IMG/VR virus record: IMGVR_UViG_3300042908_000680
Location: 85,499 to 149,498 of that record
DNA from: a virus
Reading direction: 5' to 3' (one strand)
DNA length: 64,000 bases
In this document: in pieces, positions 1-64,000 of the stretch
Numbering within the stretch: the stretch's first letter is position 1
How the letters are laid out: every line of letters starts with the position of its first letter
The notes under the pieces: generated by a model
The model's database searches: none
What the model was told of the DNA's origin: nothing
The model's input: the letters and a program-made list of their open reading frames with translations, nothing else
Translations under genes and position numbers: made by a program

Positions 1-1
1 T

Positions 2-3000
2 GATAATTATATACAAAAAAAACCACAACAGTATAAAATATATGATATAAAGTTTGAAGATCCTAGTGGTAATTTAATAATTCAATATGAAGATATGTTC
101 ATCCGTGGCGATACTTACTATACTACCTATTTATCTAAACCGTTAGTTAATAATCTATTGCTACCAACTTGGGATAGCAAATATCCATTAATGGATGCTG
201 CCGGTTCTTATAGTATTACTTTAAATATATCATACGATTGTAATACTTATCCATTTACCAGCAATTTTGATCCCGGTTACGAGCAAACATGTATAATTAA
301 TTCAACTAATCTAAGCCCCAATCCGTTCATTAGTTTGAATATGTCCGCTCTTGAGATTGGAAATAGCGGTGGAGTTGGCATCCTTCGTGATAGTTATCTA
401 AACTTTTATTCTAAAGTAAGAGATAAGTCTGAGCGAGAAAAGAGAACACTACTTCCAACTGAGTTATTGACATATAGTTTTAATAATGGAATTTACCCAC
501 AAGCCAGTAGCGTTTGGCGTTCAACTACAAATAATATAAACTATGATAACACTGCATCTTCTGGTGCTTCTCATTTACTAAATAAAATTAGAAATGATTT
601 AACTGGAGACTATATTACTGTAATAAACTCTTCACCAGTTTCAGACAGTGGAAGAATAGTATTAAAGTTCAACACAAAGCCCGATAAAGAAGCATATGAC
701 AATTATATAGATGGGGCATTTGCTTTTGGTGGCAGTAAAGAGTTTAATGATGCCAAACTAGTAAATTACTTAGATAATGATAATTTCTTTGACATAGAGA
801 GCTTAGAACTAAAAGTAATTGCTAAAAAAGCTACTGGCACTCCAGACTATACAATAGATGTTGTTGGATATAGTGATGACAAATTATTGAATGTTACACC
901 AGCAATTGGTGGATTCTTGCAAAATAGCGGGGCTTTAGTTTTTGATACTAATTCAGTGCCAGATATTTCTGGATATAACTATAAGACATTTGGTATTTCT
1001 GATAGTAGCCTTTCAGATCAATCCGAGTACTTCCAGAAAGACGCTTCACCCAACGGTGATCACTATATACTTAATAACGCACCGTTAGTAAATAGTACAT
1101 CATTCCAAGAGTATATTATACCATTAGATATTTATCAAAATCCTTATGATCTTGGATATAAAAAATATTCTATTAGTTCTCTTTTTGAAAATCTATATTT
1201 AGATATTTGCCCTATTCCTAGCGGAGCATCTATTTGTAGTGTTAAACTAGTTGTATATTATAAGCCAGCTAATGCTCTTGCAATGCATACCCTTGGTAGC
1301 CCAGTAGATAAGAGTGCTGTACGAAAAAGTATTACACTTTTACCATCATCCAACGAGAACGGAACGCAGGTAAATACTAACGTAAAACTTAGTGGCATAT
1401 TGACAGGATTGACAACCCCAGAATATATAAAATCTAATTATTCCAGAAGATGGAGAGGTAATGATGGTAGGATTTTATCTGGTGGAGATTTTATGCCAGA
1501 GGCTTTTGATTTTTCTTTCAATCATAAACAAGCAATAAATCCATTCCTAACATCATACATAGATTTTAAGAATGTGGATGGGGATAATATTCTATCATCA
1601 AGCGGTACTGTTGTAGGTCAAGCAGATCAATATTTTAATATTTTATCTAATTTTGGATGGAGATATTCTTCTAATCAGCTTTTTACTCTTACTCCAACTC
1701 CATATAAATCCATATCTTGGAGAAATAATGTATTTGATGCATTTGATAGGGCGGCTAGAATTTCTTCAGATGATAGATTAATTATTAATACATTAAATAA
1801 TGATTCATTTACTAATTATGGAAATATATCTAAAAGTTTTGGTTTTGCTTTATTTATTAGATTTACTCCAGATCAATCATCTGATTCATTAATAAACAAT
1901 AATCTTATTTTTTCATATGAAAATTCTACTACTTGGTCAATGGTGTTCATATGCGAAAATGGCATTCTAAAACTAAAAATTAAAAATGCTGATAACAGTG
2001 TCACTACACTCAGCGACACCAGAAGTATACTGGAGTATCAATTCCCTTTTTCTGTATTAATTACTTATAATGATGATAATACATATAAATTTAAATTATA
2101 CACAGATAACGAATTATTCAGTTTATTTAATAACTTAAGGGCGGTTTCACCCCCACAAACCTCTTTGAAACTATTGAGCAACCCATCTTTATATATTGGT
2201 TATTCATCTACTTACTCGGGACTTTCATCTCTACCAATGTTTTTACATGAAGTGGGGATATCTAATGGTAGATGTAATATAGCAGAATATATTAATGAAA
2301 ATATACTATCAAATCAAACAACAGCATCAAATGTCTTTTCTTCTCATAGAATGCATTTTAATAGCCTATCTTCCAAAAATATAAGATCAAATCAATACAC
2401 TTATGTTGATGATGACATTTCGCTATGGCATCTTGGAGATTTCAAAGTATGTCAATTTTCTCCAGACTTTGATTTTTTTACTCAAAGGCATGGAATAGAT
2501 TTTTTAAGTTTTGACTTAAAACATCATGGTTCTGGATATAGTCAAGCTACTAATTTACCATTACCATCTAATATTAATATTTCTGGTGTAGCATATCACA
2601 CTCAACTAGAAAATGATTTTTTAAGATTCAATCTATCTAATATTCCCACCATTGATAAAGATAGATTTTATGCCGTTGCCCCTAGAATATCTAAAACATT
2701 ACCAAGGGGTTATAAATTTAATCAAGATGCCATTTATGTTGATACTATTGTAGAGCATGAAACAAATGATAGTATGATATGGTCAAACGGAAAGATCGGC
2801 CCCAAGCTAATTGTTAGTTTATACGCTAAGACTCAAGACAGTGCCGACAGACCAAGCAAATCATTTGGTTTAATAAATAGGTCAACTCATTATCTAGAAC
2901 CATCTGGATGTATACGAAAACTTACTAGTAAATTTTCTTTTGAAGATTTATTAGATGACTCAGAACCTTGGGCTTTATTTGATAAAGAATCATACCTCAA

Positions 3001-6000
3001 AGAATTTAAAGAAAAATATTTTTCTCAAGATATAGATGATATGTTCTTGCAATATGATTTAGTATATCCATCTGGAAGACCATTCTCCTCACTAATTAAA
3101 TTGCATAGTTCAAATGTTCGACTAGATGATGCTATATATATTAGCGAAAAATCAAATAGTCAGCTAAATCTAATTACAAGTGGACAAAAATATCAACTTG
3201 CAAATCTAAACTTATTTGCTCCAGAAAATGGTCCAATAATTAATTCTTATGCTAATCTTTTTGTAAGTGGAGTTGGTCCATCTAGACAACAGGTAAGTTT
3301 TTATATTAATAGCAGTGGTTATCCATGCGATAGCCCATATTTAAATATGTATACTTTTACTGTTGGCTCTGCTACTACAGAAGATCAAGTTTTTGGTGGT
3401 ATGTTTGGCTCATCTCCAGTAAAGGGGTTAGGATTATCTGTTAGTGGTCAATTTATGACAGAAACTAGTATGCCCTTATTTACATATGGATCTGGATACT
3501 ATTCTGAATCATATGTTAATTTAAGTACTCTAGTAGAAGATGATATCGTTAAAAATGAATATATAAACTTGGCTATTCGTGGAATATCTAAGTCTCAAGA
3601 TTTTTACCCATATTCTAGTATGCCATTATATGTCTATGGACAAGAATTCTCAACTGAAATAAATAATTACGCCCCGTTATTCGTGTTGAGCGATGATCTT
3701 AGTAGAGTTGTAGATTCTGGATCTCTAAACTTACATACTTTAAATTATCCAATATCTGATTCTCTCGCCAATAGCAGTGCCTCTATTAGATGGACCAATA
3801 ACAATGTTGGTAAAAACATAACAGTTCAAGATAACAGCTATGCTTATGTTGATTCAGATGATAACATTCGCGGCGTTGATTTATTATGTTATGGAACTTG
3901 CTCATCTAATAATAGATGTTCAGAAGCAGTAGTAGATATTCACGGGGTTAAGTGGTATGAACCAGAAGTTTGTGTTGACGGAGGAATATTCCGAGCCAAG
4001 TCTACATATACAAATCTAACATATCCAAGCGGATCATTCAGACACACCATTAGCCAAAATGAAGCAACAAATATACTCACAGAAAATTTATTTGTACTTT
4101 CTACTGAAAATAATGATTTCATGTCTACGGAGTCATCTCTAAATTCAGTTGTTTATGATATTATGCCATATAGTGGTCATTTCTATGGCATTAGAAAATA
4201 TACTGGATTGGCCCCCAATCTTCCATATGCCATTAATATAACTGGCAAGTCGGGATCAACAGATGCTATAGACATACCAACAGAAATTGTTGAAGTAGAA
4301 TATAATAAAAATGAAACTAATCTAACATCAACAGATTATAGTGGATTTAGGTTACTATCTAGTGGCACTAAAACTGCTGGAGATGAGTTTGGAAAATCTA
4401 TTGCGTCTAAAGATAATTTATTAGCGATAGGATCACCAAAAAGATCAATAGTATATAATAGTGGCGTTGGGTCAAATCTAACACTACAAGAGGCTGGGAC
4501 CGTATTCGTATATAGAAGACAAGAAAGACCTAGTGGATATAATTGGCCTTTAGATAATTATAAGTCTCCTTGGATACTGGAAACCGCCCTAACATTACCA
4601 TCTGGTATGCTAAAGGATTACTATACTCAATCAGAACTAGATCTTGGTTTACCATATAACTTAAGACCAATCCAAACAAGCTGGTTTGTTGGTCAAGAAG
4701 GAAGACAATTTGGACACTCGCTAGACATTTCCGTAAATAAAAATGAAAAATCATTAGGTGAGAGTTCTCGTCAAATAATTGTTGTTGGTGGCCCAAGTGC
4801 TAAATGGACTCCTAGAGTATTTGATAATACTCCACCATCCGATGTCAATATTGGATTAATAGTTTTTACTGACGAGTTTACTCCTAGAATTCCAGCACCA
4901 CTTCCTAATCAGCCCTTTAGAACTATAGGGTATGAAGAAGTTCTTGAATCTATAAAAGACAAAGACATAATATTTAATTATTTTGGTAATCCAAGAATCA
5001 AATTTAATGTTAAACTAATGATTTGCCAGCCTATCGCAGATAGTCCAGATATTGTTTCGCCAAGTTTTCCAGATAAACCAGATTTTATGGTTTTAAATTC
5101 TATAGGTAGAAATTCTGGATATAAACCAAATGCTGCAAAAACAGAGGCCATTGTCAGTGGTATTAAAGACGCTTTCTTTGAAGCGTTCCCATATGATAAT
5201 AGTAAAATTCATAACAATATACCACCAATTATCGGTTTATATATAGATAACAGCAGTTCTTTGGGTAGAGAATCTTTAGAGCCAGCTATAGATGAATTTG
5301 TTAAGTTCTATAAAAAATATAGCTTTGACAATGGGCTTATAGATTTTAATAACGTAAGAGAGTCTGGACAAGTAATTGAATATATTCCAGACACTTACGA
5401 TGCTGAAAATTGGGTTCAAATGTCAACGACAATACTTTCCGAAGTTTTAGATACTGGCAATCTAGTATCAAATAATCAAGTTAGATTTTTAACTGGTAGT
5501 GTTGGAACATTTAATACTAATCTTGGTCCTTTTAACATTCCTCCAGAGAGTGGTGGAAAAGCATATATTTTTGAAAAAGAAAGTGGTAATTGGAATCTTA
5601 TACAAGAAATCAAATCGCCCAATATCACCTATTCAAATCCAGACCGCTTTGGACATGCTGTTAGTATAAGCGATGACGGAGAATTGGTAGTAATTGGTTC
5701 TCCATACATAAATCAAGCTGTTACAATGTACGAGAGGAAAGAAGAAGAAAGAGATAGATTTTATTCTTCACTTTATAGTTGGGTAAAAACTAATCGTCCA
5801 GATAAATACTCATCTGAAATATTAACATATGAAAACTCTTATGGTTTTTCTAAAGATCAGCAAGCTTTGTATTTATCTTTAGACAAAACTGACAAATTCA
5901 AATCTAGGGTTGATCTTGGTATACAAGAGTATCAAAATATCTATACTTTTGATTATAGTAATATGCAATCAAATGGAAGTTGGTCATTCATTCCTAACGT

Positions 6001-9000
6001 TGTCGCACCAATCTCACGATTAGGTTATAGTATTGATGTTAACGAGGATGGCAGCGTTGTAGTCGCTAGCGCACCAACAGATAGTTTAAATTTGTATAAT
6101 GATGCTGATGTTTATTATGTAAATGGTAGTAGAGGAGGAAAAACATTCAGAACAGGATATATCGACCCATCTGGTGTTTTAACCGGCACAGTAAAACCAG
6201 CTTGGTCATCTAGTGTTAATGCTGGATCAATCCATGTATTTGAATCACGTAAGTATTATCCACATAATCAAGTAATAGAATATGGGCGGTTTGGAAACTT
6301 ACATGAAATTGATAGCAATGATACTCCAGATTCTGGACATTTCCACTACTTAGCCGATATCTTTGAAGATAAAAACTTTATTAAGACAGAGTTTACTGAT
6401 TCTAAGATTCCAAAAGAAGCCGGTTTGGCATTTATTATAACGCCTGCTGTTGATGCCTTAAGTACTAGTGACGAGGTTTATAACAATATTTATAACTGGT
6501 TAGCACTTGGAGATAGAAACTTAGTATTAGTAGCAAACGATCCAATTTGGGAAGGTAATGGGAAATATAAGAATTCAAATGATATTCTTAATAAATTACT
6601 TGAAAGACTTAATTCTCGCATGAGGGTTGTTCCAGCAAGAAGCAAATATGAATCACTACCAGAAGGATATTCAACATTTAATAATGTTATTCCATCTTTT
6701 ATACCACAAGGTTCTACATCAACCTATGTTCAAAGAACTTCCCTGCGTGGTAGCGGTGTTGCTGATATTAAAGTTTATTATCCCGGTTATTACCAAGTTA
6801 TGCCATGTCAAAAAGTTACAGATTGTAGTCCAGACCCCGTTAAAATACAAATACAATCACGCTGCGAAATGCCCTTAATGCATTACGGTGATTTAAGATC
6901 GCAGTGGAATGCGTTGTGCTGTACAAATGGTGGAACATTAATATATGGTATTAACTGGCCATTTACATTTGGATCATACAAACCCGCGTGTGGTGATACA
7001 GAATTCCCAGACAATCCAATGGCTAATTTTGAGCCAATTCCATTATTAGCAGCAGCAGAAAAAGTAACTTATGATGTAAATTATCCAGCGGTTCCAGCAA
7101 GATATCAAAACTTCCCTATTTACGAAACAGTATATACAAGTACACCATATTATGTATTTGGTAGCCCGGTTAGTCAGGCTACAAATTTTGTATGGGACTC
7201 TGGAAATACTCCATCTAATTTATCTCTAAATGCTAGTAGTAGCATAAGCGAAGGAAGATTCTATAAGCCCGAAGAAGGCTTATTACAAGCAAAGGGTATT
7301 TCTAAAATAAGTATAACACCATATACCACTAAAGAAATTGTATCGGACAAAAATTATTTCTGCGTTGAGCATTCATATGCAAAAACTACATCTAAAATTA
7401 TAGTTCTTGCTGGCGTTGAAACAGAATCTAGAGCCGCATTGTACAGTGGCCAAGGTGATCAAAATGTTAAATTTTATACTAATTTAGTCTCTAAAAATCC
7501 AACAATTAAGGGTTATTCTGATATTGCTCAACTTGGTGGCTGGACAGGACGAACAAGTTTCACTGATGGATATGCTAGTTCATTATTAAAAACTGTGTTT
7601 AGAAATGGAAATGAAGTAGTAGAAGACGTTGATACATCCTTCACATCAATAGATAGAATCTATCTTACCAATGTGTTTAATGTGGCTTGGGTTGCCAATA
7701 TAATTAGTCAGCCATCTCAATCCGAAATTAACGATATTAAAACTTGGCTATCTTATGGTGATAAAAAACTCATTATAACCTGTGGTAATGATATCAATAG
7801 TGTAAAGAATGCACAAGAATTATGTTCTAAGCTTGGAGTATATGTTGAGCCAGTTTTCCTACCATATTTGGATATGTACCCACAAATTAACTCTAGTTTT
7901 GAAATTAATGATATTCATCAAGCCGGTGGGAATTTTAGTAAAAATAAGATCGAATACTTCACTGCTGCAATACCTTTCTATCCACTCAAATTAACATCTA
8001 ATGGAATAGGAATAGCTTATTATTCTCAACCAATTTATGATGAAGTTCCAAAAACAAATACTAATATCTCTTGGGATATGAATGCTGGAGTGACCAAACT
8101 ATCTTTTCCAGTTATTCCTTGTTCTGGATACAAACTATTTATAACAACGTTATCTGAAACCTCAACAGAAATTGCGCCATTAGACATTGACATTGAAAAT
8201 GCCACATATCTCCCTAATTTACCATGCCCCATCGATTATACTTCATCTCAGGTAAATGAGTTAAATGTTGATGGAGAACTAATTTCTTACAAGTTAATTG
8301 GAAGTGGCGTTCCAACAATTAGGTGCGAAGGAACTACAACTAAAACAATTGATTTACAAGCGAGCGACAATGGAGATGATATAAATATTTATGTTTCTTG
8401 TGCTATTCAGAGGTTTGCGCTTAATTCTGAGTTTATTCCAAAAACAACAAAATTGATAGGTATATCTGGAGTATTAATTCCAGTATATCAATCTAATACA
8501 GTGATTGGATCACAAATTCCAACAAATCAATTTGAAACAGTAATGATTTCTGAAGAACAGCCAGCATTTACAGAAACTGTTCAATTGATTAGACCAATAA
8601 GTACAGATAATACTAAGTATTGTTCAGATAAGTGTTTAGCCGAAGGTCTTGGTGGTCAACTCATAGATGATGGTCCGGTCGTAGCAGCACAAGAAATAGA
8701 AATACTATCACCATTTAACGTTGGCGTTGCTAGATCAAGAATTACTGTTATAACAGACTCTAGTATATTGCAGGGTAGATATGTAGCAGATGAAGGTGGA
8801 GTAATACCAGTAGACACTCTTACATTTATCAGAAGCCTATATCCAGAAACAAACTTCCCCTCTACAACATATGGTAGACAATTTAATAAATATAAGAAGT
8901 TGATATCTCCAGAGCGAGGCAGTCCAAGTAAGTATTTTGGTCAAGGATCTTTAAGTGGCCTCAATGTCAATTTTGGAAATGCTGGTACAGTATCATTGTC

Positions 9001-10552
9001 AAATATTAATCAATATGAATCACAATATGATCCTAAATATGTAACTCGTCCAGATATTCCTTGGAAGGACGAAGTGGATGAAAAGAAGATACTTGAAATT
9101 AAAAATCAATTTATCAGCGGATTCTTAGATAGTCAAATATATAGTGCATCTACAGCTAGATTTAGTGGTATTGTAGATGGTGTTATGTATTCTGATGCTA
9201 CAATTGCTGGTGGATTACCGCAGTTATTAAAAGATAAAGGTTATGACTATTTAGATTTAGACAAGTTGCCATCTGGATATCGTGGTGATCTATTTGGATA
9301 CTCAGTATGCATAAGAGGAGAAAAAATTCTAGTTGGATCTCCATTCTCTGCTTTTGGTTCAGAAAGTATTACGCCTTGGTCGAGCGGTCTACAATTACAT
9401 CTTGGATATGACGGTGGTGCTGGTTCAGTTTATATGTTTGAAAAACCAAGTGGAGATGCTTGGACATGCTCTAGAAAATTTAGACCACAATCATTAATGG
9501 GACAACTAAGTGGAGTTAATACATTATCAGATCATTTTGGTCATTCTGTTGCTTTACAAAATGATACTATAGTTATCGGTTCTCCCAACCATGATTATGG
9601 AAATTACTATAGTGTTGTATTTAATAGCGGCTCATTTGCACGAAAGAATTTTAATCCACAGTTCGATATTCCAACTTATACATCTAATGATTTAGGATAT
9701 TCTGGAGTTAGAGCAACATTCAATACTGATGGTATTTATGGTAAGAATGCTGGCGCAATTTATGTTTATGAAAATAAGATTACTGATTGGGAAAACAAGA
9801 AACAGGGATGGAAGCTGATAGAAAAGATTTTACCATCTCCAAAGGTTCCAAGTGGATCTCTGTCAATTTCTGAAAGATTTGGTAGCAACGTATATTTGTC
9901 TAGACCATATAGAAGTGATGCTGACTATACAATACTTGTTGGATGTTATACCGCTTCTGGTGACGGGACACTAAATATCGGTGCAGCATATTCTAAGGAT
10001 ATAATGCTAAGAAAGCAGCGACCATCTCTTGCTAATTCCGGTACTTGGATAGATGCAAAAGTCTTTGGCGATAGATCGTCAGGTGATGATCATATAGTAA
10101 ACTTAAGATTTAGTAATAGTGGTAATAATATTCCATATTATGGTAGCGGTATAGTAGTTTCTAACTCAAATGGTGAAATTTTTATCGAAGTATCTGGACA
10201 AGATCCGGCGACAAAGGGGTTCATATCTCATAGACCATATATTGAGTCTATTATCGGACAGTACCAGTATGGTCAAATTCTAGAAAATGGTATGATATTG
10301 TTCTGCGATGGTCAAAACCCAGCACCAAGCTCACAAATCAACCTATTTATAGATGTTGAAAATTCAGCTTATGTGTATAATACATTAGGATTGTACGGTA
10401 GCGTCATGACAGATGTGGTTTCTACCTCTCCATCTGGACTAAATCTATTTATAGAAAGTCCTTCTGGACTCACATCTTCTTTAAATCTATTTGCACCTAG
10501 CGGGATAGGAAGTCTTAACGACAATCTTAACTTACAAGTAAGAGGGAAATAA
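2..10552 (+). CDS. Giant virion/tail structural protein with seven dispersed FG-GAP (integrin-alpha-like) repeats, a LamG-like region and xLNLFxxG repeats; 5' end lies outside the window
   Basis: The frame is open from position 2 (DNYIQKKPQQ...EDMFIRG), so the track start at 95 is internal. FG-GAP motifs: GDEFGKSIAS..IGSP, GRQFGHSLDIS..GGP, PDRFGHAVSIS..IGSP, SRLGYSIDV..SAP, GDLFGYSVCI..VGSP, SDHFGHSVAL..IGSP, SERFGSNVYLS. The protein is S/N/G/T-rich with beta-type composition. Confidence 0.75.
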   Translation, partial: DNYIQKKPQQYKIYDIKFEDPSGNLIIQYEDMFIRGDTYYTTYLSKPLVNNLLLPTWDSKYPLMDAAGSYSITLNISYDCNTYPFTSNFDPGYEQTCIINSTNLSPNPFISLNMSALEIGNSGGVGILRDSYLNFYSKVRDKSEREKRTLLPTELLTYSFNNGIYPQASSVWRSTTNNINYDNTASSGASHLLNKIRNDLTGDYITVINSSPVSDSGRIVLKFNTKPDKEAYDNYIDGAFAFGGSKEFNDAKLVNYLDNDNFFDIESLELKVIAKKATGTPDYTIDVVGYSDDKLLNVTPAIGGFLQNSGALVFDTNSVPDISGYNYKTFGISDSSLSDQSEYFQKDASPNGDHYILNNAPLVNSTSFQEYIIPLDIYQNPYDLGYKKYSISSLFENLYLDICPIPSGASICSVKLVVYYKPANALAMHTLGSPVDKSAVRKSITLLPSSNENGTQVNTNVKLSGILTGLTTPEYIKSNYSRRWRGNDGRILSGGDFMPEAFDFSFNHKQAINPFLTSYIDFKNVDGDNILSSSGTVVGQADQYFNILSNFGWRYSSNQLFTLTPTPYKSISWRNNVFDAFDRAARISSDDRLIINTLNNDSFTNYGNISKSFGFALFIRFTPDQSSDSLINNNLIFSYENSTTWSMVFICENGILKLKIKNADNSVTTLSDTRSILEYQFPFSVLITYNDDNTYKFKLYTDNELFSLFNNLRAVSPPQTSLKLLSNPSLYIGYSSTYSGLSSLPMFLHEVGISNGRCNIAEYINENILSNQTTASNVFSSHRMHFNSLSSKNIRSNQYTYVDDDISLWHLGDFKVCQFSPDFDFFTQRHGIDFLSFDLKHHGSGYSQATNLPLPSNINISGVAYHTQLENDFLRFNLSNIPTIDKDRFYAVAPRISKTLPRGYKFNQDAIYVDTIVEHETNDSMIWSNGKIGPKLIVSLYAKTQDSADRPSKSFGLINRSTHYLEPSGCIRKLTSKFSFEDLLDDSEPWALFDKESYLKEFKEKYFSQDIDDMFLQYDLVYPSGRPFSSLIKLHSSNVRLDDAIYISEKSNSQLNLITSGQKYQLANLNLFAPENGPIINSYANLFVSGVGPSRQQVSFYINSSGYPCDSPYLNMYTFTVGSATTEDQVFGGMFGSSPVKGLGLSVSGQFMTETSMPLFTYGSGYYSESYVNLSTLVEDDIVKNEYINLAIRGISKSQDFYPYSSMPLYVYGQEFSTEINNYAPLFVLSDDLSRVVDSGSLNLHTLNYPISDSLANSSASIRWTNNNVGKNITVQDNSYAYVDSDDNIRGVDLLCYGTCSSNNRCSEAVVDIHGVKWYEPEVCVDGGIFRAKSTYTNLTYPSGSFRHTISQNEATNILTENLFVLSTENNDFMSTESSLNSVVYDIMPYSGHFYGIRKYTGLAPNLPYAINITGKSGSTDAIDIPTEIVEVEYNKNETNLTSTDYSGFRLLSSGTKTAGDEFGKSIASKDNLLAIGSPKRSIVYNSGVGSNLTLQEAGTVFVYRRQERPSGYNWPLDNYKSPWILETALTLPSGMLKDYYTQSELDLGLPYNLRPIQTSWFVGQEGRQFGHSLDISVNKNEKSLGESSRQIIVVGGPSAKWTPRVFDNTPPSDVNIGLIVFTDEFTPRIPAPLPNQPFRTIGYEEVLESIKDKDIIFNYFGNPRIKFNVKLMICQPIADSPDIVSPSFPDKPDFMVLNSIGRNSGYKPNAAKTEAIVSGIKDAFFEAFPYDNSKIHNNIPPIIGLYIDNSSSLGRESLEPAIDEFVKFYKKYSFDNGLIDFNNVRESGQVIEYIPDTYDAENWVQMSTTILSEVLDTGNLVSNNQVRFLTGSVGTFNTNLGPFNIPPESGGKAYIFEKESGNWNLIQEIKSPNITYSNPDRFGHAVSISDDGELVVIGSPYINQAVTMYERKEEERDRFYSSLYSWVKTNRPDKYSSEILTYENSYGFSKDQQALYLSLDKTDKFKSRVDLGIQEYQNIYTFDYSNMQSNGSWSFIPNVVAPISRLGYSIDVNEDGSVVVASAPTDSLNLYNDADVYYVNGSRGGKTFRTGYIDPSGVLTGTVKPAWSSSVNAGSIHVFESRKYYPHNQVIEYGRFGNLHEIDSNDTPDSGHFHYLADIFEDKNFIKTEFTDSKIPKEAGLAFIITPAVDALSTSDEVYNNIYNWLALGDRNLVLVANDPIWEGNGKYKNSNDILNKLLERLNSRMRVVPARSKYESLPEGYSTFNNVIPSFIPQGSTSTYVQRTSLRGSGVADIKVYYPGYYQVMPCQKVTDCSPDPVKIQIQSRCEMPLMHYGDLRSQWNALCCTNGGTLIYGINWPFTFGSYKPACGDTEFPDNPMANFEPIPLLAAAEKVTYDVNYPAVPARYQNFPIYETVYTSTPYYVFGSPVSQATNFVWDSGNTPSNLSLNASSSISEGRFYKPEEGLLQAKGISKISITPYTTKEIVSDKNYFCVEHSYAKTTSKIIVLAGVETESRAALYSGQGDQNVKFYTNLVSKNPTIKGYSDIAQLGGWTGRTSFTDGYASSLLKTVFRNGNEVVEDVDTSFTSIDRIYLTNVFNVAWVANIISQPSQSEINDIKTWLSYGDKKLIITCGNDINSVKNAQELCSKLGVYVEPVFLPYLDMYPQINSSFEINDIHQAGGNFSKNKIEYFTAAIPFYPLKLTSNGIGIAYYSQPIYDEVPKTNTNISWDMNAGVTKLSFPVIPCSGYKLFITTLSETSTEIAPLDIDIENATYLPNLPCPIDYTSSQVNELNVDGELISYKLIGSGVPTIRCEGTTTKTIDLQASDNGDDINIYVSCAIQRFALNSEFIPKTTKLIGISGVLIPVYQSNTVIGSQIPTNQFETVMISEEQPAFTETVQLIRPISTDNTKYCSDKCLAEGLGGQLIDDGPVVAAQEIEILSPFNVGVARSRITVITDSSILQGRYVADEGGVIPVDTLTFIRSLYPETNFPSTTYGRQFNKYKKLISPERGSPSKYFGQGSLSGLNVNFGNAGTVSLSNINQYESQYDPKYVTRPDIPWKDEVDEKKILEIKNQFISGFLDSQIYSASTARFSGIVDGVMYSDATIAGGLPQLLKDKGYDYLDLDKLPSGYRGDLFGYSVCIRGEKILVGSPFSAFGSESITPWSSGLQLHLGYDGGAGSVYMFEKPSGDAWTCSRKFRPQSLMGQLSGVNTLSDHFGHSVALQNDTIVIGSPNHDYGNYYSVVFNSGSFARKNFNPQFDIPTYTSNDLGYSGVRATFNTDGIYGKNAGAIYVYENKITDWENKKQGWKLIEKILPSPKVPSGSLSISERFGSNVYLSRPYRSDADYTILVGCYTASGDGTLNIGAAYSKDIMLRKQRPSLANSGTWIDAKVFGDRSSGDDHIVNLRFSNSGNNIPYYGSGIVVSNSNGEIFIEVSGQDPATKGFISHRPYIESIIGQYQYGQILENGMILFCDGQNPAPSSQINLFIDVENSAYVYNTLGLYGSVMTDVVSTSPSGLNLFIESPSGLTSSLNLFAPSGIGSLNDNLNLQVRGK
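10373..10384 (+). promoter_or_regulatory. Candidate phage late-promoter motif GTGTATAATACA (copy 1)
   Basis: The identical 12-mer recurs at 20771-20782 in an intergenic gap. This copy is ~170 bp upstream of the 10552 start and contains TATAAT. Confidence 0.3.
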
Positions 10553-12357
10553 TGCTATCTATTGAATATTCTCCGGGTAGTGCTGCAGTTTTAAGACCCA
10601 CGCCATTTATTTCTATTACTCAAAATGCAATTAGAAATAAAACCGGTATGCTTGGTAGTTATTATGATATAACTCTTAATGGCACTATTTTGTCTGATGA
10701 AGGATCGCCTTTTTATACTAATGGTGCTTCCGTCACTCCTGATGGATTCAAATCTGATTATGCAAGACCAGCACATGAATCGGTAGGTATTGGTAACGCT
10801 ATGGCATCTATAGTCCATAAGCAAAATTTGATTAGAGAATTATTCAAAAAAGATGGTCAAAGATTTGAATTGTTACCAGTAAAGGTTGATGCTGATGTTT
10901 CAAACGATGGCACTGGCCCAGAAACACCAGTACTAATTTTTCATCCAACAGTTCAATCTATTAATTTTGAAGAAGGTTTGTACATAAATACTTGTAAGTA
11001 TACTATTAACTTAAGGGCAGAAGTACTCTTAGATAAAGCTAATAAAATTATTTCTGACGGATTAGTGAACTCTACTCATACCCCAACAGGAACTGATGGT
11101 CAACCATATAGAAATAATGGGGGAGATAGATTAGACTTAGCTTCAGCATTAGCTGCCAGCGGTTTCATTGATGACTATAGCGAAAGCTGGTCTATTGATA
11201 CTGAAGAAGGTAGGGGGACAACAGATTCAACTACTGCTTTACCAACATCTATTAGAACTTATAGACTAACAAGAAATATAAGTGCTACCGGAAGAACGAT
11301 GTATTACCCTAACGGTGGTGTTATTAAAAGAAAAGAAGCTTGGGAACAAGCTAAGAATTATATATATACAAGCGTTTTGAAAGATACTAATAATGTATCT
11401 ACTGATAACTCAACTGGATATGAACAATTCCCAGAGTATACTCTAGGACCATATTTTGGTAGTGGATATTTAAATATAGCAAAAGAAATTTGGGGTGGAT
11501 ATAATCATCTGCGCACGGAATCTATAGATGTTACAGCCGGGACATTCACCCTAACAGATACATGGCAATTATCTAGTGGATCTGCTTATGAGGACTATAA
11601 ACTTTCAGTTTCTAAAACATCTGAAGATCCTTGGACTAAAGTTTCGGTAGATGGAACAATTAAAGGTTTATCTAGCCAATCTGCTGGTGGAACTTTGTAT
11701 GGTGGATCTAATACAACCACTCCCATAGGTTTAGGTAATGGTAATATAAATACTCAGTATCAAAACGCTTTATATAAATTTAATCAATTAAGCAATAATG
11801 CTAATTATGGACCAACGTGCGCTTTTTACAAGCGTGCCAATTCTATAGTAAGTTCTAATTTGAGTCCAACCCCCATTTCAATATCTTTAAATAGTAATGA
11901 GTTCACTGGGGAAATAACTTATAATATTGAATATGACACAAGGCCAAAACCAAATGTAAGCGGTGTTTTATCTGAGTTTATAACTTGCAGTGATACATAT
12001 CCCGGTGATTCATTTGCAGTTATACCGGTTATTGGTAGGCAGACCGGACCCGTATTACAATACATAGGCGGAAGAACAGAATATCAACGTAGTTTAAGTA
12101 TAGAATTAACAATGGATCAATATTATGGATCGGGTGATGGCTCTTTGCAACAAAGGTATAGAAATTATGGTTCTTTATCTAAGCCAAGTTTAAATGAACC
12201 ATTCAGAAGCCAAATAAATGATGTGATAGGAGCTTATAGTCCTCTAAATGAAAATGGTATAAGAAAATATTTTATTAGCCCACCCACTGAAAGCTGGGAT
12301 GCAAGATCTGGAAGATATTCTCTTCAAATTAATTGGACATACGAGTTAAACAGATGA
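10552..12357 (+). CDS. Putative tail/baseplate structural protein
   Basis: 601 aa, coupled to the upstream gene (TAATG). It has repeated beta-strand units (YTINLRAE, YRLTRNISATG, GEITYNIEYD, GRYSLQINWTYE) and lies in the structural block. Confidence 0.55.
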   Translation: MLSIEYSPGSAAVLRPTPFISITQNAIRNKTGMLGSYYDITLNGTILSDEGSPFYTNGASVTPDGFKSDYARPAHESVGIGNAMASIVHKQNLIRELFKKDGQRFELLPVKVDADVSNDGTGPETPVLIFHPTVQSINFEEGLYINTCKYTINLRAEVLLDKANKIISDGLVNSTHTPTGTDGQPYRNNGGDRLDLASALAASGFIDDYSESWSIDTEEGRGTTDSTTALPTSIRTYRLTRNISATGRTMYYPNGGVIKRKEAWEQAKNYIYTSVLKDTNNVSTDNSTGYEQFPEYTLGPYFGSGYLNIAKEIWGGYNHLRTESIDVTAGTFTLTDTWQLSSGSAYEDYKLSVSKTSEDPWTKVSVDGTIKGLSSQSAGGTLYGGSNTTTPIGLGNGNINTQYQNALYKFNQLSNNANYGPTCAFYKRANSIVSSNLSPTPISISLNSNEFTGEITYNIEYDTRPKPNVSGVLSEFITCSDTYPGDSFAVIPVIGRQTGPVLQYIGGRTEYQRSLSIELTMDQYYGSGDGSLQQRYRNYGSLSKPSLNEPFRSQINDVIGAYSPLNENGIRKYFISPPTESWDARSGRYSLQINWTYELNR

Positions 12358-12788
12358 TGGCTACAAATTCAGAACTAAAAAATATTGAAGAAACTTTACC
12401 TGACAATGATCCTATGTTAAGTAGGGCAATAGTAAATTCCAATAATGCCACTACAACAACAACTACAGCAGGACCAGACGCTCCTAATCCAGTAAATGGT
12501 TCATTAAGTCCAAATTATTTAGTATTTGAAACGTATGGATTATCTAATGGAAAAGCTTCTTTATCAAACAGTATCACAGATTTTACTGCATATAATTCAT
12601 ATATACATCATCTTACGGTTGGTGGCGGTGGAGGTGCTGGAAATATTGCAAGAACTTTAGGTGCTGCTGGAATTAATAATGTTTCTGCTCCAGCTGGCGG
12701 TGGAACAAGAGTTAATGTCATGAGTAATATCGTTTTAGCATCTAACAGATTTGAAGTTTACAATAGAAGTTTTAGGAATTATTCATGA
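12354..12788 (+). CDS. Small putative virion protein with poly-Thr and Gly tracts
   Basis: ATGA overlaps with both neighbours; contains NNATTTTTTAGP and VGGGGGAG. Confidence 0.55.
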   Translation: MMATNSELKNIEETLPDNDPMLSRAIVNSNNATTTTTTAGPDAPNPVNGSLSPNYLVFETYGLSNGKASLSNSITDFTAYNSYIHHLTVGGGGGAGNIARTLGAAGINNVSAPAGGGTRVNVMSNIVLASNRFEVYNRSFRNYS

Positions 12789-15700
12789 CTACAACTACAC
12801 CTTCTCCATTATTGAGACAAATTACTCCTACGGTATATAATGGCATAAATGGAAATAGTGTTCTTCCAGCGTCTGGTTATTATGGTAATACTTGGCCTTC
12901 ATATGGTGAAACCGTTATACCTCAAGGTGTTGGCGGTGGCGGTTGGACAATAGACCCAACAACTCCAAATACATATGATAGAGGGTATCCACAGCAAACC
13001 TTTCTTGGTGCTTCTATTCGTAATTTTAGTATGAATGGTGGATTTGGTGATAGCAGTTCTACTTTATCTATAGATCTTGTTAATGATGAGTTTAATAATT
13101 CTGATAAAACTGCCCAAGGTCAGGGTGATGATGTTTATCATAGTGGTAATGGTGATAGATTTGTACCACCAATAGCTGGAACGCCGGTATATTTTAAATT
13201 TGGCCCTAATCTTGCTACGGTAGAACAAGCATATAGAAAAACTTTTGATAAAACTTATGGTTTCGATACTATAGGTACTAGAAGTGTTGATGGTGGTGGC
13301 AGTTTTGATAAAGATAATTTTACATCTTTAGGTCCAAATCAATATGTAGATCTAGAAAGTAAAAACATATATAATTTTACTTCATATATGAATAATACAC
13401 AATCTCGCGGAGCAGATCACATTGTTTTTGGTGGTATATTGCAATCATATATACAAAATCGTGGCCCCGGTGGAAATCCTTTATATTCTGTCCAAGTCAC
13501 TGACCCGAGAGAAATATTATCTAACGTTATATTAGTTCTAAATAATTATGTCGGTACTACATTCAACACGCAAAATGTATTTAATATTTATGGATTTTTA
13601 GAATATAATATGACACCCGCTCTTTCTGGTGTTTTAGAAGATCATTTTGGAAACTATAATATTCTTACTAAAAAAGTTAATCCAACCAATGGTTACATTT
13701 CTTATGGTGGATCTATAAATAATACAAGTCCAATGGATTGTTGGTTTAAAACAGGCGGTGGAATGTTTGGATCTACAGAGTCATCATTTCCTGTTACTGG
13801 AACCGGATTTTCAAGAAGAGGTCCGCAGGGAATACCATTTTATAGAATAAAGCAAGCATTAGGAACATTGATGTCTTTAGAATATACTCTTCCAACAGAG
13901 TATGAAAATATGGGTTTTGGCAAGGTTATTAATTTTAGAGGTTATAATTACGTTGTAGATTTCAGCGGATTGCCCAGCTTGCCACCCATGTATTTCCTAG
14001 ATTTTGATCAGATTAATTTGTTAGATTTAGCCTTAGAGATCTGTGATGTTACTAGTAGAGATTTATTTGTATCTTTACTACCTGTTATAAATCATCCTGC
14101 TTGTCAGTTTTTGTATGACAATCAAAACGCAGATCCTAAAAAACTAATTGCTGGCATTATAAGATTAGATAGCATAGATAGATCACATGCTCCAGTTTAT
14201 GGGGCTATAAAAACCTACATAGATAGTTTAGCATCTTCTGGAATATTAGTAGAAAATCAAGATGTTGGTTATGAGCTTTCTAATGTAACAACTGATAAGT
14301 TTGTTGTTGGCGCACAAGAAGTAGATATGTATTGTTTTTCAGCCAATGCTGATAGAGATTTTATAAATGCTAGAAATAGACGTAGTGGAGGCGAATCTGA
14401 CGAAGCAGATTGGCAGCAGTGGACATTAGAAAAACAATTAGAACAACAAGTATTGCCATACTATGGAACACTTGGGCAAAATGCTATCACTATTCCAAAA
14501 GGTTGGGGTGCTTATCAACAAATATTATTAGATACAACTGGCTTAAATGCAAATGGTGTTGGATCATATTACGTTGCTACAGAAATGGAATTAAGATGTG
14601 CATCAATTTCTTATGATTGTTGGAAAAATTTCTTACAACAATATAATGACACTTATTTAGAATCCATAGAGGGTGATGACGGTATTGAAGGATCAGCTTT
14701 AAATCAGACAGTATCTTTTGGTGGCGTTCCAGAACCAACAAATATATCTAATAAATATGCCGTTACGGTTCCAAGGTCAGTATTTGAAACATATTCTGAT
14801 ACACCGTTTGGAGCAGATAAATTACCTAAAAGTTCATGTAATCCACCATATGGATACCCGCTTTATTATAAGCGTATGACTAAACTAGGAATACCAGAGG
14901 GCGGTTTAACAAAACTGCAATCTAGGGTTACTAGCATGATTACCGGTGCTGCTACAATGCGTGATTCAAACGCTGATAACTATCAAGAAATTAGAAATAA
15001 TCAATTAAAAGAGTTAGAATATATTGCTGAAGAATATGGCACTTTGACACAAGCAGAAAAAAATTACTATGCTGCTATTAGTAAAGCTTTGATGTCGAGT
15101 AAGCCCGATATTGATTTATTAAACAGAGCAGAAGAAGCGTTGCATTCTATAGGTGCTACTCTTCCAAGATTAGCCAAAAAAGGAACAGAAAATGCCCTTA
15201 AGGTTTATGAATTTCTTAAAAAGGTGGCTGACGAAAATTTAGGCAAAAAGTTCTTGGTTAAAATACCAAATAAGGTTAACTTATTTCATGAAAACCAAAT
15301 CACTTGGAAGGGTGGCTCAACTGCCGGTGAATATGCAGTTGGACCATTTGGATTCAAGCCAAGACCATCAACATCTGGTATAGGTGATGAATTTTCTCCA
15401 GCATTTTTATCTCAATATCGAGGAGATAGAAATAGTAGTAAAAATATGATTAAGTATTTTCTTAACAGCGACATAGACGATAAACAGGCTAAATATAATG
15501 GAGCTTTAAAAACAAATTACAATCCTATTTCTGATAAGTATGAATTCAATTATACTCCAACAAATCTTGGTGGATATTTTCCATTTGATTTATATGCTAA
15601 TACTTTGACTATAGATCAAATATCAAGATTACCAGACAATGCTATACCCAAAGCTGTGAATCAAGCTTTAATACCACAAGATTTAACTAACTTTTTAGAT

Positions 15701-17473
15701 GAAAATGGTAGAATGTCCGCTTATGTTAGATTCGATAATAGTCAGCATTTAGCTTTGGGATCTATGAATTCTGAAGATTTTACACAGCAACTAATTACAC
15801 TACAGGGTATGGTTCCAGATTTATGCGAATTCTTAGACAATGTTGGTGAAGATAAATGGACAAGCTTTAATGAAGCAGACGCAGACAGGCCGGATAATAA
15901 TCCTCATGCCCCAAAACAGTGCGCGTTTGTTAAATGCAGTGTTGATGAAAAGTTTTACATGCCGCCAAAAATGATAACTAGCGGAATACAAACTTATGGA
16001 CAAGCTGAAGCAGGTGATTACAAAAAGAAAGTTTCAAGACCTAGAAAAATTTTTGTTCCATGCTCTGGCTTGAGTGGCACAGATTTAATACCCGGTACTG
16101 GTGTTTATATTGATAGTTTTAGGTATATAGAAAAAAATTATTATCCAAATACTAGCACTGGGCCAACTGCTAATAGGTTAATTTTTGGGAAAAAGTATGA
16201 ACCGGCACTTGGCAGTTATATAATTAAATCTGACATGGGAGATTTAGACACTAGTAATGTTTACGCTTTGATCACGCTGCCAAATAAAGTAATTCCAACA
16301 AAAGACGCTAGATATAGAGATTCTGTAAATCAAAAAGATAATACATATGACATTAAACATTATCTTACTGTTGACGTTGTTAAGGGTCTACCAGAATTTG
16401 AAGAACCGGCATTTGCAAAAGCTTCTGAAACAAATATTTTAGCTGGTGATTCTACTTGCTCTACTTATTCTGCCGAATCACGAAGTGTTGCTTGGTTAGC
16501 TGCTAAAAAAGCGAAATCATCTTTACAGTTTGGTTTTCCACAAAACATACAAATAACCGCACCTTCACCAGTATATCCAGATTTAGTAGTCATACCAATG
16601 ATATCTAACGAAAGATGTTATGGACCTTGGGTATCTTCTCAGGTTGACCCTCAAGGTTCAGCATACGTAAACATTGGCGGTAGAGTAGAGTTTATCAAAG
16701 ATGAAAACTTATCTCCTTGGAATTATGCCGGTTATGAATTAATGCACAGTGCCGGGATGCTCCAAGCTCAATTTTCAAATAGTTTGTTACTTTTCTCAGA
16801 GCGTGGAGGGTTTACTTATCCCGGTATGCCAACTGCCTCTTTATGTCAAGTTTTACTATCTGGCGGGCCGCTTATTACTAATGTTAGTGTAGATGTATCA
16901 GAGGGTGGTATAAAAACAACATACAAGATGGATCTATACACAGCTAGTTTTGGAAAGTTACAAAAACAAAAACAAGATATGATTTCTAAAATTAGTCGAG
17001 AGAAACAAAGATTAAGAGATGAAAGAAATTCTCTTATAAGGAAAGGGATAGGTAAGGGGCAAACAAGCTTGAATATAGTTGGATCTGTTAATTTATTTGG
17101 AAATAACGGAACAGTTCCCACTGCCCCAAGAGCTATGAATCATATAGTAGCATCTGTTGCAAGATATGAATCCCAATCTTATAGCTCTACTTTGGGTAAT
17201 GTCAACGGATTAGACAGTATTTATGCTGCCTCTATGCAAAATCAACAAGATATATTTGATACAGCAAATAAATTTGATAGTGATAATCAAAGACAAACAG
17301 CAGAATACAATGCGGGATCTGTTGCTTTTGACGAAATGTTTATCCCGTTTTCTAATGAGCCTTACCACCCCAATATGCCAAACGTTAAATATGTAGATTA
17401 TAGAGCTAATAATAGACTGTATGAAATTGGCGAAAATACTATTAATGACAACGATGTTACATCACCAACATAA
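12785..17473 (+). CDS. Large putative tail tip/hub protein
   Basis: 1562 aa. It has beta-rich termini (LGASIRNFSMNGGFGDSSSTLSIDL; ITNVSVDVSEGGIKTTYKMDLY followed by a basic coiled coil) and an internal helical segment. Structural gene context. Confidence 0.55.
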   Translation: MTTTTPSPLLRQITPTVYNGINGNSVLPASGYYGNTWPSYGETVIPQGVGGGGWTIDPTTPNTYDRGYPQQTFLGASIRNFSMNGGFGDSSSTLSIDLVNDEFNNSDKTAQGQGDDVYHSGNGDRFVPPIAGTPVYFKFGPNLATVEQAYRKTFDKTYGFDTIGTRSVDGGGSFDKDNFTSLGPNQYVDLESKNIYNFTSYMNNTQSRGADHIVFGGILQSYIQNRGPGGNPLYSVQVTDPREILSNVILVLNNYVGTTFNTQNVFNIYGFLEYNMTPALSGVLEDHFGNYNILTKKVNPTNGYISYGGSINNTSPMDCWFKTGGGMFGSTESSFPVTGTGFSRRGPQGIPFYRIKQALGTLMSLEYTLPTEYENMGFGKVINFRGYNYVVDFSGLPSLPPMYFLDFDQINLLDLALEICDVTSRDLFVSLLPVINHPACQFLYDNQNADPKKLIAGIIRLDSIDRSHAPVYGAIKTYIDSLASSGILVENQDVGYELSNVTTDKFVVGAQEVDMYCFSANADRDFINARNRRSGGESDEADWQQWTLEKQLEQQVLPYYGTLGQNAITIPKGWGAYQQILLDTTGLNANGVGSYYVATEMELRCASISYDCWKNFLQQYNDTYLESIEGDDGIEGSALNQTVSFGGVPEPTNISNKYAVTVPRSVFETYSDTPFGADKLPKSSCNPPYGYPLYYKRMTKLGIPEGGLTKLQSRVTSMITGAATMRDSNADNYQEIRNNQLKELEYIAEEYGTLTQAEKNYYAAISKALMSSKPDIDLLNRAEEALHSIGATLPRLAKKGTENALKVYEFLKKVADENLGKKFLVKIPNKVNLFHENQITWKGGSTAGEYAVGPFGFKPRPSTSGIGDEFSPAFLSQYRGDRNSSKNMIKYFLNSDIDDKQAKYNGALKTNYNPISDKYEFNYTPTNLGGYFPFDLYANTLTIDQISRLPDNAIPKAVNQALIPQDLTNFLDENGRMSAYVRFDNSQHLALGSMNSEDFTQQLITLQGMVPDLCEFLDNVGEDKWTSFNEADADRPDNNPHAPKQCAFVKCSVDEKFYMPPKMITSGIQTYGQAEAGDYKKKVSRPRKIFVPCSGLSGTDLIPGTGVYIDSFRYIEKNYYPNTSTGPTANRLIFGKKYEPALGSYIIKSDMGDLDTSNVYALITLPNKVIPTKDARYRDSVNQKDNTYDIKHYLTVDVVKGLPEFEEPAFAKASETNILAGDSTCSTYSAESRSVAWLAAKKAKSSLQFGFPQNIQITAPSPVYPDLVVIPMISNERCYGPWVSSQVDPQGSAYVNIGGRVEFIKDENLSPWNYAGYELMHSAGMLQAQFSNSLLLFSERGGFTYPGMPTASLCQVLLSGGPLITNVSVDVSEGGIKTTYKMDLYTASFGKLQKQKQDMISKISREKQRLRDERNSLIRKGIGKGQTSLNIVGSVNLFGNNGTVPTAPRAMNHIVASVARYESQSYSSTLGNVNGLDSIYAASMQNQQDIFDTANKFDSDNQRQTAEYNAGSVAFDEMFIPFSNEPYHPNMPNVKYVDYRANNRLYEIGENTINDNDVTSPT

Positions 17474-17486
17474 ATAGGAACAAATT

Positions 17487-20400
17487 ATGGGACAATTTGG
17501 AAGACCGGGAATGCCAGTTGCTGTAAGTTATCATTCTTACATAGCTGAAGAAAAAACCCTCCAGAATATAGGACTAGCTTCATATACTAGAAATTCTTTA
17601 GCAAGATTTGGAAAAGAAAAAAAGAATGGAGCTGAAAGTACAAACAAAGATATACTTGAATATTTCGGTGGATCAATACCAACCGATAAACTCCTTGGAG
17701 ATAATGCAACTTTATCCATATTGAAATTTGATAAAGACAATAAAAGATATACATTGAGAACCTCTACTGGAGATGGTGAAGATAGTTTATGGTACACACC
17801 TAGTGGAAATGTTAGTAACTTAAAAAAGTTTCAAGAGGACTTTGACTTATGGCAAAAGGGGTTTATAACAAGCGATTCTGAAAAATATAAACTAAGTTAC
17901 GTTTGGACCAACATACAAACTAGTTTTTCTGGTTGTATAACATTTACAGCTGATTATAATGTTTTGACATGTTCTAAAAGCGGTTTGATAAAAATATATT
18001 TTCAATCAGCCGGTAGAGCGACAGCAGATAGAGGCGTTGCACAACAGACATCAAATGTTTTAGCTGGGCCTCCAACTAGGGCAACTGGAGGAAAGTGGGC
18101 TTACGCCCCAACTCAAAGCACTGGACCGGGACAATATACCCCAGTATTACCCGGTGGTAGCAATAATCCTCAAAATACAGTAGCCGGAAAAATGAGAATG
18201 AGCTACGACCCGTCAACTGGCCAGTGGGAATCTGGAACTCAGCAAATGTTGTTTAGATTATTAACAGATTTAGATGGAGTTCCAATAGCGGATTTACCAG
18301 ACGATGTTGATGAAAGGGACATAGATGATTTTTACTCTGGTGGATTAGCATCTACTTTCACAACTGGTAGTGGAATGGCTGTTAGTGTAGAAAATGGAAA
18401 TCCTTATCTATTTGGACCAAATACCGTAGGATGTGCTTCATCTCCAAAAGAAAAAGTATTGATGGTAAATAGAACTCCTAGAAATTATGTCAAGGGAGAA
18501 ATCGTACTAGCAAGTCTTATTAATGGTGAGTGGATTCCTATGGGTTTTGGTATACCAACCACAGCATCCAAAAGACTAGAAGTAGAGTGGTCACAAATTC
18601 AAAAATACATTGTGAATGCAAACTCATTTTTTAGAGACATGGCAAACTCTAGATATATTACCCATCAAGATTATGAAAATTATTTAAGAACCAAGTTCTA
18701 TCATGGATTAAGTTCTGCTACTACTAAAAATGCCTCAGATAATGCTAAAATAAATATATTTGGTCTTGATAGCGGCATTATGGATCCACAAGGTAATATT
18801 AACTTAGCTAGTTATAATATAAATAACTACGAAAATATTAATATGAAAGACCTTGTTCCTAGTACTGGATATTTAACATCTTTTGATGCAGATCTAATAA
18901 GAACAACTTTGGGTGGTAACTCTGAAAGAGATTATCTATTTAGAACAAACATTAGCAAAACTCCCGCCGATGACTTAGATTCTAGTTTACCTTATTATGC
19001 CAATACCCCTTTTAATTGGGGGTTATTCTTTAGAGAGGGGTATACTCGTTCTAGTGTTGCAAAGTTCAAATCCAATGATGGTAAATCTATTACTAGCTAC
19101 GGAGCAGCATCAATTTATACTAGCGAAAAGATTAGCTTACAGGGTAAAGATTTACCAACACCAATGTTTGATATATCAGATAGTAATTTATATCATATGC
19201 CAGCTCAAATGGCATTAAGTTCTTCTGGAAATCCAACGATTGATTTTACTAGTATGTGGTCAGTTCATAGTCAAGTCGGTTCTAATTTTGTTTCTGCTCT
19301 ATATAATTATGTAAGTAATTACAAAGCGGGTGGTAGCTATTTAAGAAATCCAGATAATATTGATGTTTATGCTTTAAAACCAGCAAGTTCAACATCTGTA
19401 CAGTTTTCTCCACTACCACTAGAGTTAGCTTTGTCCGACTTACAACTCCCTAAAGATGGTATTAGTTATTTTCAAAATGGATATGCTTCTCTAAAAGCAG
19501 AATTAGAGACTATATTTCAAAGTGTTTTTGGAATTGCGGATTATACAAGTGATAAATTATTATCTAAATTCTGGACAAGGAATAAATTATCTGCCAGAAA
19601 AGATCTTGGTAGCAATGTATATAGCAGAATTGGCTTGTCTAGCGACAAACTACTGAATGTAACAAATGGAAAAATAGAAACTCCACCATTCAATGAACCA
19701 ATAGGTGGACCAAATTTAATTCCTCCAGCAAATGGTGCGAAAGAAAAGTCTAATATAGCTGGAATTGTTGGTGCTAAAGCCACCTTTAATCTAGCTAATG
19801 GTGGAATAATTTCACTAGATACCAGTTCTTATTTTGGATTAAAAGCTTATCAAATGACCGTTGGTGGTGGGGGCGACTTTGCAACTACTATCATTGGCGG
19901 GATAATAGCATTTGGCCAAGATTTAACTGGCAAGAGAACAGATCTATCTATTAAGCAGTGGGGTGCTAATCAAGATGGTGATCCAAAGTCATTAGGAACA
20001 ACGGCCTTATTTTGTAAAGTATATGATCATTGTCCCAATACAGTATTTGACGCTAGATATTTTTCACCAATACAATTGAATCCAAATAATGATACTGTTG
20101 ATTTTAAAGAACCTTCACTCGGCGTTGGATCAATAGTTAGTAAAACAACTAATATTACTATGGAAAATAACACTTGTAGAAGAGGAATGTTGTTAACGGG
20201 TGGAGATGGCTTTAGATATCTTAAAAAGACAATAGGTATAAATCCTGCCTCTTTTGAAGTTATAAAAGCTGGAGAAGATTATAGTGCTGGAAATACATTT
20301 ACTTTTGGTGGTGGTAAAAATCCAGCAGTAATAAAATTAACAAAAAACGGACCACTATCAACAAATATTGGTGACTATGAAATTATTTCTTATGGAGAAT

Positions 20401-20765
20401 ATACTGAATCCACGTTTAACGATGCTCTTATTGGAACTGCTAATAAGGGAGATGCGGAGAGCTTTGGAGTTGGCGGCAGCGTTAAAATTACAACAGGTAA
20501 AATATATCAAACAATCAAAGAAGATAAGCTGGAATATTATGGAATGCATATGTTAACACCCCCTAGCAACAAGGGTGCTGGAGATGACGGCGGATATGTT
20601 CATAGTGCTAAAAGTACTACAATCACCGTTAATAAAAACTCAACAGGAAAGTATGATATATTCTTCTTCTTTGTAAACGATATTCTTCATACTCTAACTG
20701 GGCCAGATTATGTGAGCAATTTATCGCTATCAAATTACGTAAATCTAGATATAAGTGCAAACTAA
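17487..20765 (+). CDS. Putative tail structural protein
   Basis: 1092 aa, G/S/T/N-rich, with an AGGA RBS upstream; structural gene context. Confidence 0.5.
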   Translation: MGQFGRPGMPVAVSYHSYIAEEKTLQNIGLASYTRNSLARFGKEKKNGAESTNKDILEYFGGSIPTDKLLGDNATLSILKFDKDNKRYTLRTSTGDGEDSLWYTPSGNVSNLKKFQEDFDLWQKGFITSDSEKYKLSYVWTNIQTSFSGCITFTADYNVLTCSKSGLIKIYFQSAGRATADRGVAQQTSNVLAGPPTRATGGKWAYAPTQSTGPGQYTPVLPGGSNNPQNTVAGKMRMSYDPSTGQWESGTQQMLFRLLTDLDGVPIADLPDDVDERDIDDFYSGGLASTFTTGSGMAVSVENGNPYLFGPNTVGCASSPKEKVLMVNRTPRNYVKGEIVLASLINGEWIPMGFGIPTTASKRLEVEWSQIQKYIVNANSFFRDMANSRYITHQDYENYLRTKFYHGLSSATTKNASDNAKINIFGLDSGIMDPQGNINLASYNINNYENINMKDLVPSTGYLTSFDADLIRTTLGGNSERDYLFRTNISKTPADDLDSSLPYYANTPFNWGLFFREGYTRSSVAKFKSNDGKSITSYGAASIYTSEKISLQGKDLPTPMFDISDSNLYHMPAQMALSSSGNPTIDFTSMWSVHSQVGSNFVSALYNYVSNYKAGGSYLRNPDNIDVYALKPASSTSVQFSPLPLELALSDLQLPKDGISYFQNGYASLKAELETIFQSVFGIADYTSDKLLSKFWTRNKLSARKDLGSNVYSRIGLSSDKLLNVTNGKIETPPFNEPIGGPNLIPPANGAKEKSNIAGIVGAKATFNLANGGIISLDTSSYFGLKAYQMTVGGGGDFATTIIGGIIAFGQDLTGKRTDLSIKQWGANQDGDPKSLGTTALFCKVYDHCPNTVFDARYFSPIQLNPNNDTVDFKEPSLGVGSIVSKTTNITMENNTCRRGMLLTGGDGFRYLKKTIGINPASFEVIKAGEDYSAGNTFTFGGGKNPAVIKLTKNGPLSTNIGDYEIISYGEYTESTFNDALIGTANKGDAESFGVGGSVKITTGKIYQTIKEDKLEYYGMHMLTPPSNKGAGDDGGYVHSAKSTTITVNKNSTGKYDIFFFFVNDILHTLTGPDYVSNLSLSNYVNLDISAN

Positions 20766-20770
20766 TAAAA

Positions 20771-20782
20771 GTGTATAATACA
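20771..20782 (+). promoter_or_regulatory. Candidate phage late-promoter motif GTGTATAATACA (copy 2)
   Basis: Intergenic, 30 bp upstream of the 20812 start and its GGGAG RBS; identical to 10373-10384. Confidence 0.4.
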
Positions 20783-20811
20783 GTATAACCCACAAATACA
20801 GGGAGATTTTT

Positions 20812-21540
20812 ATGGCTGAAATCAAATTCTATGCTAATGTTTTGGGTGATACAAATGCCACCCTAATAGAACACACTCTCGGATCGGGATTGGGTTTCTA
20901 TGGTTCTGCATTCGGAGTTTCTGTACCGGTAGGCTCACAGCAAAGATCAACATACGTTACAGACGCCAATGGGGCATCTCAAGGTGTTCAGCTTAATAAT
21001 ACCGCTATGGATACTAGTGGTACTATTCTTGCGAAAGGAACAGTAGCCATAAATGGTAGCACACCAATAGATTTAGATAAATTACCTAACTATTTATGTC
21101 CTCTAAATCTAAGATTTACTCACTCTACTCCAGTAAGAGTTCAGAACTGCAAGCTCCGCATATTTGATAGAAATGACATTTCTAAGCCAGCCAGTGGAGT
21201 TTCGACTTATGTTTATGAGGCTAGACACCCTTCTAATTCTCAGGTTGTAACTAGTTTAGGCTTTAGAGCAAGTAAAGATACTACAGCAAGTGCAGGATTT
21301 AAATGGACTGAATTTGATCCCACTCTAGCTCAACTAGATTTACCATTAACAAACTCTCCCGGTATGAGTGGTTTAAATACAGATACCACAGATACAGATA
21401 CGACACTTGGATATGCTTCAAGAAGTGGTATATCTTTAACTTCAACCAGACACGATTGGTATGTTGCTCTTAGTTCTGAACCTCAGAGCATTGGCAGCAA
21501 GACCAACTACGGGTTATATTTTACAGTAGAATATATATGA
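20812..21540 (+). CDS. Putative virion structural protein
   Basis: 242 aa with a GGGAG RBS; beta-rich and ending in YGLYFTVEYI. Last gene of the + strand block. Confidence 0.55.
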   Translation: MAEIKFYANVLGDTNATLIEHTLGSGLGFYGSAFGVSVPVGSQQRSTYVTDANGASQGVQLNNTAMDTSGTILAKGTVAINGSTPIDLDKLPNYLCPLNLRFTHSTPVRVQNCKLRIFDRNDISKPASGVSTYVYEARHPSNSQVVTSLGFRASKDTTASAGFKWTEFDPTLAQLDLPLTNSPGMSGLNTDTTDTDTTLGYASRSGISLTSTRHDWYVALSSEPQSIGSKTNYGLYFTVEYI

Positions 21541-21565
21541 AAAAAGGGGCGGTTTCCCGCCCCCC
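21540..21565 (-). terminator. Rho-independent terminator at the convergence of the two transcription units
   Basis: Minus strand reads GGGGCGG-GAAA-CCGCCCC-TTTTTT (stem 21546-21552/21557-21563, GNRA loop). Confidence 0.85.
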
Positions 21566-21570
21566 AATCA

Positions 21571-21852
21571 TCAGTAATTCCAGCACCTATGTCTGTGTCT
21601 TACGACCGGCATAGGTGTTGTTGTATAGTAAGGATATCCCCAATAAATTCTTTGATCAATAATTGGTTGAGGATAAACTACTATTGGCACAGGAACCGTA
21701 ACTATTAACTGCGGTGCTTGGTACACCATAGTTTGGATAACCACCGGTTGCTGAACAACAGGAACCGGTTGTGGTACAATGTAAACTGGATAATTAGCAA
21801 ATCCCTCATTTGATATCCCTATCAGCATAAATAGTATTGCTAAACATCTCAT
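21571..21852 (-). CDS. Small secreted Pro/Val/Tyr-rich protein
   Basis: Likely start is MRCLAILFMLIG (ATGA overlap with the upstream stop). A signal-peptide-like N-terminus is followed by PVPVVQQPVV low complexity and a basic C-terminus. Confidence 0.6.
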   Translation of the reverse strand: MRCLAILFMLIGISNEGFANYPVYIVPQPVPVVQQPVVIQTMVYQAPQLIVTVPVPIVVYPQPIIDQRIYWGYPYYTTTPMPVVRHRHRCWNY

Positions 21853-22184
21853 TCTGCCTTCTCCGTCTTTGGATTCCACTTGACCCAACCGTTATCGGAA
21901 AGCCAGTTACCTTCATTGTCCTTACGCTTTGGAAATAGACCGCCACCCTTCTTATGGACACCGAATGATAGTCTAGCACCACACTTCATACAGCGAAGTT
22001 CATAGTACTGGTTATCATCAACGGTACGAACCACAAATCGAATATCATCAGATCCACACTTGCCACATGTGGTTTCCTCAAATACTTCTTGGAATCTACT
22101 TAATTCATTAAATAGATCCTTCTGTGATTCACCTTCTATTTCTGCCTGTAGTCTGCCATTCTTTGTTGTATATAGAATCTTCAT
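21849..22184 (-). CDS. Zinc-ribbon protein
   Basis: CGKC...CMKC; 111 aa; coupled to both neighbours. Confidence 0.65.
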   Translation of the reverse strand: MKILYTTKNGRLQAEIEGESQKDLFNELSRFQEVFEETTCGKCGSDDIRFVVRTVDDNQYYELRCMKCGARLSFGVHKKGGGLFPKRKDNEGNWLSDNGWVKWNPKTEKAE

Positions 22185-22936
22185 TTACGCCACTCCTGTT
22201 TATAGCCTATAATATCTTGTGGAATTGAACTCTTATCACGCTGATAATCGTTTAGTGAATCAATAATTTCACTAGCGATCTTCTTAGAAACCTTCTTACC
22301 GCTATCAACACTAAAACGTGCAAATAGCTTTTCTCCATCAATATTGAGTTGCTTGCACTTTACATCAATAAAGTTGTATTGTGCATCACTCATTCTACTC
22401 TGATCGTCATACTCACCCTCACTAGCATTCTTAGTATTAGAAATATCCCTGACGATCTTTGCTGTATCCTTCTTAGTTAATTCTTCGGCAGCAACACCCT
22501 TAATCTTTAGTGCCTTACGCAAAGCTCTTGCTTCTGCTCTAGTGCTAGCAATAGCCACCGCAAAGGCACAGAACATATCATCAGTATTGCCCTCCCAAGA
22601 ATCTGCCACTTCTGCATATCTCATACCATTTGCAAATTCTACACTAAATATAACGGTTGCTCTACCGTGATGATCTTCTCTTTGAACTGGAAAGACCTGT
22701 GTTGGGCCACTAAACATAATTGGACCCAGCACAAGCTCTGCTACACGCCTCAAACCAGCAACCAGAGGATGACCATCAACCATCTCTGACTCAGTAAATA
22801 GAGTCATAGCATAATCGTGCCACTCTGGGGAAAGCATGGATGGAACATCTGACATTATAACGTCCTTAACTGATGTGTTTGTGTTACTAGGCGACGATAA
22901 TACTACTTCTTCAAAAATACTTTCAATATTGCTCAT
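22181..22936 (-). CDS. Putative single-strand annealing protein (Rad52/RecT-like)
   Basis: The motif AIASTRAEARALRKALKI..AAEEL resembles the conserved helix of SSAPs, and the protein has a small helical C-terminal domain. Confidence 0.45.
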   Translation of the reverse strand: MSNIESIFEEVVLSSPSNTNTSVKDVIMSDVPSMLSPEWHDYAMTLFTESEMVDGHPLVAGLRRVAELVLGPIMFSGPTQVFPVQREDHHGRATVIFSVEFANGMRYAEVADSWEGNTDDMFCAFAVAIASTRAEARALRKALKIKGVAAEELTKKDTAKIVRDISNTKNASEGEYDDQSRMSDAQYNFIDVKCKQLNIDGEKLFARFSVDSGKKVSKKIASEIIDSLNDYQRDKSSIPQDIIGYKQEWRK

Positions 22937-23700
22937 ATTTCAATCTCTATATACCTTTCTGATTTTGGAGGGAACGACTCCTTTATTTTACTCAAGCATT
23001 TCAAAATGTCAAGTCTCAACTTCTCCTTATCGGCTAAACAAACCGAGTCAGATAAGTTTTTTATTCTCAAAATAACCATCCCTTTGCTTAGGATAAGACC
23101 GCTCTTTTGAGTATCGGCTTTTATTTGCTTTTGAAGCTTCTCTTCTCCCCATATTGGCAAGAAGTGAGATGGGCCGTCTACTTCTATTATAGTCTTGATC
23201 GATGGAACGTACATGTCAAGTTCCATGTCATGATTTTGGATAAGGTGCTTTTTATGATATTCAACACTATATCCCGCTTTAGTTATTTCTTCATATAAAA
23301 ACTTCTCTAATTTAGATCCTTCCTTGCCAGCAATTTGAATACTCTTAATAGCAGCACTCATCATCTTGTCCTTTTCAACGTCTGATAATTCTTCCCATCT
23401 TTTCTTAGATTGGGATACTCTTGACTCATATATCTCGTCAGACATATCATCCCAATACTTTTTAAGTCCAGAACTAATCTTGAGTTTTTCTTCTTTAGTT
23501 CTTATTTTCCCACTAGTAGGATGAGTAGCTGTGCCGCTCTCTATAGCGTTCTTTTGTGCTTCGCTCTTAGTTTTAAGATTAACACCACTTTTGATAAGAA
23601 TACGTCTTATACGATTGGGATAAGTATTTAACTCTTCCGCAATCTCATAAGTACTCTTATGCTGTTTGGTATACATTGTTATTATTTGATTTGTGTTCAT
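22933..23700 (-). CDS. Free-standing homing-type endonuclease: HTH + NUMOD3-like repeats + DUF559/Vsr-like nuclease
   Basis: STYEIAEELNT HTH; RTKEEKLKISSGLKKYW NUMOD3-like segment; SKLE...ELDMYVP..IIEVDGPSH nuclease motif. Confidence 0.7.
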   Translation of the reverse strand: MNTNQIITMYTKQHKSTYEIAEELNTYPNRIRRILIKSGVNLKTKSEAQKNAIESGTATHPTSGKIRTKEEKLKISSGLKKYWDDMSDEIYESRVSQSKKRWEELSDVEKDKMMSAAIKSIQIAGKEGSKLEKFLYEEITKAGYSVEYHKKHLIQNHDMELDMYVPSIKTIIEVDGPSHFLPIWGEEKLQKQIKADTQKSGLILSKGMVILRIKNLSDSVCLADKEKLRLDILKCLSKIKESFPPKSERYIEIEI

Positions 23701-24145
23701 CTTTGCACTCCGATAATAGGTCTACGATATTTTCAAAATTTTCTGAGACTCCAACGGGCTTCTTGCCGGTTAGTCTATATATTTCTTTTTGGTCTTTTTC
23801 TGATCTACAAATAATTTTTACTTCGTTTCTTGTAGACATTACCAAGTTTAATACATTCTTTTCTTGTTGCCACCCATGATAATAAAATATGTTGATATTG
23901 TTTACTATGTTCAAAGCGGTGTTTAAGGCATTTAAAGATGTAACTACCAGATTACCATTAAAACTCCACAAATCTGTAGAGTTGAACATCCCACACCTTG
24001 TATTATTTGGATTAAAAGCGATGTCATCATAAAATATACTAATATCATGAACTAGTTTATTAGATATATTGTCATCTACTAATTTGCTTACACTATTGAG
24101 TTGTTCGGTGTCCATCAAGTTACTTATATATATTCCTAAATTCAT
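23657..24145 (-). CDS. Hypothetical protein (possible degenerate glycosyltransferase Rossmann half)
   Basis: 162 aa with an alpha/beta pattern; last gene of the glycosylation cluster. Confidence 0.5.
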   Translation of the reverse strand: MNLGIYISNLMDTEQLNSVSKLVDDNISNKLVHDISIFYDDIAFNPNNTRCGMFNSTDLWSFNGNLVVTSLNALNTALNIVNNINIFYYHGWQQEKNVLNLVMSTRNEVKIICRSEKDQKEIYRLTGKKPVGVSENFENIVDLLSECKDEHKSNNNNVYQTA

Positions 24146-24146
24146 A

Positions 24147-24869
24147 TTATTTTCCCCAAGAACATGTTAGATTTGAAAAAATATTGTTTCCCATATAATA
24201 ATGTCGCTCAAATCCAGCAGATTGTAGGAATGGATTGAGAGTTGAACCTATGTCTAAATAAGTGTGTTCGTCGCAATATTTTGTTAATTCGTGACATAGT
24301 ATATTACCAAAAGGACCACAACAAAACAAGAAAAGCACATTTTTTTCTGTTAGCTTAGATATCATTTCTTTAGCGGATGATATTGCGTCCCAATTATATG
24401 CCCAAGCATTATTCTCAACACGAAATACAACGTGTGGTCTAAATGGCAACCTCTCTATGTTAGCATTTTTATTACAAAATAATACTACTGGACGCTCCTT
24501 ATATAGAGGCAATATATTGCTTACATAATAATTGTAATTACTATTTACCCACAAGTTAGCCCAAGTCAAATGATCATCATCTTGACCAGAAAAATCATAC
24601 ATCTCATTAAATGTTTCAGTTCCCTGACAGCAAGGGCAGGATATTCCAACATAATAGTTGGGATGTTTATAATGAAATGAATCTATCAGTGCTTGTCTTT
24701 TGTTTTGATCTTCTGGATCGTCTGGATTAAACCAAAACTCACCATTGTTTATTGGTTTGTTTTGCATAACTGCCCATTCGCCATCAGCGTACTTTGAAAA
24801 GCTAAAGTTTTCTTCATTTAATAACTTTTCTCTAAAGAGCATTATATCCTGACGGAATATTTTTGTCAT
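24147..24869 (-). CDS. GT-D fold (DUF1792-like) glycosyltransferase
   Basis: FSFSKYADGE (consensus SxxRxGDGE) and LFCCGPFGNILCHEL...YLDIGS (consensus GPxxxxLxxxL...lDiG). Confidence 0.7.
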   Translation of the reverse strand: MTKIFRQDIMLFREKLLNEENFSFSKYADGEWAVMQNKPINNGEFWFNPDDPEDQNKRQALIDSFHYKHPNYYVGISCPCCQGTETFNEMYDFSGQDDDHLTWANLWVNSNYNYYVSNILPLYKERPVVLFCNKNANIERLPFRPHVVFRVENNAWAYNWDAISSAKEMISKLTEKNVLFLFCCGPFGNILCHELTKYCDEHTYLDIGSTLNPFLQSAGFERHYYMGNNIFSNLTCSWGK

Positions 24870-25861
24870 AATTTCTCCAATATCTCAAGTATCTTTTGAC
24901 TAGACTTTCCATCTCCATAGGGACATCTACTATTTACCAATTCCATTGTTATGGTGCTGAAAATCTCAAATAGCATATCTGGAAATGGACATAACCATGA
25001 AAATATATATTCCCCTTCAATTCGCTCCGTTGTTGTTCTACATACTATACATTTCTTTTTTAAGAATGAAGATTCCTCTTGTAACCCTCCGCTATCAGTT
25101 ATAACAAGTCCGCATCTAGACAAATAATTTTTACATTGTTCATGTGTTATTGGATCTATTACTTTGACATTTTTTAATATACTTTTATGTTTTTGTATTT
25201 CTGGATTAAGATGCATTGGGAAAACAAACTTAAGATTTGGATTATTAATTGCTAAGTCATTTATAGATTTAAACCATTTGTCCATTATTGGTAAGTTCTC
25301 TCGCCTGTGCATAGTAATAAAAACCAAATTGCTTATCGTCGGAACTACATCTAAAAGATTATCTAATACAGTGTTACCAATGACATAAGCTTTGCTATTA
25401 TTACTCATAACATGTCTTAAGTTTTCTTTAGACTGACTAGTTGGGCATAGGTGAATATCTGCCATAGCACCTATTGATATTCTATTAAATTCTTCTGGAT
25501 ATGGATTTTCTTTGTCCCAGCTTCTAAGTCCAGCCTCTAGGTGTATGATCTTTAATTTTCTATGGAATGAGGCCAAAGCTAAAGCAAATGCTGATGTTGT
25601 GTCACCTTGAACCATAACGTGGGTTATCTTATCTGTATATTTATCAATTTCTGATAGAATACTAGTTACTATAGAATCTAATCTATTAGTTCCATTGCTA
25701 ATATTTAAATATGAAACTTTATATTTTTTTACAGAATTATCTATCAAAGACCCGTGCTGCCCAGTGCATAGGATTTTAAATGGTATTTTCCCATTTATTT
25801 TTTCTATTACTGGCTTGATTTTTATCCACTCTGGACGAGTCCCAAATCCTATTAATATCAT
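24866..25861 (-). CDS. wecB: UDP-N-acetylglucosamine 2-epimerase (non-hydrolysing)
   Basis: GTRPEWIK, VQGDTTSA, HLEAGLRS, PYPEEFNR, TMHRREN, TDSGGLQEE, PYGDGKSS. Confidence 0.93.
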   Translation of the reverse strand: MILIGFGTRPEWIKIKPVIEKINGKIPFKILCTGQHGSLIDNSVKKYKVSYLNISNGTNRLDSIVTSILSEIDKYTDKITHVMVQGDTTSAFALALASFHRKLKIIHLEAGLRSWDKENPYPEEFNRISIGAMADIHLCPTSQSKENLRHVMSNNSKAYVIGNTVLDNLLDVVPTISNLVFITMHRRENLPIMDKWFKSINDLAINNPNLKFVFPMHLNPEIQKHKSILKNVKVIDPITHEQCKNYLSRCGLVITDSGGLQEESSFLKKKCIVCRTTTERIEGEYIFSWLCPFPDMLFEIFSTITMELVNSRCPYGDGKSSQKILEILEKL

Positions 25862-26598
25862 TCTGAATCCTTTGCTAATTCATATCCCTGAGAAAGCATA
25901 AAGTTCCAATAACTATTTGCCTGCATATGACCAGACGATGTTCTTGAAGTAGCAACCATGTCTTCACCATATTTGCTAGGATTCGTGGATGCCCATAAGT
26001 TTGGATCTTCTTCTGGCTGTGGTGGTATGTAAGAGTATAGTCCTAATCTTTTTTGCAAAACGTAGGAAAAGTGCATATCCTCACCTCCAGAAATAAGTTG
26101 AACATTTGGCATATCTAACCAATAAAATCTAAGCCAATCTTTTTCAAAGAACCATGAATGACCTATTATATCAACTCTTTTTATTTCTTTATTTCCCTTA
26201 CCAACGCCTTCGTATTTACAACCGGGATAATTAGCATAATCGCTATCAGTAAATCTTACTCCTCGACCACCTATTAATCCATTAGTGGTCTGAGACACAT
26301 TGAGACAATGTTCCACCCATTTCTTCCCCGGTATAGTATCATCATCAATCATACAAATATACTTAGTATTTGCATTCAAAGCAAAAGCAAATCTAGCCCA
26401 TACGCCAAGGTTCTCGTTACAAAAAGCAGTAGTGCATTGAGATAGAATTTCTGATGGAAATAGGTTGAATGTTTCCTCATTATAATTGCCCCAGAACATT
26501 ATTTGAATGTCTTTGTGAGTTTGATTCTTTATAGCATCATATTGCTCTCTCAAAGCCTGCGGTCTTCTATAACCGTTAAGTATGACTGTTACGCTCAT
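25858..26598 (-). CDS. GT-A fold glycosyltransferase (GT2/GT64-like)
   Basis: VTVILNGYRRP N-terminus, MIDDDTIPG DxD motif, GEDMHFS. Confidence 0.8.
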   Translation of the reverse strand: MSVTVILNGYRRPQALREQYDAIKNQTHKDIQIMFWGNYNEETFNLFPSEILSQCTTAFCNENLGVWARFAFALNANTKYICMIDDDTIPGKKWVEHCLNVSQTTNGLIGGRGVRFTDSDYANYPGCKYEGVGKGNKEIKRVDIIGHSWFFEKDWLRFYWLDMPNVQLISGGEDMHFSYVLQKRLGLYSYIPPQPEEDPNLWASTNPSKYGEDMVATSRTSSGHMQANSYWNFMLSQGYELAKDSE

Positions 26599-27404
26599 GA
26601 TTTGTTTATTTCATCCTCCATCTTATTGGCTAAATCTGATAAAGATAGTTGTGATAACAGCGACTTTACCCTGTGCAAACATGTATGTTTATTTTTAACA
26701 GAGGATAGTAGTTTTTGCCCTTTAAATATATTATCTATCTTATCTAAGTCATTGGAGTCTTTTGTATCGAATATAACCTTTGTTCCACTATATATAGCAT
26801 TAAAAGATAGCTGAGATCCAACATAAAGGCTATTTTTAAAAACTATCTCATCATAGTTATCAAAGATATTATTCAATAATGTAATGGGTAAAAACATATC
26901 GACATATTGTGACACTTCTTGGTTTATAGTTGCATAGTGGTATGTTCCATCAAGATCTACAATTTCTTCTTGCTTATTGACAAAAATTAATTTATTAATA
27001 GAGTACTGCTTGGTGTCATTTTTTAGAAAGGTGTCGGCTCCCGATAAGATCCTAAAATACTTAGCATTATCTACCTTGATGTCATTAAAACCAAAGAAAA
27101 TAGGTGTTATATTTTGTGATAATAGGGCAGAGCAAACGCCATTTATACTATCTAATTTAGTCCAATTTGTATTGATGACGGTCTGTACTTTCTTGTTATC
27201 ACTCAAGTAAGAAGCAATATCTTTGGTGATGTGAGCTAGGTGGGTTATAAAAATATCGGGGTTAACTGCATCAAAGTTGTCATATGCACTTTGATTATTG
27301 TTAAACATCTCAGAGCTTACACCCTCTAGCAAATTTAATCCACCATTGAAATAATAAGGCTCAGTATTCCAAGGGTTGCTGTAATTAGATATTAAAAATT
27401 TCAT
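26595..27404 (-). CDS. Hypothetical, degenerate CgeB/GT-B-like protein
   Basis: NPDIFITH, and a C-terminal KHTCLHRVKSLL resembling the CgeB 'HT..HR' helix. Confidence 0.45.
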   Translation of the reverse strand: MKFLISNYSNPWNTEPYYFNGGLNLLEGVSSEMFNNNQSAYDNFDAVNPDIFITHLAHITKDIASYLSDNKKVQTVINTNWTKLDSINGVCSALLSQNITPIFFGFNDIKVDNAKYFRILSGADTFLKNDTKQYSINKLIFVNKQEEIVDLDGTYHYATINQEVSQYVDMFLPITLLNNIFDNYDEIVFKNSLYVGSQLSFNAIYSGTKVIFDTKDSNDLDKIDNIFKGQKLLSSVKNKHTCLHRVKSLLSQLSLSDLANKMEDEINKS

Positions 27405-28155
27405 GGTTGTCCTTTATGTTATGATATGTCTTAATGTTGCTTATTTTATAAATTGGAAACTTGTTCTCTACGCAAAGAATTTCATATTTATTCTTTAAAA
27501 GATCGTTCATAGCCTCAAAGATAAACTTCTTTTTGCTCTCGTCATTATTTAAAAATTTTCTTATATTCTCTATTGCGTCTATTCCATTTATATATATTAG
27601 TTCCGACCAAGTTCTATAAGCACCAAATGAAAAGTGTTGTGCTTTGTTTTCAGAATTGATATTTATACCAACTTCTAAATTTTCAGACGGGTGTTTTTCT
27701 ATCAAAGCGCATATTTTACTCGTATCTATATTGATAAGAGTTTTCTTATGAATCAATAGGCTCCCGTCCAATATTAATATTTTGTCATTAAGAGTATTGT
27801 TTATAGCTAACCTAGCACCCTCACATGAGTTGCAAGAGTTAAATATTTGGTTTTCGACTAACCTTATATTTATGTTCTTATATTTTGATCTAACATATTT
27901 GTATATTTTTTCTGAATCAAATCCGACACATAGTATTATCTCGTAGTTTGAAAAAGTCTTTTTTATAGCATCTATTTGTAAATCGATCAGACATTTGTTG
28001 TTTATGCTAACTAATGACGTTGGACCATAAGACTTCATTCTATATCCCGGTAAGTCGCATAAAATGACTATGCTTATCAAGTCTGCTTGTACTTTATCTT
28101 CTTTTATTGGAACAGTTTTTATCTTGTTGTTCTTTTTTGTTCTTGTTTTAGACAT
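27385..28155 (-). CDS. Sugar/choline-phosphate nucleotidyltransferase-like protein (LicC/NTP_transferase fold), with a degenerate signature
   Basis: ISIVILCDLPGYRMKSYGPTSLVSIN..LIDLQI (cf. ILAAGxGxR...PKxL); IILCVGF; LILDGSL. Likely start is MSKTR. Confidence 0.65.
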   Translation of the reverse strand: MSKTRTKKNNKIKTVPIKEDKVQADLISIVILCDLPGYRMKSYGPTSLVSINNKCLIDLQIDAIKKTFSNYEIILCVGFDSEKIYKYVRSKYKNINIRLVENQIFNSCNSCEGARLAINNTLNDKILILDGSLLIHKKTLINIDTSKICALIEKHPSENLEVGININSENKAQHFSFGAYRTWSELIYINGIDAIENIRKFLNNDESKKKFIFEAMNDLLKNKYEILCVENKFPIYKISNIKTYHNIKDNHEIFNI

Positions 28156-28156
28156 C

Positions 28157-28891
28157 TTAAAGCTCAATGTATAAATTTTCTTTTTTAGCATCTTCTATCA
28201 TAATGGCAATATTATTTTCATATTCTGAATATAGATTTTGATATATAATTCTACAGGCTGTATTAGATATTGTGAGCTTATTATCATCCTTACACAAAAT
28301 AAATCTTTTTAGATCATCATTCACTAATTTATCAACACTAGTAATGAAATCAGAAAAATTATCTATGTTGTTTTTATTTAATATCAAGTGAAATGAATTC
28401 CTAGATTTTGATAGGAATGAATGTATATAATCTGTCTTGTCGAAGTAAACTGATAAGCTAGTATTAGGATAATTGGCATGAATACTTATTGTTTCTTCTT
28501 TTTGAGTTTTATCGCAAGTATAAGATTGAAAAAGAGATATTACGTATTTTTTTTGAGGATAATCTAATTTGCCAATTTCTTCTATAATTTTATCCCTATA
28601 CTGATTGTCTATATCATCACAATCTATTAATATATCAAAACTAAGACAAGACTCTTTCTTGGCTTTAGTTACGTCTTTTACCCCATCATTCCACTTTATA
28701 TTTCTATAGAGATTACATAGCCTATTTATTACATAAAACTCTTTTGAATCATCATAGGCTTCTATAACTAAATCTCCAAATTTGGAAACTCTGTTATCTT
28801 CACACCCAACCTGTGTGTTATCTTCGTAGATAGCAAATACACAATTTTTACAACTGGTTTGCTTAGTTGGATCGGGAGGCATGTAATTCAT
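28157..28891 (-). CDS. Hypothetical protein with Cys-rich N-terminus
   Basis: SCKNCVFA..VGC..RLCNLYR followed by an alpha/beta domain. Confidence 0.55.
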   Translation of the reverse strand: MNYMPPDPTKQTSCKNCVFAIYEDNTQVGCEDNRVSKFGDLVIEAYDDSKEFYVINRLCNLYRNIKWNDGVKDVTKAKKESCLSFDILIDCDDIDNQYRDKIIEEIGKLDYPQKKYVISLFQSYTCDKTQKEETISIHANYPNTSLSVYFDKTDYIHSFLSKSRNSFHLILNKNNIDNFSDFITSVDKLVNDDLKRFILCKDDNKLTISNTACRIIYQNLYSEYENNIAIMIEDAKKENLYIEL

Positions 28892-29279
28892 ATACTGATC
28901 CTTTCAAAGTAACTTTTTCTATGGCAAGACCTAAAGATGACAATTTATTGCACAATTCTTTAGAATCATATATACCATTTTTGCTAAAAACAACTTCATT
29001 ATATGTTTTTGCGTCTATAACTCTATTTATCAAATCTCTACTAATACAATTAACATCTATACCACTGATTACAACTTTGCCATTTCTTCTAAGAATACGC
29101 CTAACAGAATTTAATAGATTGTCTAGTGACTTATATGATACGCTCTCTATAGATCCTATCATTAATATTGATGATACCGAATTATCTGGAACATCTACAT
29201 TTAAAACTTCATTATCTAAAAATGCTGGATTGTATCCATCTATACAATCTTTTATGTCTGTTAATATCTGTAATTTCAT
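28863..29279 (-). CDS. Degenerate class I methyltransferase-fold protein
   Basis: VPDNSVSSIL..IE...RRILRRNGKVVI resembles the Methyltransf_11 core but lacks a GxG motif I. Confidence 0.5.
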   Translation of the reverse strand: MKLQILTDIKDCIDGYNPAFLDNEVLNVDVPDNSVSSILMIGSIESVSYKSLDNLLNSVRRILRRNGKVVISGIDVNCISRDLINRVIDAKTYNEVVFSKNGIYDSKELCNKLSSLGLAIEKVTLKGSVYELHASRSN

Positions 29280-30268
29280 GTGTTTGATACCTCGTATACA
29301 TTGTCAAATATTGAATTCCACGTACTAATAAACCCTTCCTCTGAAAACATGTCTATTATAGTTTGTCTGGCATTTTGCCCAAGAGTTTTTCTTACCCCCT
29401 CATCATTTATAATATGCTGTAAGTAGTATCTTAATTCTTTTTCGTCATTAGAAATATATCCATTTTCTCCATGTTTTATTATTTCTGGTATCATTCCGGT
29501 TGCTGTTGATACTACCGCACAACCACAAGCCATAGCCTCTAAAAGTGAGGTTGGTATTGGGCTTAACGTGGAACTATTAAAATATACTGAACAAGAATTA
29601 TATTCATCAACAAGTTCTTCGATTGATTTTGCTGGTTCTGATAGACCCTTAGTATCTCCTACAACTCGCGTTTCTAGACCACTTGTGACACGTTTCCACC
29701 CAGAGTAATTTAAGCAATAATCACGATTTATAAAATCATTGGCTACTGTTAGTATGGTTGGGTTTTTTGGTTTATCACTTGGGGCAAATGCTTTAGTATC
29801 TACCCCATGACTCACTATTATACCATCTACTCCCCAAGCTTTTCTAGAAAAATCTGATATAAATACATTTAAATCTCCACGCATATTACGCATTTGTTCT
29901 AATTGATCTTTGGAAATGGTTTGCGGTGTTGGCATAGTATGTTCTAAGCATATTATCGGAAGACTAAGTTGTTGATTTATATTCTCAGCTACTTGAAATT
30001 GTCCAAATTTACTTTGCACTAATATAAAATCATAATTTAAATAATCGCACAGCTGACCTTCTGGAAGTATATGATAATTTGACGGGACTTCAGTTTGTTC
30101 AGCGTTCCATTTTTTAGCATTATTGATATTTAATGAATAAAAATTATGCCCAGTTTTGCATAGTTCGCTTTCGTATCTTTCGTGAGTAGGAAAAGTGAGT
30201 ATATTATACTTTTCTGGCTTTTCCTTATTTGTTATACTAATTAGTCTGTCTACTGTATTATTGTACAT
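29276..30268 (-). CDS. Glycosyltransferase family 4
   Basis: HGVDTKAF, SPIPTSLLEAMACGCAVVST..GMIPEIIKHGENGY. Confidence 0.9.
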   Translation of the reverse strand: MYNNTVDRLISITNKEKPEKYNILTFPTHERYESELCKTGHNFYSLNINNAKKWNAEQTEVPSNYHILPEGQLCDYLNYDFILVQSKFGQFQVAENINQQLSLPIICLEHTMPTPQTISKDQLEQMRNMRGDLNVFISDFSRKAWGVDGIIVSHGVDTKAFAPSDKPKNPTILTVANDFINRDYCLNYSGWKRVTSGLETRVVGDTKGLSEPAKSIEELVDEYNSCSVYFNSSTLSPIPTSLLEAMACGCAVVSTATGMIPEIIKHGENGYISNDEKELRYYLQHIINDEGVRKTLGQNARQTIIDMFSEEGFISTWNSIFDNVYEVSNT

Positions 30269-31379
30269 CTAGCAATCCCCTCATTAGATTTCCTACATTT
30301 TCATATGAAAACTCTTCTGCGTCCTTAAGACCTCTGGTTCTATCAATTAAGTCTTTATTATCGTAATAGTATCTCATAGCAGATTTTACTTCTTCTTCGT
30401 CTGGAACAAACCAAGACTCTCTACCAGTAAATATATTATTGAAAGCTGGATCAGAATGTTCGCAAACTCCACTCACACCACTTATCAATGTGCCAGAACT
30501 CTTATCTTTTATAAATTCTTTTGGACCACCTTCGTTTCCACAGATTGGAGTTTTTCCAAAACACATAGCATCAAAAGCTGGTATTGACCAACCCTCACCG
30601 TGAGTTGTGTTAACTAAACAGTCACATGAATTATGTAGTGCGTCAATCTCTTCCGCTGTCATATCTTTTGGAATAATTATTTCTTCGTGATAATCTTCTA
30701 CTTTAGGATATATTCTTAAAGTTTTCTTGATTGAGTCGCAAATGTCTTTTACGTGTTTATTTAGTTCTGGTGGATGTATTCCAAACTTTTTGACCTTTAG
30801 TACTAGTGACGCTGGTTCGTATCTATGAAATTCACTATGAAAACATTTAATAATTGACTCTATATTCTTTCTCTCGTTTAAATCTGCTATATAATAAAAC
30901 TTAAATGTACTATTTTTCTCCCCAAAGTTTATTCTGGTACTAGTCTTATTTTTATATCTTGAGAGGTCAAATGCATATGGTACATATTTTAGGCAAGAAT
31001 TATCAAACCCGTCTTTTGTGAAGCTACTTATTAGAGTTTTATTTGGTAGCCATACTTCATCAACCAGCTTTAGACTAGATAGCCAGTTATTATATTTTAA
31101 TGTATTAGACTCACCTATATAACAAGCTATATTTTTCTTAAATTTTGAAGTCCCGACTATATGGTGAGGCAAAACGTGCTGTATACAAATGTCGATATTG
31201 TTTAGGGGTTTTTTTTCTAACTCCAAAATTCTATTTGGAATTTCAGCACTTTTAGATGTTAGCTTTATATTTCTACATGTAACATCAATACCGACTGAAT
31301 CCATAGCCAACATCAAATCTATGGCGGCTTTTGACCAACCGCTGCCTTCTTTATAATGTCCTATATAAAGTATTCTCAC
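30258..31379 (-). CDS. Glycosyltransferase family 4
   Basis: GTG start; ERKNIE, DCLVNTTHGEGWSIPAFDAMCFGKTPI...GGPKEF. Confidence 0.88.
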   Translation of the reverse strand: MRILYIGHYKEGSGWSKAAIDLMLAMDSVGIDVTCRNIKLTSKSAEIPNRILELEKKPLNNIDICIQHVLPHHIVGTSKFKKNIACYIGESNTLKYNNWLSSLKLVDEVWLPNKTLISSFTKDGFDNSCLKYVPYAFDLSRYKNKTSTRINFGEKNSTFKFYYIADLNERKNIESIIKCFHSEFHRYEPASLVLKVKKFGIHPPELNKHVKDICDSIKKTLRIYPKVEDYHEEIIIPKDMTAEEIDALHNSCDCLVNTTHGEGWSIPAFDAMCFGKTPICGNEGGPKEFIKDKSSGTLISGVSGVCEHSDPAFNNIFTGRESWFVPDEEEVKSAMRYYYDNKDLIDRTRGLKDAEEFSYENVGNLMRGLLDVQ

Positions 31380-31380
31380 T

Positions 31381-32061
31381 TTATGACTCCAATCTTACAA
31401 ACAATGAATCCCCATTCAAACCGTATATTTGATATTCTCTAGACTTTTCTGTTAAACCTATACTTTCAAGAAATAATTTTATTACTGTGAAATCAGTCTC
31501 TCCATCGTATAAAACTCTGTTTGTTGACCACTCCAATGTCATTGCTTTTGTAGTATTAAGTAGATTTTTGCATCCATTTAATACGTTCATTTCTGCCCCT
31601 TGAACATCCATAAAAAGAGCATCTATAGATGATATATTATTTGATTTGCAAAAATGTTCTAAAGTGATAGCATCCACAACTATTTCTTGTGTAACTTCCT
31701 TGATATTGTATATATTCTTTAAACCGTCACCGGGCTTTTTGATAGATCCACATCCAGTAAATTGCATATTAGATCCTTCAAATGTAGCACTATCTGGAAT
31801 TTTTTCTATATCACAAAATCTATTAAATGTGATTGTTCCGTTTTCATCAGTTACCGCCAAATTGAACACAAACACATTCTTATATTGTTCACACTTTTTT
31901 TTGCATATATCATAATTGAATGGATCTGCCTCAAAAGCATAGATATTTGCTTCTGGCCAATATTTTACTATATCGTCAATATCATAACCGCGATGTGCGC
32001 CTATTTCAAAAATATTAGTTATTTTGTCATGAGTTTGTTTAATTTCATCTAAAAATAGCAT
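31381..32061 (-). CDS. FkbM family methyltransferase
   Basis: IFEIGAHRG, IYAFEADP, IDALFMDVQGAEMNVLNG. Confidence 0.9.
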   Translation of the reverse strand: MLFLDEIKQTHDKITNIFEIGAHRGYDIDDIVKYWPEANIYAFEADPFNYDICKKKCEQYKNVFVFNLAVTDENGTITFNRFCDIEKIPDSATFEGSNMQFTGCGSIKKPGDGLKNIYNIKEVTQEIVVDAITLEHFCKSNNISSIDALFMDVQGAEMNVLNGCKNLLNTTKAMTLEWSTNRVLYDGETDFTVIKLFLESIGLTEKSREYQIYGLNGDSLFVRLES

Positions 32062-32689
32062 TTATTACCTCTTTACAATTTATGTTTTCTGCTTCTAAAT
32101 ATTTATATTTTTCATATATGTTTTGATTTACATACCAATCTTCCACTGGTCCGTAACCATCTAATATAACATTGCCCCAAAGTATTCTATAGCCCCAATC
32201 TTGCAATTTTGATCTATACTCTTTGTATTCTTTTACTATTTTATTTTTATGTTCTACTGAATGATCTTGGTTACATTCTGAAAATGACTGAAATAGGTTA
32301 TGCTCTAGTGTTAGCACCTTGAACTTATATTTTTCAAAATTAAAATCATTGAACACCTTGAACTGAACATCATCTACATCTAAGGATAGATAGTCTATTT
32401 CTTCTGGGCAATTATTAGACTCCAATATTGTATTTATGTTCACAAAGTTTAAATCAGCAAGAATGCATTTTGCTTTTCTAGAACCCTCTACTGATTTTAT
32501 ATAGTTTTGATCATAATCTATTGCTAGACCTTGCCATCCACGACTCTCAAAAAAATATGTATTACTATAAAAGCCGGGACTATATAGTGGTAATCCACCG
32601 GTTCCAGCACCTATATCAACAAAATAACCTTTGTCTATATCTAACAGCCTGTCTACAAAAAGGTCTTGATATGTCTGTGCATTATACAT
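32045..32689 (-). CDS. FkbM/Methyltransf_21 family methyltransferase
   Basis: AQTYQD, GYFVDIGAG..SNTYFFE..GWQGLAID, IDYLSLDVD, LTLEHN, EDWYV. Confidence 0.85.
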   Translation of the reverse strand: MYNAQTYQDLFVDRLLDIDKGYFVDIGAGTGGLPLYSPGFYSNTYFFESRGWQGLAIDYDQNYIKSVEGSRKAKCILADLNFVNINTILESNNCPEEIDYLSLDVDDVQFKVFNDFNFEKYKFKVLTLEHNLFQSFSECNQDHSVEHKNKIVKEYKEYRSKLQDWGYRILWGNVILDGYGPVEDWYVNQNIYEKYKYLEAENINCKEVINAIFR

Positions 32690-34356
32690 TACATGCCCCT
32701 AGCTTTCAACATTTCAAGTCTTTTGTTTTCCCAGAAATTTCTTCTATTGCAAAGATATACCATTTGATCATATGCTATATCAAAATCAAATGGGTTTCTT
32801 GTTTGTTTTCCATCAAATACAGCAGAACTTTCATTAAAATACATTCCACCGGTAGTTGCCATAGAGTTTCTATACATCAAATCTCTGACTAATCTAGACT
32901 CTAAGTAAGAACTTGCTTTTTCTGGCTCACATAAAACTTCCGAGATTAACCACCTAGATATATCTTGATGGCTAACATTATCTGGCAACTTGTCGGGTTT
33001 TGGTTGAGAGTCTTTTATTCTAGGTGGTTGTCTCCAAGAATCAAAAGTCTCTGAGATTTCAATGCTATCAAAGTAGTTTTCCCAAGCCTTACCACTCTTG
33101 TCCCACTGGTAGTGTTTTAAAAAAGCCTGTCTTGTATCAAATCCAAGCCTTCTTCTTATACTAACTGGTTGTTCAAAAAACTCTTTGAATTTTTTTGCTG
33201 CTAATATATTGTCTGGAACCGCCCTAAAACATCCAGTTTCAAGTTCTTTATATAACGCTTTTGGAGTCAGAGGAGTACCACCTAGATTTCTTACTACACT
33301 TTCCATAGCAGAATAATCTGTAGCCATCACTGGCACTCCACATGCTGCGGCTTCTACTTGTGGTAAACCAAACCCTTCGCAGTTAGCATATTGAACATAT
33401 AGGTCAAATAAGTTTATTATCTTAGAAAGATCTTCATATTCTACGCCGTGCTTTACGTTTGATAGTGATGCCCCAAATTGTCCAGTGTAAGGGGATTGTG
33501 CAATAGCACCCTTAAATAGTGATGGAAATGGTTTTCCGGTTTGACCACAGATATATGTAAAATATACCTTAGATGATAATTGATATTGTTGTAATAGTTC
33601 TGGAATGTCCCAACCCAAATCTGGATAACTTGTGTGACAGTACAAATAATAATCAGAACTGTCTTCAACACTATCTAGCAAAAGTCTAAAAGCTTGAAAT
33701 AGATCTGGATATAATTTTCGTCGCTGATTTCTCATGACGGTTCCAATGATCTTAGCTTCTGGATTAATTCCCATCGATGCTCTAAGTCCAGCCTTATCCT
33801 CTATGGGTTGGTATGCACCATGTGCTGACGGTGGAGAAATACCAATATAGTTTATCTTATCACCAGATTGTTGCTTTAATACTTCTCCAGCCCATTCTGA
33901 ATATGTTAAACAGGCATCTGCTGATTTATAAGTTGCAACCCACTGTCTAGCTTGTGGTCTAGCATCAACTGTTGGCATTATGCACCATTTAAAATATGGT
34001 CTAAATGGTGATCGTTCTGCAAAATCTAACATCCAAAAGTCTCGTATATCGCAAACAACGTCTGGTAAAAAGTCTAAACACACATGCTCAAACATCATTT
34101 CACCAAATTGTGCGGTTGGATGCTGTGCATATTGACTTTTTTCTTCTTCTGAACAAGTGGAGTCTGGAACTACTCCATAGAATTTCCAAGGTATATTTTT
34201 TGCTCTAGGGTCATTACGCTCCCCATAGGAAGCCATTTCAGCTATCTCGTACTTGCCGGTACTATTTAGATAGTTTAATATTTCTCTGGTATACGTTGCA
34301 TAACCAGTATTTAAAAACGTAGCTTCGCTACAAAATAATATTCTTGGTTTTCTCAT
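32689..34356 (-). CDS. Glycosyltransferase family 4 with C-terminal extension
   Basis: TGYATYTRE, IGTVMRNQRRK, DLYVQYANCEGFGLPQVEAAACGVPV. Confidence 0.9.
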   Translation of the reverse strand: MRKPRILFCSEATFLNTGYATYTREILNYLNSTGKYEIAEMASYGERNDPRAKNIPWKFYGVVPDSTCSEEEKSQYAQHPTAQFGEMMFEHVCLDFLPDVVCDIRDFWMLDFAERSPFRPYFKWCIMPTVDARPQARQWVATYKSADACLTYSEWAGEVLKQQSGDKINYIGISPPSAHGAYQPIEDKAGLRASMGINPEAKIIGTVMRNQRRKLYPDLFQAFRLLLDSVEDSSDYYLYCHTSYPDLGWDIPELLQQYQLSSKVYFTYICGQTGKPFPSLFKGAIAQSPYTGQFGASLSNVKHGVEYEDLSKIINLFDLYVQYANCEGFGLPQVEAAACGVPVMATDYSAMESVVRNLGGTPLTPKALYKELETGCFRAVPDNILAAKKFKEFFEQPVSIRRRLGFDTRQAFLKHYQWDKSGKAWENYFDSIEISETFDSWRQPPRIKDSQPKPDKLPDNVSHQDISRWLISEVLCEPEKASSYLESRLVRDLMYRNSMATTGGMYFNESSAVFDGKQTRNPFDFDIAYDQMVYLCNRRNFWENKRLEMLKARGM

Positions 34357-34667
34357 CAGTCTTCAAAGTCCTTGTGGCAGAAATCAAACTCGTTAATTCT
34401 AAAAACAATGTCTTCATTATCTTTTTCTGGATTTTTAGCAGAGGCATGAACAACTAACTTAGTGCCTTGTGTGGCATACTTCTCTAAAGTCTCAGCACCA
34501 GTGTGCCAAGCTTCACAATGTATATATGTTGGAATTCTATTCTTTTCACCGGTTTTTGTTTTGCGATAAGTATATATCACCATAACAAATTCGGCCAAAA
34601 CTACATCTCCAACCATAGAGATTCTTGGGTTTTCCACCAAGTATCCCGTAAAAGAACACATATTCAT
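34356..34667 (-). CDS. ssb: Single-stranded DNA-binding protein (short OB fold)
   Basis: MNMCSFTGYLVENP.., YIHCEAWHTGAETLEKYATQGTKLVV, acidic C-terminus DFED. Confidence 0.85.
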   Translation of the reverse strand: MNMCSFTGYLVENPRISMVGDVVLAEFVMVIYTYRKTKTGEKNRIPTYIHCEAWHTGAETLEKYATQGTKLVVHASAKNPEKDNEDIVFRINEFDFCHKDFED

Positions 34668-34687
34668 CCTATTCTCCTCATCTTAAT

Positions 34688-34716
34688 ATATTAGCAGCGA
34701 CTGATTAAAAAAACAA
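34688..34716 (-). promoter_or_regulatory. Putative sigma70-type promoter for ssb and the glycosylation cluster
   Basis: Minus strand TTGTTT-N17-TAATAT in the 52-bp gap, followed by a GAGGAG RBS. Confidence 0.5.
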
Positions 34717-34719
34717 CCG

Positions 34720-36291
34720 TTAAATTTCGTGAATCTTATCTACTATAAATGACGTATCTTTATCACTTACTGACCCACAGAAAATTAAGTTGTTTCCTTC
34801 ATATAGAATATATTTATACTTTTCACGGGTCTTTGGAAATACTATAACACTATCTAATATGCATGTATCGTCTTCTATGGTCAGGAATGACATGACTTGA
34901 CCTTTAGATTCACCTTTATTAATTGTGTAATCTGATAGTCTTTGGATATTAGCCACTATGCACATATCTTTACCCTTCTTGCCGTTTATTATTTCTTTGC
35001 AAGTAGTATTTGCGGCAGAAGTGTCAGAAGTCTCAACCTTTGTCATTGTAACTGGACATCCTAGAAATTTGACCTCTTGATCTATAATCCAAGTCGGATC
35101 ATCTTCTAGATCATAGGGTGGACTTACTAATAGTTGTATCTCATTTTCTATAGCCTGCTTCCTGTCAGCTTTGCTAGTTCCACCACCCTCTTTTTTAGTC
35201 GGTGCTAAATCTCTTAAGCAATCTACAAAAGAATCCCACCTTTTATCATTGTAATGATTTAATATCCATGTTTGCTCTGCTTTGGTCAGAGTCCTATAAA
35301 TTTCATAATCATAAAGGGCTTTGTTTCTAGTAACATTGCCCTTAAAATTTCTAAAGAATCCTATCGAAGCTAAAGCCTTGAATGCAGTAGAGCTAATATT
35401 TGATCCTATGAAAAGTAAGATTTCAAGCCAAGTAAATTCCTTTACTGGTTTACTCAAAGTCTTTTCAGCTTCATTTATAGTTTCTATTAACTTATCTCCG
35501 GTCGCACCCGTTAGTGACTTTACATCCTTAATACCAAAGTATATCTTACCACGCTTAATATTGAATTTTCTTTCAAAGTTAGTTAAGCTTGGAGTTCTTG
35601 TCTCAATATCAAATAGTTTTGCCTCAGATATCAATTCATAAACTTCTTGATGAGGGTCTTGCTTTTCATTTGCGTAAAACAGGTAAGACAAAAAGAATTC
35701 CTTGGTATTATGAGCTTTGAAATATGCACTCCAGTAAGAACATACAGCATATGAAACACTATGAGATTTATTGAATGCGTACCTAGATGATTTTTCAATC
35801 CATCCGAAGATTTCTTCTGCGTTCTCTTTACTTACGATTCCAACACGTTCTGCTCCCGCTATGAATGATTTTTTGACTTCGTTCATAAGATCGGCCTTCT
35901 TCTTTCCAATGGCCTTACGAAGAACGTCTGCCTCTTGTAGATTGAAGCCAGCAATTTTCTCAGCTATACGCATAGACTGCTCTTGATATACAAGTACACC
36001 ATATGTTGGCTTTAAAATATCTTCTAATGCAGGATGAAGATATGTTACTTCTTCTCTGCCATGCTTACGATCTACATAGTGCTGGGTCATACTTTTACCA
36101 TCTACAATTGCTTTCAAAGTTCCCGGCCTAATAATAGCAATGAGTGCTGATAATTCTTCAATATTAGTTGGTGCTAACTTTTTAGACCATGATTTTCCAA
36201 GGTTACTTTCTAATTGAAAGATTCCCTTGGTCTTGCCTTCTGCGAACAGTTGCCAAGTTGCTTTATCATTATAGTCTAAATTATTTAACAT
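34720..36291 (-). CDS. dnaE: DNA polymerase III alpha, C-terminal fragment (fingers, HhH region, OB fold)
   Basis: LDYNDKATWQLF..GIFQLES, IIRPG, TYGVLVYQEQ, ADVLRKAIGKK, RYAFNKSHSVSYA, and a C-terminal OB fold MSFLTIEDD. Likely start is MLNNLDY at 36291. Confidence 0.92.
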   Translation of the reverse strand: MLNNLDYNDKATWQLFAEGKTKGIFQLESNLGKSWSKKLAPTNIEELSALIAIIRPGTLKAIVDGKSMTQHYVDRKHGREEVTYLHPALEDILKPTYGVLVYQEQSMRIAEKIAGFNLQEADVLRKAIGKKKADLMNEVKKSFIAGAERVGIVSKENAEEIFGWIEKSSRYAFNKSHSVSYAVCSYWSAYFKAHNTKEFFLSYLFYANEKQDPHQEVYELISEAKLFDIETRTPSLTNFERKFNIKRGKIYFGIKDVKSLTGATGDKLIETINEAEKTLSKPVKEFTWLEILLFIGSNISSTAFKALASIGFFRNFKGNVTRNKALYDYEIYRTLTKAEQTWILNHYNDKRWDSFVDCLRDLAPTKKEGGGTSKADRKQAIENEIQLLVSPPYDLEDDPTWIIDQEVKFLGCPVTMTKVETSDTSAANTTCKEIINGKKGKDMCIVANIQRLSDYTINKGESKGQVMSFLTIEDDTCILDSVIVFPKTREKYKYILYEGNNLIFCGSVSDKDTSFIVDKIHEI

Positions 36292-36961
36292 ACAAATTTC
36301 CGTCAGCAAACGCCTTGTCAAAATTCATGTTCTGATATACCGCACGATGGGTTTTCATCAATTTAATAAATATATTAGCTTCGTCCTTAACGTCTTGCAA
36401 AGCGTCGTGAGCATTATCAAAACTAAGACCCATTCTCTCACGCAATGAATCCATACTTATAGATCTAACACTGGGATCGCTTTCAGTCCAAGCAAATACA
36501 CTATCCATGATATCTATCTTATAGACTCTACTGAATAGTTTTTGCTGCTCTCTCTCTTTGTCCCAAGGTCCAAAATCTCTACATAGTCTGTTTATTATGT
36601 GCATATCGAAGCCAATTATATTAAAACCAACAGGGATAGGATTAAAAAATGGTTCACCCTTCCAGTTGTATTGATCAACAAATTTTGTAAATTTATTCCA
36701 TACGGACTTTAAGGATGGTGCTAATTCTAATTGCTCCCTTGTCTTCTTTGTTATCTTTAGAGCTTCATCTTGTATGGGGTCAAATCCAGCCGCTATAGCT
36801 TTTTCATCATCAAAAATGGGCTTAATTTCACTGTTGAATTGCCCCTTCATCTGCAATGTTCTTCCATCTAAGGCAATAGCGGCGATTTGTGTTGGTTGAG
36901 TACGATGTGGATTGCGTGATCCTGTTTCAAAGTCGAACACGACAAAATCTCTTGTAGCCAT
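36281..36961 (-). CDS. DEDDh 3'-5' exonuclease (DnaQ/epsilon-like)
   Basis: VFDFETG, VGFNIIGFD, HDALQDV. Confidence 0.9.
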   Translation of the reverse strand: MATRDFVVFDFETGSRNPHRTQPTQIAAIALDGRTLQMKGQFNSEIKPIFDDEKAIAAGFDPIQDEALKITKKTREQLELAPSLKSVWNKFTKFVDQYNWKGEPFFNPIPVGFNIIGFDMHIINRLCRDFGPWDKEREQQKLFSRVYKIDIMDSVFAWTESDPSVRSISMDSLRERMGLSFDNAHDALQDVKDEANIFIKLMKTHRAVYQNMNFDKAFADGNLYVK

Positions 36962-36966
36962 ATTGT

Positions 36967-37149
36967 TTATCCTATCTTTCTATCCGAATGTGTTAATGTT
37001 TTATATATATTTGATTTTTTATTTTGTAATACAATAGCTTCGCAAAAATCTAAAAATTCCTTCTCATTCATATTTCCTTTCATGATATTAATACGCTTAT
37101 GCAGCCATTGTAAGTTACCCTCAATATACCCTTTAATGGCTAATATCAA
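36967..37149 (-). pseudogene. Truncated/decayed HNH-type homing endonuclease remnant
   Basis: KGYIEGNLQWLHKRINIMKG..EFLDFC matches the C-terminal half of 'SLDRIDSSKGYxxxNvqwv...N.MK' endonucleases. The preceding KIDIS is present in another frame. Confidence 0.6.
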
Positions 37150-38768
37150 TCTTTGTCACCTATCAAACTTGATATATACATAATTTTATCCAGCAAATTA
37201 ATTCCTAGAACATCAAACTTTACATGGCCTAATGCTTCTAAGTCTGCCATTTCAAGTCCAGCCACCTTTTCTGACGAGCCTTTTTGTTTTACCATTGGGC
37301 ATACCTTTTGAAGTGGCTCTGCTGAAATTACCACACCGGCAGCGTGTTTGCCTTGAGTTTTAAATGTTCCCTCTATCTGAATAGCTTGTTCAAAATATTC
37401 AGCATACTCTCCCTCAAGTTTTCCATCTTCTGATATTCTACAGAAATCTCTTAGATCCTCAGAGTTATTAATCAAAGCCCACTTAATAATAGATCGATCT
37501 TCATCATCCATTTCTGCTAATTGATCTGAGATTCTTGCTTCGTCTGGTATACAGTTACTTATAGCATTCATTTCAGAGAATGAGCAAGCCTCATTAACAC
37601 GTAAAACTTCCTTAATAGCACTCTTTCCTTGAAGTCTTCCAAACGTTAACATTTGACTAACTCGACTATTTCCATACTTATCTTTTAGATATGCAATAAT
37701 TTCATCACGCTTAGTACCGGGAACGTCTATATCAATATCTGGTAGAGATATATGATCAGCACTGTTTCTTCCAGCGTTATAAAATCGTGCAAATAGAAGG
37801 TCAAACTCTATTGGGTCAATCTTTGTTATACTAATTAAATATGAGATTAAACATCCTGCGGCAGATCCTCTGCCGGGACCAGATAGCCAACCCATATCAT
37901 TAACGTGCTTGATAATATCACGAACAATAAGAAAATATCCGAATAGATTAGCATCTTTAATAACATCAAACTCTTCCTTGAATCTACTCAAATACTTCTG
38001 CTTATCTTCTTCGTTTGATACCTTGTTTTGATCTATTAATATTTTCTTCCAGCCAATACGACATAGTTCCTTGAGATAATCTTCTTCTGATGCCCCTTTT
38101 GGACATTCAAATTTAGGCAACATTGGCTTGCTGAGAATATCGTAGTCTTCACACTGGTCATAAATCTCTTTTAGTTTAGATGAGTCTAAGCCCTTAGATT
38201 CGTCTTTGTCTTTAACGTAGAAAGAGTCTTGCATAAAATATACCAATTTATCCATATGCTCTTGGGGATATTTTGAGTCTACATTTATACCACCGCTGTT
38301 GTCTGGCCTAATGCATTTCTTTATTTTTGGTAGCGTAGTCTTCATATCAGAACATAATAATATTCTGTGAAGTTTGGCATCTTCCCTATTTGTATAATAA
38401 CTAATAGGCATTGATTCAGTAGGAGCATTATAGACACTAATCAAATTTTTACTGATATTTGTGTTGTCATATTGCTCTGGTAATTTACCATTTTCATCTA
38501 GTGATGAAACCATCTCAATTAACTCGTACCACCCATCTTTATTCTTAGCAAAAAGTGTAGCAAAATCAAATGAGCATCCAATGATGGGCTTTATACCCTG
38601 TTTTTTGCAGGCTTTATAAAAAGCAACTGCACCAGATAATGTTTTATAATCACAAATACCACATGCTGGATATCCATTATACTTACATTTTTTAGCCAAT
38701 TCTTCTGGCTTTGAATAACCTTTGAGCAAACTGTAATGGGTATAATTCTTCAACGGGAACCAGTTCAT
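37146..38768 (-). CDS. dnaE: DNA polymerase III alpha, N-terminal fragment (degenerate PHP, palm, thumb)
   Basis: THYSLLKG, GIKPIIG, YFLIVRD, GPGRGSAAGCLISY..ITKIDP, PDIDID, GKHAAGVVIS, VKFDVLG, then a stop. Confidence 0.93.
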   Translation of the reverse strand: MNWFPLKNYTHYSLLKGYSKPEELAKKCKYNGYPACGICDYKTLSGAVAFYKACKKQGIKPIIGCSFDFATLFAKNKDGWYELIEMVSSLDENGKLPEQYDNTNISKNLISVYNAPTESMPISYYTNREDAKLHRILLCSDMKTTLPKIKKCIRPDNSGGINVDSKYPQEHMDKLVYFMQDSFYVKDKDESKGLDSSKLKEIYDQCEDYDILSKPMLPKFECPKGASEEDYLKELCRIGWKKILIDQNKVSNEEDKQKYLSRFKEEFDVIKDANLFGYFLIVRDIIKHVNDMGWLSGPGRGSAAGCLISYLISITKIDPIEFDLLFARFYNAGRNSADHISLPDIDIDVPGTKRDEIIAYLKDKYGNSRVSQMLTFGRLQGKSAIKEVLRVNEACSFSEMNAISNCIPDEARISDQLAEMDDEDRSIIKWALINNSEDLRDFCRISEDGKLEGEYAEYFEQAIQIEGTFKTQGKHAAGVVISAEPLQKVCPMVKQKGSSEKVAGLEMADLEALGHVKFDVLGINLLDKIMYISSLIGDKD

Positions 38769-38804
38769 ATATTTCCTTATTCAAAATCAAGAGATCAACA
38801 ATTT

Positions 38805-38833
38805 ATTATACCGCCTTGGGGGCCATAAGTCAA
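38805..38833 (-). promoter_or_regulatory. Near-consensus sigma70 promoter upstream of the dnaE N-fragment
   Basis: Minus strand TTGACT (38833-38828)-N17-TATAAT (38810-38805) in an intergenic gap, followed by an AAGGA RBS. Confidence 0.8.
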
Positions 38834-38856
38834 TATGACCCCCATTCAAAATTTAA

Positions 38857-39840
38857 TTACCAACTCTTACACGCCCAATATCGACTTTTCCACTTTGGAC
38901 CCGGATTATCACAATTGTGTCTAGCTCTGAAACTCTTACGTCTTTCTGGAATGTTTTTCTTAATTGTCATATTTGGATCGCCAAATCTAACAATAACAAC
39001 ATTTCCACTCTCATTTTTGACGTATACTGCAAACTTTTTAGGACCATTAGAAGTTCTAAATGGTTTATTAAGAGTAACTTTTCTTCCTTGGTACTCGCTG
39101 CCTTCACCCATATACATTAAGACTCTGCCATCTTTTTCGTAATAGCCTTTGCGTCTGTATGTATAAACTTCTCCAGTTTTTGTATCTTGATATTCATATG
39201 AACCTTCTGTTTCTTCTTCATCGTCGGTATATTCATCTTCGTATTTCCCCGGTTCATAGTATTTAACGAAATCATATACATTTTGTATATAAATTTCTGC
39301 TTTGGAAATCATATCCTTAGTCCAATCTTGGAATTCTACTGATAATTGCATAACTTTTAATTTTGTGACTATTTCCATAAGCTGATCGTGCATTTTTTGT
39401 ATTTGCTCAAGAGCCATTTCATCACCACCATCAGATTGAGCTTTTTTCCAAGCTTCTGGATCTGGACGATCTTTGTCGCCCCTTTTTGCTGGCTTGTAGT
39501 TTTTACCTTCACGTTCTTTTTTCTTACGTATATTTTCCCATAAGCCGGGTTTTTCTGCTGCAATATCATACTCTTCTACTTCTTCGCCAAAGTCTTCATA
39601 CTCTGCTTGAGTTGGGATATAAAAATTTTCTTCTGTGATTTCTTCTTCGTATCCGTAATTTTCCATTTGCAATTTAAAATCAGCCGCTTCTACGCACCCA
39701 CAATCTGCGGTAGCTTGACCAATACAAATTGCCACTCTTTGAGAATTATCTGGATATTCTTTTTTCATAGTATCGCTGCCCATGCATCGTGCTACGAACT
39801 TGTCTTTATCTTCATCTTTATTTCTTTTAGGAAGTGGCAT
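38857..39840 (-). CDS. Multi-module charged phage protein (possible internal head polyprotein), with a DUF6321-like C-terminal module
   Basis: Likely start is MPLPKR (GGAG RBS). About 5 small modules are joined by acidic linkers; C-terminal EYQGRKVTLNKP..KKFAVYV..VRFGDP..SFRARHNC..YWAC. Confidence 0.6.
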   Translation of the reverse strand: MPLPKRNKDEDKDKFVARCMGSDTMKKEYPDNSQRVAICIGQATADCGCVEAADFKLQMENYGYEEEITEENFYIPTQAEYEDFGEEVEEYDIAAEKPGLWENIRKKKEREGKNYKPAKRGDKDRPDPEAWKKAQSDGGDEMALEQIQKMHDQLMEIVTKLKVMQLSVEFQDWTKDMISKAEIYIQNVYDFVKYYEPGKYEDEYTDDEEETEGSYEYQDTKTGEVYTYRRKGYYEKDGRVLMYMGEGSEYQGRKVTLNKPFRTSNGPKKFAVYVKNESGNVVIVRFGDPNMTIKKNIPERRKSFRARHNCDNPGPKWKSRYWACKSW

Positions 39841-40699
39841 AATTGTCTCCAAGTATTAGTTTTTTAGCGTCATTAAAAATATTATCTAAGCTTTCTCTGG
39901 GTATTCTATTTCTAAAATAGTTGTAAGCACCCAACACCATTATGTCATTTGGATCTTTAGTTATTTCTAGCCATCCAACGAAATAATTCCAAACCCTGTC
40001 CTCTAAGACTAGTCTATATTTAACACCTTCTGGTCTACCAAATCTATGTAACCATCCTAGTTGTGGTAAGCATATTGCCCGTCCACCATTTCTTCTAAAT
40101 TTTTCGTGTATATATCCTTCTTCTCCACCAAATCCTTTGAAGTGCTTATTAAAGCCTAGCCAGTTTTTTGTCTCGCATGAAAAAAGTCCAAGCCCCATCA
40201 TTGGTATATCAAAAGGTTCTCCCTTTTCGTAAGCTTCTGTATTTGTCCCCCATGTTCCAAACATATCTCCACGCCAAGCGGGATCAAATTGAGTTGAATA
40301 ACTAACTTGATCATCATATATCATTGGTCCTTGTATTATATCTTTACAGTCTGGATTACTTTCATAATATTTTAATAGTGATTCTATTGCACCGGGCTTG
40401 ATTAAAACGTGGCAGTCAATAGATATTGTATATTTACCAGACGAGTTAGAAAATATTTCATTTCTTACTGCTGTACTAGCCTTTTCTTCATATGGTATAT
40501 ATTTTACGTGATTTCTAAGCCACCCCGATACGTCTTTAACAGCCTGCCCGTGCTTTCCTGTTGGATTATTGTCTATAATTATTATCTCATAGTCAATATT
40601 TTTTAGTATCTCTTGGTACATTACTAACGATTGAGTGGTAAAATACACCCCATCAAAATCGTCATATGTAGCCATTCCTATTGTAAGTAATTTATCCAT
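39827..40699 (-). CDS. Glycosyltransferase family 2
   Basis: LTIGMATYDD, IIIDNNP, ISIDCHV, GFGGEEGY, WLHRF. Confidence 0.85.
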   Translation of the reverse strand: MDKLLTIGMATYDDFDGVYFTTQSLVMYQEILKNIDYEIIIIDNNPTGKHGQAVKDVSGWLRNHVKYIPYEEKASTAVRNEIFSNSSGKYTISIDCHVLIKPGAIESLLKYYESNPDCKDIIQGPMIYDDQVSYSTQFDPAWRGDMFGTWGTNTEAYEKGEPFDIPMMGLGLFSCETKNWLGFNKHFKGFGGEEGYIHEKFRRNGGRAICLPQLGWLHRFGRPEGVKYRLVLEDRVWNYFVGWLEITKDPNDIMVLGAYNYFRNRIPRESLDNIFNDAKKLILGDNYATS

Positions 40700-40710
40700 A
40701 TCTCATTTCC

Positions 40711-41730
40711 TTAACCGGGAGCAGAATAGAATCCAATATCAAACCCTGACCTTGTGCAATCTTTTATGGTTTGATCCATACCCTTAGTTTTTATGCTATT
40801 CTCTATATATATACACATGTTCTGGTCGGTTTCGGGCCACTTATTCTTGCAATAGTGGCACAATTTAGTGCATTTCCAGTTCTCTCTATTGGGCGAAATT
40901 GGCTGTGGTTTTTCATTCTTTTTTATGTCTAGAAACCTTTCCTTTAGCATCTCCAAGAACCTTTTTTCATCAGCTTTATCAAAACACATCGAAAATGGAC
41001 CACCATCCTTAATAAAAAAGATACTCATTATTGACTGCTTGTACTGTGGGAAAAGCTTAGAAATTGCATAATTATATAGCAATAACTGAGGATCTGAACA
41101 TAACTTACCATATGTCTTTTCCTCACCAGTAGCCCAATCTAGCCTGCGACCTGTCTTCCAATCTATTACTTCGATAATGCCTTCTTCTGTTTCTGTAACT
41201 AGGTCAATTGTACCCTTAATAGCAAGTTGCCCCTTAACTTTTTGACCATTTACTTCATACTCGTAAAACGCCCAATCTTCATCAATTGGTATATCAAAAT
41301 GAGGCTCTGCCGCAACTATTTTTCTTAGTCTGGGATCAAACTGACCATCATTATACTTTAGGGTATCCCAAACAAGCTTTAAGCACAAATCTTTATCGCC
41401 CTTAGTAAAAGTATGCTTAGAGCCGCCGGTATAGAAATCAAAACTTCTAGATAATAACTTGTCAACTAATGTGTCTGTTAACAATTCATTCTTTTTAATA
41501 GACACTGTTTTTAAAGCATCATCTTCTATTGATAAAGTTAACTTCTTGGGATTGTCTTGTTGGTACTTTTTAAGTTGGGCTAGCGTTTCCATGACCTTAT
41601 GAACAATAGTGCCTAATTCCGCTTTTTTGCCACTATCTGGTTGATGCCCAAGTACATATGTTATGAAATACTGCATCTGACAATATGCATAATTATTATA
41701 ACTAGATGATCGTATGTAAGTTACTAGCAT
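40711..41730 (-). CDS. PD-(D/E)XK exonuclease, Cas4/RecB-like
   Basis: YCQMQY, GTIVHKVME, IKGTIDLV..VIDWKTG, QLLLY, C-terminal CTKLCHYC Cys cluster. Confidence 0.85.
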   Translation of the reverse strand: MLVTYIRSSSYNNYAYCQMQYFITYVLGHQPDSGKKAELGTIVHKVMETLAQLKKYQQDNPKKLTLSIEDDALKTVSIKKNELLTDTLVDKLLSRSFDFYTGGSKHTFTKGDKDLCLKLVWDTLKYNDGQFDPRLRKIVAAEPHFDIPIDEDWAFYEYEVNGQKVKGQLAIKGTIDLVTETEEGIIEVIDWKTGRRLDWATGEEKTYGKLCSDPQLLLYNYAISKLFPQYKQSIMSIFFIKDGGPFSMCFDKADEKRFLEMLKERFLDIKKNEKPQPISPNRENWKCTKLCHYCKNKWPETDQNMCIYIENSIKTKGMDQTIKDCTRSGFDIGFYSAPG

Positions 41731-42471
41731 TTAAAATCTCCAAAAGGTATTATTCTTGAGTTCGTCACATAGAACTTCTAGTGTCATATTATGATTATCA
41801 ATCACTGTATCAAAATTGTGCCAGTCAAATTTATCGCTATCTAATGATGACTCTGACTCAGAATCACTACTGAACATATTCCTAGTTAATCTGATGACAA
41901 TTCCACCATTGTCTTTTATAGCTTTAACTTCGTTGGGGAATCTAACATCTGGAACGATAGCCAACTGAGAATCTTCATCTAATATTTTATTTATTGTGGC
42001 ATGTACCCAAGCATCTGATTTGACTCGTCTTATTATCTTAGTCCCAAAGTACTCTAAAAACTCTCTATGAGTCATGCTTCCAGCTTTATTTGTTTCTGTT
42101 GGCATTTCTTCCCATAGGAAGGGTGTATATTCATTCTTTTGGTCATCACTACCATATACGTTCTTAGAATTAAGTCCGAATAGATTGACTGACATATCCT
42201 TTAAGTAATCTGCGAAATGGTATACTTTGATATAAGGCCACAATTCTCTTTGTGCATACTCAACAAAAATTGAGTCTTTTCTGGTAACGTCGAATATTCC
42301 ATATCCACTTGTGCCAGTTATATCCTGAGTATTTATTAACAAGTTGCCATCATCGCTAATAGCAAAGTCATTAATCATGGACCTTTCTTTTAGCACTTGA
42401 CCATTAATATAATTTGCTACAGTATTTTTACCAGACTGTTTTCTACCAGAAATACCAATGATTTTAACCAT
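41731..42471 (-). CDS. Deoxynucleoside monophosphate kinase
   Basis: IIGISGRKQSGKNTVA, FADYLK, REFLEYFGT, VPDVRFPNE. Confidence 0.88.
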   Translation of the reverse strand: MVKIIGISGRKQSGKNTVANYINGQVLKERSMINDFAISDDGNLLINTQDITGTSGYGIFDVTRKDSIFVEYAQRELWPYIKVYHFADYLKDMSVNLFGLNSKNVYGSDDQKNEYTPFLWEEMPTETNKAGSMTHREFLEYFGTKIIRRVKSDAWVHATINKILDEDSQLAIVPDVRFPNEVKAIKDNGGIVIRLTRNMFSSDSESESSLDSDKFDWHNFDTVIDNHNMTLEVLCDELKNNTFWRF

Positions 42472-43504
42472 TTATTGTTCCCTTAACCTGTGGTATGATA
42501 ATATTCTTTATTTGTTCAACTCTCATCTCGCCAACGTCCTTTGTTGGTATCTTAGGGAAAGATAACTTATACATTCTACCCAATTGTCTCTGGAGTTGAA
42601 CTTTTGCCTCTCGACCGGCTTGATCGTTGTCTAGTAAGACTATTATATGCGTTAGAGGCATTTTAGACAGTTTTAGTTCTTGTTCTTTGCTAAGACTCCT
42701 ACCAAAAATACTCATTGATTGATTGATACCAGCTTCATATAATCTCCAAACATCACCCTGTCCTTCTACTAGAAATAGTGACGAGGTTTGTTTAACACTT
42801 TCTATGGCACGATGATAGTTATAGAAGAAGTATCTCTTATCAAACCCCTTTGGATCTAGAAGAAATTTTGGACTTCTATATTCCTTTATAGATCTTGCTA
42901 TACAGGCTATTACTTTATCACCGGTATCATTATGAATGGGTACTACTGATCTTTCATATAGTTTAGATCCACGATCATAACAATCTCCAACATCAAAATG
43001 AATTAAAGTTTCTGGCTTAAATCCTCTTGATATGAAATATTGTGAAGGTGTTTTTACGCACTCTTCTATTTCAATGGCTGGATAGTTATCGTCTAGTTTA
43101 ATACTAGAGTTTATTGTATTTACTAGTTTGTTGAAGTCATCTTCTTTTACTGGTTCTTTTACAATGGGCTTTTGAGATGAACTTCTACCCTTTTTAATAC
43201 CTAGAAAATCACATGCCCATTTTAGAGCATCAGAAAATTCAGCTTCTATTCCACTCTCTTTTGAAAGCGATCCTCTTATAACTCCAAATATATCATTTCT
43301 GTATTGTTGCTGACAATCTCTAGTCCAGCACTTCCATATGCCTTTATCTTTAGAGAATGAGAATGCTCTTGGGTTGTCGCTGCCTTCATGGACAGGGCAA
43401 TTACAATAGATGTTATCTCCCAAAACTTCGTATTTCATACCTAGTTTTGAGAATACTTCTTCTGACTGCTCGTTAAGACTATTCTTGATCTTCTGCAAGT
43501 CCAT
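42464..43504 (-). CDS. dnaG: DNA primase (CHC2 zinc finger + TOPRIM)
   Basis: CPVHEG..WKCWTRDC, LVEGQGDV, LLDNDQAG, KDVGEM. Confidence 0.9.
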   Translation of the reverse strand: MDLQKIKNSLNEQSEEVFSKLGMKYEVLGDNIYCNCPVHEGSDNPRAFSFSKDKGIWKCWTRDCQQQYRNDIFGVIRGSLSKESGIEAEFSDALKWACDFLGIKKGRSSSQKPIVKEPVKEDDFNKLVNTINSSIKLDDNYPAIEIEECVKTPSQYFISRGFKPETLIHFDVGDCYDRGSKLYERSVVPIHNDTGDKVIACIARSIKEYRSPKFLLDPKGFDKRYFFYNYHRAIESVKQTSSLFLVEGQGDVWRLYEAGINQSMSIFGRSLSKEQELKLSKMPLTHIIVLLDNDQAGREAKVQLQRQLGRMYKLSFPKIPTKDVGEMRVEQIKNIIIPQVKGTING

Positions 43505-44945
43505 TAATTTTTAGCTTATCTAATGTGTTCTGGTCTACCATACCAGTGTCTCCAACTGGTTGGTTCTTAAATTCATTACGTGTCTTTAGTTCTCGCAGCT
43601 TTGCATGAGATCCCTGCATTACCATATTGATATAATCACCATCGTCCAAACCTCCACCGTGTCTTGAAACAATTGGCACAAGCTTTCTATTGCCAGCGTT
43701 TGGCCCATCTTCTGCTAGTTCTTCTGGAGATTTGATTTTGAATATGCTGAATGATGTACATAGCCAAATTAATCTATCTGATCCAGAAACAGCGTCTGTA
43801 CTTTCTTTTGTTATGCCATCACGGTTCAATTGTACAAAGGACAAGCATGGTATGTCAAGCTTGACGCAAAGATTATGTAGGGATGTAATCTGAAAGCCAA
43901 GTGCTTGGTATTCTTGTATATTATTAGTAATAGAAGTAGATGACATTAACTTAAGATAATCATATATAATAAGACAGTTATTTGTCTTGCCATTATCCCC
44001 CATCTTCACTTCTTGCATAACCCAACGCTTAATTAGGTTAAGTATTTGTTCAAATGGTTTTCCAGCAACGCTAACATAACTATAAGGTATAGACTCAATC
44101 TTCTTAATTGCTTCCATTACCTTGCGTCGTTTTTCTTCATCTTCCGTAAACTTACCAGTGGCTACTTCATTAATTGGAACTCCACTAATATTTGCTAATA
44201 GTCTATTTAAATGATCTTCCTTACTCATTTCAGTATCTAACATCAATACTGGAACTCCACCAGAAGATACATTTAATGCTACATTATCAGCGAACACGCT
44301 TTTCCCAACTTTGGGTCGTGCTGATATTAAATCAACACACTTCCTTCGCAATCCACCGCCAATTGCTTCATCATACTTGTTGAAGCCGGTTGGAATGCCT
44401 ATAATGTCACATTTATTTTCTTCTAGAAACTGTATATAATCTTTGGCATCCTTGCCAATCTTTTCTGGAAGATCGCCGCTATCATCTTCCCTTAAGAAAT
44501 CAGTAACTGGATTCTCCAGTATTTGTATAATCTCATTTATAGACTCAGCACCAGTAACACTATCTACATCTTTATGAATTTTTGCAGTAAGACCTTTTAT
44601 CTTACGTGCAAATTCAAACTTCTTCATCTGTATTGCAAAGCTAAACACATTATCTTTGTTGATTGGGAAGTCCATTAAAGACTTAATATACTTCAACTCT
44701 TGATCTGTGTTTATGCTTTCAGAAAGATTCAACTGATCTGCTGCCGACAGTATTGATGGTATATCTACTTTCTGATCGTTGAGAATAACCTTTTCAATGC
44801 ACTTAAACAATATCTGATTATTCAAATGTCCGAAAGTATCTTGACTCACTACGTCAGATATAGCTACATATCCATCTATACCGTGCTGCAATAGTCCAGC
44901 TAAAACGGCTCTTTCTGATCCAATATCAGTTAGTTTAACTTCCAT
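43479..44945 (-). CDS. dnaB: Replicative DNA helicase, DnaB family
   Basis: SERAVLAGLL, GIPTGF, ISARPKVGKS (Walker A), LDTEM, IYDYLKL, VQLNR. Likely start is MEVKL at 44945. Confidence 0.92.
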   Translation of the reverse strand: MEVKLTDIGSERAVLAGLLQHGIDGYVAISDVVSQDTFGHLNNQILFKCIEKVILNDQKVDIPSILSAADQLNLSESINTDQELKYIKSLMDFPINKDNVFSFAIQMKKFEFARKIKGLTAKIHKDVDSVTGAESINEIIQILENPVTDFLREDDSGDLPEKIGKDAKDYIQFLEENKCDIIGIPTGFNKYDEAIGGGLRRKCVDLISARPKVGKSVFADNVALNVSSGGVPVLMLDTEMSKEDHLNRLLANISGVPINEVATGKFTEDEEKRRKVMEAIKKIESIPYSYVSVAGKPFEQILNLIKRWVMQEVKMGDNGKTNNCLIIYDYLKLMSSTSITNNIQEYQALGFQITSLHNLCVKLDIPCLSFVQLNRDGITKESTDAVSGSDRLIWLCTSFSIFKIKSPEELAEDGPNAGNRKLVPIVSRHGGGLDDGDYINMVMQGSHAKLRELKTRNEFKNQPVGDTGMVDQNTLDKLKINGLAEDQE

Positions 44946-44946
44946 A

Positions 44947-45363
44947 TTATTTGCCGGTGCATCGATTGCAACGGTAGTAATCTCCATGAACAAACTTGGG
45001 ATCTTCCTTGAACGACTTTCCACAAACATGGCATTCTACTTCTACCTTTTTGTATGGCTCACGGCGGCGAGGAGTCCTGTCAAATTGTGGGGTTTCTACT
45101 TCCCTAAATTCGCCTGTATCTTTCCATTCATTCTTTCTGGCTCTCACGGCTTCTTTTCTCCTAGTATTATTACTATCCTGCTTAAACATTGTAAAATCTT
45201 CATTCACACTTGCAGGCGGTGTGGAAGATTGTATTTTCTTTATGCTTTCTTTTTTTACTTCTTTTGGAACACTGGCTACAGTTGGACTATCACCAACTAG
45301 TGCTTTTAGTAAAGCTTGCTTTTGCTCATCGTTAAGCATGTTTATAAAATCGTTCATACTCAT
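44947..45363 (-). CDS. Hypothetical protein with C-terminal zinc finger
   Basis: CHVCGK...CNRC. Confidence 0.6.
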   Translation of the reverse strand: MSMNDFINMLNDEQKQALLKALVGDSPTVASVPKEVKKESIKKIQSSTPPASVNEDFTMFKQDSNNTRRKEAVRARKNEWKDTGEFREVETPQFDRTPRRREPYKKVEVECHVCGKSFKEDPKFVHGDYYRCNRCTGK

Positions 45364-45839
45364 GATCGTTTACCTTTCTCAAGTAGTATATCAGCTTTTC
45401 TCTTTAGTTCAAATACTTTACCATCTAATGATTGTAGCCTAGCCTCTGCTACTTCTCTCATATTTTCTAGCGATGCAGCATATGAATTACTATTAGCTAA
45501 TATATGTTTCTTAGATTCGTGCTTAGTATACTGACCAAACTCTTGACTATTCTTAACAATTAGCTTTTCCATTTGATCATTGCACCAGTTCAATGCCACT
45601 TTATTCTTACTTATTTCATCTTGAATATAGGTAGCGTAACCATATAAAAGATATGCGGCATCAAATAGTTCTGTTTGTGTTAACTTCCTAAGTTGATCAG
45701 ATGACATATCTGCTACAAATAAGTATTCTTCTCTAAAAGAAGAAAACTTTGTATTACTCAAATTTATATAGTCATTGATTGATGCTATATATTCTGCTAA
45801 CTTGTCAGATGCCTTTAATTCTTTGTCGCCACTCATCAT
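45360..45839 (-). CDS. Helical coiled-coil protein (possible UvsY-like recombination mediator)
   Basis: All-alpha pattern; lies between recA and dnaB. Confidence 0.45.
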   Translation of the reverse strand: MMSGDKELKASDKLAEYIASINDYINLSNTKFSSFREEYLFVADMSSDQLRKLTQTELFDAAYLLYGYATYIQDEISKNKVALNWCNDQMEKLIVKNSQEFGQYTKHESKKHILANSNSYAASLENMREVAEARLQSLDGKVFELKRKADILLEKGKRS

Positions 45840-46227
45840 CGCTTTCTGAATATTTTAGGGTTATTAGTTCAATTCCATTCAACTCACACCAGTTTATCTT
45901 ATCATCGTCACGAACTTGACCTTTTATGAAGTCTGCTTTGCTCCTATGAAAGAATGGATTGTACTCATAGTGCTGCTCTCCATGAACCTCAACCCCTAGT
46001 TTAATAGAAGGAATGTAAAAGTCAAGGTACAGTACAGATTTTCTATGTAAGGCTGTGCTTCCCGGTAACTTTACTTCTTCTAATATTCTATAACTATTGT
46101 ATATTTCTTTTAGCAGGTTTCTAGCCCGAATATGATATTTAGATCGCTTACGTTTGTCATCATTAAAAACATCATATCCAGTTAGATTCCACGTATATTC
46201 CTTACCATTGATACCGGTAACTTTCAA
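45805..46227 (-). CDS. DUF559/Vsr-like endonuclease
   Basis: LEEVKLPG, LYLDFYIP..GVEVHGEQHY, RDDDKINWCELNGIELI. Confidence 0.75.
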   Translation of the reverse strand: MKVTGINGKEYTWNLTGYDVFNDDKRKRSKYHIRARNLLKEIYNSYRILEEVKLPGSTALHRKSVLYLDFYIPSIKLGVEVHGEQHYEYNPFFHRSKADFIKGQVRDDDKINWCELNGIELITLKYSESDDEWRQRIKGI

Positions 46228-47330
46228 TGAAGCTCCTTTATCTTGTCATAAAGAAATGACGAAATTGCTAGATTACTATTTAAAAATTCAGCTACATTAT
46301 TCACCCCTTGGAACTTAAAGAACCTTTCTATTTCATCTGGAGTCTTACCCACTTGGTTTTCTTCTAAAGTTTTGGTAACAATGGGATTTTCCGGTTCATC
46401 TACTGCACACTGTATGGTATACCAAGCACCAGCCGCCTTGATAAGCCTAAACTCACAGGCAATCTGAATTATCTCTTGTACCTCATCAACGCCAACCCCA
46501 TACTTAATCCAACTTTCTGCTGTACTATTTGGCCTACCACCAGCAGTTGATGTTTTTATTACCCAGTTGGCTATTTGACCAACATGAACACCAGTGTCCT
46601 TTGGTACTTGCCACTTCCCGCGATGTGTGATAACCATATTTGTACCGGCTTGATATTGTAACATGTTTCCACAATCTGCCATCTTTTGTGGTGCATATGG
46701 AGATCCGCCAGTATTAGCAATATTATGAGTGATACAAATTAATATAGTCTTATTCTTCATGAGCGTACCGCTGATACGCTTGAAAAACATGGAGAGTAAT
46801 CTTGGCAAAGCATTTCTTACACCAGTTCTAACTTCTCCCTCTAATTCACACGCTGGAACCATGTTAGATAGTGAGTCTGTGATGATAACACAGCCGGGAT
46901 CATTATTAATATAAAACTCAATAATGTTTAAGAAGTCTTCAGCAGATAGAACTCTCTCGTCGGTTGATTCTATAATAATAATGTTGTCTGGCTCTAAACC
47001 TCTAATACCATCAAAGTTTTGCTTAGATAGTCTACCCTCTGTGTTTATATAAATAATTCTCTTACTGAGCTTTTGGCACTTAGCAGCAAAATGCAGTGCT
47101 GTGGTGGTCTTTCCACTTTTTGGATCTCCTGTCATTACTACAACAGACCCCTCTCTTAGCCCACCGCCAAGAGCAATATCTAATGCTGGAGATATACCTA
47201 TAACTCCAAGGTTATTTATATTTTGAAGAACTTCTGTTCCACTCCTAACAACATCACCATATTTGCTAACTATTGAATTGCTAACTGCATCTTCCGAAAA
47301 CTTACCTGTTATCTTCTTGGCTTTACTCAT
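46224..47330 (-). CDS. recA: RecA/UvsX-like recombinase
   Basis: SPALDIALGGG, GDPKSGKTT (Walker A), YINTEGR, IITDSL, IKAAGAWY. Confidence 0.88.
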   Translation of the reverse strand: MSKAKKITGKFSEDAVSNSIVSKYGDVVRSGTEVLQNINNLGVIGISPALDIALGGGLREGSVVVMTGDPKSGKTTTALHFAAKCQKLSKRIIYINTEGRLSKQNFDGIRGLEPDNIIIIESTDERVLSAEDFLNIIEFYINNDPGCVIITDSLSNMVPACELEGEVRTGVRNALPRLLSMFFKRISGTLMKNKTILICITHNIANTGGSPYAPQKMADCGNMLQYQAGTNMVITHRGKWQVPKDTGVHVGQIANWVIKTSTAGGRPNSTAESWIKYGVGVDEVQEIIQIACEFRLIKAAGAWYTIQCAVDEPENPIVTKTLEENQVGKTPDEIERFFKFQGVNNVAEFLNSNLAISSFLYDKIKELH

Positions 47331-47948
47331 AAGTTCCTCAAGTGAATAATTTCATAACAAATTGTGCCTTTTGATAATCTTCGGCATCTCTACATAATAT
47401 GCCAAGACCTCTATGTGTTCTTTCTCCGCTTCTGTCTTTACAGTCTATAATACCATGATACCCCAAAGAAGTCCACTCGTCAAATGCCCATTTTGGACCT
47501 TCACAGTACTGAGATGAATTTGATACATCGTGCAATAATATACATTTAGGCATGTAATTTTTTAGTATTTTAGTTTCAGCTTGAACAGCATTTAATGTAT
47601 GATCACCATCTAATAATATAATAGATTCTGAGTTTATTTCTTTGTCAATAGCAGACAAGCTAGATTCTTGATATAATGTTAAATTTAATAAACCACTAGC
47701 TTGTTCACGTATTTTTAAAACCGGATCAGTAAAATGCAAATCTATCAAAACACACTTATTACCAGACTCTTCACAAGCCCTCACTATACACGAAGTTGAT
47801 ACTCCATAGCAAGAGCCAACTTCTATAAAATTAGAAAATTTATTTACACTTTTGATAAAGTATTCTATTATATTGGCATGTCTAATATCCATTGACATTG
47901 TATTGTTTAGATAGGGTTCAATAATATTGTGATACTTCATAAGTTCCT
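47327..47948. repeat. 12-bp direct repeat flanking the methyltransferase gene (47327-47338 and 47937-47948)
   Basis: TCATAAGTTCCT occurs twice; on the minus strand this is AGGAACTTATGA, an RBS plus ATG. Confidence 0.7.
47338..47940 (-). CDS. Class I SAM-dependent methyltransferase (Methyltransf_24-like)
   Basis: FIEVGSCYGVST, LIDL, ILLDGDHT, ILLHDV. Confidence 0.85.
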   Translation of the reverse strand: MKYHNIIEPYLNNTMSMDIRHANIIEYFIKSVNKFSNFIEVGSCYGVSTSCIVRACEESGNKCVLIDLHFTDPVLKIREQASGLLNLTLYQESSLSAIDKEINSESIILLDGDHTLNAVQAETKILKNYMPKCILLHDVSNSSQYCEGPKWAFDEWTSLGYHGIIDCKDRSGERTHRGLGILCRDAEDYQKAQFVMKLFT

Positions 47949-48455
47949 TAATTTATTAATATTTTTCTTGTTTGAACCAAAAGATGCTGCTCTAGAAGAT
48001 AAAGTCTGTGATTCTACATGTGCTTCTAAGTTTATTTTTAGTTTTTCTTTCTCTTCATCAATTTTTTGTTGATGTTTTGCAATTACTTTTTCTGCTTCTG
48101 GACTAATCTTATACCCTCGCCCATTTTGAACACCAAGTACCAGTAGCCTATCAAAGTCTTTAGATTTTATAGCTTGCAATATAGCTTCTTCACTATATTT
48201 CTTTCTAAGTTGGACGGCAGCACCGTGCTGTTTCTTCCACAGCCAATGTAGGGGATCTCCTTTAGTCCAAAACTTATATGATGGTTTCCCCAAGTTCAAT
48301 TTCTCAGACCTTCTCAAAACTATATATTCTGCAACGTATGCTTCAAAAGTACAATATTCACCAGTGTGGATATGCTTATACTTATGAGTTTCAGACCACT
48401 GCTTTTGATAATCTTGATTAAAAAGGTCAGGCTTCTCTTTTTTCGGTGTAGTCAT
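47937..48455 (-). CDS. Hypothetical protein
   Basis: 172-aa ORF coupled to its neighbours. Confidence 0.6.
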   Translation of the reverse strand: MTTPKKEKPDLFNQDYQKQWSETHKYKHIHTGEYCTFEAYVAEYIVLRRSEKLNLGKPSYKFWTKGDPLHWLWKKQHGAAVQLRKKYSEEAILQAIKSKDFDRLLVLGVQNGRGYKISPEAEKVIAKHQQKIDEEKEKLKINLEAHVESQTLSSRAASFGSNKKNINKLRNL

Positions 48456-48861
48456 ATATTAATGCTTCCTCAAAACAGTTTTCAATTTTATCTTCATCTT
48501 CTAATTCTTTAATCAATTCTGGAATAACCCAAATAGTTTTCTTAACAATATTATTATATAACATACCAATAGTAAATGTTTGGCGTGTTGACTGACCGAA
48601 TGATCCTATTATGGATCGCGTTAAGTATACACCATCTGAATCTAGCGTGTCAACCTCTATAGAGTGAGATCGGTACTGTAGCCCAACTTTCTTAATTGAT
48701 AATTTGTTTTCTTGACAATATATTTTTAATTCAAACCAATCTGAATAATCTATTAGATATATTTCTAAATCATTAGATAAGATCGCTCTTATCCAAGTAT
48801 TATACTTATCTTTTTTATATTCTTCTAGCCAATCTTTATATGATGTTATGAAATTTTTCAT
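48427..48861 (-). CDS. Hypothetical protein
   Basis: Likely start is MKNF, by ATGA overlap. Confidence 0.6.
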   Translation of the reverse strand: MKNFITSYKDWLEEYKKDKYNTWIRAILSNDLEIYLIDYSDWFELKIYCQENKLSIKKVGLQYRSHSIEVDTLDSDGVYLTRSIIGSFGQSTRQTFTIGMLYNNIVKKTIWVIPELIKELEDEDKIENCFEEALIYDYTEKREA

Positions 48862-49142
48862 CTGATCTTGGTTACACAATCGTGCTTTTTGGGGGTAATT
48901 TTTTTGTTTTCATCTATCATTGTAGATGCACTTTCTGTCATGATTGTAGCACCATTCTGACGAGCAAATTGCTGATCAATTAATGTCCTTGGTGCTTCAA
49001 CCTTACTCTTTTTTATATATTTCTCTATAGCCCCAACCGCTCTATCTAAATCTGTAGCTATCTGCTCCATCGACTGTCCAGATTTAAATTTTTCTTCAAC
49101 ATAAAAAGCTTCTGCTTTTCCAAGTGGTCCTGTTTTAGCCAT
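48858..49142 (-). CDS. Small HTH DNA-binding protein
   Basis: SMEQIATDLDRAVGAIEKYI. Confidence 0.6.
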   Translation of the reverse strand: MAKTGPLGKAEAFYVEEKFKSGQSMEQIATDLDRAVGAIEKYIKKSKVEAPRTLIDQQFARQNGATIMTESASTMIDENKKITPKKHDCVTKIR

Positions 49143-49482
49143 TAATAAAACTCCTTTGCGCTCTTGTCATATATAATGAGTTCTTACTTTTCAAATATGA
49201 AACATAATAGTCATATGTTTGCTTACTGACTGTCTTGTATTCTAGCCTTAGATTTGATTCTCTATGGCTATCAGCACCGTATGGATCATATGGTTGACTA
49301 TTAAATACAAGGATGACATATTTCATTTGGATTCGCCCATCACCAATATCTGCGGTGATCATCTTTGCGAAAACCCTTTCATATTCATCAACAATTTGCA
49401 TTCCTATCTTGTTGATAGAAACTTCATTAATTTCTTTCTTATCAATATTTTCAACACTATCTGATGAGCTAATAAACTTCAT
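49135..49482 (-). CDS. Hypothetical protein
   Basis: 115-aa coupled ORF. Confidence 0.55.
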   Translation of the reverse strand: MKFISSSDSVENIDKKEINEVSINKIGMQIVDEYERVFAKMITADIGDGRIQMKYVILVFNSQPYDPYGADSHRESNLRLEYKTVSKQTYDYYVSYLKSKNSLYMTRAQRSFING

Positions 49483-49829
49483 TTTTCACCTGTCATTATA
49501 TATTTAGTTCTTTGAGTTTCTGACATTTTATTTATTTCTTTTTTAGAGGCAGACCCCAATGAAGAAAAGTGCGAGTCATTACCCACACTCTTCTTCGATT
49601 GGGCTTCTATCTCAGACTTCTCGTAGTGACCTTTTTTAGACCAATTTCTATCCGCGAGACTTCCAATAGTCTTAGGTTCTGACATAAAAGAAGCTATCCC
49701 ACCATATATTACCCTTCTCAGACCTTCTTTTCCACAATTTGTGCATTGAGTCAAAGCATCATCTTTTATAGATTGGTAAACGTCCTTCATTTCATGCGAA
49801 CATTCATCACAAACGTAGTCATATAGCAT
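49479..49829 (-). CDS. FmdB-family zinc-ribbon protein
   Basis: MLYDYVCDECSH...CTNCGK..LRRVI. Confidence 0.8.
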   Translation of the reverse strand: MLYDYVCDECSHEMKDVYQSIKDDALTQCTNCGKEGLRRVIYGGIASFMSEPKTIGSLADRNWSKKGHYEKSEIEAQSKKSVGNDSHFSSLGSASKKEINKMSETQRTKYIMTGEK

Positions 49830-49836
49830 TTTTTCC

Positions 49837-50529
49837 TCAAGATTCTAGAGCGTGTAAAACCGCTCCTAATATTCCATTTCTTTGTATATCTTGATAACCT
49901 AAACCGCAAATACCAATACCATTAATATTACTTAATTTATCTATGCATTCTAATAATCCATTACCACGATACAAGTCTGTTTGTTTTGTATCGCCATTGA
50001 TCATAACCTTAGAATTCTCGCCCATTCTTGTTATAAACATTTTGATCTGCTCTAATGTGCAATTTTGGGCTTCGTCTAAAATCATATATGCATTATGGAA
50101 TGTTGATCCTCTCATTGTTTCTAACGGCTCAAATCTTATTCTTCTAGTATTATAGTACAAGCCAAACTTATCTCTGCCTAGAAAATACTTAAGATTTTCT
50201 TCCATAGGCTGTAAGTATGGTTTAATCTTGTCCCCAAGTTCTCCCGGTAAAGAGCCAATATCTTTACCAGTGCAAACTAAAGGTCTTGTTACTATAATGG
50301 ATTCTATCTTATCCTTCATAAGATGTTCAGCAGCTATACCGGCAGCAATAAAAGATTTGCCAGTACCAGATGGGCCAGTGCAAAAAATAATATCATTCTC
50401 AACAATAGATAAGATATATTCTTTTTGATTGTCCGTTTTAGCTATTAAAACATTTTCTTTAGGAGTTTGCTTTTTATTTTTTTTGTTGTTATTATTCTTT
50501 CTCGGATTGTTATTTGCCGCTGCTGCCAA
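49837..50529 (-). CDS. phoH: PhoH-family ATPase
   Basis: GPSGTGKS, IVTRP, GSLPG, MRGSTF, ILDEAQN, TRMGE, GDTKQTD. Confidence 0.95.
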   Translation of the reverse strand: MAAAANNNPRKNNNNKKNKKQTPKENVLIAKTDNQKEYILSIVENDIIFCTGPSGTGKSFIAAGIAAEHLMKDKIESIIVTRPLVCTGKDIGSLPGELGDKIKPYLQPMEENLKYFLGRDKFGLYYNTRRIRFEPLETMRGSTFHNAYMILDEAQNCTLEQIKMFITRMGENSKVMINGDTKQTDLYRGNGLLECIDKLSNINGIGICGLGYQDIQRNGILGAVLHALES

Positions 50530-50929
50530 AGCCGTTGTCTCCCCGTTGCGAGGAACCTAACGTTTCATGGACCTCCATACTTACGCGAGGAACCTCTTGG
50601 AATATAATCTGAGCGATTCTATCCCCGGTATTTATACCTACAACTTCGTCAGAAGTGTTGTATAAGCATACCATTATTTCTCCTCTATATCCGCTATCCA
50701 CTACCCCTGCTAAAACATCAATACCTTGTTTAACTGACAAGCCCGATCTGGGCCAAATTAAACCGGCTAGATGATCTGGCATTTGTATTGCTATCCCCGT
50801 TCTGACAGTCTTACGTTGTTTTGGTGGTATGACGGTATCAAGTACTGAGTATAAGTCAAATCCTGCGTCATTTATGTTAGCCTTTGTTGGAACTTTGGCA
50901 TTATTATCAAGTAATTGAACAGAAATCAT
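50510..50929 (-). CDS. dut: Trimeric dUTPase
   Basis: AGFDL, PRSGLS, GVVDSGYRGE, DRIAQ, RGDNGFGSSG. Confidence 0.97.
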   Translation of the reverse strand: MISVQLLDNNAKVPTKANINDAGFDLYSVLDTVIPPKQRKTVRTGIAIQMPDHLAGLIWPRSGLSVKQGIDVLAGVVDSGYRGEIMVCLYNTSDEVVGINTGDRIAQIIFQEVPRVSMEVHETLGSSQRGDNGFGSSGK

Positions 50930-52005
50930 AGATCAAATCCTCCTAGGTCAACGTCCTCTAAGTCATTCTTACTAGCACCAATTTTATATGAAGTAATTTC
51001 ATGCTCTTGTGGTGCAACTTGTACCGATTCACTATTCATCCAAGGGTCAGTCCATCCAGATATTGGGTTTCTACAACCCTTATCGTATGGTAGTCCTATG
51101 TTCTTTCTTCTGGTCATACACAGCCAATCAATATATTCAGCCATAACTTTTTCATTCAAACCAATGATTGATCCATCTTTAAATAGGTATTCTGACCATG
51201 CCTTTTCTTCATTTGCTGCGGATTCAAACATTGCTACAGCTTCTTCTTGGCATTCTTCTGCTATCTTTACAAATCCCTCTTCTGGAACATTGTGAAGAAT
51301 CTTGATAATTTCTTGAGTATTATAAAGATGTAATGCCTCATCGCGTTTTATTAGCTTAATAATGTCTGCATTCCCAATCATTTTCTTATTTTCTGCAAAC
51401 GCGAATGCAGAGATAAATGAAACATAAAATCTAACCGCTTCAAGTATGTTAACGCTAATGAGAGTTAGGTAAATCTGCTTTTTTATATCTTTAACTTTGC
51501 CGGAATGACCTACTTCTCGTAAAGCGTTATATTCTTTTATTGCTACATTAGCTCGTTTGAGAATTTCTTTGTCTGTTAAACAGCTATCTAATATTTCACT
51601 AGGATTATTATATACGTTCTTAATGATATATGTATAGCTGTAACTATGAATTTGTTCGAAAAATTGCCAAACATTCATACAAGCTTCTAATTCTGGATTA
51701 GAAACATACTGATTGAAGCTTGGAACACCCCTACAAATAACTGAATCAAGCATAGTTTGATATTTAAGATTAGATGTGAAAATAAATCTTTCATTCTCAC
51801 TCATAATATCATCATTTTTGAAGTCATTACGATCTTTCTTCAGTTCTATTTCTTCTGGACGCCAAAAGAATTCAATTTGTTTCTTATATAAATCAAAAAA
51901 TACTGGATATTTAAATTTATCATATCTCTGTAATGATAAGTTTTCGCCTAAAAATAATGGTTGCTTCAAGTAGTCAACGTTTTTAGTATTTAATATTGTT
52001 TTCAT
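50926..52005 (-). CDS. nrdB: Class Ia ribonucleotide reductase beta subunit
   Basis: FFWRPEE, QTMLDS, EQIHSYSY, LEAVRFYVSF, RDEALH, QVAPQE. Confidence 0.95.
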   Translation of the reverse strand: MKTILNTKNVDYLKQPLFLGENLSLQRYDKFKYPVFFDLYKKQIEFFWRPEEIELKKDRNDFKNDDIMSENERFIFTSNLKYQTMLDSVICRGVPSFNQYVSNPELEACMNVWQFFEQIHSYSYTYIIKNVYNNPSEILDSCLTDKEILKRANVAIKEYNALREVGHSGKVKDIKKQIYLTLISVNILEAVRFYVSFISAFAFAENKKMIGNADIIKLIKRDEALHLYNTQEIIKILHNVPEEGFVKIAEECQEEAVAMFESAANEEKAWSEYLFKDGSIIGLNEKVMAEYIDWLCMTRRKNIGLPYDKGCRNPISGWTDPWMNSESVQVAPQEHEITSYKIGASKNDLEDVDLGGFDL

Positions 52006-52453
52006 GTTCCAATCTTCTTTCTATAGCTTTATTTATATCATCAAAAAAGCCTAACTCTTTGCGTTTACCATTAATTTGTATTCTTACTTGCCACTTTTTT
52101 CTTATTTTATTCCAAGAAATACCTCTATACCCACTAGTTGAATCTTTTCTAACATGTGAATTACTTTGATTAATTTCTTGTGTGACATCTCGTAAATTAT
52201 TAATACAATTATTCTGTTTATTTCTATCAATGTGATCTATTTGATTTTTAGGCCATTCATCATAATACAAATACCATGCCAATCTGTGTGCTTTATATCT
52301 TTTATATCCTACTGATATTACTATATACCCCTTATTATCAATAGTACCTGCGATATCTCCCGCCTTTGTATATCCCAAATTAGGATTTATTTTCCAGAAT
52401 ATATTTCCAGTGTTGGGGTCATATAATAACATTTCTTTTAAATTATATTGCAC
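51983..52453 (-). CDS. HNH-AP2 homing endonuclease between nrdA and nrdB
   Basis: YDPNTG, AHRLAW, IDHIDRNKQNNCINNLR (HNH_3), TSGYRGISW..KWQVRI..LGFFD (AP2). The likely start is a GTG at 52453 overlapping the end of nrdA. Confidence 0.9.
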   Translation of the reverse strand: MQYNLKEMLLYDPNTGNIFWKINPNLGYTKAGDIAGTIDNKGYIVISVGYKRYKAHRLAWYLYYDEWPKNQIDHIDRNKQNNCINNLRDVTQEINQSNSHVRKDSTSGYRGISWNKIRKKWQVRIQINGKRKELGFFDDINKAIERRLEHENNIKY

Positions 52454-54677
52454 AAGAACCACCCTCACAGGTAGATAACAAATCTTTTTCAGTATTACCA
52501 TCAGAATCTGGCGTATTGCAATAATAAAAGTTCTTTACACCATATTTATACCCCTGTATCTGATCTTTGATTAAAATACTCAAAGGAATATTGCCGTCAG
52601 GATAATGGGAATAATTATAGTATAAATTAACACTTATACTCATATCAACAAATTTTTGTAACACTGCACAAATATTTAATATTGCTTTGTTGTTTGGCAT
52701 TTCCCACGCTAAAGTATAGTAATTTTTACGAGAAGCATAATTTGGCACTAATTGCTTTAGGATGCCGTTCTTAGCCTTTTTATAAGACATGAGGCTACGG
52801 ACAGGTTCAATTCCATTTGTGCTGTTCTGGATGACGCTAGAGGACTCACAGGGCATTATAGCAGTCAGAGTAGAGTGTCTTAGACCATGAATTTTGATCC
52901 TAGCTCTCAAACCCTCCCAATCCATAATATACTCTGGCTTAACCAGTTCGTCAACTGTTTTTTTGTACCAATCGATTGGAAGCAATCCGCGAGAATATTT
53001 AGTCTCATTAAATTTATTACATGGACCCTTGAGTTCAGCAAGTTTGCAGGACTCATTTAGTAAGTACCACTGAATTTTTTCCATGATTTCATGAACTAAT
53101 CTTAATGTTTCGGCATCATCATATTTTAGCTTGTGCTTTGCTAAAAATGCAGCAAAATTAGTAATACCAATTCCAAGTGATCTACGATTCTTTGTAAAGT
53201 TTTCACCAGCCGCTACTGGATAATCTTGATAATCAATAATAGATTCTAAAGACTTTACAGCAATAGAGCAAGCTTTTTCTATGTCCTTGTTATCTTCCAG
53301 TTCAAGTAGGTTTAATGCTGACAGAATACAAATACCAATTTCGCCCTCTTTGTCATCTATAGATGATATTGGTTTAGTTGGATGGATAATTTCTTGACAT
53401 AGATTACTCATGTAAACTGGGGCATCCCATGATCCATGCTCATTAGCATTATCAATATTCATAACATAAATGCGACCAGTTTCTAATCTCTCTTTGGTAA
53501 AAATTTCAGCAAGCTTTCTTGCATTAATTTTCTTCTTCATCTTTACGTAGCGAGCGTTTTCATATTTTTCATATAGCTTTTTGAAGTCTTCATTATTGTT
53601 CATAGAACTATAAAGACCACCAGTTTCATGAGGACTCATTAGTGTAATGTCTTCATTTTTAATTAAACGCTCATAGAATAACTTGTTAAACTGAACAGAA
53701 TAATCTAGCTTTCTTACTCTATTATCGTCAGTTCCCGCGTTATTCTTTAATGTCATTACATCTTCAATTTCATAGTGCCAAAATGGAATATGCACAGTAG
53801 CAGAACCACCACGAATACCATTCTGACTTGTTGCTTTAACCGTTGACTCAAATATCTTTAAGTATGGGATAAGACCAGTATGAATTACTTCGCCGCCCCT
53901 AATGCTAGAGTTAATTGGGCGAATGCGGCCAATATTTAAACCAATGCCAGCCCTTCTTGCAGTATACTTTCCAACAGCGTGTACGCTTGAAAATATAGAA
54001 TCAAGATCATCTTCAACGTCTACTAGAACACAGCTAGCAAACTGTTTGATTTTAGTTCTTACGCCAGCCATGATTGGAGTTGGAAGATTAATCTTGAATG
54101 TAGAGAAACATTCATATGCTTCTTCTACTTCTTCTACGGTATCAAATAAAGACATAGCGATTGCTATATAAGCAAACTGTGGTGTTTCATACATTTGTCC
54201 GGTAGACCTATTTTTGATAAGATACTTATCTATCATTTGCTGTAATCCAGCATAAGTATACAAATAATCTCTATCATGATCAACAAACTTCTCAATCTGA
54301 TCTATTTGTTCTTTACTCCACTTTGATAGTAGAGTATCGTCATATATTTCAGCTTTTACGTTACTAGATATATGAGACAACAAACTTGGTGGAGCATCAT
54401 GGTTTTCCCAAAGATCTTTTCTGAGAGACATATTCAATAGTCTAGATGCAACATATTGATAGTTTGGCTTGCTGGGAGAAGTTAGATCGTTAGCAGACTT
54501 GATTAAGATTTGATGGATTTCTTCTGTGGTTATTCCATCTTTTAAAGAGAGGTTAGCATTCATCTCTATATCTGACCAAGAAACGTTAGCGATGTCTTTT
54601 ATCGCCCACTCTACAACTTTATGAATCTTCTCAACTGTATAGACTTCGAAACTACCGTTCCTTTTTTGAACGCGCAT
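52443..54677 (-). CDS. nrdA: Class Ia ribonucleotide reductase alpha subunit with ATP cone
   Basis: VQKRNG ATP cone, PTPIMAG, QFASCVL, SQNGIRGG, SNLCQEI, MPCESSS, FYY, C-terminal CEGGSCAI. Confidence 0.96.
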   Translation of the reverse strand: MRVQKRNGSFEVYTVEKIHKVVEWAIKDIANVSWSDIEMNANLSLKDGITTEEIHQILIKSANDLTSPSKPNYQYVASRLLNMSLRKDLWENHDAPPSLLSHISSNVKAEIYDDTLLSKWSKEQIDQIEKFVDHDRDYLYTYAGLQQMIDKYLIKNRSTGQMYETPQFAYIAIAMSLFDTVEEVEEAYECFSTFKINLPTPIMAGVRTKIKQFASCVLVDVEDDLDSIFSSVHAVGKYTARRAGIGLNIGRIRPINSSIRGGEVIHTGLIPYLKIFESTVKATSQNGIRGGSATVHIPFWHYEIEDVMTLKNNAGTDDNRVRKLDYSVQFNKLFYERLIKNEDITLMSPHETGGLYSSMNNNEDFKKLYEKYENARYVKMKKKINARKLAEIFTKERLETGRIYVMNIDNANEHGSWDAPVYMSNLCQEIIHPTKPISSIDDKEGEIGICILSALNLLELEDNKDIEKACSIAVKSLESIIDYQDYPVAAGENFTKNRRSLGIGITNFAAFLAKHKLKYDDAETLRLVHEIMEKIQWYLLNESCKLAELKGPCNKFNETKYSRGLLPIDWYKKTVDELVKPEYIMDWEGLRARIKIHGLRHSTLTAIMPCESSSVIQNSTNGIEPVRSLMSYKKAKNGILKQLVPNYASRKNYYTLAWEMPNNKAILNICAVLQKFVDMSISVNLYYNYSHYPDGNIPLSILIKDQIQGYKYGVKNFYYCNTPDSDGNTEKDLLSTCEGGSCAI

Positions 54678-54703
54678 AATCCCCTCTTTCTTTTAATCAA
54701 CTA

Positions 54704-55342
54704 TCAATATTCGTTAAAAAGTTTTCTGAACAATCTTTCAAGTATAAACTTTAATATAACGGGCAAAACAACATAGATTAGCAAGAATGTTAGCACAACT
54801 GATCCATGCATTACTTCTGGATCTTGTTTTATATTAGACATTACGAAGTCTTTGCAATCTCTTTTTAGTTGCCTCTTGCTATATTTGTCACACTCCGCAA
54901 AGTTCATTCCGCCTTGGCTAGCTATTGTAGCCCATTCGTTGCCATACTGCAAACATTTTTTGGCTAAAAAGTTTCTTTCTTCGTCTGCGTATTCAGCATC
55001 AATCTGAGCTTCTATATCGCTTGTGTCGAAAGAACTACCAAACAGAGTTTCTGAGTTTTCATCATATGAAAACTTGATATCTGGAAGGTATCTCAGCTTT
55101 AGTGTACCACCATCTTTACCCAAAGTCAAGCCCTGCACGTAAGCACTCAGCTTTATGTACTTTTGCCAAGTGACCTTTGGGAGAGATTCAGTAAATGAAA
55201 GAATGATATTTTCAGAGGTATCTTTTATGACTTTAATATCTAATGGCTGTGGGAAACTTATATTTAGATTTTTAATGTCATAACCATTTTTTGAAAAGAT
55301 GAAATCAACAATTTGTTTAATTTGTAAAATTGGTATTGCCAT
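54704..55342 (-). CDS. Hypothetical protein with C-terminal membrane anchor
   Basis: VVLTFLLIYVVLPVILKFIL near the C-terminus. Confidence 0.6.
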   Translation of the reverse strand: MAIPILQIKQIVDFIFSKNGYDIKNLNISFPQPLDIKVIKDTSENIILSFTESLPKVTWQKYIKLSAYVQGLTLGKDGGTLKLRYLPDIKFSYDENSETLFGSSFDTSDIEAQIDAEYADEERNFLAKKCLQYGNEWATIASQGGMNFAECDKYSKRQLKRDCKDFVMSNIKQDPEVMHGSVVLTFLLIYVVLPVILKFILERLFRKLFNEY

Positions 55343-55345
55343 ATG

Positions 55346-55813
55346 TTAATTCTTCTGTATTAGTGACCAAGCCAAGCCCATAAATCTATCTGAGATTTTA
55401 TTTTTTTCTTCGTCTGTTAGTTTATGATTATCATCACCACCAGCAGCAGAAGTAATTAAATCTATGATAGCAACGTCTAAATCTTTGTACTTATCGTTCA
55501 TGGACCCCTCAAAGAATCCATTTGCAGATAATGCTAGCACATCATTTACTTGTTGTAACTGAGCGTCATAGGTTTTTACCCTACTAGCAAACTCTTGACT
55601 ATATATAGCCATTTTTGCTCTATCTGTTGGATCAGTTATTAATGTCGATATTGGCTTAACTAATTCTATAATTTCGTCGCTGGGGCGATCAATATTTAGA
55701 ATAGCAACATCGGGCTTTGGAAAAACTGGAATTAAATTTAATACCGGTTTGTATAAAGCAAAACCTAGTAATACTAGTGCTATAAGATTTCTAACCTTAA
55801 GAAACTTTTCCAT
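55346..55813 (-). CDS. N-terminally anchored helical membrane protein
   Basis: LIALVLLGFALY TM/signal segment followed by a helical domain; GAGGA RBS before MEKFL. Confidence 0.6.
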   Translation of the reverse strand: MEKFLKVRNLIALVLLGFALYKPVLNLIPVFPKPDVAILNIDRPSDEIIELVKPISTLITDPTDRAKMAIYSQEFASRVKTYDAQLQQVNDVLALSANGFFEGSMNDKYKDLDVAIIDLITSAAGGDDNHKLTDEEKNKISDRFMGLAWSLIQKN

Positions 55814-56072
55814 CGTTGTCCTCAATTACTTTGTTTAATAGTGGAAATACTTCGTCTAATTTTTCAGACGCTACGGTTAAATGGTATTCATCGCATTTAT
55901 TTTTTAGCTGATACCATAAACTAACTATTTCCAAAAATCCCTCTTCTTTGTTCTCTACAACTTTGACTTTAGACTTAGCAAATAATCTAGATACCCAGTA
56001 TGGAATATCTACAAAGTTAGTTGCTAATATAAGTAAAGCAATTACAATCAACCAAACATTCCACGATTCCAT
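55797..56072 (-). CDS. Small membrane protein
   Basis: VWLIVIALLILA TM followed by a helical hairpin. Confidence 0.6.
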   Translation of the reverse strand: MESWNVWLIVIALLILATNFVDIPYWVSRLFAKSKVKVVENKEEGFLEIVSLWYQLKNKCDEYHLTVASEKLDEVFPLLNKVIEDNDGKVS

Positions 56073-56076
56073 CTTA

Positions 56077-56382
56077 TTACCTCTTTAAATTAGTGGTCTT
56101 TGCATGAAATGGGCATACTGTTTTATGACCATCTCCTTGAACTATTATTCCTGTGCCTTTGCAAATGCATTTTGCTGGATCTGGATCAACATCCACAACC
56201 GGCTGTGGTTTTGGATCTACCTTAAAAACCTCTTTTTCTGCATTGTCAAAAGCCGCCTTACACTTCTCTTGCCACTCCGTTACGTAAGAAGAGTACATAT
56301 TTGTTATATCTTCTGGATTGACAGAAAACATATTATTTGAGCATCCAGTTACTAATAATACTGATAGTATATATTTATTCAT
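56077..56382 (-). CDS. Lipoprotein with C-terminal Cys/His motif (DnaJ-type half zinc finger)
   Basis: MNKYILSVLLVTG-C lipobox; CICKGTG...CPFH. Confidence 0.7.
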   Translation of the reverse strand: MNKYILSVLLVTGCSNNMFSVNPEDITNMYSSYVTEWQEKCKAAFDNAEKEVFKVDPKPQPVVDVDPDPAKCICKGTGIIVQGDGHKTVCPFHAKTTNLKR

Positions 56383-56390
56383 TGTAAGTC

Positions 56391-57689
56391 CTAGTATAAA
56401 GTAAATGAGGATAGGTCGATAGTTGTTATCGTATATGAATTACCAGATCTATTATTTCTTGTCCAAAGTAGATTCATATTAGTATTTAATGTACTTATAA
56501 AATTACTATAGAATGGTCCACTGTCTGGTCCGGTCCATGTTATTATCAAAACCAATTGATTATTGATGATTAAAAATGATGGGTTGCCACTATCTCCACC
56601 TATTATTGATTCATGAAATAATATTCTATTTGGGTATGTATTATAATAACTATTATTGGGATCAAGATAATTTTGTGTTGGTTGCTGTGTATATGCGGAA
56701 CTGCCCGTTGGGTCCACGTATAGAAATTCTTTTACTAAAGCTTTTTCTTCTTGATCTAAAGATAGCATTGGAAGTCTGTAGATGGTATAAGTACCACTTT
56801 TATTTCTATAAATTGTAGGTAAATATATAGACCAATTAGAAGGAAGTAATTTGGCAAAACTAATGGAATTTGGTACGTCAGAATCTAAAAGTCCCAAATA
56901 AATATCAGTAGTTAATGTTGGTATTTTATCTATTAATGTTCTTTCTATAACAACATTATTGCTGGTGATAAATCTAACTTTAGCCCCTATATCCATTTCA
57001 TAGTGAGTTGCAAAAACTAAATGGCTTGGACTAATAAGAGTTCCGGCCCTAGTATTTGATCCAGTTGTATTCCAAGGACTTATGCAAGTTAAATCTAAAT
57101 CATAAGCCCAACAATTAGTATTTCTAACGTATGTAGAAGTTGAATGGTCTTGAGTACTATAAATGTTCTTTGCTATAGTTGGGTTTTTATTTAATAGTCT
57201 ATTATCGACATTATCAGAACAATTTTTTGCCAAGCTTCCAGATGTAAACTCACAAAAAGCATCTATTTGTCCACCTATATTACAATTGACATTTACTTCT
57301 GCAATGTTAAAATCAGATGTATTTATTCCACTTGCTATAATTTTTACTGCTCTTTTAGAAGTGCTTCCCGTTGGCACTCCAGAACATATATAGTTGTTAG
57401 GATTTAAATTTGATAAAATACTGTTATCTGTACTATATACAGTAACTGATATATCATCTTGTTTATATAATATTATATTAAAATCAGTTATAGTAGATGA
57501 ATTAGTAGATCTGAATACTGTAGCGTCATAATTCGTAGTATAGCCAGAGCCAGTAGAAACTAATATCCTATCTTGGGGCTGTGCTGTGATTTTTACTCTA
57601 TCTCCACCAATATCTGGTTTTTTAAACAGATAAGATGAATTCTCAGATATAGAACCACAATTGAGAGGTATATTTTGAGCTTCTATCAT
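56391..57689 (-). CDS. Trypsin-like serine protease (cassette 2)
   Basis: Triad: RAGTLISPSHLVFATHY, TDIYLGLL, GGDSGNP. N-terminal PLNCGS motif shared with its paralog. Confidence 0.85.
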   Translation of the reverse strand: MIEAQNIPLNCGSISENSSYLFKKPDIGGDRVKITAQPQDRILVSTGSGYTTNYDATVFRSTNSSTITDFNIILYKQDDISVTVYSTDNSILSNLNPNNYICSGVPTGSTSKRAVKIIASGINTSDFNIAEVNVNCNIGGQIDAFCEFTSGSLAKNCSDNVDNRLLNKNPTIAKNIYSTQDHSTSTYVRNTNCWAYDLDLTCISPWNTTGSNTRAGTLISPSHLVFATHYEMDIGAKVRFITSNNVVIERTLIDKIPTLTTDIYLGLLDSDVPNSISFAKLLPSNWSIYLPTIYRNKSGTYTIYRLPMLSLDQEEKALVKEFLYVDPTGSSAYTQQPTQNYLDPNNSYYNTYPNRILFHESIIGGDSGNPSFLIINNQLVLIITWTGPDSGPFYSNFISTLNTNMNLLWTRNNRSGNSYTITTIDLSSFTLY

Positions 57690-58993
57690 TATGGTGTTCC
57701 ATAGCTAGCTTGACAGTAATTTACTGCCGCTACCCATCTAATATTTTTAGTTGCTAATCCAGTAACTCTAATAGACAATCCTCCATTTGTAGCATCTGCT
57801 GCTACGCTGGCTAAAGCCGAAGTCATACCAGCATCTTTCCAGCTTGTTTCAGTGGGTGTTCCAATCAAAGCGGTAGTACTAGCACCAACCCCTCTTTTAA
57901 TACCTCCAACAAAATTCCATACGGCTGAAGAAGTATCCGTGTCATTATAAGCACTAATTTGTATGTTAAAATTTACCGTAGTTTTATCTGGTAAAAATAT
58001 AAAATTTCTTGAAATTGTGTTATTTGGCGATGTCACTAAAGATGCAGATCCATTTGCCGTTAAAATCACATTTGATGTATTACTTGATGTTTCAATTCTT
58101 AGCACTATAGTTGATAGCTGTGCATCTCCCGCAGAAGAGAAACTACCACCGGCTTGCGCCACTTCTCCAAACAAAGTAGTTTTTGCAGATCGACCACCTA
58201 AAATAGATGAATATACTCCGCTAGTAATATTGTTTTGACCGGCAATAATGCTAGAAGATTCAGCAATTGCTGTGTTTGTATATCCATTTCCAATAAAGGT
58301 GTAGTCTGAAATAGTAGAATTACCAAAACCATTTATAATAGCAGAATAATTTCCTCTATTATTATTAAAAAATCCATTACATATCAAACCAAAGTCAGCG
58401 GATGTTACAGTATTTCTTTGACCATTAATTATGGTAGCGCGATTAGAGCTTGATGTTCCAGCAGTATTTCTATCTCCATTAAGAATAGATGTATAAACAC
58501 CGCTACCAACACAGCCATTACCAGATAAAATTGTTATATAATAACCACTTGCAGTACAAGTATTAGCGTGATAAATACCATTATAGTTAAAACTTGAACC
58601 AAGCAGTGATGAAATTATTGAGTTTCCTGATCCCAAGCATAGATTTCCGCTTCCTAATATATTGTTAAATTTTGTAGTATTATTACCAGAGATTTCAACT
58701 ATTGGGGATGAGATTACTATTCCGCCAACTATAGATCCATCACCAACATATAGTTTTTTAGTATCGGTTGTCCATAACGGTTCTGCTACCGATGGAGTTA
58801 CCAATAGTCTTTCTGAATCAAGACCCTGCTTTAATTGCAAAGTTGCAGCTTGATTTAGTACAGAACTTCTTAATGTGCTGGCAGAAACTTTTTTTGTTAT
58901 TGCTTGATCATTTGGGCTATCCACCATAACAAAAAGATCATCATCTGTTACAGATGATACTGATGGTAACTGCGTTATTTTTACAACACCCAT
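57689..58993 (-). CDS. Tail-fibre-like protein: Mtd/hyaluronidase-type N-terminal anchor + beta-helix repeats (cassette 2)
   Basis: KITQLP..DDDLFVMVD..TKKVS; LQLKQG..TP..AEP..TDTKKLYVGDG..GG; ~15-aa SxIxxGxxN repeats; C-terminal LSIRVTG..IRWVA domain. Confidence 0.75.
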   Translation of the reverse strand: MGVVKITQLPSVSSVTDDDLFVMVDSPNDQAITKKVSASTLRSSVLNQAATLQLKQGLDSERLLVTPSVAEPLWTTDTKKLYVGDGSIVGGIVISSPIVEISGNNTTKFNNILGSGNLCLGSGNSIISSLLGSSFNYNGIYHANTCTASGYYITILSGNGCVGSGVYTSILNGDRNTAGTSSSNRATIINGQRNTVTSADFGLICNGFFNNNRGNYSAIINGFGNSTISDYTFIGNGYTNTAIAESSSIIAGQNNITSGVYSSILGGRSAKTTLFGEVAQAGGSFSSAGDAQLSTIVLRIETSSNTSNVILTANGSASLVTSPNNTISRNFIFLPDKTTVNFNIQISAYNDTDTSSAVWNFVGGIKRGVGASTTALIGTPTETSWKDAGMTSALASVAADATNGGLSIRVTGLATKNIRWVAAVNYCQASYGTP

Positions 58994-59002
58994 ATTAAAC
59001 TC

Positions 59003-60211
59003 CTAATAAGATAAAAAAGATGAAAGATCTATTGTAGTCAATTGATACCCACCGCCAAGCTGAGACATCATTTGATTTATTGCATCTTTTTCTAATGATG
59101 TAAAGCTTCCAGATCCACCTATCCCCCAAGTAGTAACAAATATGAGTACTAATTCATTATTTATCAAAAGAAATGCCGGACTACCAGAATCTCCAGTATA
59201 TAGCTCTCTAAAAAATGGTCTACGTATAGAAGTTAGTTCTTGACCTATACATTTTGCTATAGAAGATAACTGATATAGGTTTGTGACGCTTACATATTCT
59301 GACTGATCCACTATTATAACCGGTATTTCTATTCCACGCTTAATATTTGGCAGATATTTTCCAAAGTCAATTGGAAGAATTTTTGTAAATAAAATTGTAT
59401 TTGGAAGATCTGAATCCAATAAACCCACTTGTATATCATTGAACTTACTTGTAGAATTATAATTTGGATGAGTAATAATACCCGTGATAGTTCTAGTTAT
59501 TGATACATTATTATTTGTTACAAATCTTATAGTTGATCCACTTGCAATAGGATAGTGGGCAGCAAACATTACATGCCTAGGGCTTATCAAAACGCCCGCC
59601 CTGTTTGCTATTCCGTAGGAATTCCATGGGCTGATGCATGTAAAATCAACATTTTTAAATACAAAAGAAGAATTTCTAGTGTAAATATTATTTGCGTGAT
59701 TTTGAATAGAGTATACTTGCTGTGAAGAGGTTGGTGATATTCCAGATATTTTTAAATCTACTTGATCTGTTATATGACTTGATAAACTATTATTCACAAA
59801 AGACAAAAAGGTATCTTGATTTGATGTACTACCAATTGGAGAATATTGTATATTGATATTAACATATTGATTAGATCCATCATCAAAAGATAGTTCTAAT
59901 ATATCATTTCCTACTGATATTCCAGAACATTGCAGATTATTAACAAGAACATTATTTGAATAGTTTTTTATAGATATTATTTTTTTACTAGATGATTCAA
60001 AGATAAAATCTCTGATTCCAGATGAACTAGATACTCTATATATATTTGTATCTTTGTCAATTATGGAACCCGAAGATGATGGCGAAATGGGCCTAAAATA
60101 ACTACTATATTCCAACCTTGAAGATAAATTGGGTTTACTAAATGTCCAAGATGGAGGATTATTAGTAGATCCACAGTTTATCGGAACGCCTTTTGCTTGT
60201 AAAATAGACAT
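59003..60211 (-). CDS. Trypsin-like serine protease (cassette 1)
   Basis: Triad: RAGVLISPRHVMFAAHY, NDIQVGLL, TGDSGSP. Likely start is MSILQAKGVPINCGS. Confidence 0.85.
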   Translation of the reverse strand: MSILQAKGVPINCGSTNNPPSWTFSKPNLSSRLEYSSYFRPISPSSSGSIIDKDTNIYRVSSSSGIRDFIFESSSKKIISIKNYSNNVLVNNLQCSGISVGNDILELSFDDGSNQYVNINIQYSPIGSTSNQDTFLSFVNNSLSSHITDQVDLKISGISPTSSQQVYSIQNHANNIYTRNSSFVFKNVDFTCISPWNSYGIANRAGVLISPRHVMFAAHYPIASGSTIRFVTNNNVSITRTITGIITHPNYNSTSKFNDIQVGLLDSDLPNTILFTKILPIDFGKYLPNIKRGIEIPVIIVDQSEYVSVTNLYQLSSIAKCIGQELTSIRRPFFRELYTGDSGSPAFLLINNELVLIFVTTWGIGGSGSFTSLEKDAINQMMSQLGGGYQLTTIDLSSFLSY

Positions 60212-60212
60212 A

Positions 60213-61541
60213 TTATGTAGTTGTTGTATCAACGATGTAGTTTTTGGCAGTTGCTATACTAGTATTATGTGTGCTAATACCCGGATTCCCATATACATAA
60301 ATAGTTTTTGATGTTGCCGCCGTTGGTAAAAGATTGTAAATATTATTTAACTGTGCCGCTGAAAATTGACAATTTTTGAATGAAAAATTGCCATATGAAT
60401 TGTTAAAATTTATTTGAGAAAGATTTGTACATCCATCTAAAACAAATGTACCGGGTGATATAATTGATGGAGAAAAAGTAATTGATTGTAGCGTTGTTGA
60501 ATTTGTTAAGTTTAAATTATTGATTTTATTATTGCTAAAATTTAAAGATGTTATTTTTGCACCCTCAAATGCTAACCAACTTAAGTTAATGTTACTAGAT
60601 AAATCTATAGATGACAGATTGGTATTACCAATAAATAAACTTGATAAATTAGTACAATTTTTAAGATTTAATTTTGATAATGATGCGTTGTAAGTAAGAT
60701 ATACTGTTGTAAGACCAGAGGCGTTAGAAAAGTCTACCCATTGTAAATTATCATTTCCATTCATGTTACAATATGTGACGGTTGGAATTTTTATCCACTC
60801 TAAATTTGATACCACATTTCCATTTATTTGTATTCCACTGACATTATTTTTTAGATGAATATATTTTACTGTATCATTACTATCAATTGATATACCTGTC
60901 AAAGATGTCATTTCTTCAAAGTTAATCTCAAAATTTTTAGAACTAGCACTACTGGAAAAGTTTATTATGTTACCAGATTGAGCAGCATTACCAGATGAGC
61001 AACTCCAATAGTATAATTCTTTTATTGAATTTTTAGCATATATTCCAGTATTTGAAGAATTAAGTGCAATTGAAGCTGTTATAGAACTGCTTGGATTTCC
61101 ATTTCCAAAAACTCTAACATCACCACTTGGTGTTTGTACAGCTAAATACCCAGTTGATGTATTAAATGTTGCTGAGTGTGATGATGAACTACTATTGCTT
61201 TTTATTCTCATCATCCCACTAGGTATACATAATGGACTTGGATATATTGGGCCAGTGTATACTGGATATCCACCTTGAGTATATCCATCTCCTATATATA
61301 GATTAGATTTATTTGTAGAAAATACTGGTTCACCAAGAGAAGGAATAACTGATAATAATTCAGATTCAAGTCCCTGTCTAAGTTGTAATGCCGCTGGCTG
61401 GCTTAATAAAGAATTTCTTAGTAAACTTGCAGATATTCTTTTTGTTACAGCATTGCCGCTTGGATCATCTAATATCAGCAATAAATCATCATCAGTAACA
61501 GATGATCCAGATGGTAATTGATTGATTCTTATTATACCCAT
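60213..61541 (-). CDS. Tail-fibre-like protein: same N-terminal anchor + leucine-rich repeats (cassette 1)
   Basis: RINQLP..DDDLLLILD..TKRIS; LQLRQG..GEPVFSTNKSNLYIGDG..GG; LRRs LSKLNLKNCTNLSSLFIGNTNLSSIDLSSNINLSWL. Confidence 0.75.
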   Translation of the reverse strand: MGIIRINQLPSGSSVTDDDLLLILDDPSGNAVTKRISASLLRNSLLSQPAALQLRQGLESELLSVIPSLGEPVFSTNKSNLYIGDGYTQGGYPVYTGPIYPSPLCIPSGMMRIKSNSSSSSHSATFNTSTGYLAVQTPSGDVRVFGNGNPSSSITASIALNSSNTGIYAKNSIKELYYWSCSSGNAAQSGNIINFSSSASSKNFEINFEEMTSLTGISIDSNDTVKYIHLKNNVSGIQINGNVVSNLEWIKIPTVTYCNMNGNDNLQWVDFSNASGLTTVYLTYNASLSKLNLKNCTNLSSLFIGNTNLSSIDLSSNINLSWLAFEGAKITSLNFSNNKINNLNLTNSTTLQSITFSPSIISPGTFVLDGCTNLSQINFNNSYGNFSFKNCQFSAAQLNNIYNLLPTAATSKTIYVYGNPGISTHNTSIATAKNYIVDTTTT

Positions 61542-61542
61542 A

Positions 61543-61791
61543 TTAAACTCCTAATATACCAGAAGCACCAGTTGTATAATAAGTAACATTATCAAATCTA
61601 TTAGTTAATCTACTAGCATTAGCGGTATACGAATAAGACTTTTCATATTCAAAAGGGCTAATTAAAGCTTGATAGTTACCACTACCACTAATAGGTCTTC
61701 CAAACCAACAATATACAACGGCTGAACCATTTTGAATTGTTTCTCTACCAGAAACCACATTGGTAATTACATCGGTTGTTGAGATTGGCAT
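61543..61791 (-). CDS. Small hypothetical (possibly virion) protein
   Basis: 82 aa with a GGGG RBS; SG-rich. Confidence 0.55.
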   Translation of the reverse strand: MPISTTDVITNVVSGRETIQNGSAVVYCWFGRPISGSGNYQALISPFEYEKSYSYTANASRLTNRFDNVTYYTTGASGILGV

Positions 61792-61807
61792 TTTTTACCC
61801 CTTGTTG

Positions 61808-62728
61808 TTAAAATTGATCTTTTAATGTCCAAACTACTTTTCTTGGAGGAAAACCGTCTACATCACTAAATACCCAAGAGCCATTTTGTGCCAACATTTC
61901 TGCTGCATCTCGCTCTCTTATCCAGAAACTTCCATCTGGTTGATCTAAACGCTTCTCGCCATTATTCCAAACTCCCCAAGAGTTTTGGACTAAGAATAGT
62001 GTTTCATTATAAATTTCATGAGTATCATCCATCCCAATCCAAGCCATCGCGTGACCCCATGATCCAGATCGGGCGGCAATACCATTCTTATCTCTTCTAG
62101 AACTAAATCCAGAATTACTGCATACACTAATAGAATAACCATTGGCTATTGCATCTCTGGCTTGATCTATTGTGTTAATTAAGCTGATGGTCTTAACTTG
62201 ATGTTTCTTCGCCGCCTTTACTAATTCTTCTGGAACACCAGTTCTGCCCCACTTACCACCAATAGCACTATATGTTGAAAGATCATAATCTCCGTACTTT
62301 TGACGAAGTAATATTCCTCCATTTTGGTGGACGAATTTAGCAGCACCACCACAAGTCATACCTTCACCGCCGTGTCCGCGTGAACCATAAATACCTTCAG
62401 TAGCACCACGGGCCACAAACTCTTCTCGTTGCCCATTTATAATTTCACAACTGCGTGTAATATCTACGCTATTTCGCGTTGCATGTGAAACACAATCTCC
62501 TTGGACTTGCCTTTCTGATGGACCAAAAGAGGGATCAAACTTCAAGAGAGACTTAAACGGTAGGGATAGTTTTCCTTTTCCAGTACCATATAAATCATGT
62601 GCTGCCACACCGAATAGTGGATGTGGCAGTTCTCCTAAGAGCTTGTCCAACTCTTTTGGGTCACAGTATGATCCTACAAAGCCATCTTTATAGGCTTTTA
62701 ATAAATCTTTCGGTGTCTTGAACATCAC
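61808..62728 (-). CDS. Papain-family (C1-like) cysteine peptidase
   Basis: QVQGDCVSHA (oxyanion Q and catalytic C), WGHAMA (H), QNSWG (N), GSFWI. Confidence 0.88.
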   Translation of the reverse strand: MMFKTPKDLLKAYKDGFVGSYCDPKELDKLLGELPHPLFGVAAHDLYGTGKGKLSLPFKSLLKFDPSFGPSERQVQGDCVSHATRNSVDITRSCEIINGQREEFVARGATEGIYGSRGHGGEGMTCGGAAKFVHQNGGILLRQKYGDYDLSTYSAIGGKWGRTGVPEELVKAAKKHQVKTISLINTIDQARDAIANGYSISVCSNSGFSSRRDKNGIAARSGSWGHAMAWIGMDDTHEIYNETLFLVQNSWGVWNNGEKRLDQPDGSFWIRERDAAEMLAQNGSWVFSDVDGFPPRKVVWTLKDQF

Positions 62729-62946
62729 TTTGAGTTATCCTTTGCCCACTTAACTATTGTGTTAATTAATACCACTGTAACAGGCACAATTAGTGCTGTC
62801 ATGCTACCAAGATCAAGCTTAGTTAGATTTTCGCCAATATATGTTAATAGTGCGGCTAAACCAACTAATGCTGCGTTCTTACCAACTGAAATAAGATCAG
62901 TTGTATTTAATGAGAATGCTTTGGAACCTACTTTTAGATCTAACAT
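62725..62946 (-). CDS. Holin-like small two-TM membrane protein
   Basis: 73 aa; hydrophobic segments AALVGLAALLTYI and TALIVPVTVVLINTIV; basic C-tail KWAKDNSK. Confidence 0.6.
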   Translation of the reverse strand: MLDLKVGSKAFSLNTTDLISVGKNAALVGLAALLTYIGENLTKLDLGSMTALIVPVTVVLINTIVKWAKDNSK

Positions 62947-62947
62947 C

Positions 62948-63541
62948 TTATATCTCCTTGAGTTGAGAAATGCTTATTAAAAATCCACCATGCTCCTTGT
63001 CATTTATCCTATATGGAAATCCCATCATTTTGACTATCTTATCATCTACTGTTTGTACTGTTTTGACTAATTTTCTATTCATTTTTAAGCAAGATTTCAA
63101 TTCATCAAAAAGATCTTCTCTATCTTCTTCTTTTACATAATTGAGCCAATCATAACCCTCTACACTATTAACAACATCTTGTGTTAATTCATAAAAATTA
63201 TTGTTGGTCCAAGTTAGTCTACCATGATCGTCTGTTTCAAATAATGCTGCATCATTATAATGAAGTGCAGCTTTTGTTCTTTGTTCTATAACTTTTTGTC
63301 TTTTTTCCATTCTATTAACGGTGGATCTTAAATCTACAATAGCATCTTTTAAACTATTTCCACCATTAGTTGTTAGTTCTTTTTTGATTGTTTCTAATGA
63401 TCTGCCAACTTCTTCTTGACCTTTAACAAATTTAATTGCTGGTCTTATTACCTTAACCCACATTAAGCTAAAAAATGTGCCTAGACCACCTATAATACTA
63501 AATATAAAGGTGATATGTTCTGGACTTTTTATGTCTAGCAT
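62948..63541 (-). CDS. Membrane protein: TM + NGGxSLKD coiled coil + PAS domain
   Basis: TM ITFIFSIIGGLGTFFSLMWV; ELTTNGGNSLKDAI; PAS signature LFETDDHGRLTWTN..F..LT....EGYDWLNYVKEEDRE. The start is at 63541 or 63553. Confidence 0.75.
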   Translation of the reverse strand: MLDIKSPEHITFIFSIIGGLGTFFSLMWVKVIRPAIKFVKGQEEVGRSLETIKKELTTNGGNSLKDAIVDLRSTVNRMEKRQKVIEQRTKAALHYNDAALFETDDHGRLTWTNNNFYELTQDVVNSVEGYDWLNYVKEEDREDLFDELKSCLKMNRKLVKTVQTVDDKIVKMMGFPYRINDKEHGGFLISISQLKEI

Positions 63542-63559
63542 AATTGCCCCCATAGGAAA

Positions 63560-63599
63560 AAGGAGAATAAAGTGCCTTAAGATTTCTCAAAAGGCACTT
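63560..63599 (-). terminator. Putative intrinsic terminator/hairpin
   Basis: 9-bp inverted repeat AAGTGCCTT (63570-63578)/AAGGCACTT (63591-63599), followed on the minus strand by TATTCTCCTTTT. Confidence 0.55.
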
Positions 63600-63614
63600 A
63601 TATCCTACTAATTA

Positions 63615-64000
63615 TTAAAGATTAATGCCAGATTCTGCTGCATCCTTGGCCTTGTAGGCAACATTACGAGTTGGTAAAGCTGCTCCAAATCTGTATGTAA
63701 GTTCACCGGGAACTGCTCTATTAGTACTTGCAGCATCATCAATAGCTGGGAAGTTACCGCTGGTAGCTCTATAAGTTATAGCAGTGCCAGCACCAGTACC
63801 TCTAGTGAGGCCGGGGAAATTACCACTAGATGGAGTTGCAAGAACATTGAATGCTCTTGTAGCATATGAACCAAACTGAGTAGTCTTTAGATTCTTATTA
63901 ATAACAGCTTCTGTAGCACCGCCGGGAACATTTAGAAGCGTAGTAGCAGAACCATTGATACTGGAAGCATTGTCTCCAGCACCAATCATTAGGAAATTAG
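63615..64000 (-). CDS. Hypothetical (probably virion) protein, 5' end outside the window
   Basis: The frame is open to the window edge; A/G/T-rich with a C-terminal RAVPGELTY motif. Confidence 0.55.
   Translation of the reverse strand, partial: NFLMIGAGDNASSINGSATTLLNVPGGATEAVINKNLKTTQFGSYATRAFNVLATPSSGNFPGLTRGTGAGTAITYRATSGNFPAIDDAASTNRAVPGELTYRFGAALPTRNVAYKAKDAAESGINL

Follow-up and report, generated by a model that had tools for sequence, protein, structure and literature searches.

Paired fibre and predicted trypsin-like protease genes form exchanged cassettes in an uncultured lake phage

Introduction

Cassettes that join a phage fibre to a partner gene are known from several systems, namely S/U and S'/U' of Mu, H/G of P2, Stf/Tfa of lambda and gp37/gp38 of T4 and T2. 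The enzymes that phages carry on their virions and direct at the host surface are, to our knowledge, so far mostly glycan depolymerases and peptidoglycan hydrolases. The Mtd_N domain trimerises in Mtd of Bordetella phage, and we know of no protease partner of Mtd. Here we describe an uncultured lake phage of 150 kb that carries two pairs of fibre and protease genes, located in a window of 64,000 nucleotides (positions 85,499 to 149,498 of IMG/VR record IMGVR_UViG_3300042908_000680). The original prediction did not recognise this pairing as a described phage module, and in the literature that we searched we likewise found no S1 protease described as the partner of a fibre. The one 'trypsin-like' mention, in T4-like rhizobiophages, stands in an annotation list without context (PMC10783043).

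Results

The four cassette genes are co-directional on the minus strand and form two consecutive units, each with a fibre gene followed by a protease gene, of 2539 and 2603 bp, in agreement with the predicted units of about 2.55 kb. Fibre A (60213..61541, minus strand, 442 aa) was identified as an open reading frame with matches to Pfam Mtd_N and phrog_7816, and protease A (59003..60232, minus strand, 409 aa when read from a TTG) by Pfam Trypsin, an AF2 model and Foldseek. An ATG at 60211, which gives a protein of 402 aa and sits 1 nt past the stop of fibre A, is a more likely start for protease A than the TTG at 60232. Fibre B (57689..58993, minus strand, 434 aa; Pfam Mtd_N, AF2 model and structure alignment) and protease B (56391..57689, minus strand, 432 aa), a paralogue of protease A, meet in a TAATG stop/start overlap. 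The four genes are translationally coupled, and the similarities between the two units are far beyond chance. Alignment of the two junctions revealed a 21-nt repeat, TATTAGGAGTTTAATATGGGT, which spans the stop, the ribosome-binding site and the fibre B ATG (58988..59008, minus strand, coordinates within a few bases) and recurs identically before the fibre A ATG (61536..61556, minus strand); a shorter TAYTAGGA is present 3' of protease B too. The general direct-repeat search gave short imperfect repeats only, the junction repeat having emerged from the alignment, and scans for promoters and terminators gave signals at chance level. In this phage, about 35 kb separate the cassettes from the large putative tail genes. 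Their surroundings are putative lysis or membrane genes; a papain-like peptidase (Pfam C1, E 0.0016) is encoded on one side, and lipoproteins or membrane proteins on the other. A T4-like identity of this phage was considered and rejected, as gp15 and the T4 portal family were both without a match.

The two fibres are alike in residues 1-99 alone (55% identity, E 1e-32), and the remainder is without similarity; the original prediction of a common N-terminal anchor of about 90 residues followed by unrelated C-termini was therefore borne out. Both fibres score above the Pfam cut-off for Mtd_N (PF18454) of 26.3 bits, fibre A with 34.0 bits and fibre B with 26.4 bits. Fibre A consists of an N-terminal element (residues 1-50), Mtd_N (residues 53-88, E 2.7e-8) and a leucine-rich-repeat-like distal part, where weak LRR matches at 264-359 (E 0.0016-0.03) and a repeat of about 22 residues, NL..L, visible by eye agree with the leucine-rich repeats predicted for one of the fibres. 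Repeats and a beta domain had been proposed for the other, and in the model of fibre B the anchor and Mtd_N are followed by a beta-roll at 151-282, which aligns to the YadA/UspA1 head (UspA1 3pr7, VIA-align Z 15.8, 29% identity), and by a confidently modelled beta-sandwich at 290-434. Residues 95-434 of fibre B have only 15 relatives among 5.8 billion proteins, and some relatives of the distal domain occur without any protease. Searched against the PDB, a profile of the anchor aligned to residues 3-47 of Mtd chains (E 0.03), and none of the Mtd chains matched beyond the N-domain. Neither fibre gave a Pfam match to Peptidase S74.

Proteases A and B share 34% identity across their full length (E 4e-66). 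Their alignment confirmed the motifs proposed for both, namely an N-terminal PxNCGS, the triad motifs AAH/ATH, D and GDSG, and a C-terminal TTIDLSSF; relative to protease A, protease B has an insertion of about 25 residues ahead of GDSG. Protease A comprises an N-peptide (PINCGS), a Big_2-like Ig domain (about 40-145) and an S1 domain of chymotrypsin fold (166-409) with H226, D266 and S349. Its AF2 model has a pLDDT of 86 overall and above 90 over residues 150-409, and the N-terminal 37 residues are disordered in this monomer model. Foldseek matched the model to activated protein C, factor IXa, thrombin and trypsin in the PDB with E values of 1.7e-9 to 4e-8 (target-normalised TM 0.54-0.68 over about 220-250 columns), and as modelled the catalytic domain has the double beta-barrel chymotrypsin fold. 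The Pfam Trypsin family (PF00089) matched protease A at a borderline 21.8 bits (cut-off 20.6) and did not match protease B, while PHROGs and NCBIfam gave no match for either. In the translations, no hydrophobic stretch is seen at the N-terminus of either protease, in keeping with the predicted absence of signal peptides. H226, D266 and S349 are invariant across 31 aligned sequences and, with a single exception, the His/Asp/Ser triad is retained throughout about 224 homologues (225 domain hits), which suggests that the predicted protease activity is under selection. The subfamily has invariant motifs of its own (SPWNS, LISPRH, GLLDSDVP, LDQEEKA and GGGYQLTxIDLS), and PF26918 is found as a precomputed annotation on some homologues. 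Altogether, the family is a distinct S1 subfamily without a name in Pfam (beyond the borderline generic Trypsin), PHROGs or NCBIfam.

The family is large, with 1817 clusters (50% identity) at E <= 1e-30. Among 50,697 phage records, the 6.8-kb region had no match in a nucleotide search, protein searches with three family members had the uncultured podovirus MW202510 as the sole match to the protease domain, and no cultured phage with a protease homologue was found. In uncultured T4-like phages the protease domain is fused to a tail sheath stabiliser of the gp15 type (a neck protein), encoded beside the portal gene; the N-terminal part of the fusion in L024 matches gp15 genes in a phage protein search. 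In another phage the domain is fused to fn3 and DUF285 repeats, and in the two kinds of fusion it takes an N-terminal, central or C-terminal position. Homology between the leucine-rich part of fibre A and the DUF285 region of the 1156-aa fusion was considered and rejected (best E 2.1). One lineage has a protease with a fibre-type N-terminus of its own; neither anchor A nor anchor B is fused to the protease in any of 32 long homologues, and a peptidoglycan-binding domain is present in five long homologues. The relatives in bacteria are large and carry signal peptides, and the subfamily therefore probably acts outside cells.

In IMG/VR, a protease gene lies downstream of all fibres with the full two-part anchor (11/11) and of none of those that start at Mtd_N (0/68), as scanned with a narrow alignment of the anchor. 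Proteases with the PxNCG N-terminus always have an anchor fibre adjacent, except for one case in which it lies two genes upstream. The N-peptide tracks the anchor class: all 13 class A cases have PxNCG/PxKCG, and class B goes with a different peptide. This co-variation may just reflect shared descent. A second, unrelated fibre N-terminus has the same tandem layout in two or three copies. The pairing as such occurs widely among uncultured phages. Of 61 dereplicated clusters in the wider family, 18 are preceded by an Mtd_N-type fibre and 12 by a fibre with a different conserved N-terminus, and 31 have other neighbours or an in-cis fusion. The expectation that these proteases sit beside an anchor fibre thus stood in the PxNCG lineage but not in the wider family. 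The fibres paired with a protease have unrelated distal folds and lengths of 113 to 2201 aa, and no candidate cleavage site outside the anchor is common to them. In L002 the pair lies in a structural module after the terminase, portal and fibre genes, and in L001 it lies in a structural module after a tailspike-like gene.

Phages with flanks that are 87-100% identical hold differing cassettes in the same two slots, and an unrelated backbone also holds cassette B, at about 80% identity, which supports the swappable unit of receptor binder and protease that had been proposed. The fibre in slot 1 of L004 is 91% identical to fibre A, and protease B shares 97% identity with the slot-2 protease of L008 and 83% with its counterpart in L027. 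Judged from these sequence comparisons, the distal fibre and the protease are inherited as one unit and swapped together, and homology for swapping is apparently provided at the 5' end by the fibre anchor and junction and at the 3' end by the protease C-terminus. Across the related phages, the number and type of proteases track the fibres and not the lysis genes.

Discussion

In the reading that we propose, and to which we give about an even chance, the virion carries the protease docked at its cognate fibre, where it would cut a host surface protein that the fibre reaches. Each cassette would encode two translationally coupled proteins, a receptor-binding fibre and then an accessory enzyme. 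The fibre would combine an N-terminal attachment element, Mtd_N and a distal binding domain that varies strongly, and the enzyme a short conserved N-peptide, the Big_2-like Ig domain and a trypsin-fold domain with an intact triad. Docked on or beside the fibre, the protease may cut the host surface protein that the fibre brings within reach, and would then be the equivalent, for protein substrates, of a tailspike depolymerase or a receptor-destroying enzyme. The fusions to structural proteins in other lineages (gp15-type and fn3/DUF285), as read from their sequences, favour display on the virion. Evidence that runs counter to the proposed reading includes the remoteness of the cassettes from the tail genes, among putative lysis or membrane genes, and the half of the wider protease family without a recognisable fibre ahead.

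The protease could instead mature or chaperone its cognate fibre in trans inside the cell, and be absent from the virion or incidental in it, as the self-cleaving peptidase S74 chaperone of endosialidases and T5 pb1 and the assembly factors of the Tfa/gp38 type mature or assemble theirs. Tight coupling directly 3' of the fibre gene, with a stop/start overlap, is the classic position of a fibre chaperone and also runs counter to the proposed reading; the protease is co-inherited with the distal fibre domain, and the disordered N-terminal segment of the model is what would be expected of a partner-binding region. We nevertheless consider maturation unlikely. An enzyme of this kind would face distal folds that are unrelated, differ widely in length and share no candidate cleavage site outside the anchor, and the protease-free relatives of the fibre B distal domain speak against a strict need for the protease in folding. 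An exposed enzyme is the better fit to the Ig-like domain, the fusions and the secreted bacterial homologues, and because of the structural-protein fusions and the signal peptides of the bacterial relatives we prefer a virion-borne enzyme.

Less probable still is a soluble late or lysis enzyme that cuts envelope proteins or peptidoglycan peptides and is linked to the fibre by position only. The neighbouring papain-like peptidase, lipoprotein and membrane-protein genes and the homologues with a peptidoglycan-binding domain would fit such a role, but the pair sits in structural modules elsewhere (L002 and L001), protease number and type follow the fibres, and there is no evident need for one cognate copy per fibre. 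It would be more surprising by far if the pair were a released or cell-bound module of targeting and effector proteins, acting in superinfection exclusion through receptor removal or as a bacteriocin-like weapon. The logic of a receptor binder with an enzyme suits receptor removal equally well, and the distance from the main tail genes would be accounted for, but both Mtd_N and the anchor belong to phage fibres, and neither a signal peptide nor a membrane anchor is present with which the proteins could reach the cell surface from inside.

Returning to a virion-borne protease docked at its fibre, it is tempting to speculate, if only tentatively, that tailed phages infecting uncultured aquatic bacteria employ a large, unnamed class of fibre-docked serine proteases, each matched to a receptor-binding domain and exchanged with it, that destroy receptors or cut barriers. 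If true, cleavage of host-surface proteins would stand beside glycan depolymerisation as a general and modular element of phage host recognition, and a fibre-paired serine protease would represent a third class of virion enzyme, directed at surface proteins of which S-layers, pili and outer-membrane receptors are examples. Because the family is large and unannotated and is tied to those host-range genes that are exchanged most rapidly, it could matter for the prediction of host range from metagenomes. It could also supply proteases with diversified active-site loops, and the cassette boundaries offer a clear natural case of modular exchange of receptor-binding proteins.

Compared with described systems, the proteases have the fold and the AAH, D and GDSG motifs of peptidase family S1, but differ from its named members in their own invariant motifs and in a Pfam score that is borderline or below the cut-off. 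As in Mtd of BPP-1, Mtd_N lies at the base of a variable receptor-binding part, although the distal domain, LRR-like in fibre A and YadA-head-like with a beta-sandwich in fibre B, apparently differs from the one known in Mtd. The peptidase S74 chaperone is likewise a serine peptidase tied to a phage fibre, but it is a C-terminal fibre domain with a Ser-Lys dyad and another fold, whereas here a separate gene encodes a His/Asp/Ser enzyme of chymotrypsin fold. With the cassettes of Mu, P2, lambda and T4/T2, the locus shares a conserved N-terminal fibre anchor with a variable distal part, a coupled downstream partner exchanged with the distal fibre, and several alternative cassettes per phage lineage. 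Searches of Pfam, PHROGs and NCBIfam gave no match between the proteases and assembly proteins of the Tfa/gp38 type, and unlike those partners the protein encoded here is an Ig-like and S1 serine protease of about 400 aa with a conserved catalytic triad. Like the depolymerases of P22 (TSP), K1F (endosialidase) and Klebsiella phage, the protease is modular, swapped between phages and predicted to be a surface enzyme tied to receptor recognition; those enzymes act on polysaccharides and lie inside the receptor-binding protein, whereas here a predicted protease is encoded by a gene of its own.

Organization and setting of the cassettes

The window (G+C ~33%) is the final 64 kb (positions 85499-149498) of a 149,498-bp IMG/VR record with an estimated completeness of 94%, and every gene from ~64.0 kb down to ~21.6 kb lies on the minus strand. 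ORF reading confirmed both fibre-protease pairs of the original prediction, namely fibre A (60213-61541), protease A (59003-60232), fibre B (57689-58993) and protease B (56391-57689), all on the minus strand. For protease A, the best candidate start is the ATG at 60211, one base past the fibre A stop, and the fibre B stop and protease B start overlap as TAATG. Junction alignment revealed an exact copy of a 21-nt stop/RBS/ATG junction ahead of each fibre gene, and the genome holds only two copies of each gene.

The cassettes are preceded directly by a conserved 82-aa ORF (61543-61791, minus strand) and a gene for a 306-aa protein (61808-62728, minus strand) with a weak papain-family match (Pfam C1, E 0.0016). 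Both keep this position in all close relatives; in the IMG/VR contig L027, a homologue of the peptidase-like protein (54% identical) lies downstream of the cassette, not upstream. Elsewhere in the window, a 3485-aa ORF (95-10552, plus strand), for which Pfam gives nothing but an FG-GAP repeat near residue 3150, is followed by ORFs of 601, 1562 and 1092 aa, all without a Pfam match; they may encode giant tail or fibre proteins. A 172-aa ORF read as HNH-like (51983-52501, minus strand) sits between two ribonucleotide reductase subunit genes. It is present in contigs L008 and L023 (99-100% identical) and absent from this site in L004, L030 and L014, which resembles the presence/absence polymorphism that homing endonucleases typically show.

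Fibre and protease architecture

The two fibres have only residues 1-99 in common (55% identity, E 1e-32), including an Mtd_N domain that exceeds the Pfam threshold in both. Fibre A gives weak Pfam leucine-rich repeat matches. In the fibre B model, residues 151-282 form a YadA/UspA1-head-like beta-roll (Z 15.8, 29% identity) and the C terminus a confidently modelled beta-sandwich; the N terminus is modelled poorly, as expected where the region trimerises. In related loci, the anchor is found at residues ~1002-1089 of a 1386-aa protein (L002, 3841-8001) and ~373-466 of an 862-aa protein (L007, 4428-7016), so the shared element is not always the extreme N terminus of the fibre.

End-to-end identity between proteases A and B is 34% (E 4e-66). 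An AlphaFold2 model of protease A, built from a 31-sequence alignment (mean pLDDT 86), shows ~37 disordered N-terminal residues, a beta-sandwich (~40-145) and a domain (166-409) resembling trypsin-family proteases (Foldseek E ~1e-9, target TM ~0.6). The sandwich is Big_2-like, with profile matches to an S-layer protein and a phage short tail fibre in the PDB, and Pfam Big_2 is present in some relatives. H226, D266 and S349 are invariant across the alignment, and of ~224 relatives (225 domain hits) only one fails to keep the His/Asp/Ser triad, which suggests that the predicted protease activity is under selection.

Exchange and co-occurrence

Comparison with related IMG/VR contigs supports the proposal that fibre and protease form a swappable unit. 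In L004-L006, with flanks 87-96% identical to the window, the first slot keeps cassette A (91% and 95%) and the second carries a 231-aa fibre with only the anchor in common, plus a protease with 29% identity to protease B. Conversely, L008-L010 (flanks 94-100% identical) keep cassette B (92% and 97%) and hold a different 501-aa fibre and a protease 41% identical in the first slot. L023, L030 and L167 have one cassette only. On the unrelated backbone of L027 and L048, cassette B recurs at 78% and 83%. Identity of the window's cassette B to that of L027 is 61% for the anchor, 78% for the distal fibre, 80% for the protease N-domain and 85% for the catalytic domain; in this comparison the anchor diverges with the backbone and the distal fibre and protease travel together.

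The wider survey used an IMG/VR sample drawn by two peptide patterns and biased towards closer relatives, with ORFs called mechanically and anchor profiles built from the window phage's own lineage. Its 83 protease-encoding loci gave 94 protease ORFs in 64 clusters at 90% identity. The immediate upstream neighbour carried the full two-part anchor (N-terminal element plus Mtd_N) in 9 clusters, an Mtd_N-type N terminus in 9 more, and in 12 a different conserved fibre N terminus, anchor B (MSIDLGN...LGLG..DTVEFG); it was something else in 31 and cut off in 3. In the reverse direction, among 80 loci found via the anchor, a protease lay downstream of 11/11 full-anchor fibres, once with a sulfotransferase-like gene between, and of 0/68 fibres beginning directly with Mtd_N. 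The predicted co-occurrence holds from the full-anchor fibre to the protease in this sample, and only in part across the wider protease family, where 31/64 clusters have another upstream gene.

Anchor B loci L062, L065 and L068 have the same layout, with two or three tandem cassettes; in L062, the fibres match at 73% identity over 93 residues and are unrelated beyond, with 40% identity between the proteases. The protease N-terminal peptide tracks anchor class, being PxNCG or PxKCG in 13/13 full-anchor cases and LGTVSINEGK..WFEIDQF with anchor B. This covariation is compatible with direct contact, or with a common docking site, and could also reflect shared descent. A gene of ~266-282 aa either closely follows the protease or separates it from the fibre in L002 (9239-10039), L023 (8278-9078), L030 (3540-4340) and L011 (6156-7004), with none in the window; the L002 copy matches Pfam Sulfotransfer_1, the others being assigned by size and position only. 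Possible targets of its product are the fibre, the protease and a host glycan.

Where the protease may act

Several lines of sequence evidence point to an enzyme outside the cell and on the particle. In uncultured T4-like phages (L024, 5834-7774; L025; L052), a 640-aa protein encoded next to a T4-type portal gene ends in the protease domain and begins with a gp15-type tail sheath stabiliser, whose homologues include gp15 of cyanomyophages and of Pelagibacter phage HTVC008M. The gp15 genes of cultured cyano- and pelagimyophages match only the N-terminal part of the L024 fusion; gp15 is a structural neck/tail protein. The T4-type portal and gp15 families had no match in the record that contains the window. 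In L015-L017 the protease domain is fused to fn3 and DUF285 repeats behind an Mtd_N protein, and in the P0051 and P0057 lineage the protease has its own fibre-type N terminus, with a fibre gene upstream. Long bacterial relatives carry signal peptides and surface-protein repeats, some with peptidoglycan-binding domains. Among these are very large proteins (P0124, P0128, P0138, P0148 and others) that combine a signal peptide with thrombospondin-type-3 repeats, or with choice-of-anchor Q or peptidoglycan-binding domains; Kiritimatiellia metagenome bins are among the named sources.

We favour, at roughly even chances, a putative virion-borne protease that would ride with its cognate fibre and cut a host surface protein. 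A role in maturing the fibre in trans is unlikely, as the distal domain of fibre B has distant relatives in phages without any protease and does not seem to need one for folding. We consider it less probable still that the enzyme is free or associated with lysis, an idea prompted by the genes for a papain-like peptidase and membrane proteins that border the cassettes in the window phage.

Pfam gave only a borderline generic Trypsin match for the proteases, PHROGs and NCBIfam gave none for either, and 50,697 phage records yielded a single match, an uncultured record. The family is large: at E <= 1e-30 it comprises 1817 clusters at 50% identity. A full-text literature search found no description of a fibre/S1-protease pairing. 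The architecture is that of the well-known fibre-plus-partner cassette, of which the present system is a variant with a new kind of partner.

Follow-up and report, generated by a model that had tools for sequence, protein, structure and literature searches.

How a phage bursts its host when its genome carries no known wall hydrolase is the question raised by a locus in the genome of an uncultured lake phage of ~150 kb, of which a 64,000-nucleotide stretch (the window) was analysed. For most abundant uncultured aquatic phages, the lysis genes have yet to be recognized. A first-pass annotation had proposed that the locus is a sensor-gated lysis module made of a membrane-bound PAS protein, a holin-like protein and a papain-family peptidase. 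Our analysis points to a block of membrane-protein genes around the papain-family protease, conserved across many relatives, as probably the means by which this phage bursts its host.

Three open reading frames (ORFs), all on the minus strand, form the core of the locus. The first (63553..62948) encodes a protein with a transmembrane (TM) helix, a long helix and a PAS domain (TM-PAS); its second ATG, at 63541, is the start used by homologues and gives a protein of 197 aa (62948..63541), with the ATG at 63553 as the alternative. The second (62946..62725) encodes s73, a 73-aa holin-like protein with two TM segments, and the third (62728/62725..61808) encodes a signal-less cysteine peptidase, for which homologues back an ATG start and a length of 305 aa (61808..62725). 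The TAA of the first gene ends 1 nt before the ATG of the second, AAGGAG sits 8 nt upstream of that ATG, and the TGA of the second gene overlaps the ATG of the third. These junctions, read directly from the DNA, bear out the translational coupling claimed in the first-pass annotation. Its three-gene module held as to the genes and their linkage and proved too small in extent: judged from gene order, the three genes stand at the front of a larger conserved module, which adds a lipoprotein and three anchored proteins and whose remainder lies at 54704-56382. The module order is TM-coiled coil-PAS protein, s73, C1A peptidase and, farther downstream, m101, m91, m159 and m212.

The two parts are split here by a fibre/trypsin insertion, two cassettes of fibre and trypsin-like genes at 56391..61541 (minus strand) recognized by the Pfam families Mtd_N and Trypsin; among relatives the distance from the peptidase to m101 ranges from 0.8 to 10 kb. 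An 82-aa soluble protein (s82; 61543..61791, minus strand), with no TM segment and no match in PHROGs, is encoded just downstream of the peptidase. Its distance from the peptidase ranges over 0-8 kb among relatives, and because its position differs in this way it is probably a gene of the fibre cassette and not of the module. At the other end, the record breaks off within a minus-strand gene (63615..64000), the 3' part of a conserved gene of ~210 aa here called up, which has no family match in Pfam or PHROGs; nearly every PAS-type locus has a homologue of ~205-210 aa some 1.5 kb upstream of its peptidase gene. The interval that separates up from the TM-PAS gene contains a terminator-like hairpin (63570..63599, minus strand) with a perfect 9-bp stem (AAGTGCCTT/AAGGCACTT), a 12-nt loop and a T-rich tail. 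A consensus scan for promoters and terminators, whose output was at chance level, overlooked this hairpin because its loop exceeds 8 nt.

The order up, TM-PAS, s73 and peptidase was retained in related contigs at peptidase identities from 99% down to 64%, and m101-m91-m159-m212 followed downstream of the peptidase, often abutting it. The related loci were gathered with a single protein and a narrower alignment (A5), and because they are phylogenetically related the synteny counts are not independent. Coupling of the peptidase to TM and lipoprotein genes held to 36-41% identity, Planctomycetota chromosomal loci included. On an unrelated contig (L009), a 41%-identical peptidase stood beside an s73 homologue (E 2e-11), and its further neighbours were a PAS-TM protein of different build, a protein with two TM segments, a lipoprotein and a secreted Cys-knuckle-thioredoxin. 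The neighbours at the Anatilimnocola locus, to which Pfam assigned CAP, lipid desaturase and HerA-like domains, were uninformative for lysis. The metagenome-assembled-genome (MAG) labels that homologous contigs carry (SAR202, Promethearchaeota, Flavobacteriales and Dehalococcoidia) look like the outcome of phage-contig binning.

The third gene product is a predicted peptidase of family C1A, xylellain type. Its AF2 model (pLDDT 92.7) has a two-lobed papain fold that matches xylellain (PDB 3OIS) with Z 21.4 and an rmsd of 2.9 A over 231 residues at 18% identity, and procathepsins and papain with Z 17-20; the N-terminal ~45 residues align to procathepsin pro-regions. Q73, C78, H225 and W250 were invariant across 45 homologues (33-87% identity), and N248 and S249 were near-invariant (at least 90% of the 45), giving a catalytic Cys-His pair, an oxyanion Gln and an orienting Asn in an NSW motif. 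The model, the xylellain match and the conserved residues bear out the earlier description of a C1 peptidase with an intact Q/C/H/N set. The score against Pfam PF00112 was 19.0 bits, just under the gathering threshold of 20.7, and one homologue (P0091) bears a precomputed PF00112 match. C1 was the sole Pfam match, and the peptidase belongs to no known peptidoglycan-hydrolase family. Searches of 50,697 deposited phage genomes (tblastn) and of PHROGs with the peptidase, and blastn with the region, gave no matches; phmmer against PDB sequences was blank for both the peptidase and TM-PAS. BFVD holds phage proteins with a C1-like fold annotated as 'Peptidoglycan binding-like'.

The peptidase family is essential-looking and, with 1528 clusters at 50% identity, large. 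Among 150 representatives, 39 contain inteins, placed exactly at D77|C78 and H225|C226 and also near N248/S249. The junctions read ...GD|C...HN|C(78) and ...H|C...HN|C(226), with a C-terminal HN followed by the +1 Cys, and Pfam Intein_splicing, Hint and LAGLIDADG_3 domains were detected in P0241, P0243, P0263 and P0373. Inteins occur in homologues only, the gene in the window having none.

Neither the peptidase of the window nor 109 of the 150 representatives carries a signal sequence. An N-terminal TM helix followed by an extension of ~190-260 aa precedes the peptidase domain in 14 of the 150, Tat-like RRxF signals occur in three and a lipobox in one. BLAST established likeness to m159 for 4 of the 14 extensions: m159 itself (55346..55825, minus strand; probable ATG 55813), an N-terminal TM anchor with a domain of ~125 aa, is homologous to the extensions of P0295 (E 7e-6), P0279 (E 4e-4) and P0285 (E 2e-3), and its copy at locus L056 matches P0313 (E 9e-5). 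The C-terminus of the peptidase bears the knuckle of m101 in three to four of the 150 representatives and a CxxC tail in five. The product of m101 (56077..56382, minus strand), whose gene directly follows the peptidase in many relatives, is a lipoprotein with the lipobox LVTGC, a Pro-rich linker containing the stretch KVDPKPQPVVDVDPDP, and a C-terminal Cys-knuckle, CxCxGxG..GDGH..CPxH. Fusion of this knuckle to the peptidase was detected by BLAST in P0279 (E 5e-6), P0316 (E 3e-5) and P0346 (E 9e-4) and seen as a motif in P0285. The remaining partners are m91 (55797..56072, minus strand), a protein with an N-terminal TM helix placed by the conserved m101-m91-m159-m212 order, and m212 (54704..55342, minus strand), a protein with a C-terminal TM anchor; neither m101 nor m212 had a PHROGs match. 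Because homologues carry an anchor, a Tat or lipoprotein signal or the Cys-knuckle as a fused part, the peptidase most likely works outside the cytoplasm. As a short, Pro-rich lipoprotein with a lipobox, m101 resembles an outer-membrane spanin subunit, for which m159 or m91 would be the candidate inner-membrane partner; the gene order is not that of spanins, in which the inner-membrane subunit comes first or embeds the other, as here the lipoprotein gene leads and the genes are separate.

The s73 protein, described in the first-pass annotation as a 73-aa two-TM holin-like protein, combines two hydrophobic stretches with an invariant P55 and KDNxK as a charged tail, and in its TM helices, charged C-terminus and position adjoining a putative lytic enzyme it is like small holins. 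In 64 loci its gene immediately precedes that of the peptidase. The ESM-Atlas clusters closest to it bear the automatic name 'Holin family protein' (score 0.95), and neither Pfam nor PHROGs, curated holin families included, gave a match at E up to 1. Fourteen loci carry an unrelated two-TM protein of 58-62 aa (h62) in its stead, which matches PHROG_297 'holin' at E 0.006, and no locus carries both; hhalign (probability 0.6%) ruled out that s73 and h62 are one translocated gene. Hole formation by s73 is a prediction.

In TM-PAS, an N-terminal TM helix is followed by a long helix and a PAS fold, without an output domain. Most of the 360 homologues are 197 aa long. The AlphaFold model (pLDDT 76) has a single long helix (residues 7-94) and, at residues 99-193, a five-stranded antiparallel sheet with flanking helices as in PAS folds; it matched solved PAS domains with Foldseek E ~2e-5, including ARNT PAS-B at an rmsd of 2.5 A over 104 columns, and 194 PDB matches at E <=1e-3 were led by PAS domains. 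The architecture claimed earlier is upheld by the model and the PDB matches. All Pfam matches were sub-threshold (E 0.008-0.04; best PAS_10, 17.3 bits against a cut-off of 22.1), and its L009 analogue shows an unmarked PF08447 match. The K/R residues that follow the TM helix point to a cytoplasmic PAS domain. The protein shows no LOV-type NCRFL motif, and the invariant H94 and C151 are only candidates for cofactor or ligand residues. Small TM proteins with an NGGxSLxD coiled coil are said to occur in phage lysis cassettes. Here, TM-PAS matched PHROG 'holin' weakly (E 0.16), tblastn of its N-terminal 95 aa against deposited phages returned only noise (E>1), and the N-terminal half had no usable ESM Atlas match. 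A TM-coiled-coil protein takes the place of the PAS protein at L038, L039 and L044, and h62-type loci lack it; being replaced or absent in these related modules, it is dispensable there. The score of a predicted TM-PAS and s73 complex (0.00, run without controls) is evidence neither way, and gating of the holin by the PAS domain is only inferred.

Pfam searches agreed with the earlier statement that the window holds no recognizable endolysin and extended it to the rest of the genome. Phage_lysozyme, Amidase_2, Amidase_3, SLT, CHAP, GH25, M23, M15_3, M15_4, GH19 and GH108 were all without a match in this genome, and its 113 mid-size ORFs yielded no endolysin family. Absence of GH19 and GH108 proves little because the control searches for them were silent. 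In ten relatives, of which six are at least 90% complete, seven of these peptidoglycan-hydrolase families were likewise missing and no canonical endolysin was found. Six-frame profile searches for CHAP in this genome and for NlpC/P60 in the ten relatives were both blank. A divergent muralytic enzyme could be encoded elsewhere, as many ORFs are family-less. A ClpP-type protease is present in the structural block; a prohead-protease role for the papain-family enzyme was ruled out, since the ClpP-type protease covers capsid maturation.

A lysis role of the module is likely. We assign a probability of about 0.55 to a conserved, envelope-directed, lysis-type module in which the signal-less peptidase replaces a muralytic endolysin and the PAS protein is an optional accessory. 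The peptidase, probably zymogen-like, would build up in the cytoplasm until s73 makes the inner membrane permeable and lets it out. Once in the periplasm, it would act with the inner-membrane-anchored m159 and the lipoprotein m101, cutting peptide bonds that hold the envelope together, either peptidoglycan stems and cross-links or proteins that tether the wall and outer membrane, and would thereby stand in for the endolysin. The membrane-anchored cytoplasmic PAS protein would most plausibly modulate when the holin fires. The proposal that a papain-fold enzyme fills the endolysin slot is favoured by its position, its linkage to a holin-like gene, the export signals of homologues and the lack of a canonical hydrolase; its substrate would lie within the envelope, as peptide stems or as envelope proteins. 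No C1A peptidase is known to cleave peptidoglycan, and the cysteine-peptidase lysins known so far are C40, C51 or C71 (PMC10318531; bioRxiv 10.1101/2025.01.22.634383). Mycobacteriophage LysA N4 was discarded as a C1 precedent, as it is a C40 enzyme (bioRxiv 10.1101/2025.01.22.634383). A literature search found no publication giving this module its lysis function. It is a tentative and rather doubtful further step that a widespread aquatic phage clade lyses by proteolysis instead of muralysis, using a holin-released or, in some lineages, self-anchored C1A peptidase that is assembled with m159 and m101, in some members with a periplasmic thioredoxin, to sever peptide or protein links of the envelope, while a PAS sensor times the holin by a metabolic, redox or small-molecule signal.

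The module lies in a replication/early-oriented strand block, away from the structural genes and next to hypervariable fibre genes, which speaks against lysis and for envelope remodelling or superinfection exclusion, in which a periplasmic m159-C1-m101 complex would trim host surface or periplasmic proteins such as receptors and the small TM proteins would be anchors or exclusion factors. The layout recalls T5-like phages, whose lipoprotein exclusion genes lie beside receptor-binding genes, and the export signals of the peptidase and its fusions to membrane partners would suit this role as well. We consider it unlikely: the high conservation of m101 and the peptidase contrasts with the free variation of the neighbouring fibres, the mostly signal-less peptidase needs a hole to leave the cytoplasm, and these genomes offer no alternative lytic-enzyme candidate. 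That last point also bears on a lysis module in which the peptidase is an accessory, spanin-like or cutting outer-membrane, Lpp- or OmpA-type links, and the wall enzyme is an unrecognized fold elsewhere or one of the anchored proteins. C1A enzymes are protein and peptide endopeptidases, and we know of none that acts on stems containing D-amino acids; the fusions, moreover, tie the peptidase to an inner-membrane anchor and a lipoprotein domain in a spanin-like trans-envelope layout, and the genome has many family-less ORFs. With no muralytic candidate detected in eleven genomes, and with the peptidase as the module's sole enzyme, its active site hit by three intein insertion sites, we regard this arrangement as distinctly unlikely.

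The signal-less state of the peptidase here and in 109 of 150 representatives would also fit a cytoplasmic processor of phage or host proteins, acting in takeover or anti-defence beside functionally unrelated membrane genes, and xylellain-type bacterial C1A enzymes include intracellular forms (PMC10380794). Against this, 18 of the 150 carry a signal anchor, Tat signal or lipobox, fusions with the exported m101 knuckle occur, and the tight coupling to TM and lipoprotein genes persists down to 36-41% identity; we judge it very unlikely. Maturation or assembly of the adjacent tail fibres, or service as a virion protease, seems most improbable. Mtd_N fibre genes do come next downstream here and in several relatives, but in many relatives no fibre gene occupies this place and m101 directly follows the peptidase; trypsin-like genes come with the fibre cassettes themselves, the structural block has its ClpP-type protease, and the peptidase is conserved at 64-99% while the fibres vary.

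Read as a lysis-type module, the locus resembles the lambda S-R-Rz/Rz1 cassette and the SAR systems of phages 21 and P1 in having a small two-TM gene upstream of, and coupled to, a soluble hydrolase, with a lipoprotein and N-anchored membrane proteins downstream; its peptidase homologues, both signal-less and signal-anchored, parallel canonical and SAR endolysins. Unlike canonical cassettes, its enzyme is a C1A peptidase and not a glycosidase, an amidase or an M15, M23, CHAP or NlpC peptidase, its lipoprotein, which has a Cys-knuckle, comes before the TM proteins, the module opens with an additional PAS membrane protein, and the function is predicted. CHAP (C51), NlpC/P60 (C40, such as D29 LysA N4) and PeiW/PeiP (C71) share the papain-like clan and the Cys-His pair, but have a minimal alpha+beta papain-like core in place of the two-lobed C1A fold, and their action on wall peptides in phage lysis is only predicted for the peptidase here. 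Like lambda S107, T4 RI/RIII and P1 LydB, TM-PAS is a membrane-associated protein beside a putative holin that could set timing, although it has no homology to any of them. Lysis timing by T4 RI responds to a signal; to our knowledge, no antiholin or lysis-timing regulator with a PAS sensor domain has been described. The phage peptidase shares with xylellain a short pro-region-like N-terminus and the Q/C/H/N active site, and differs in that its family has conserved partners and inteins of its own. 'Short bacterial' xylellain-type C1A peptidases in Caudoviricetes have been catalogued as horizontal transfers with no role assigned (PMC10380794). The baculovirus C1A cathepsin V-cath, which acts with a chitinase, is likewise a virus-encoded papain-family protease, a zymogen used at the end of infection against host barriers; it differs in that its host is eukaryotic, it liquefies tissue, its proenzyme is kept in the ER and it was acquired independently (PMC10380794).

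Ready experimental handles are provided by the fusions and by the inteins at three active-site positions. If the lysis reading is true, a protease standing in for the endolysin would be a new enzymatic route to lysis and a new class of lytic enzyme, in a family of >1500 sequence clusters, and would account for large phage genomes without any known wall hydrolase. A PAS-bearing holin partner, if true, would provide the first candidate phage lysis clock gated by a ligand or by redox state.

The three genes of the block are carried on the minus strand of a linear IMG/VR virus record of 149,498 bp whose completeness was estimated at 94% (CheckV); the window covers its final 64 kb. The first-pass annotation proposed that they are translationally coupled, and the sequence bears this out. 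The open reading frames for the TM-PAS protein (63553/63541..62948; homologues fix the start at the second ATG, 197 amino acids), the 73-amino-acid protein s73 (62946..62725, as called) and the C1 peptidase (62728/62725..61808; homologues fix the start at the ATG, 305 amino acids) are co-directional. The TM-PAS stop lies 1 nt from the s73 ATG, an AAGGAG is found 8 nt upstream of that ATG, and the s73 TGA overlaps the peptidase ATG. Between the block and a conserved upstream gene of about 210 amino acids lies a hairpin with a perfect 9-bp stem and a T-rich tail (63599-63570); of that gene, the 3' part (63615-64000; C-terminal 124-127 amino acids) is present. This gene is cut by the record end, which fits the completeness estimate. 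No family was found for it, and the strong hairpin that follows it suggests that it may be highly expressed.

The only Pfam match of the peptidase was Peptidase_C1, below threshold (19.0 vs 20.7 bits). Its AlphaFold model (pLDDT 92.7, pTM 0.93) was closest among solved structures to xylellain (Foldseek E 2.4e-10; VIA Z 21.4, rmsd 2.9 Å over 231 residues), followed by procathepsins (Z 19-20), the pro-regions of which aligned with the first ~45 residues of the model. Q73, C78, H225, and W250 were invariant and N248 and S249 nearly invariant in 45 homologues with 33-87% identity, as expected of the signal-less C1 peptidase with an intact Q/C/H/N set that had been described. The family comprises 1348 matches in 90% clusters (the top 120 at 75-99% identity) and 1528 representatives at 50% identity; no homologues were found in 50,697 deposited phage genomes. 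A 2023 survey reported that Myoviridae and Siphoviridae had acquired xylellain-type C1A genes and left their role unassigned (PMC10380794). The predicted structures of three phage proteins in BFVD (A0A6J5MXS7, A0A8S5PQA2, and A0A8S5SPG9) matched the C1 model (E 5e-7 to 3e-6); their names, "Peptidoglycan binding-like," "N acetylmuramidase (fragment)," and "Copper amine oxidase," suggest, as a lead only, that C1-like domains are combined with wall-binding modules.

Insertions longer than 100 amino acids were detected in 39 of 150 peptidase representatives. They were located between D77 and C78 (27 cases), between H225 and residue 226, which is Cys in the alleles concerned (11 cases), and near N248/S249 (four cases), and some intein-bearing homologues (range P0241-P0390) carried two or three. 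All four proteins tested contained Intein_splicing, Hint, and LAGLIDADG domains (Pfam), with junctions of the form GD|C...HN|C and H|C...HN|C. The copy in the window is intein-free. Three intein sites at three catalytic positions indicate that the active site is the most constrained part of the protein.

The s73 gene product contains two hydrophobic segments, the second with an invariant Pro, and ends in a charged tail. It had no Pfam or PHROG match, and the ESM-Atlas clusters nearest to it carry the automatic name "Holin family protein" (0.95; chance level about 1 in 100), in agreement with its designation as a two-TM holin-like protein. Among 78 loci with enough flanking DNA, which are phylogenetically non-independent, s73 was found upstream of the peptidase in 64 and was replaced in 14 by a two-TM protein of 58-62 amino acids (KSRRFWVSAVGL...) encoded between the module genes m101 and m91; the two never occurred together (0/78). 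The shorter family matched PHROG_297 "holin" (E 0.006) and has no relationship to s73 (hhalign probability 0.6%). Small TM proteins that are not homologous and exclude each other within a single module are typical of holins, and the exclusion of s73 by an unrelated protein follows this pattern.

All PAS-clan Pfam matches of the TM-PAS protein were sub-threshold. Its model (pLDDT 76) contains a single helix at residues 7-94, made up of the TM segment and a long helix bearing KKELTTNGGNSLKD, and a PAS fold at residues 99-193 that matched solved PAS domains (E about 2e-5; ARNT PAS-B, rmsd 2.5 Å over 104 columns). Nothing follows the PAS domain, which is thus stand-alone and without an output domain, as first annotated. 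A cytoplasmic location of the PAS domain is suggested by the positive charges that follow the TM helix. Searches with the protein gave no confirmation of the NGGxSLxD segment as a known lysis-cassette motif. PAS without s73 was seen in none of the loci compared; s73 without PAS was seen in three (L038, L039, and L044), where a TM-coiled-coil protein of 103-109 amino acids and a 168-amino-acid protein take its place. Adjacency and co-occurrence are the only evidence for a coupling of PAS protein and holin, which we consider tentative and somewhat doubtful.

The module exceeds the three genes first pointed out. The comparison covered 80 loci from IMG/VR and 14 from genome collections; the order of the ~210-amino-acid gene, PAS, s73, and peptidase was kept over peptidase identities of 99% to 64%. 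Homologues of four further window genes (54704-56382) lie downstream in relatives: m101, a lipoprotein with a lipobox (LVTGC), a Pro-rich linker and a CxCxGxG..GDGH..CPxH knuckle; m91 and m159, each with an N-terminal TM helix; and m212, with a C-terminal TM helix. In many loci m101 directly adjoins the peptidase; among relatives the gap between them is 0.8 to 10 kb and is occupied by variable fibre genes. Two Mtd_N-fibre/trypsin-like cassettes (56391-61541), each pairing a fibre gene with a trypsin-like gene, fill it in the window, and the gap appears as a hot spot for variable tail-fibre cassettes (window; loci L013-L054). An unrelated contig (L009) encodes a peptidase with 41% identity and several matching partners: an s73 homologue (36% identity, E 2e-11), a reverse-built PAS protein (PAS-coiled coil-C-terminal TM; similarity generic to PAS only), a two-TM protein, a lipoprotein, and a secreted protein joining the Cys-knuckle to a WCGPC thioredoxin. 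Peptidase homologues with 36-42% identity were also found on high-G+C Planctomycetota chromosomes or MAG contigs (L103, L100, L102, and L104). At these loci, including that of the complete Anatilimnocola sp. NA78 genome (L103), a TM protein precedes the peptidase, and in NA78 a lipoprotein and a 62-amino-acid two-TM protein follow it. These loci look prophage-like and might hint at host range or origin. Near-identical phage-type loci in MAGs labeled SAR202, Promethearchaeota, Dehalococcoidia, and Flavobacteriales (L093-L097; one contig is 152 kb) are probably mis-binned phage contigs.

Signals and fusions were surveyed in the 150 best of the 1528 representatives. Plain signal-less peptidases, as in the window, accounted for 109. 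An N-terminal TM helix with an extension of ~190-260 amino acids was present in 14, the extension being homologous to m159 in four (BLAST E 7e-6 to 2e-3); three began with a Tat-like RRxF signal and one had a lipobox. The m101 knuckle followed the peptidase domain in three to four (E 5e-6 to 9e-4 in three; motif only in P0285), and five had a CxxC-containing tail that Pfam does not recognize. Single proteins of 500-800 amino acids (P0279, P0285, P0295, P0297, P0301, P0315, P0316, and P0346) fuse such parts: N-terminal TM helix and m159-like domain, C1 peptidase, m101 Cys-knuckle, and a possibly thioredoxin-like CxxC tail. Such Rosetta-stone fusions link the peptidase with both m159 and m101 and, with the signals, would place it outside the cytoplasm. 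The signal-less and the signal- or anchor-bearing homologues parallel canonical and signal-anchored endolysins. A secreted thioredoxin with a signal peptide and WCKYC is encoded in this genome as well (record positions 5195-5536, minus strand); L038 and L044 carry one within the module, and in L009 it is fused to the Cys-knuckle.

We favor, at a probability of roughly 0.55, a module of the lysis type: the holin-like protein would release the C1A peptidase, probably zymogen-like, from the cytoplasm; the enzyme would act in the periplasm together with m159 and m101, and the PAS protein would be an optional accessory for timing. An envelope-remodeling or exclusion system built from the same envelope-directed parts is an unlikely alternative. 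Slightly less probable still is a lysis accessory whose true endolysin is encoded elsewhere and went unrecognized. Cleavage of peptidoglycan is not known for C1A enzymes, and known cysteine-peptidase lysins belong to C40, C51, or C71 (PMC10318531; bioRxiv 10.1101/2025.01.22.634383). The initial claim that no endolysin is recognizable in the window was upheld and extends to the whole record: six-frame searches did not find Phage_lysozyme, Amidase_2, SLT, M15_4, Amidase_3, CHAP, GH25, M23, GH19, M15_3, or GH108, although the GH19 and GH108 negatives prove little because control genomes were silent for these two. No endolysin family was among the listed Pfam matches of 113 mid-size ORFs, and seven families, NlpC/P60 included, were not found in ten related records (129-174 kb; six at least 90% complete, three with terminal repeats). 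No lysozyme, SLT, or M23 domains were seen in this record or those ten, even in giant virion or tape-measure proteins.

A purely cytoplasmic protease would suit the signal-less majority and runs against the anchored and fused homologues; we give it little weight. Fibre or virion maturation, which the neighboring fibre cassettes might bring to mind, is least probable of all: the structural block contains a ClpP-type protease with a T4-type terminase, so capsid maturation does not call for the C1 enzyme. With three or four trypsin-like genes, the phage has an unusually protease-heavy toolkit; a secreted or anchored trypsin-like protease is encoded near the record start (1194-1997, minus strand).

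We found no publication giving a C1A peptidase a lysis role or describing a PAS-bearing holin partner. The module is classed as a candidate variant of the holin-endolysin scheme, and the inteins at the catalytic positions of homologues mark the peptidase gene as one that the phages seem unable to lose.
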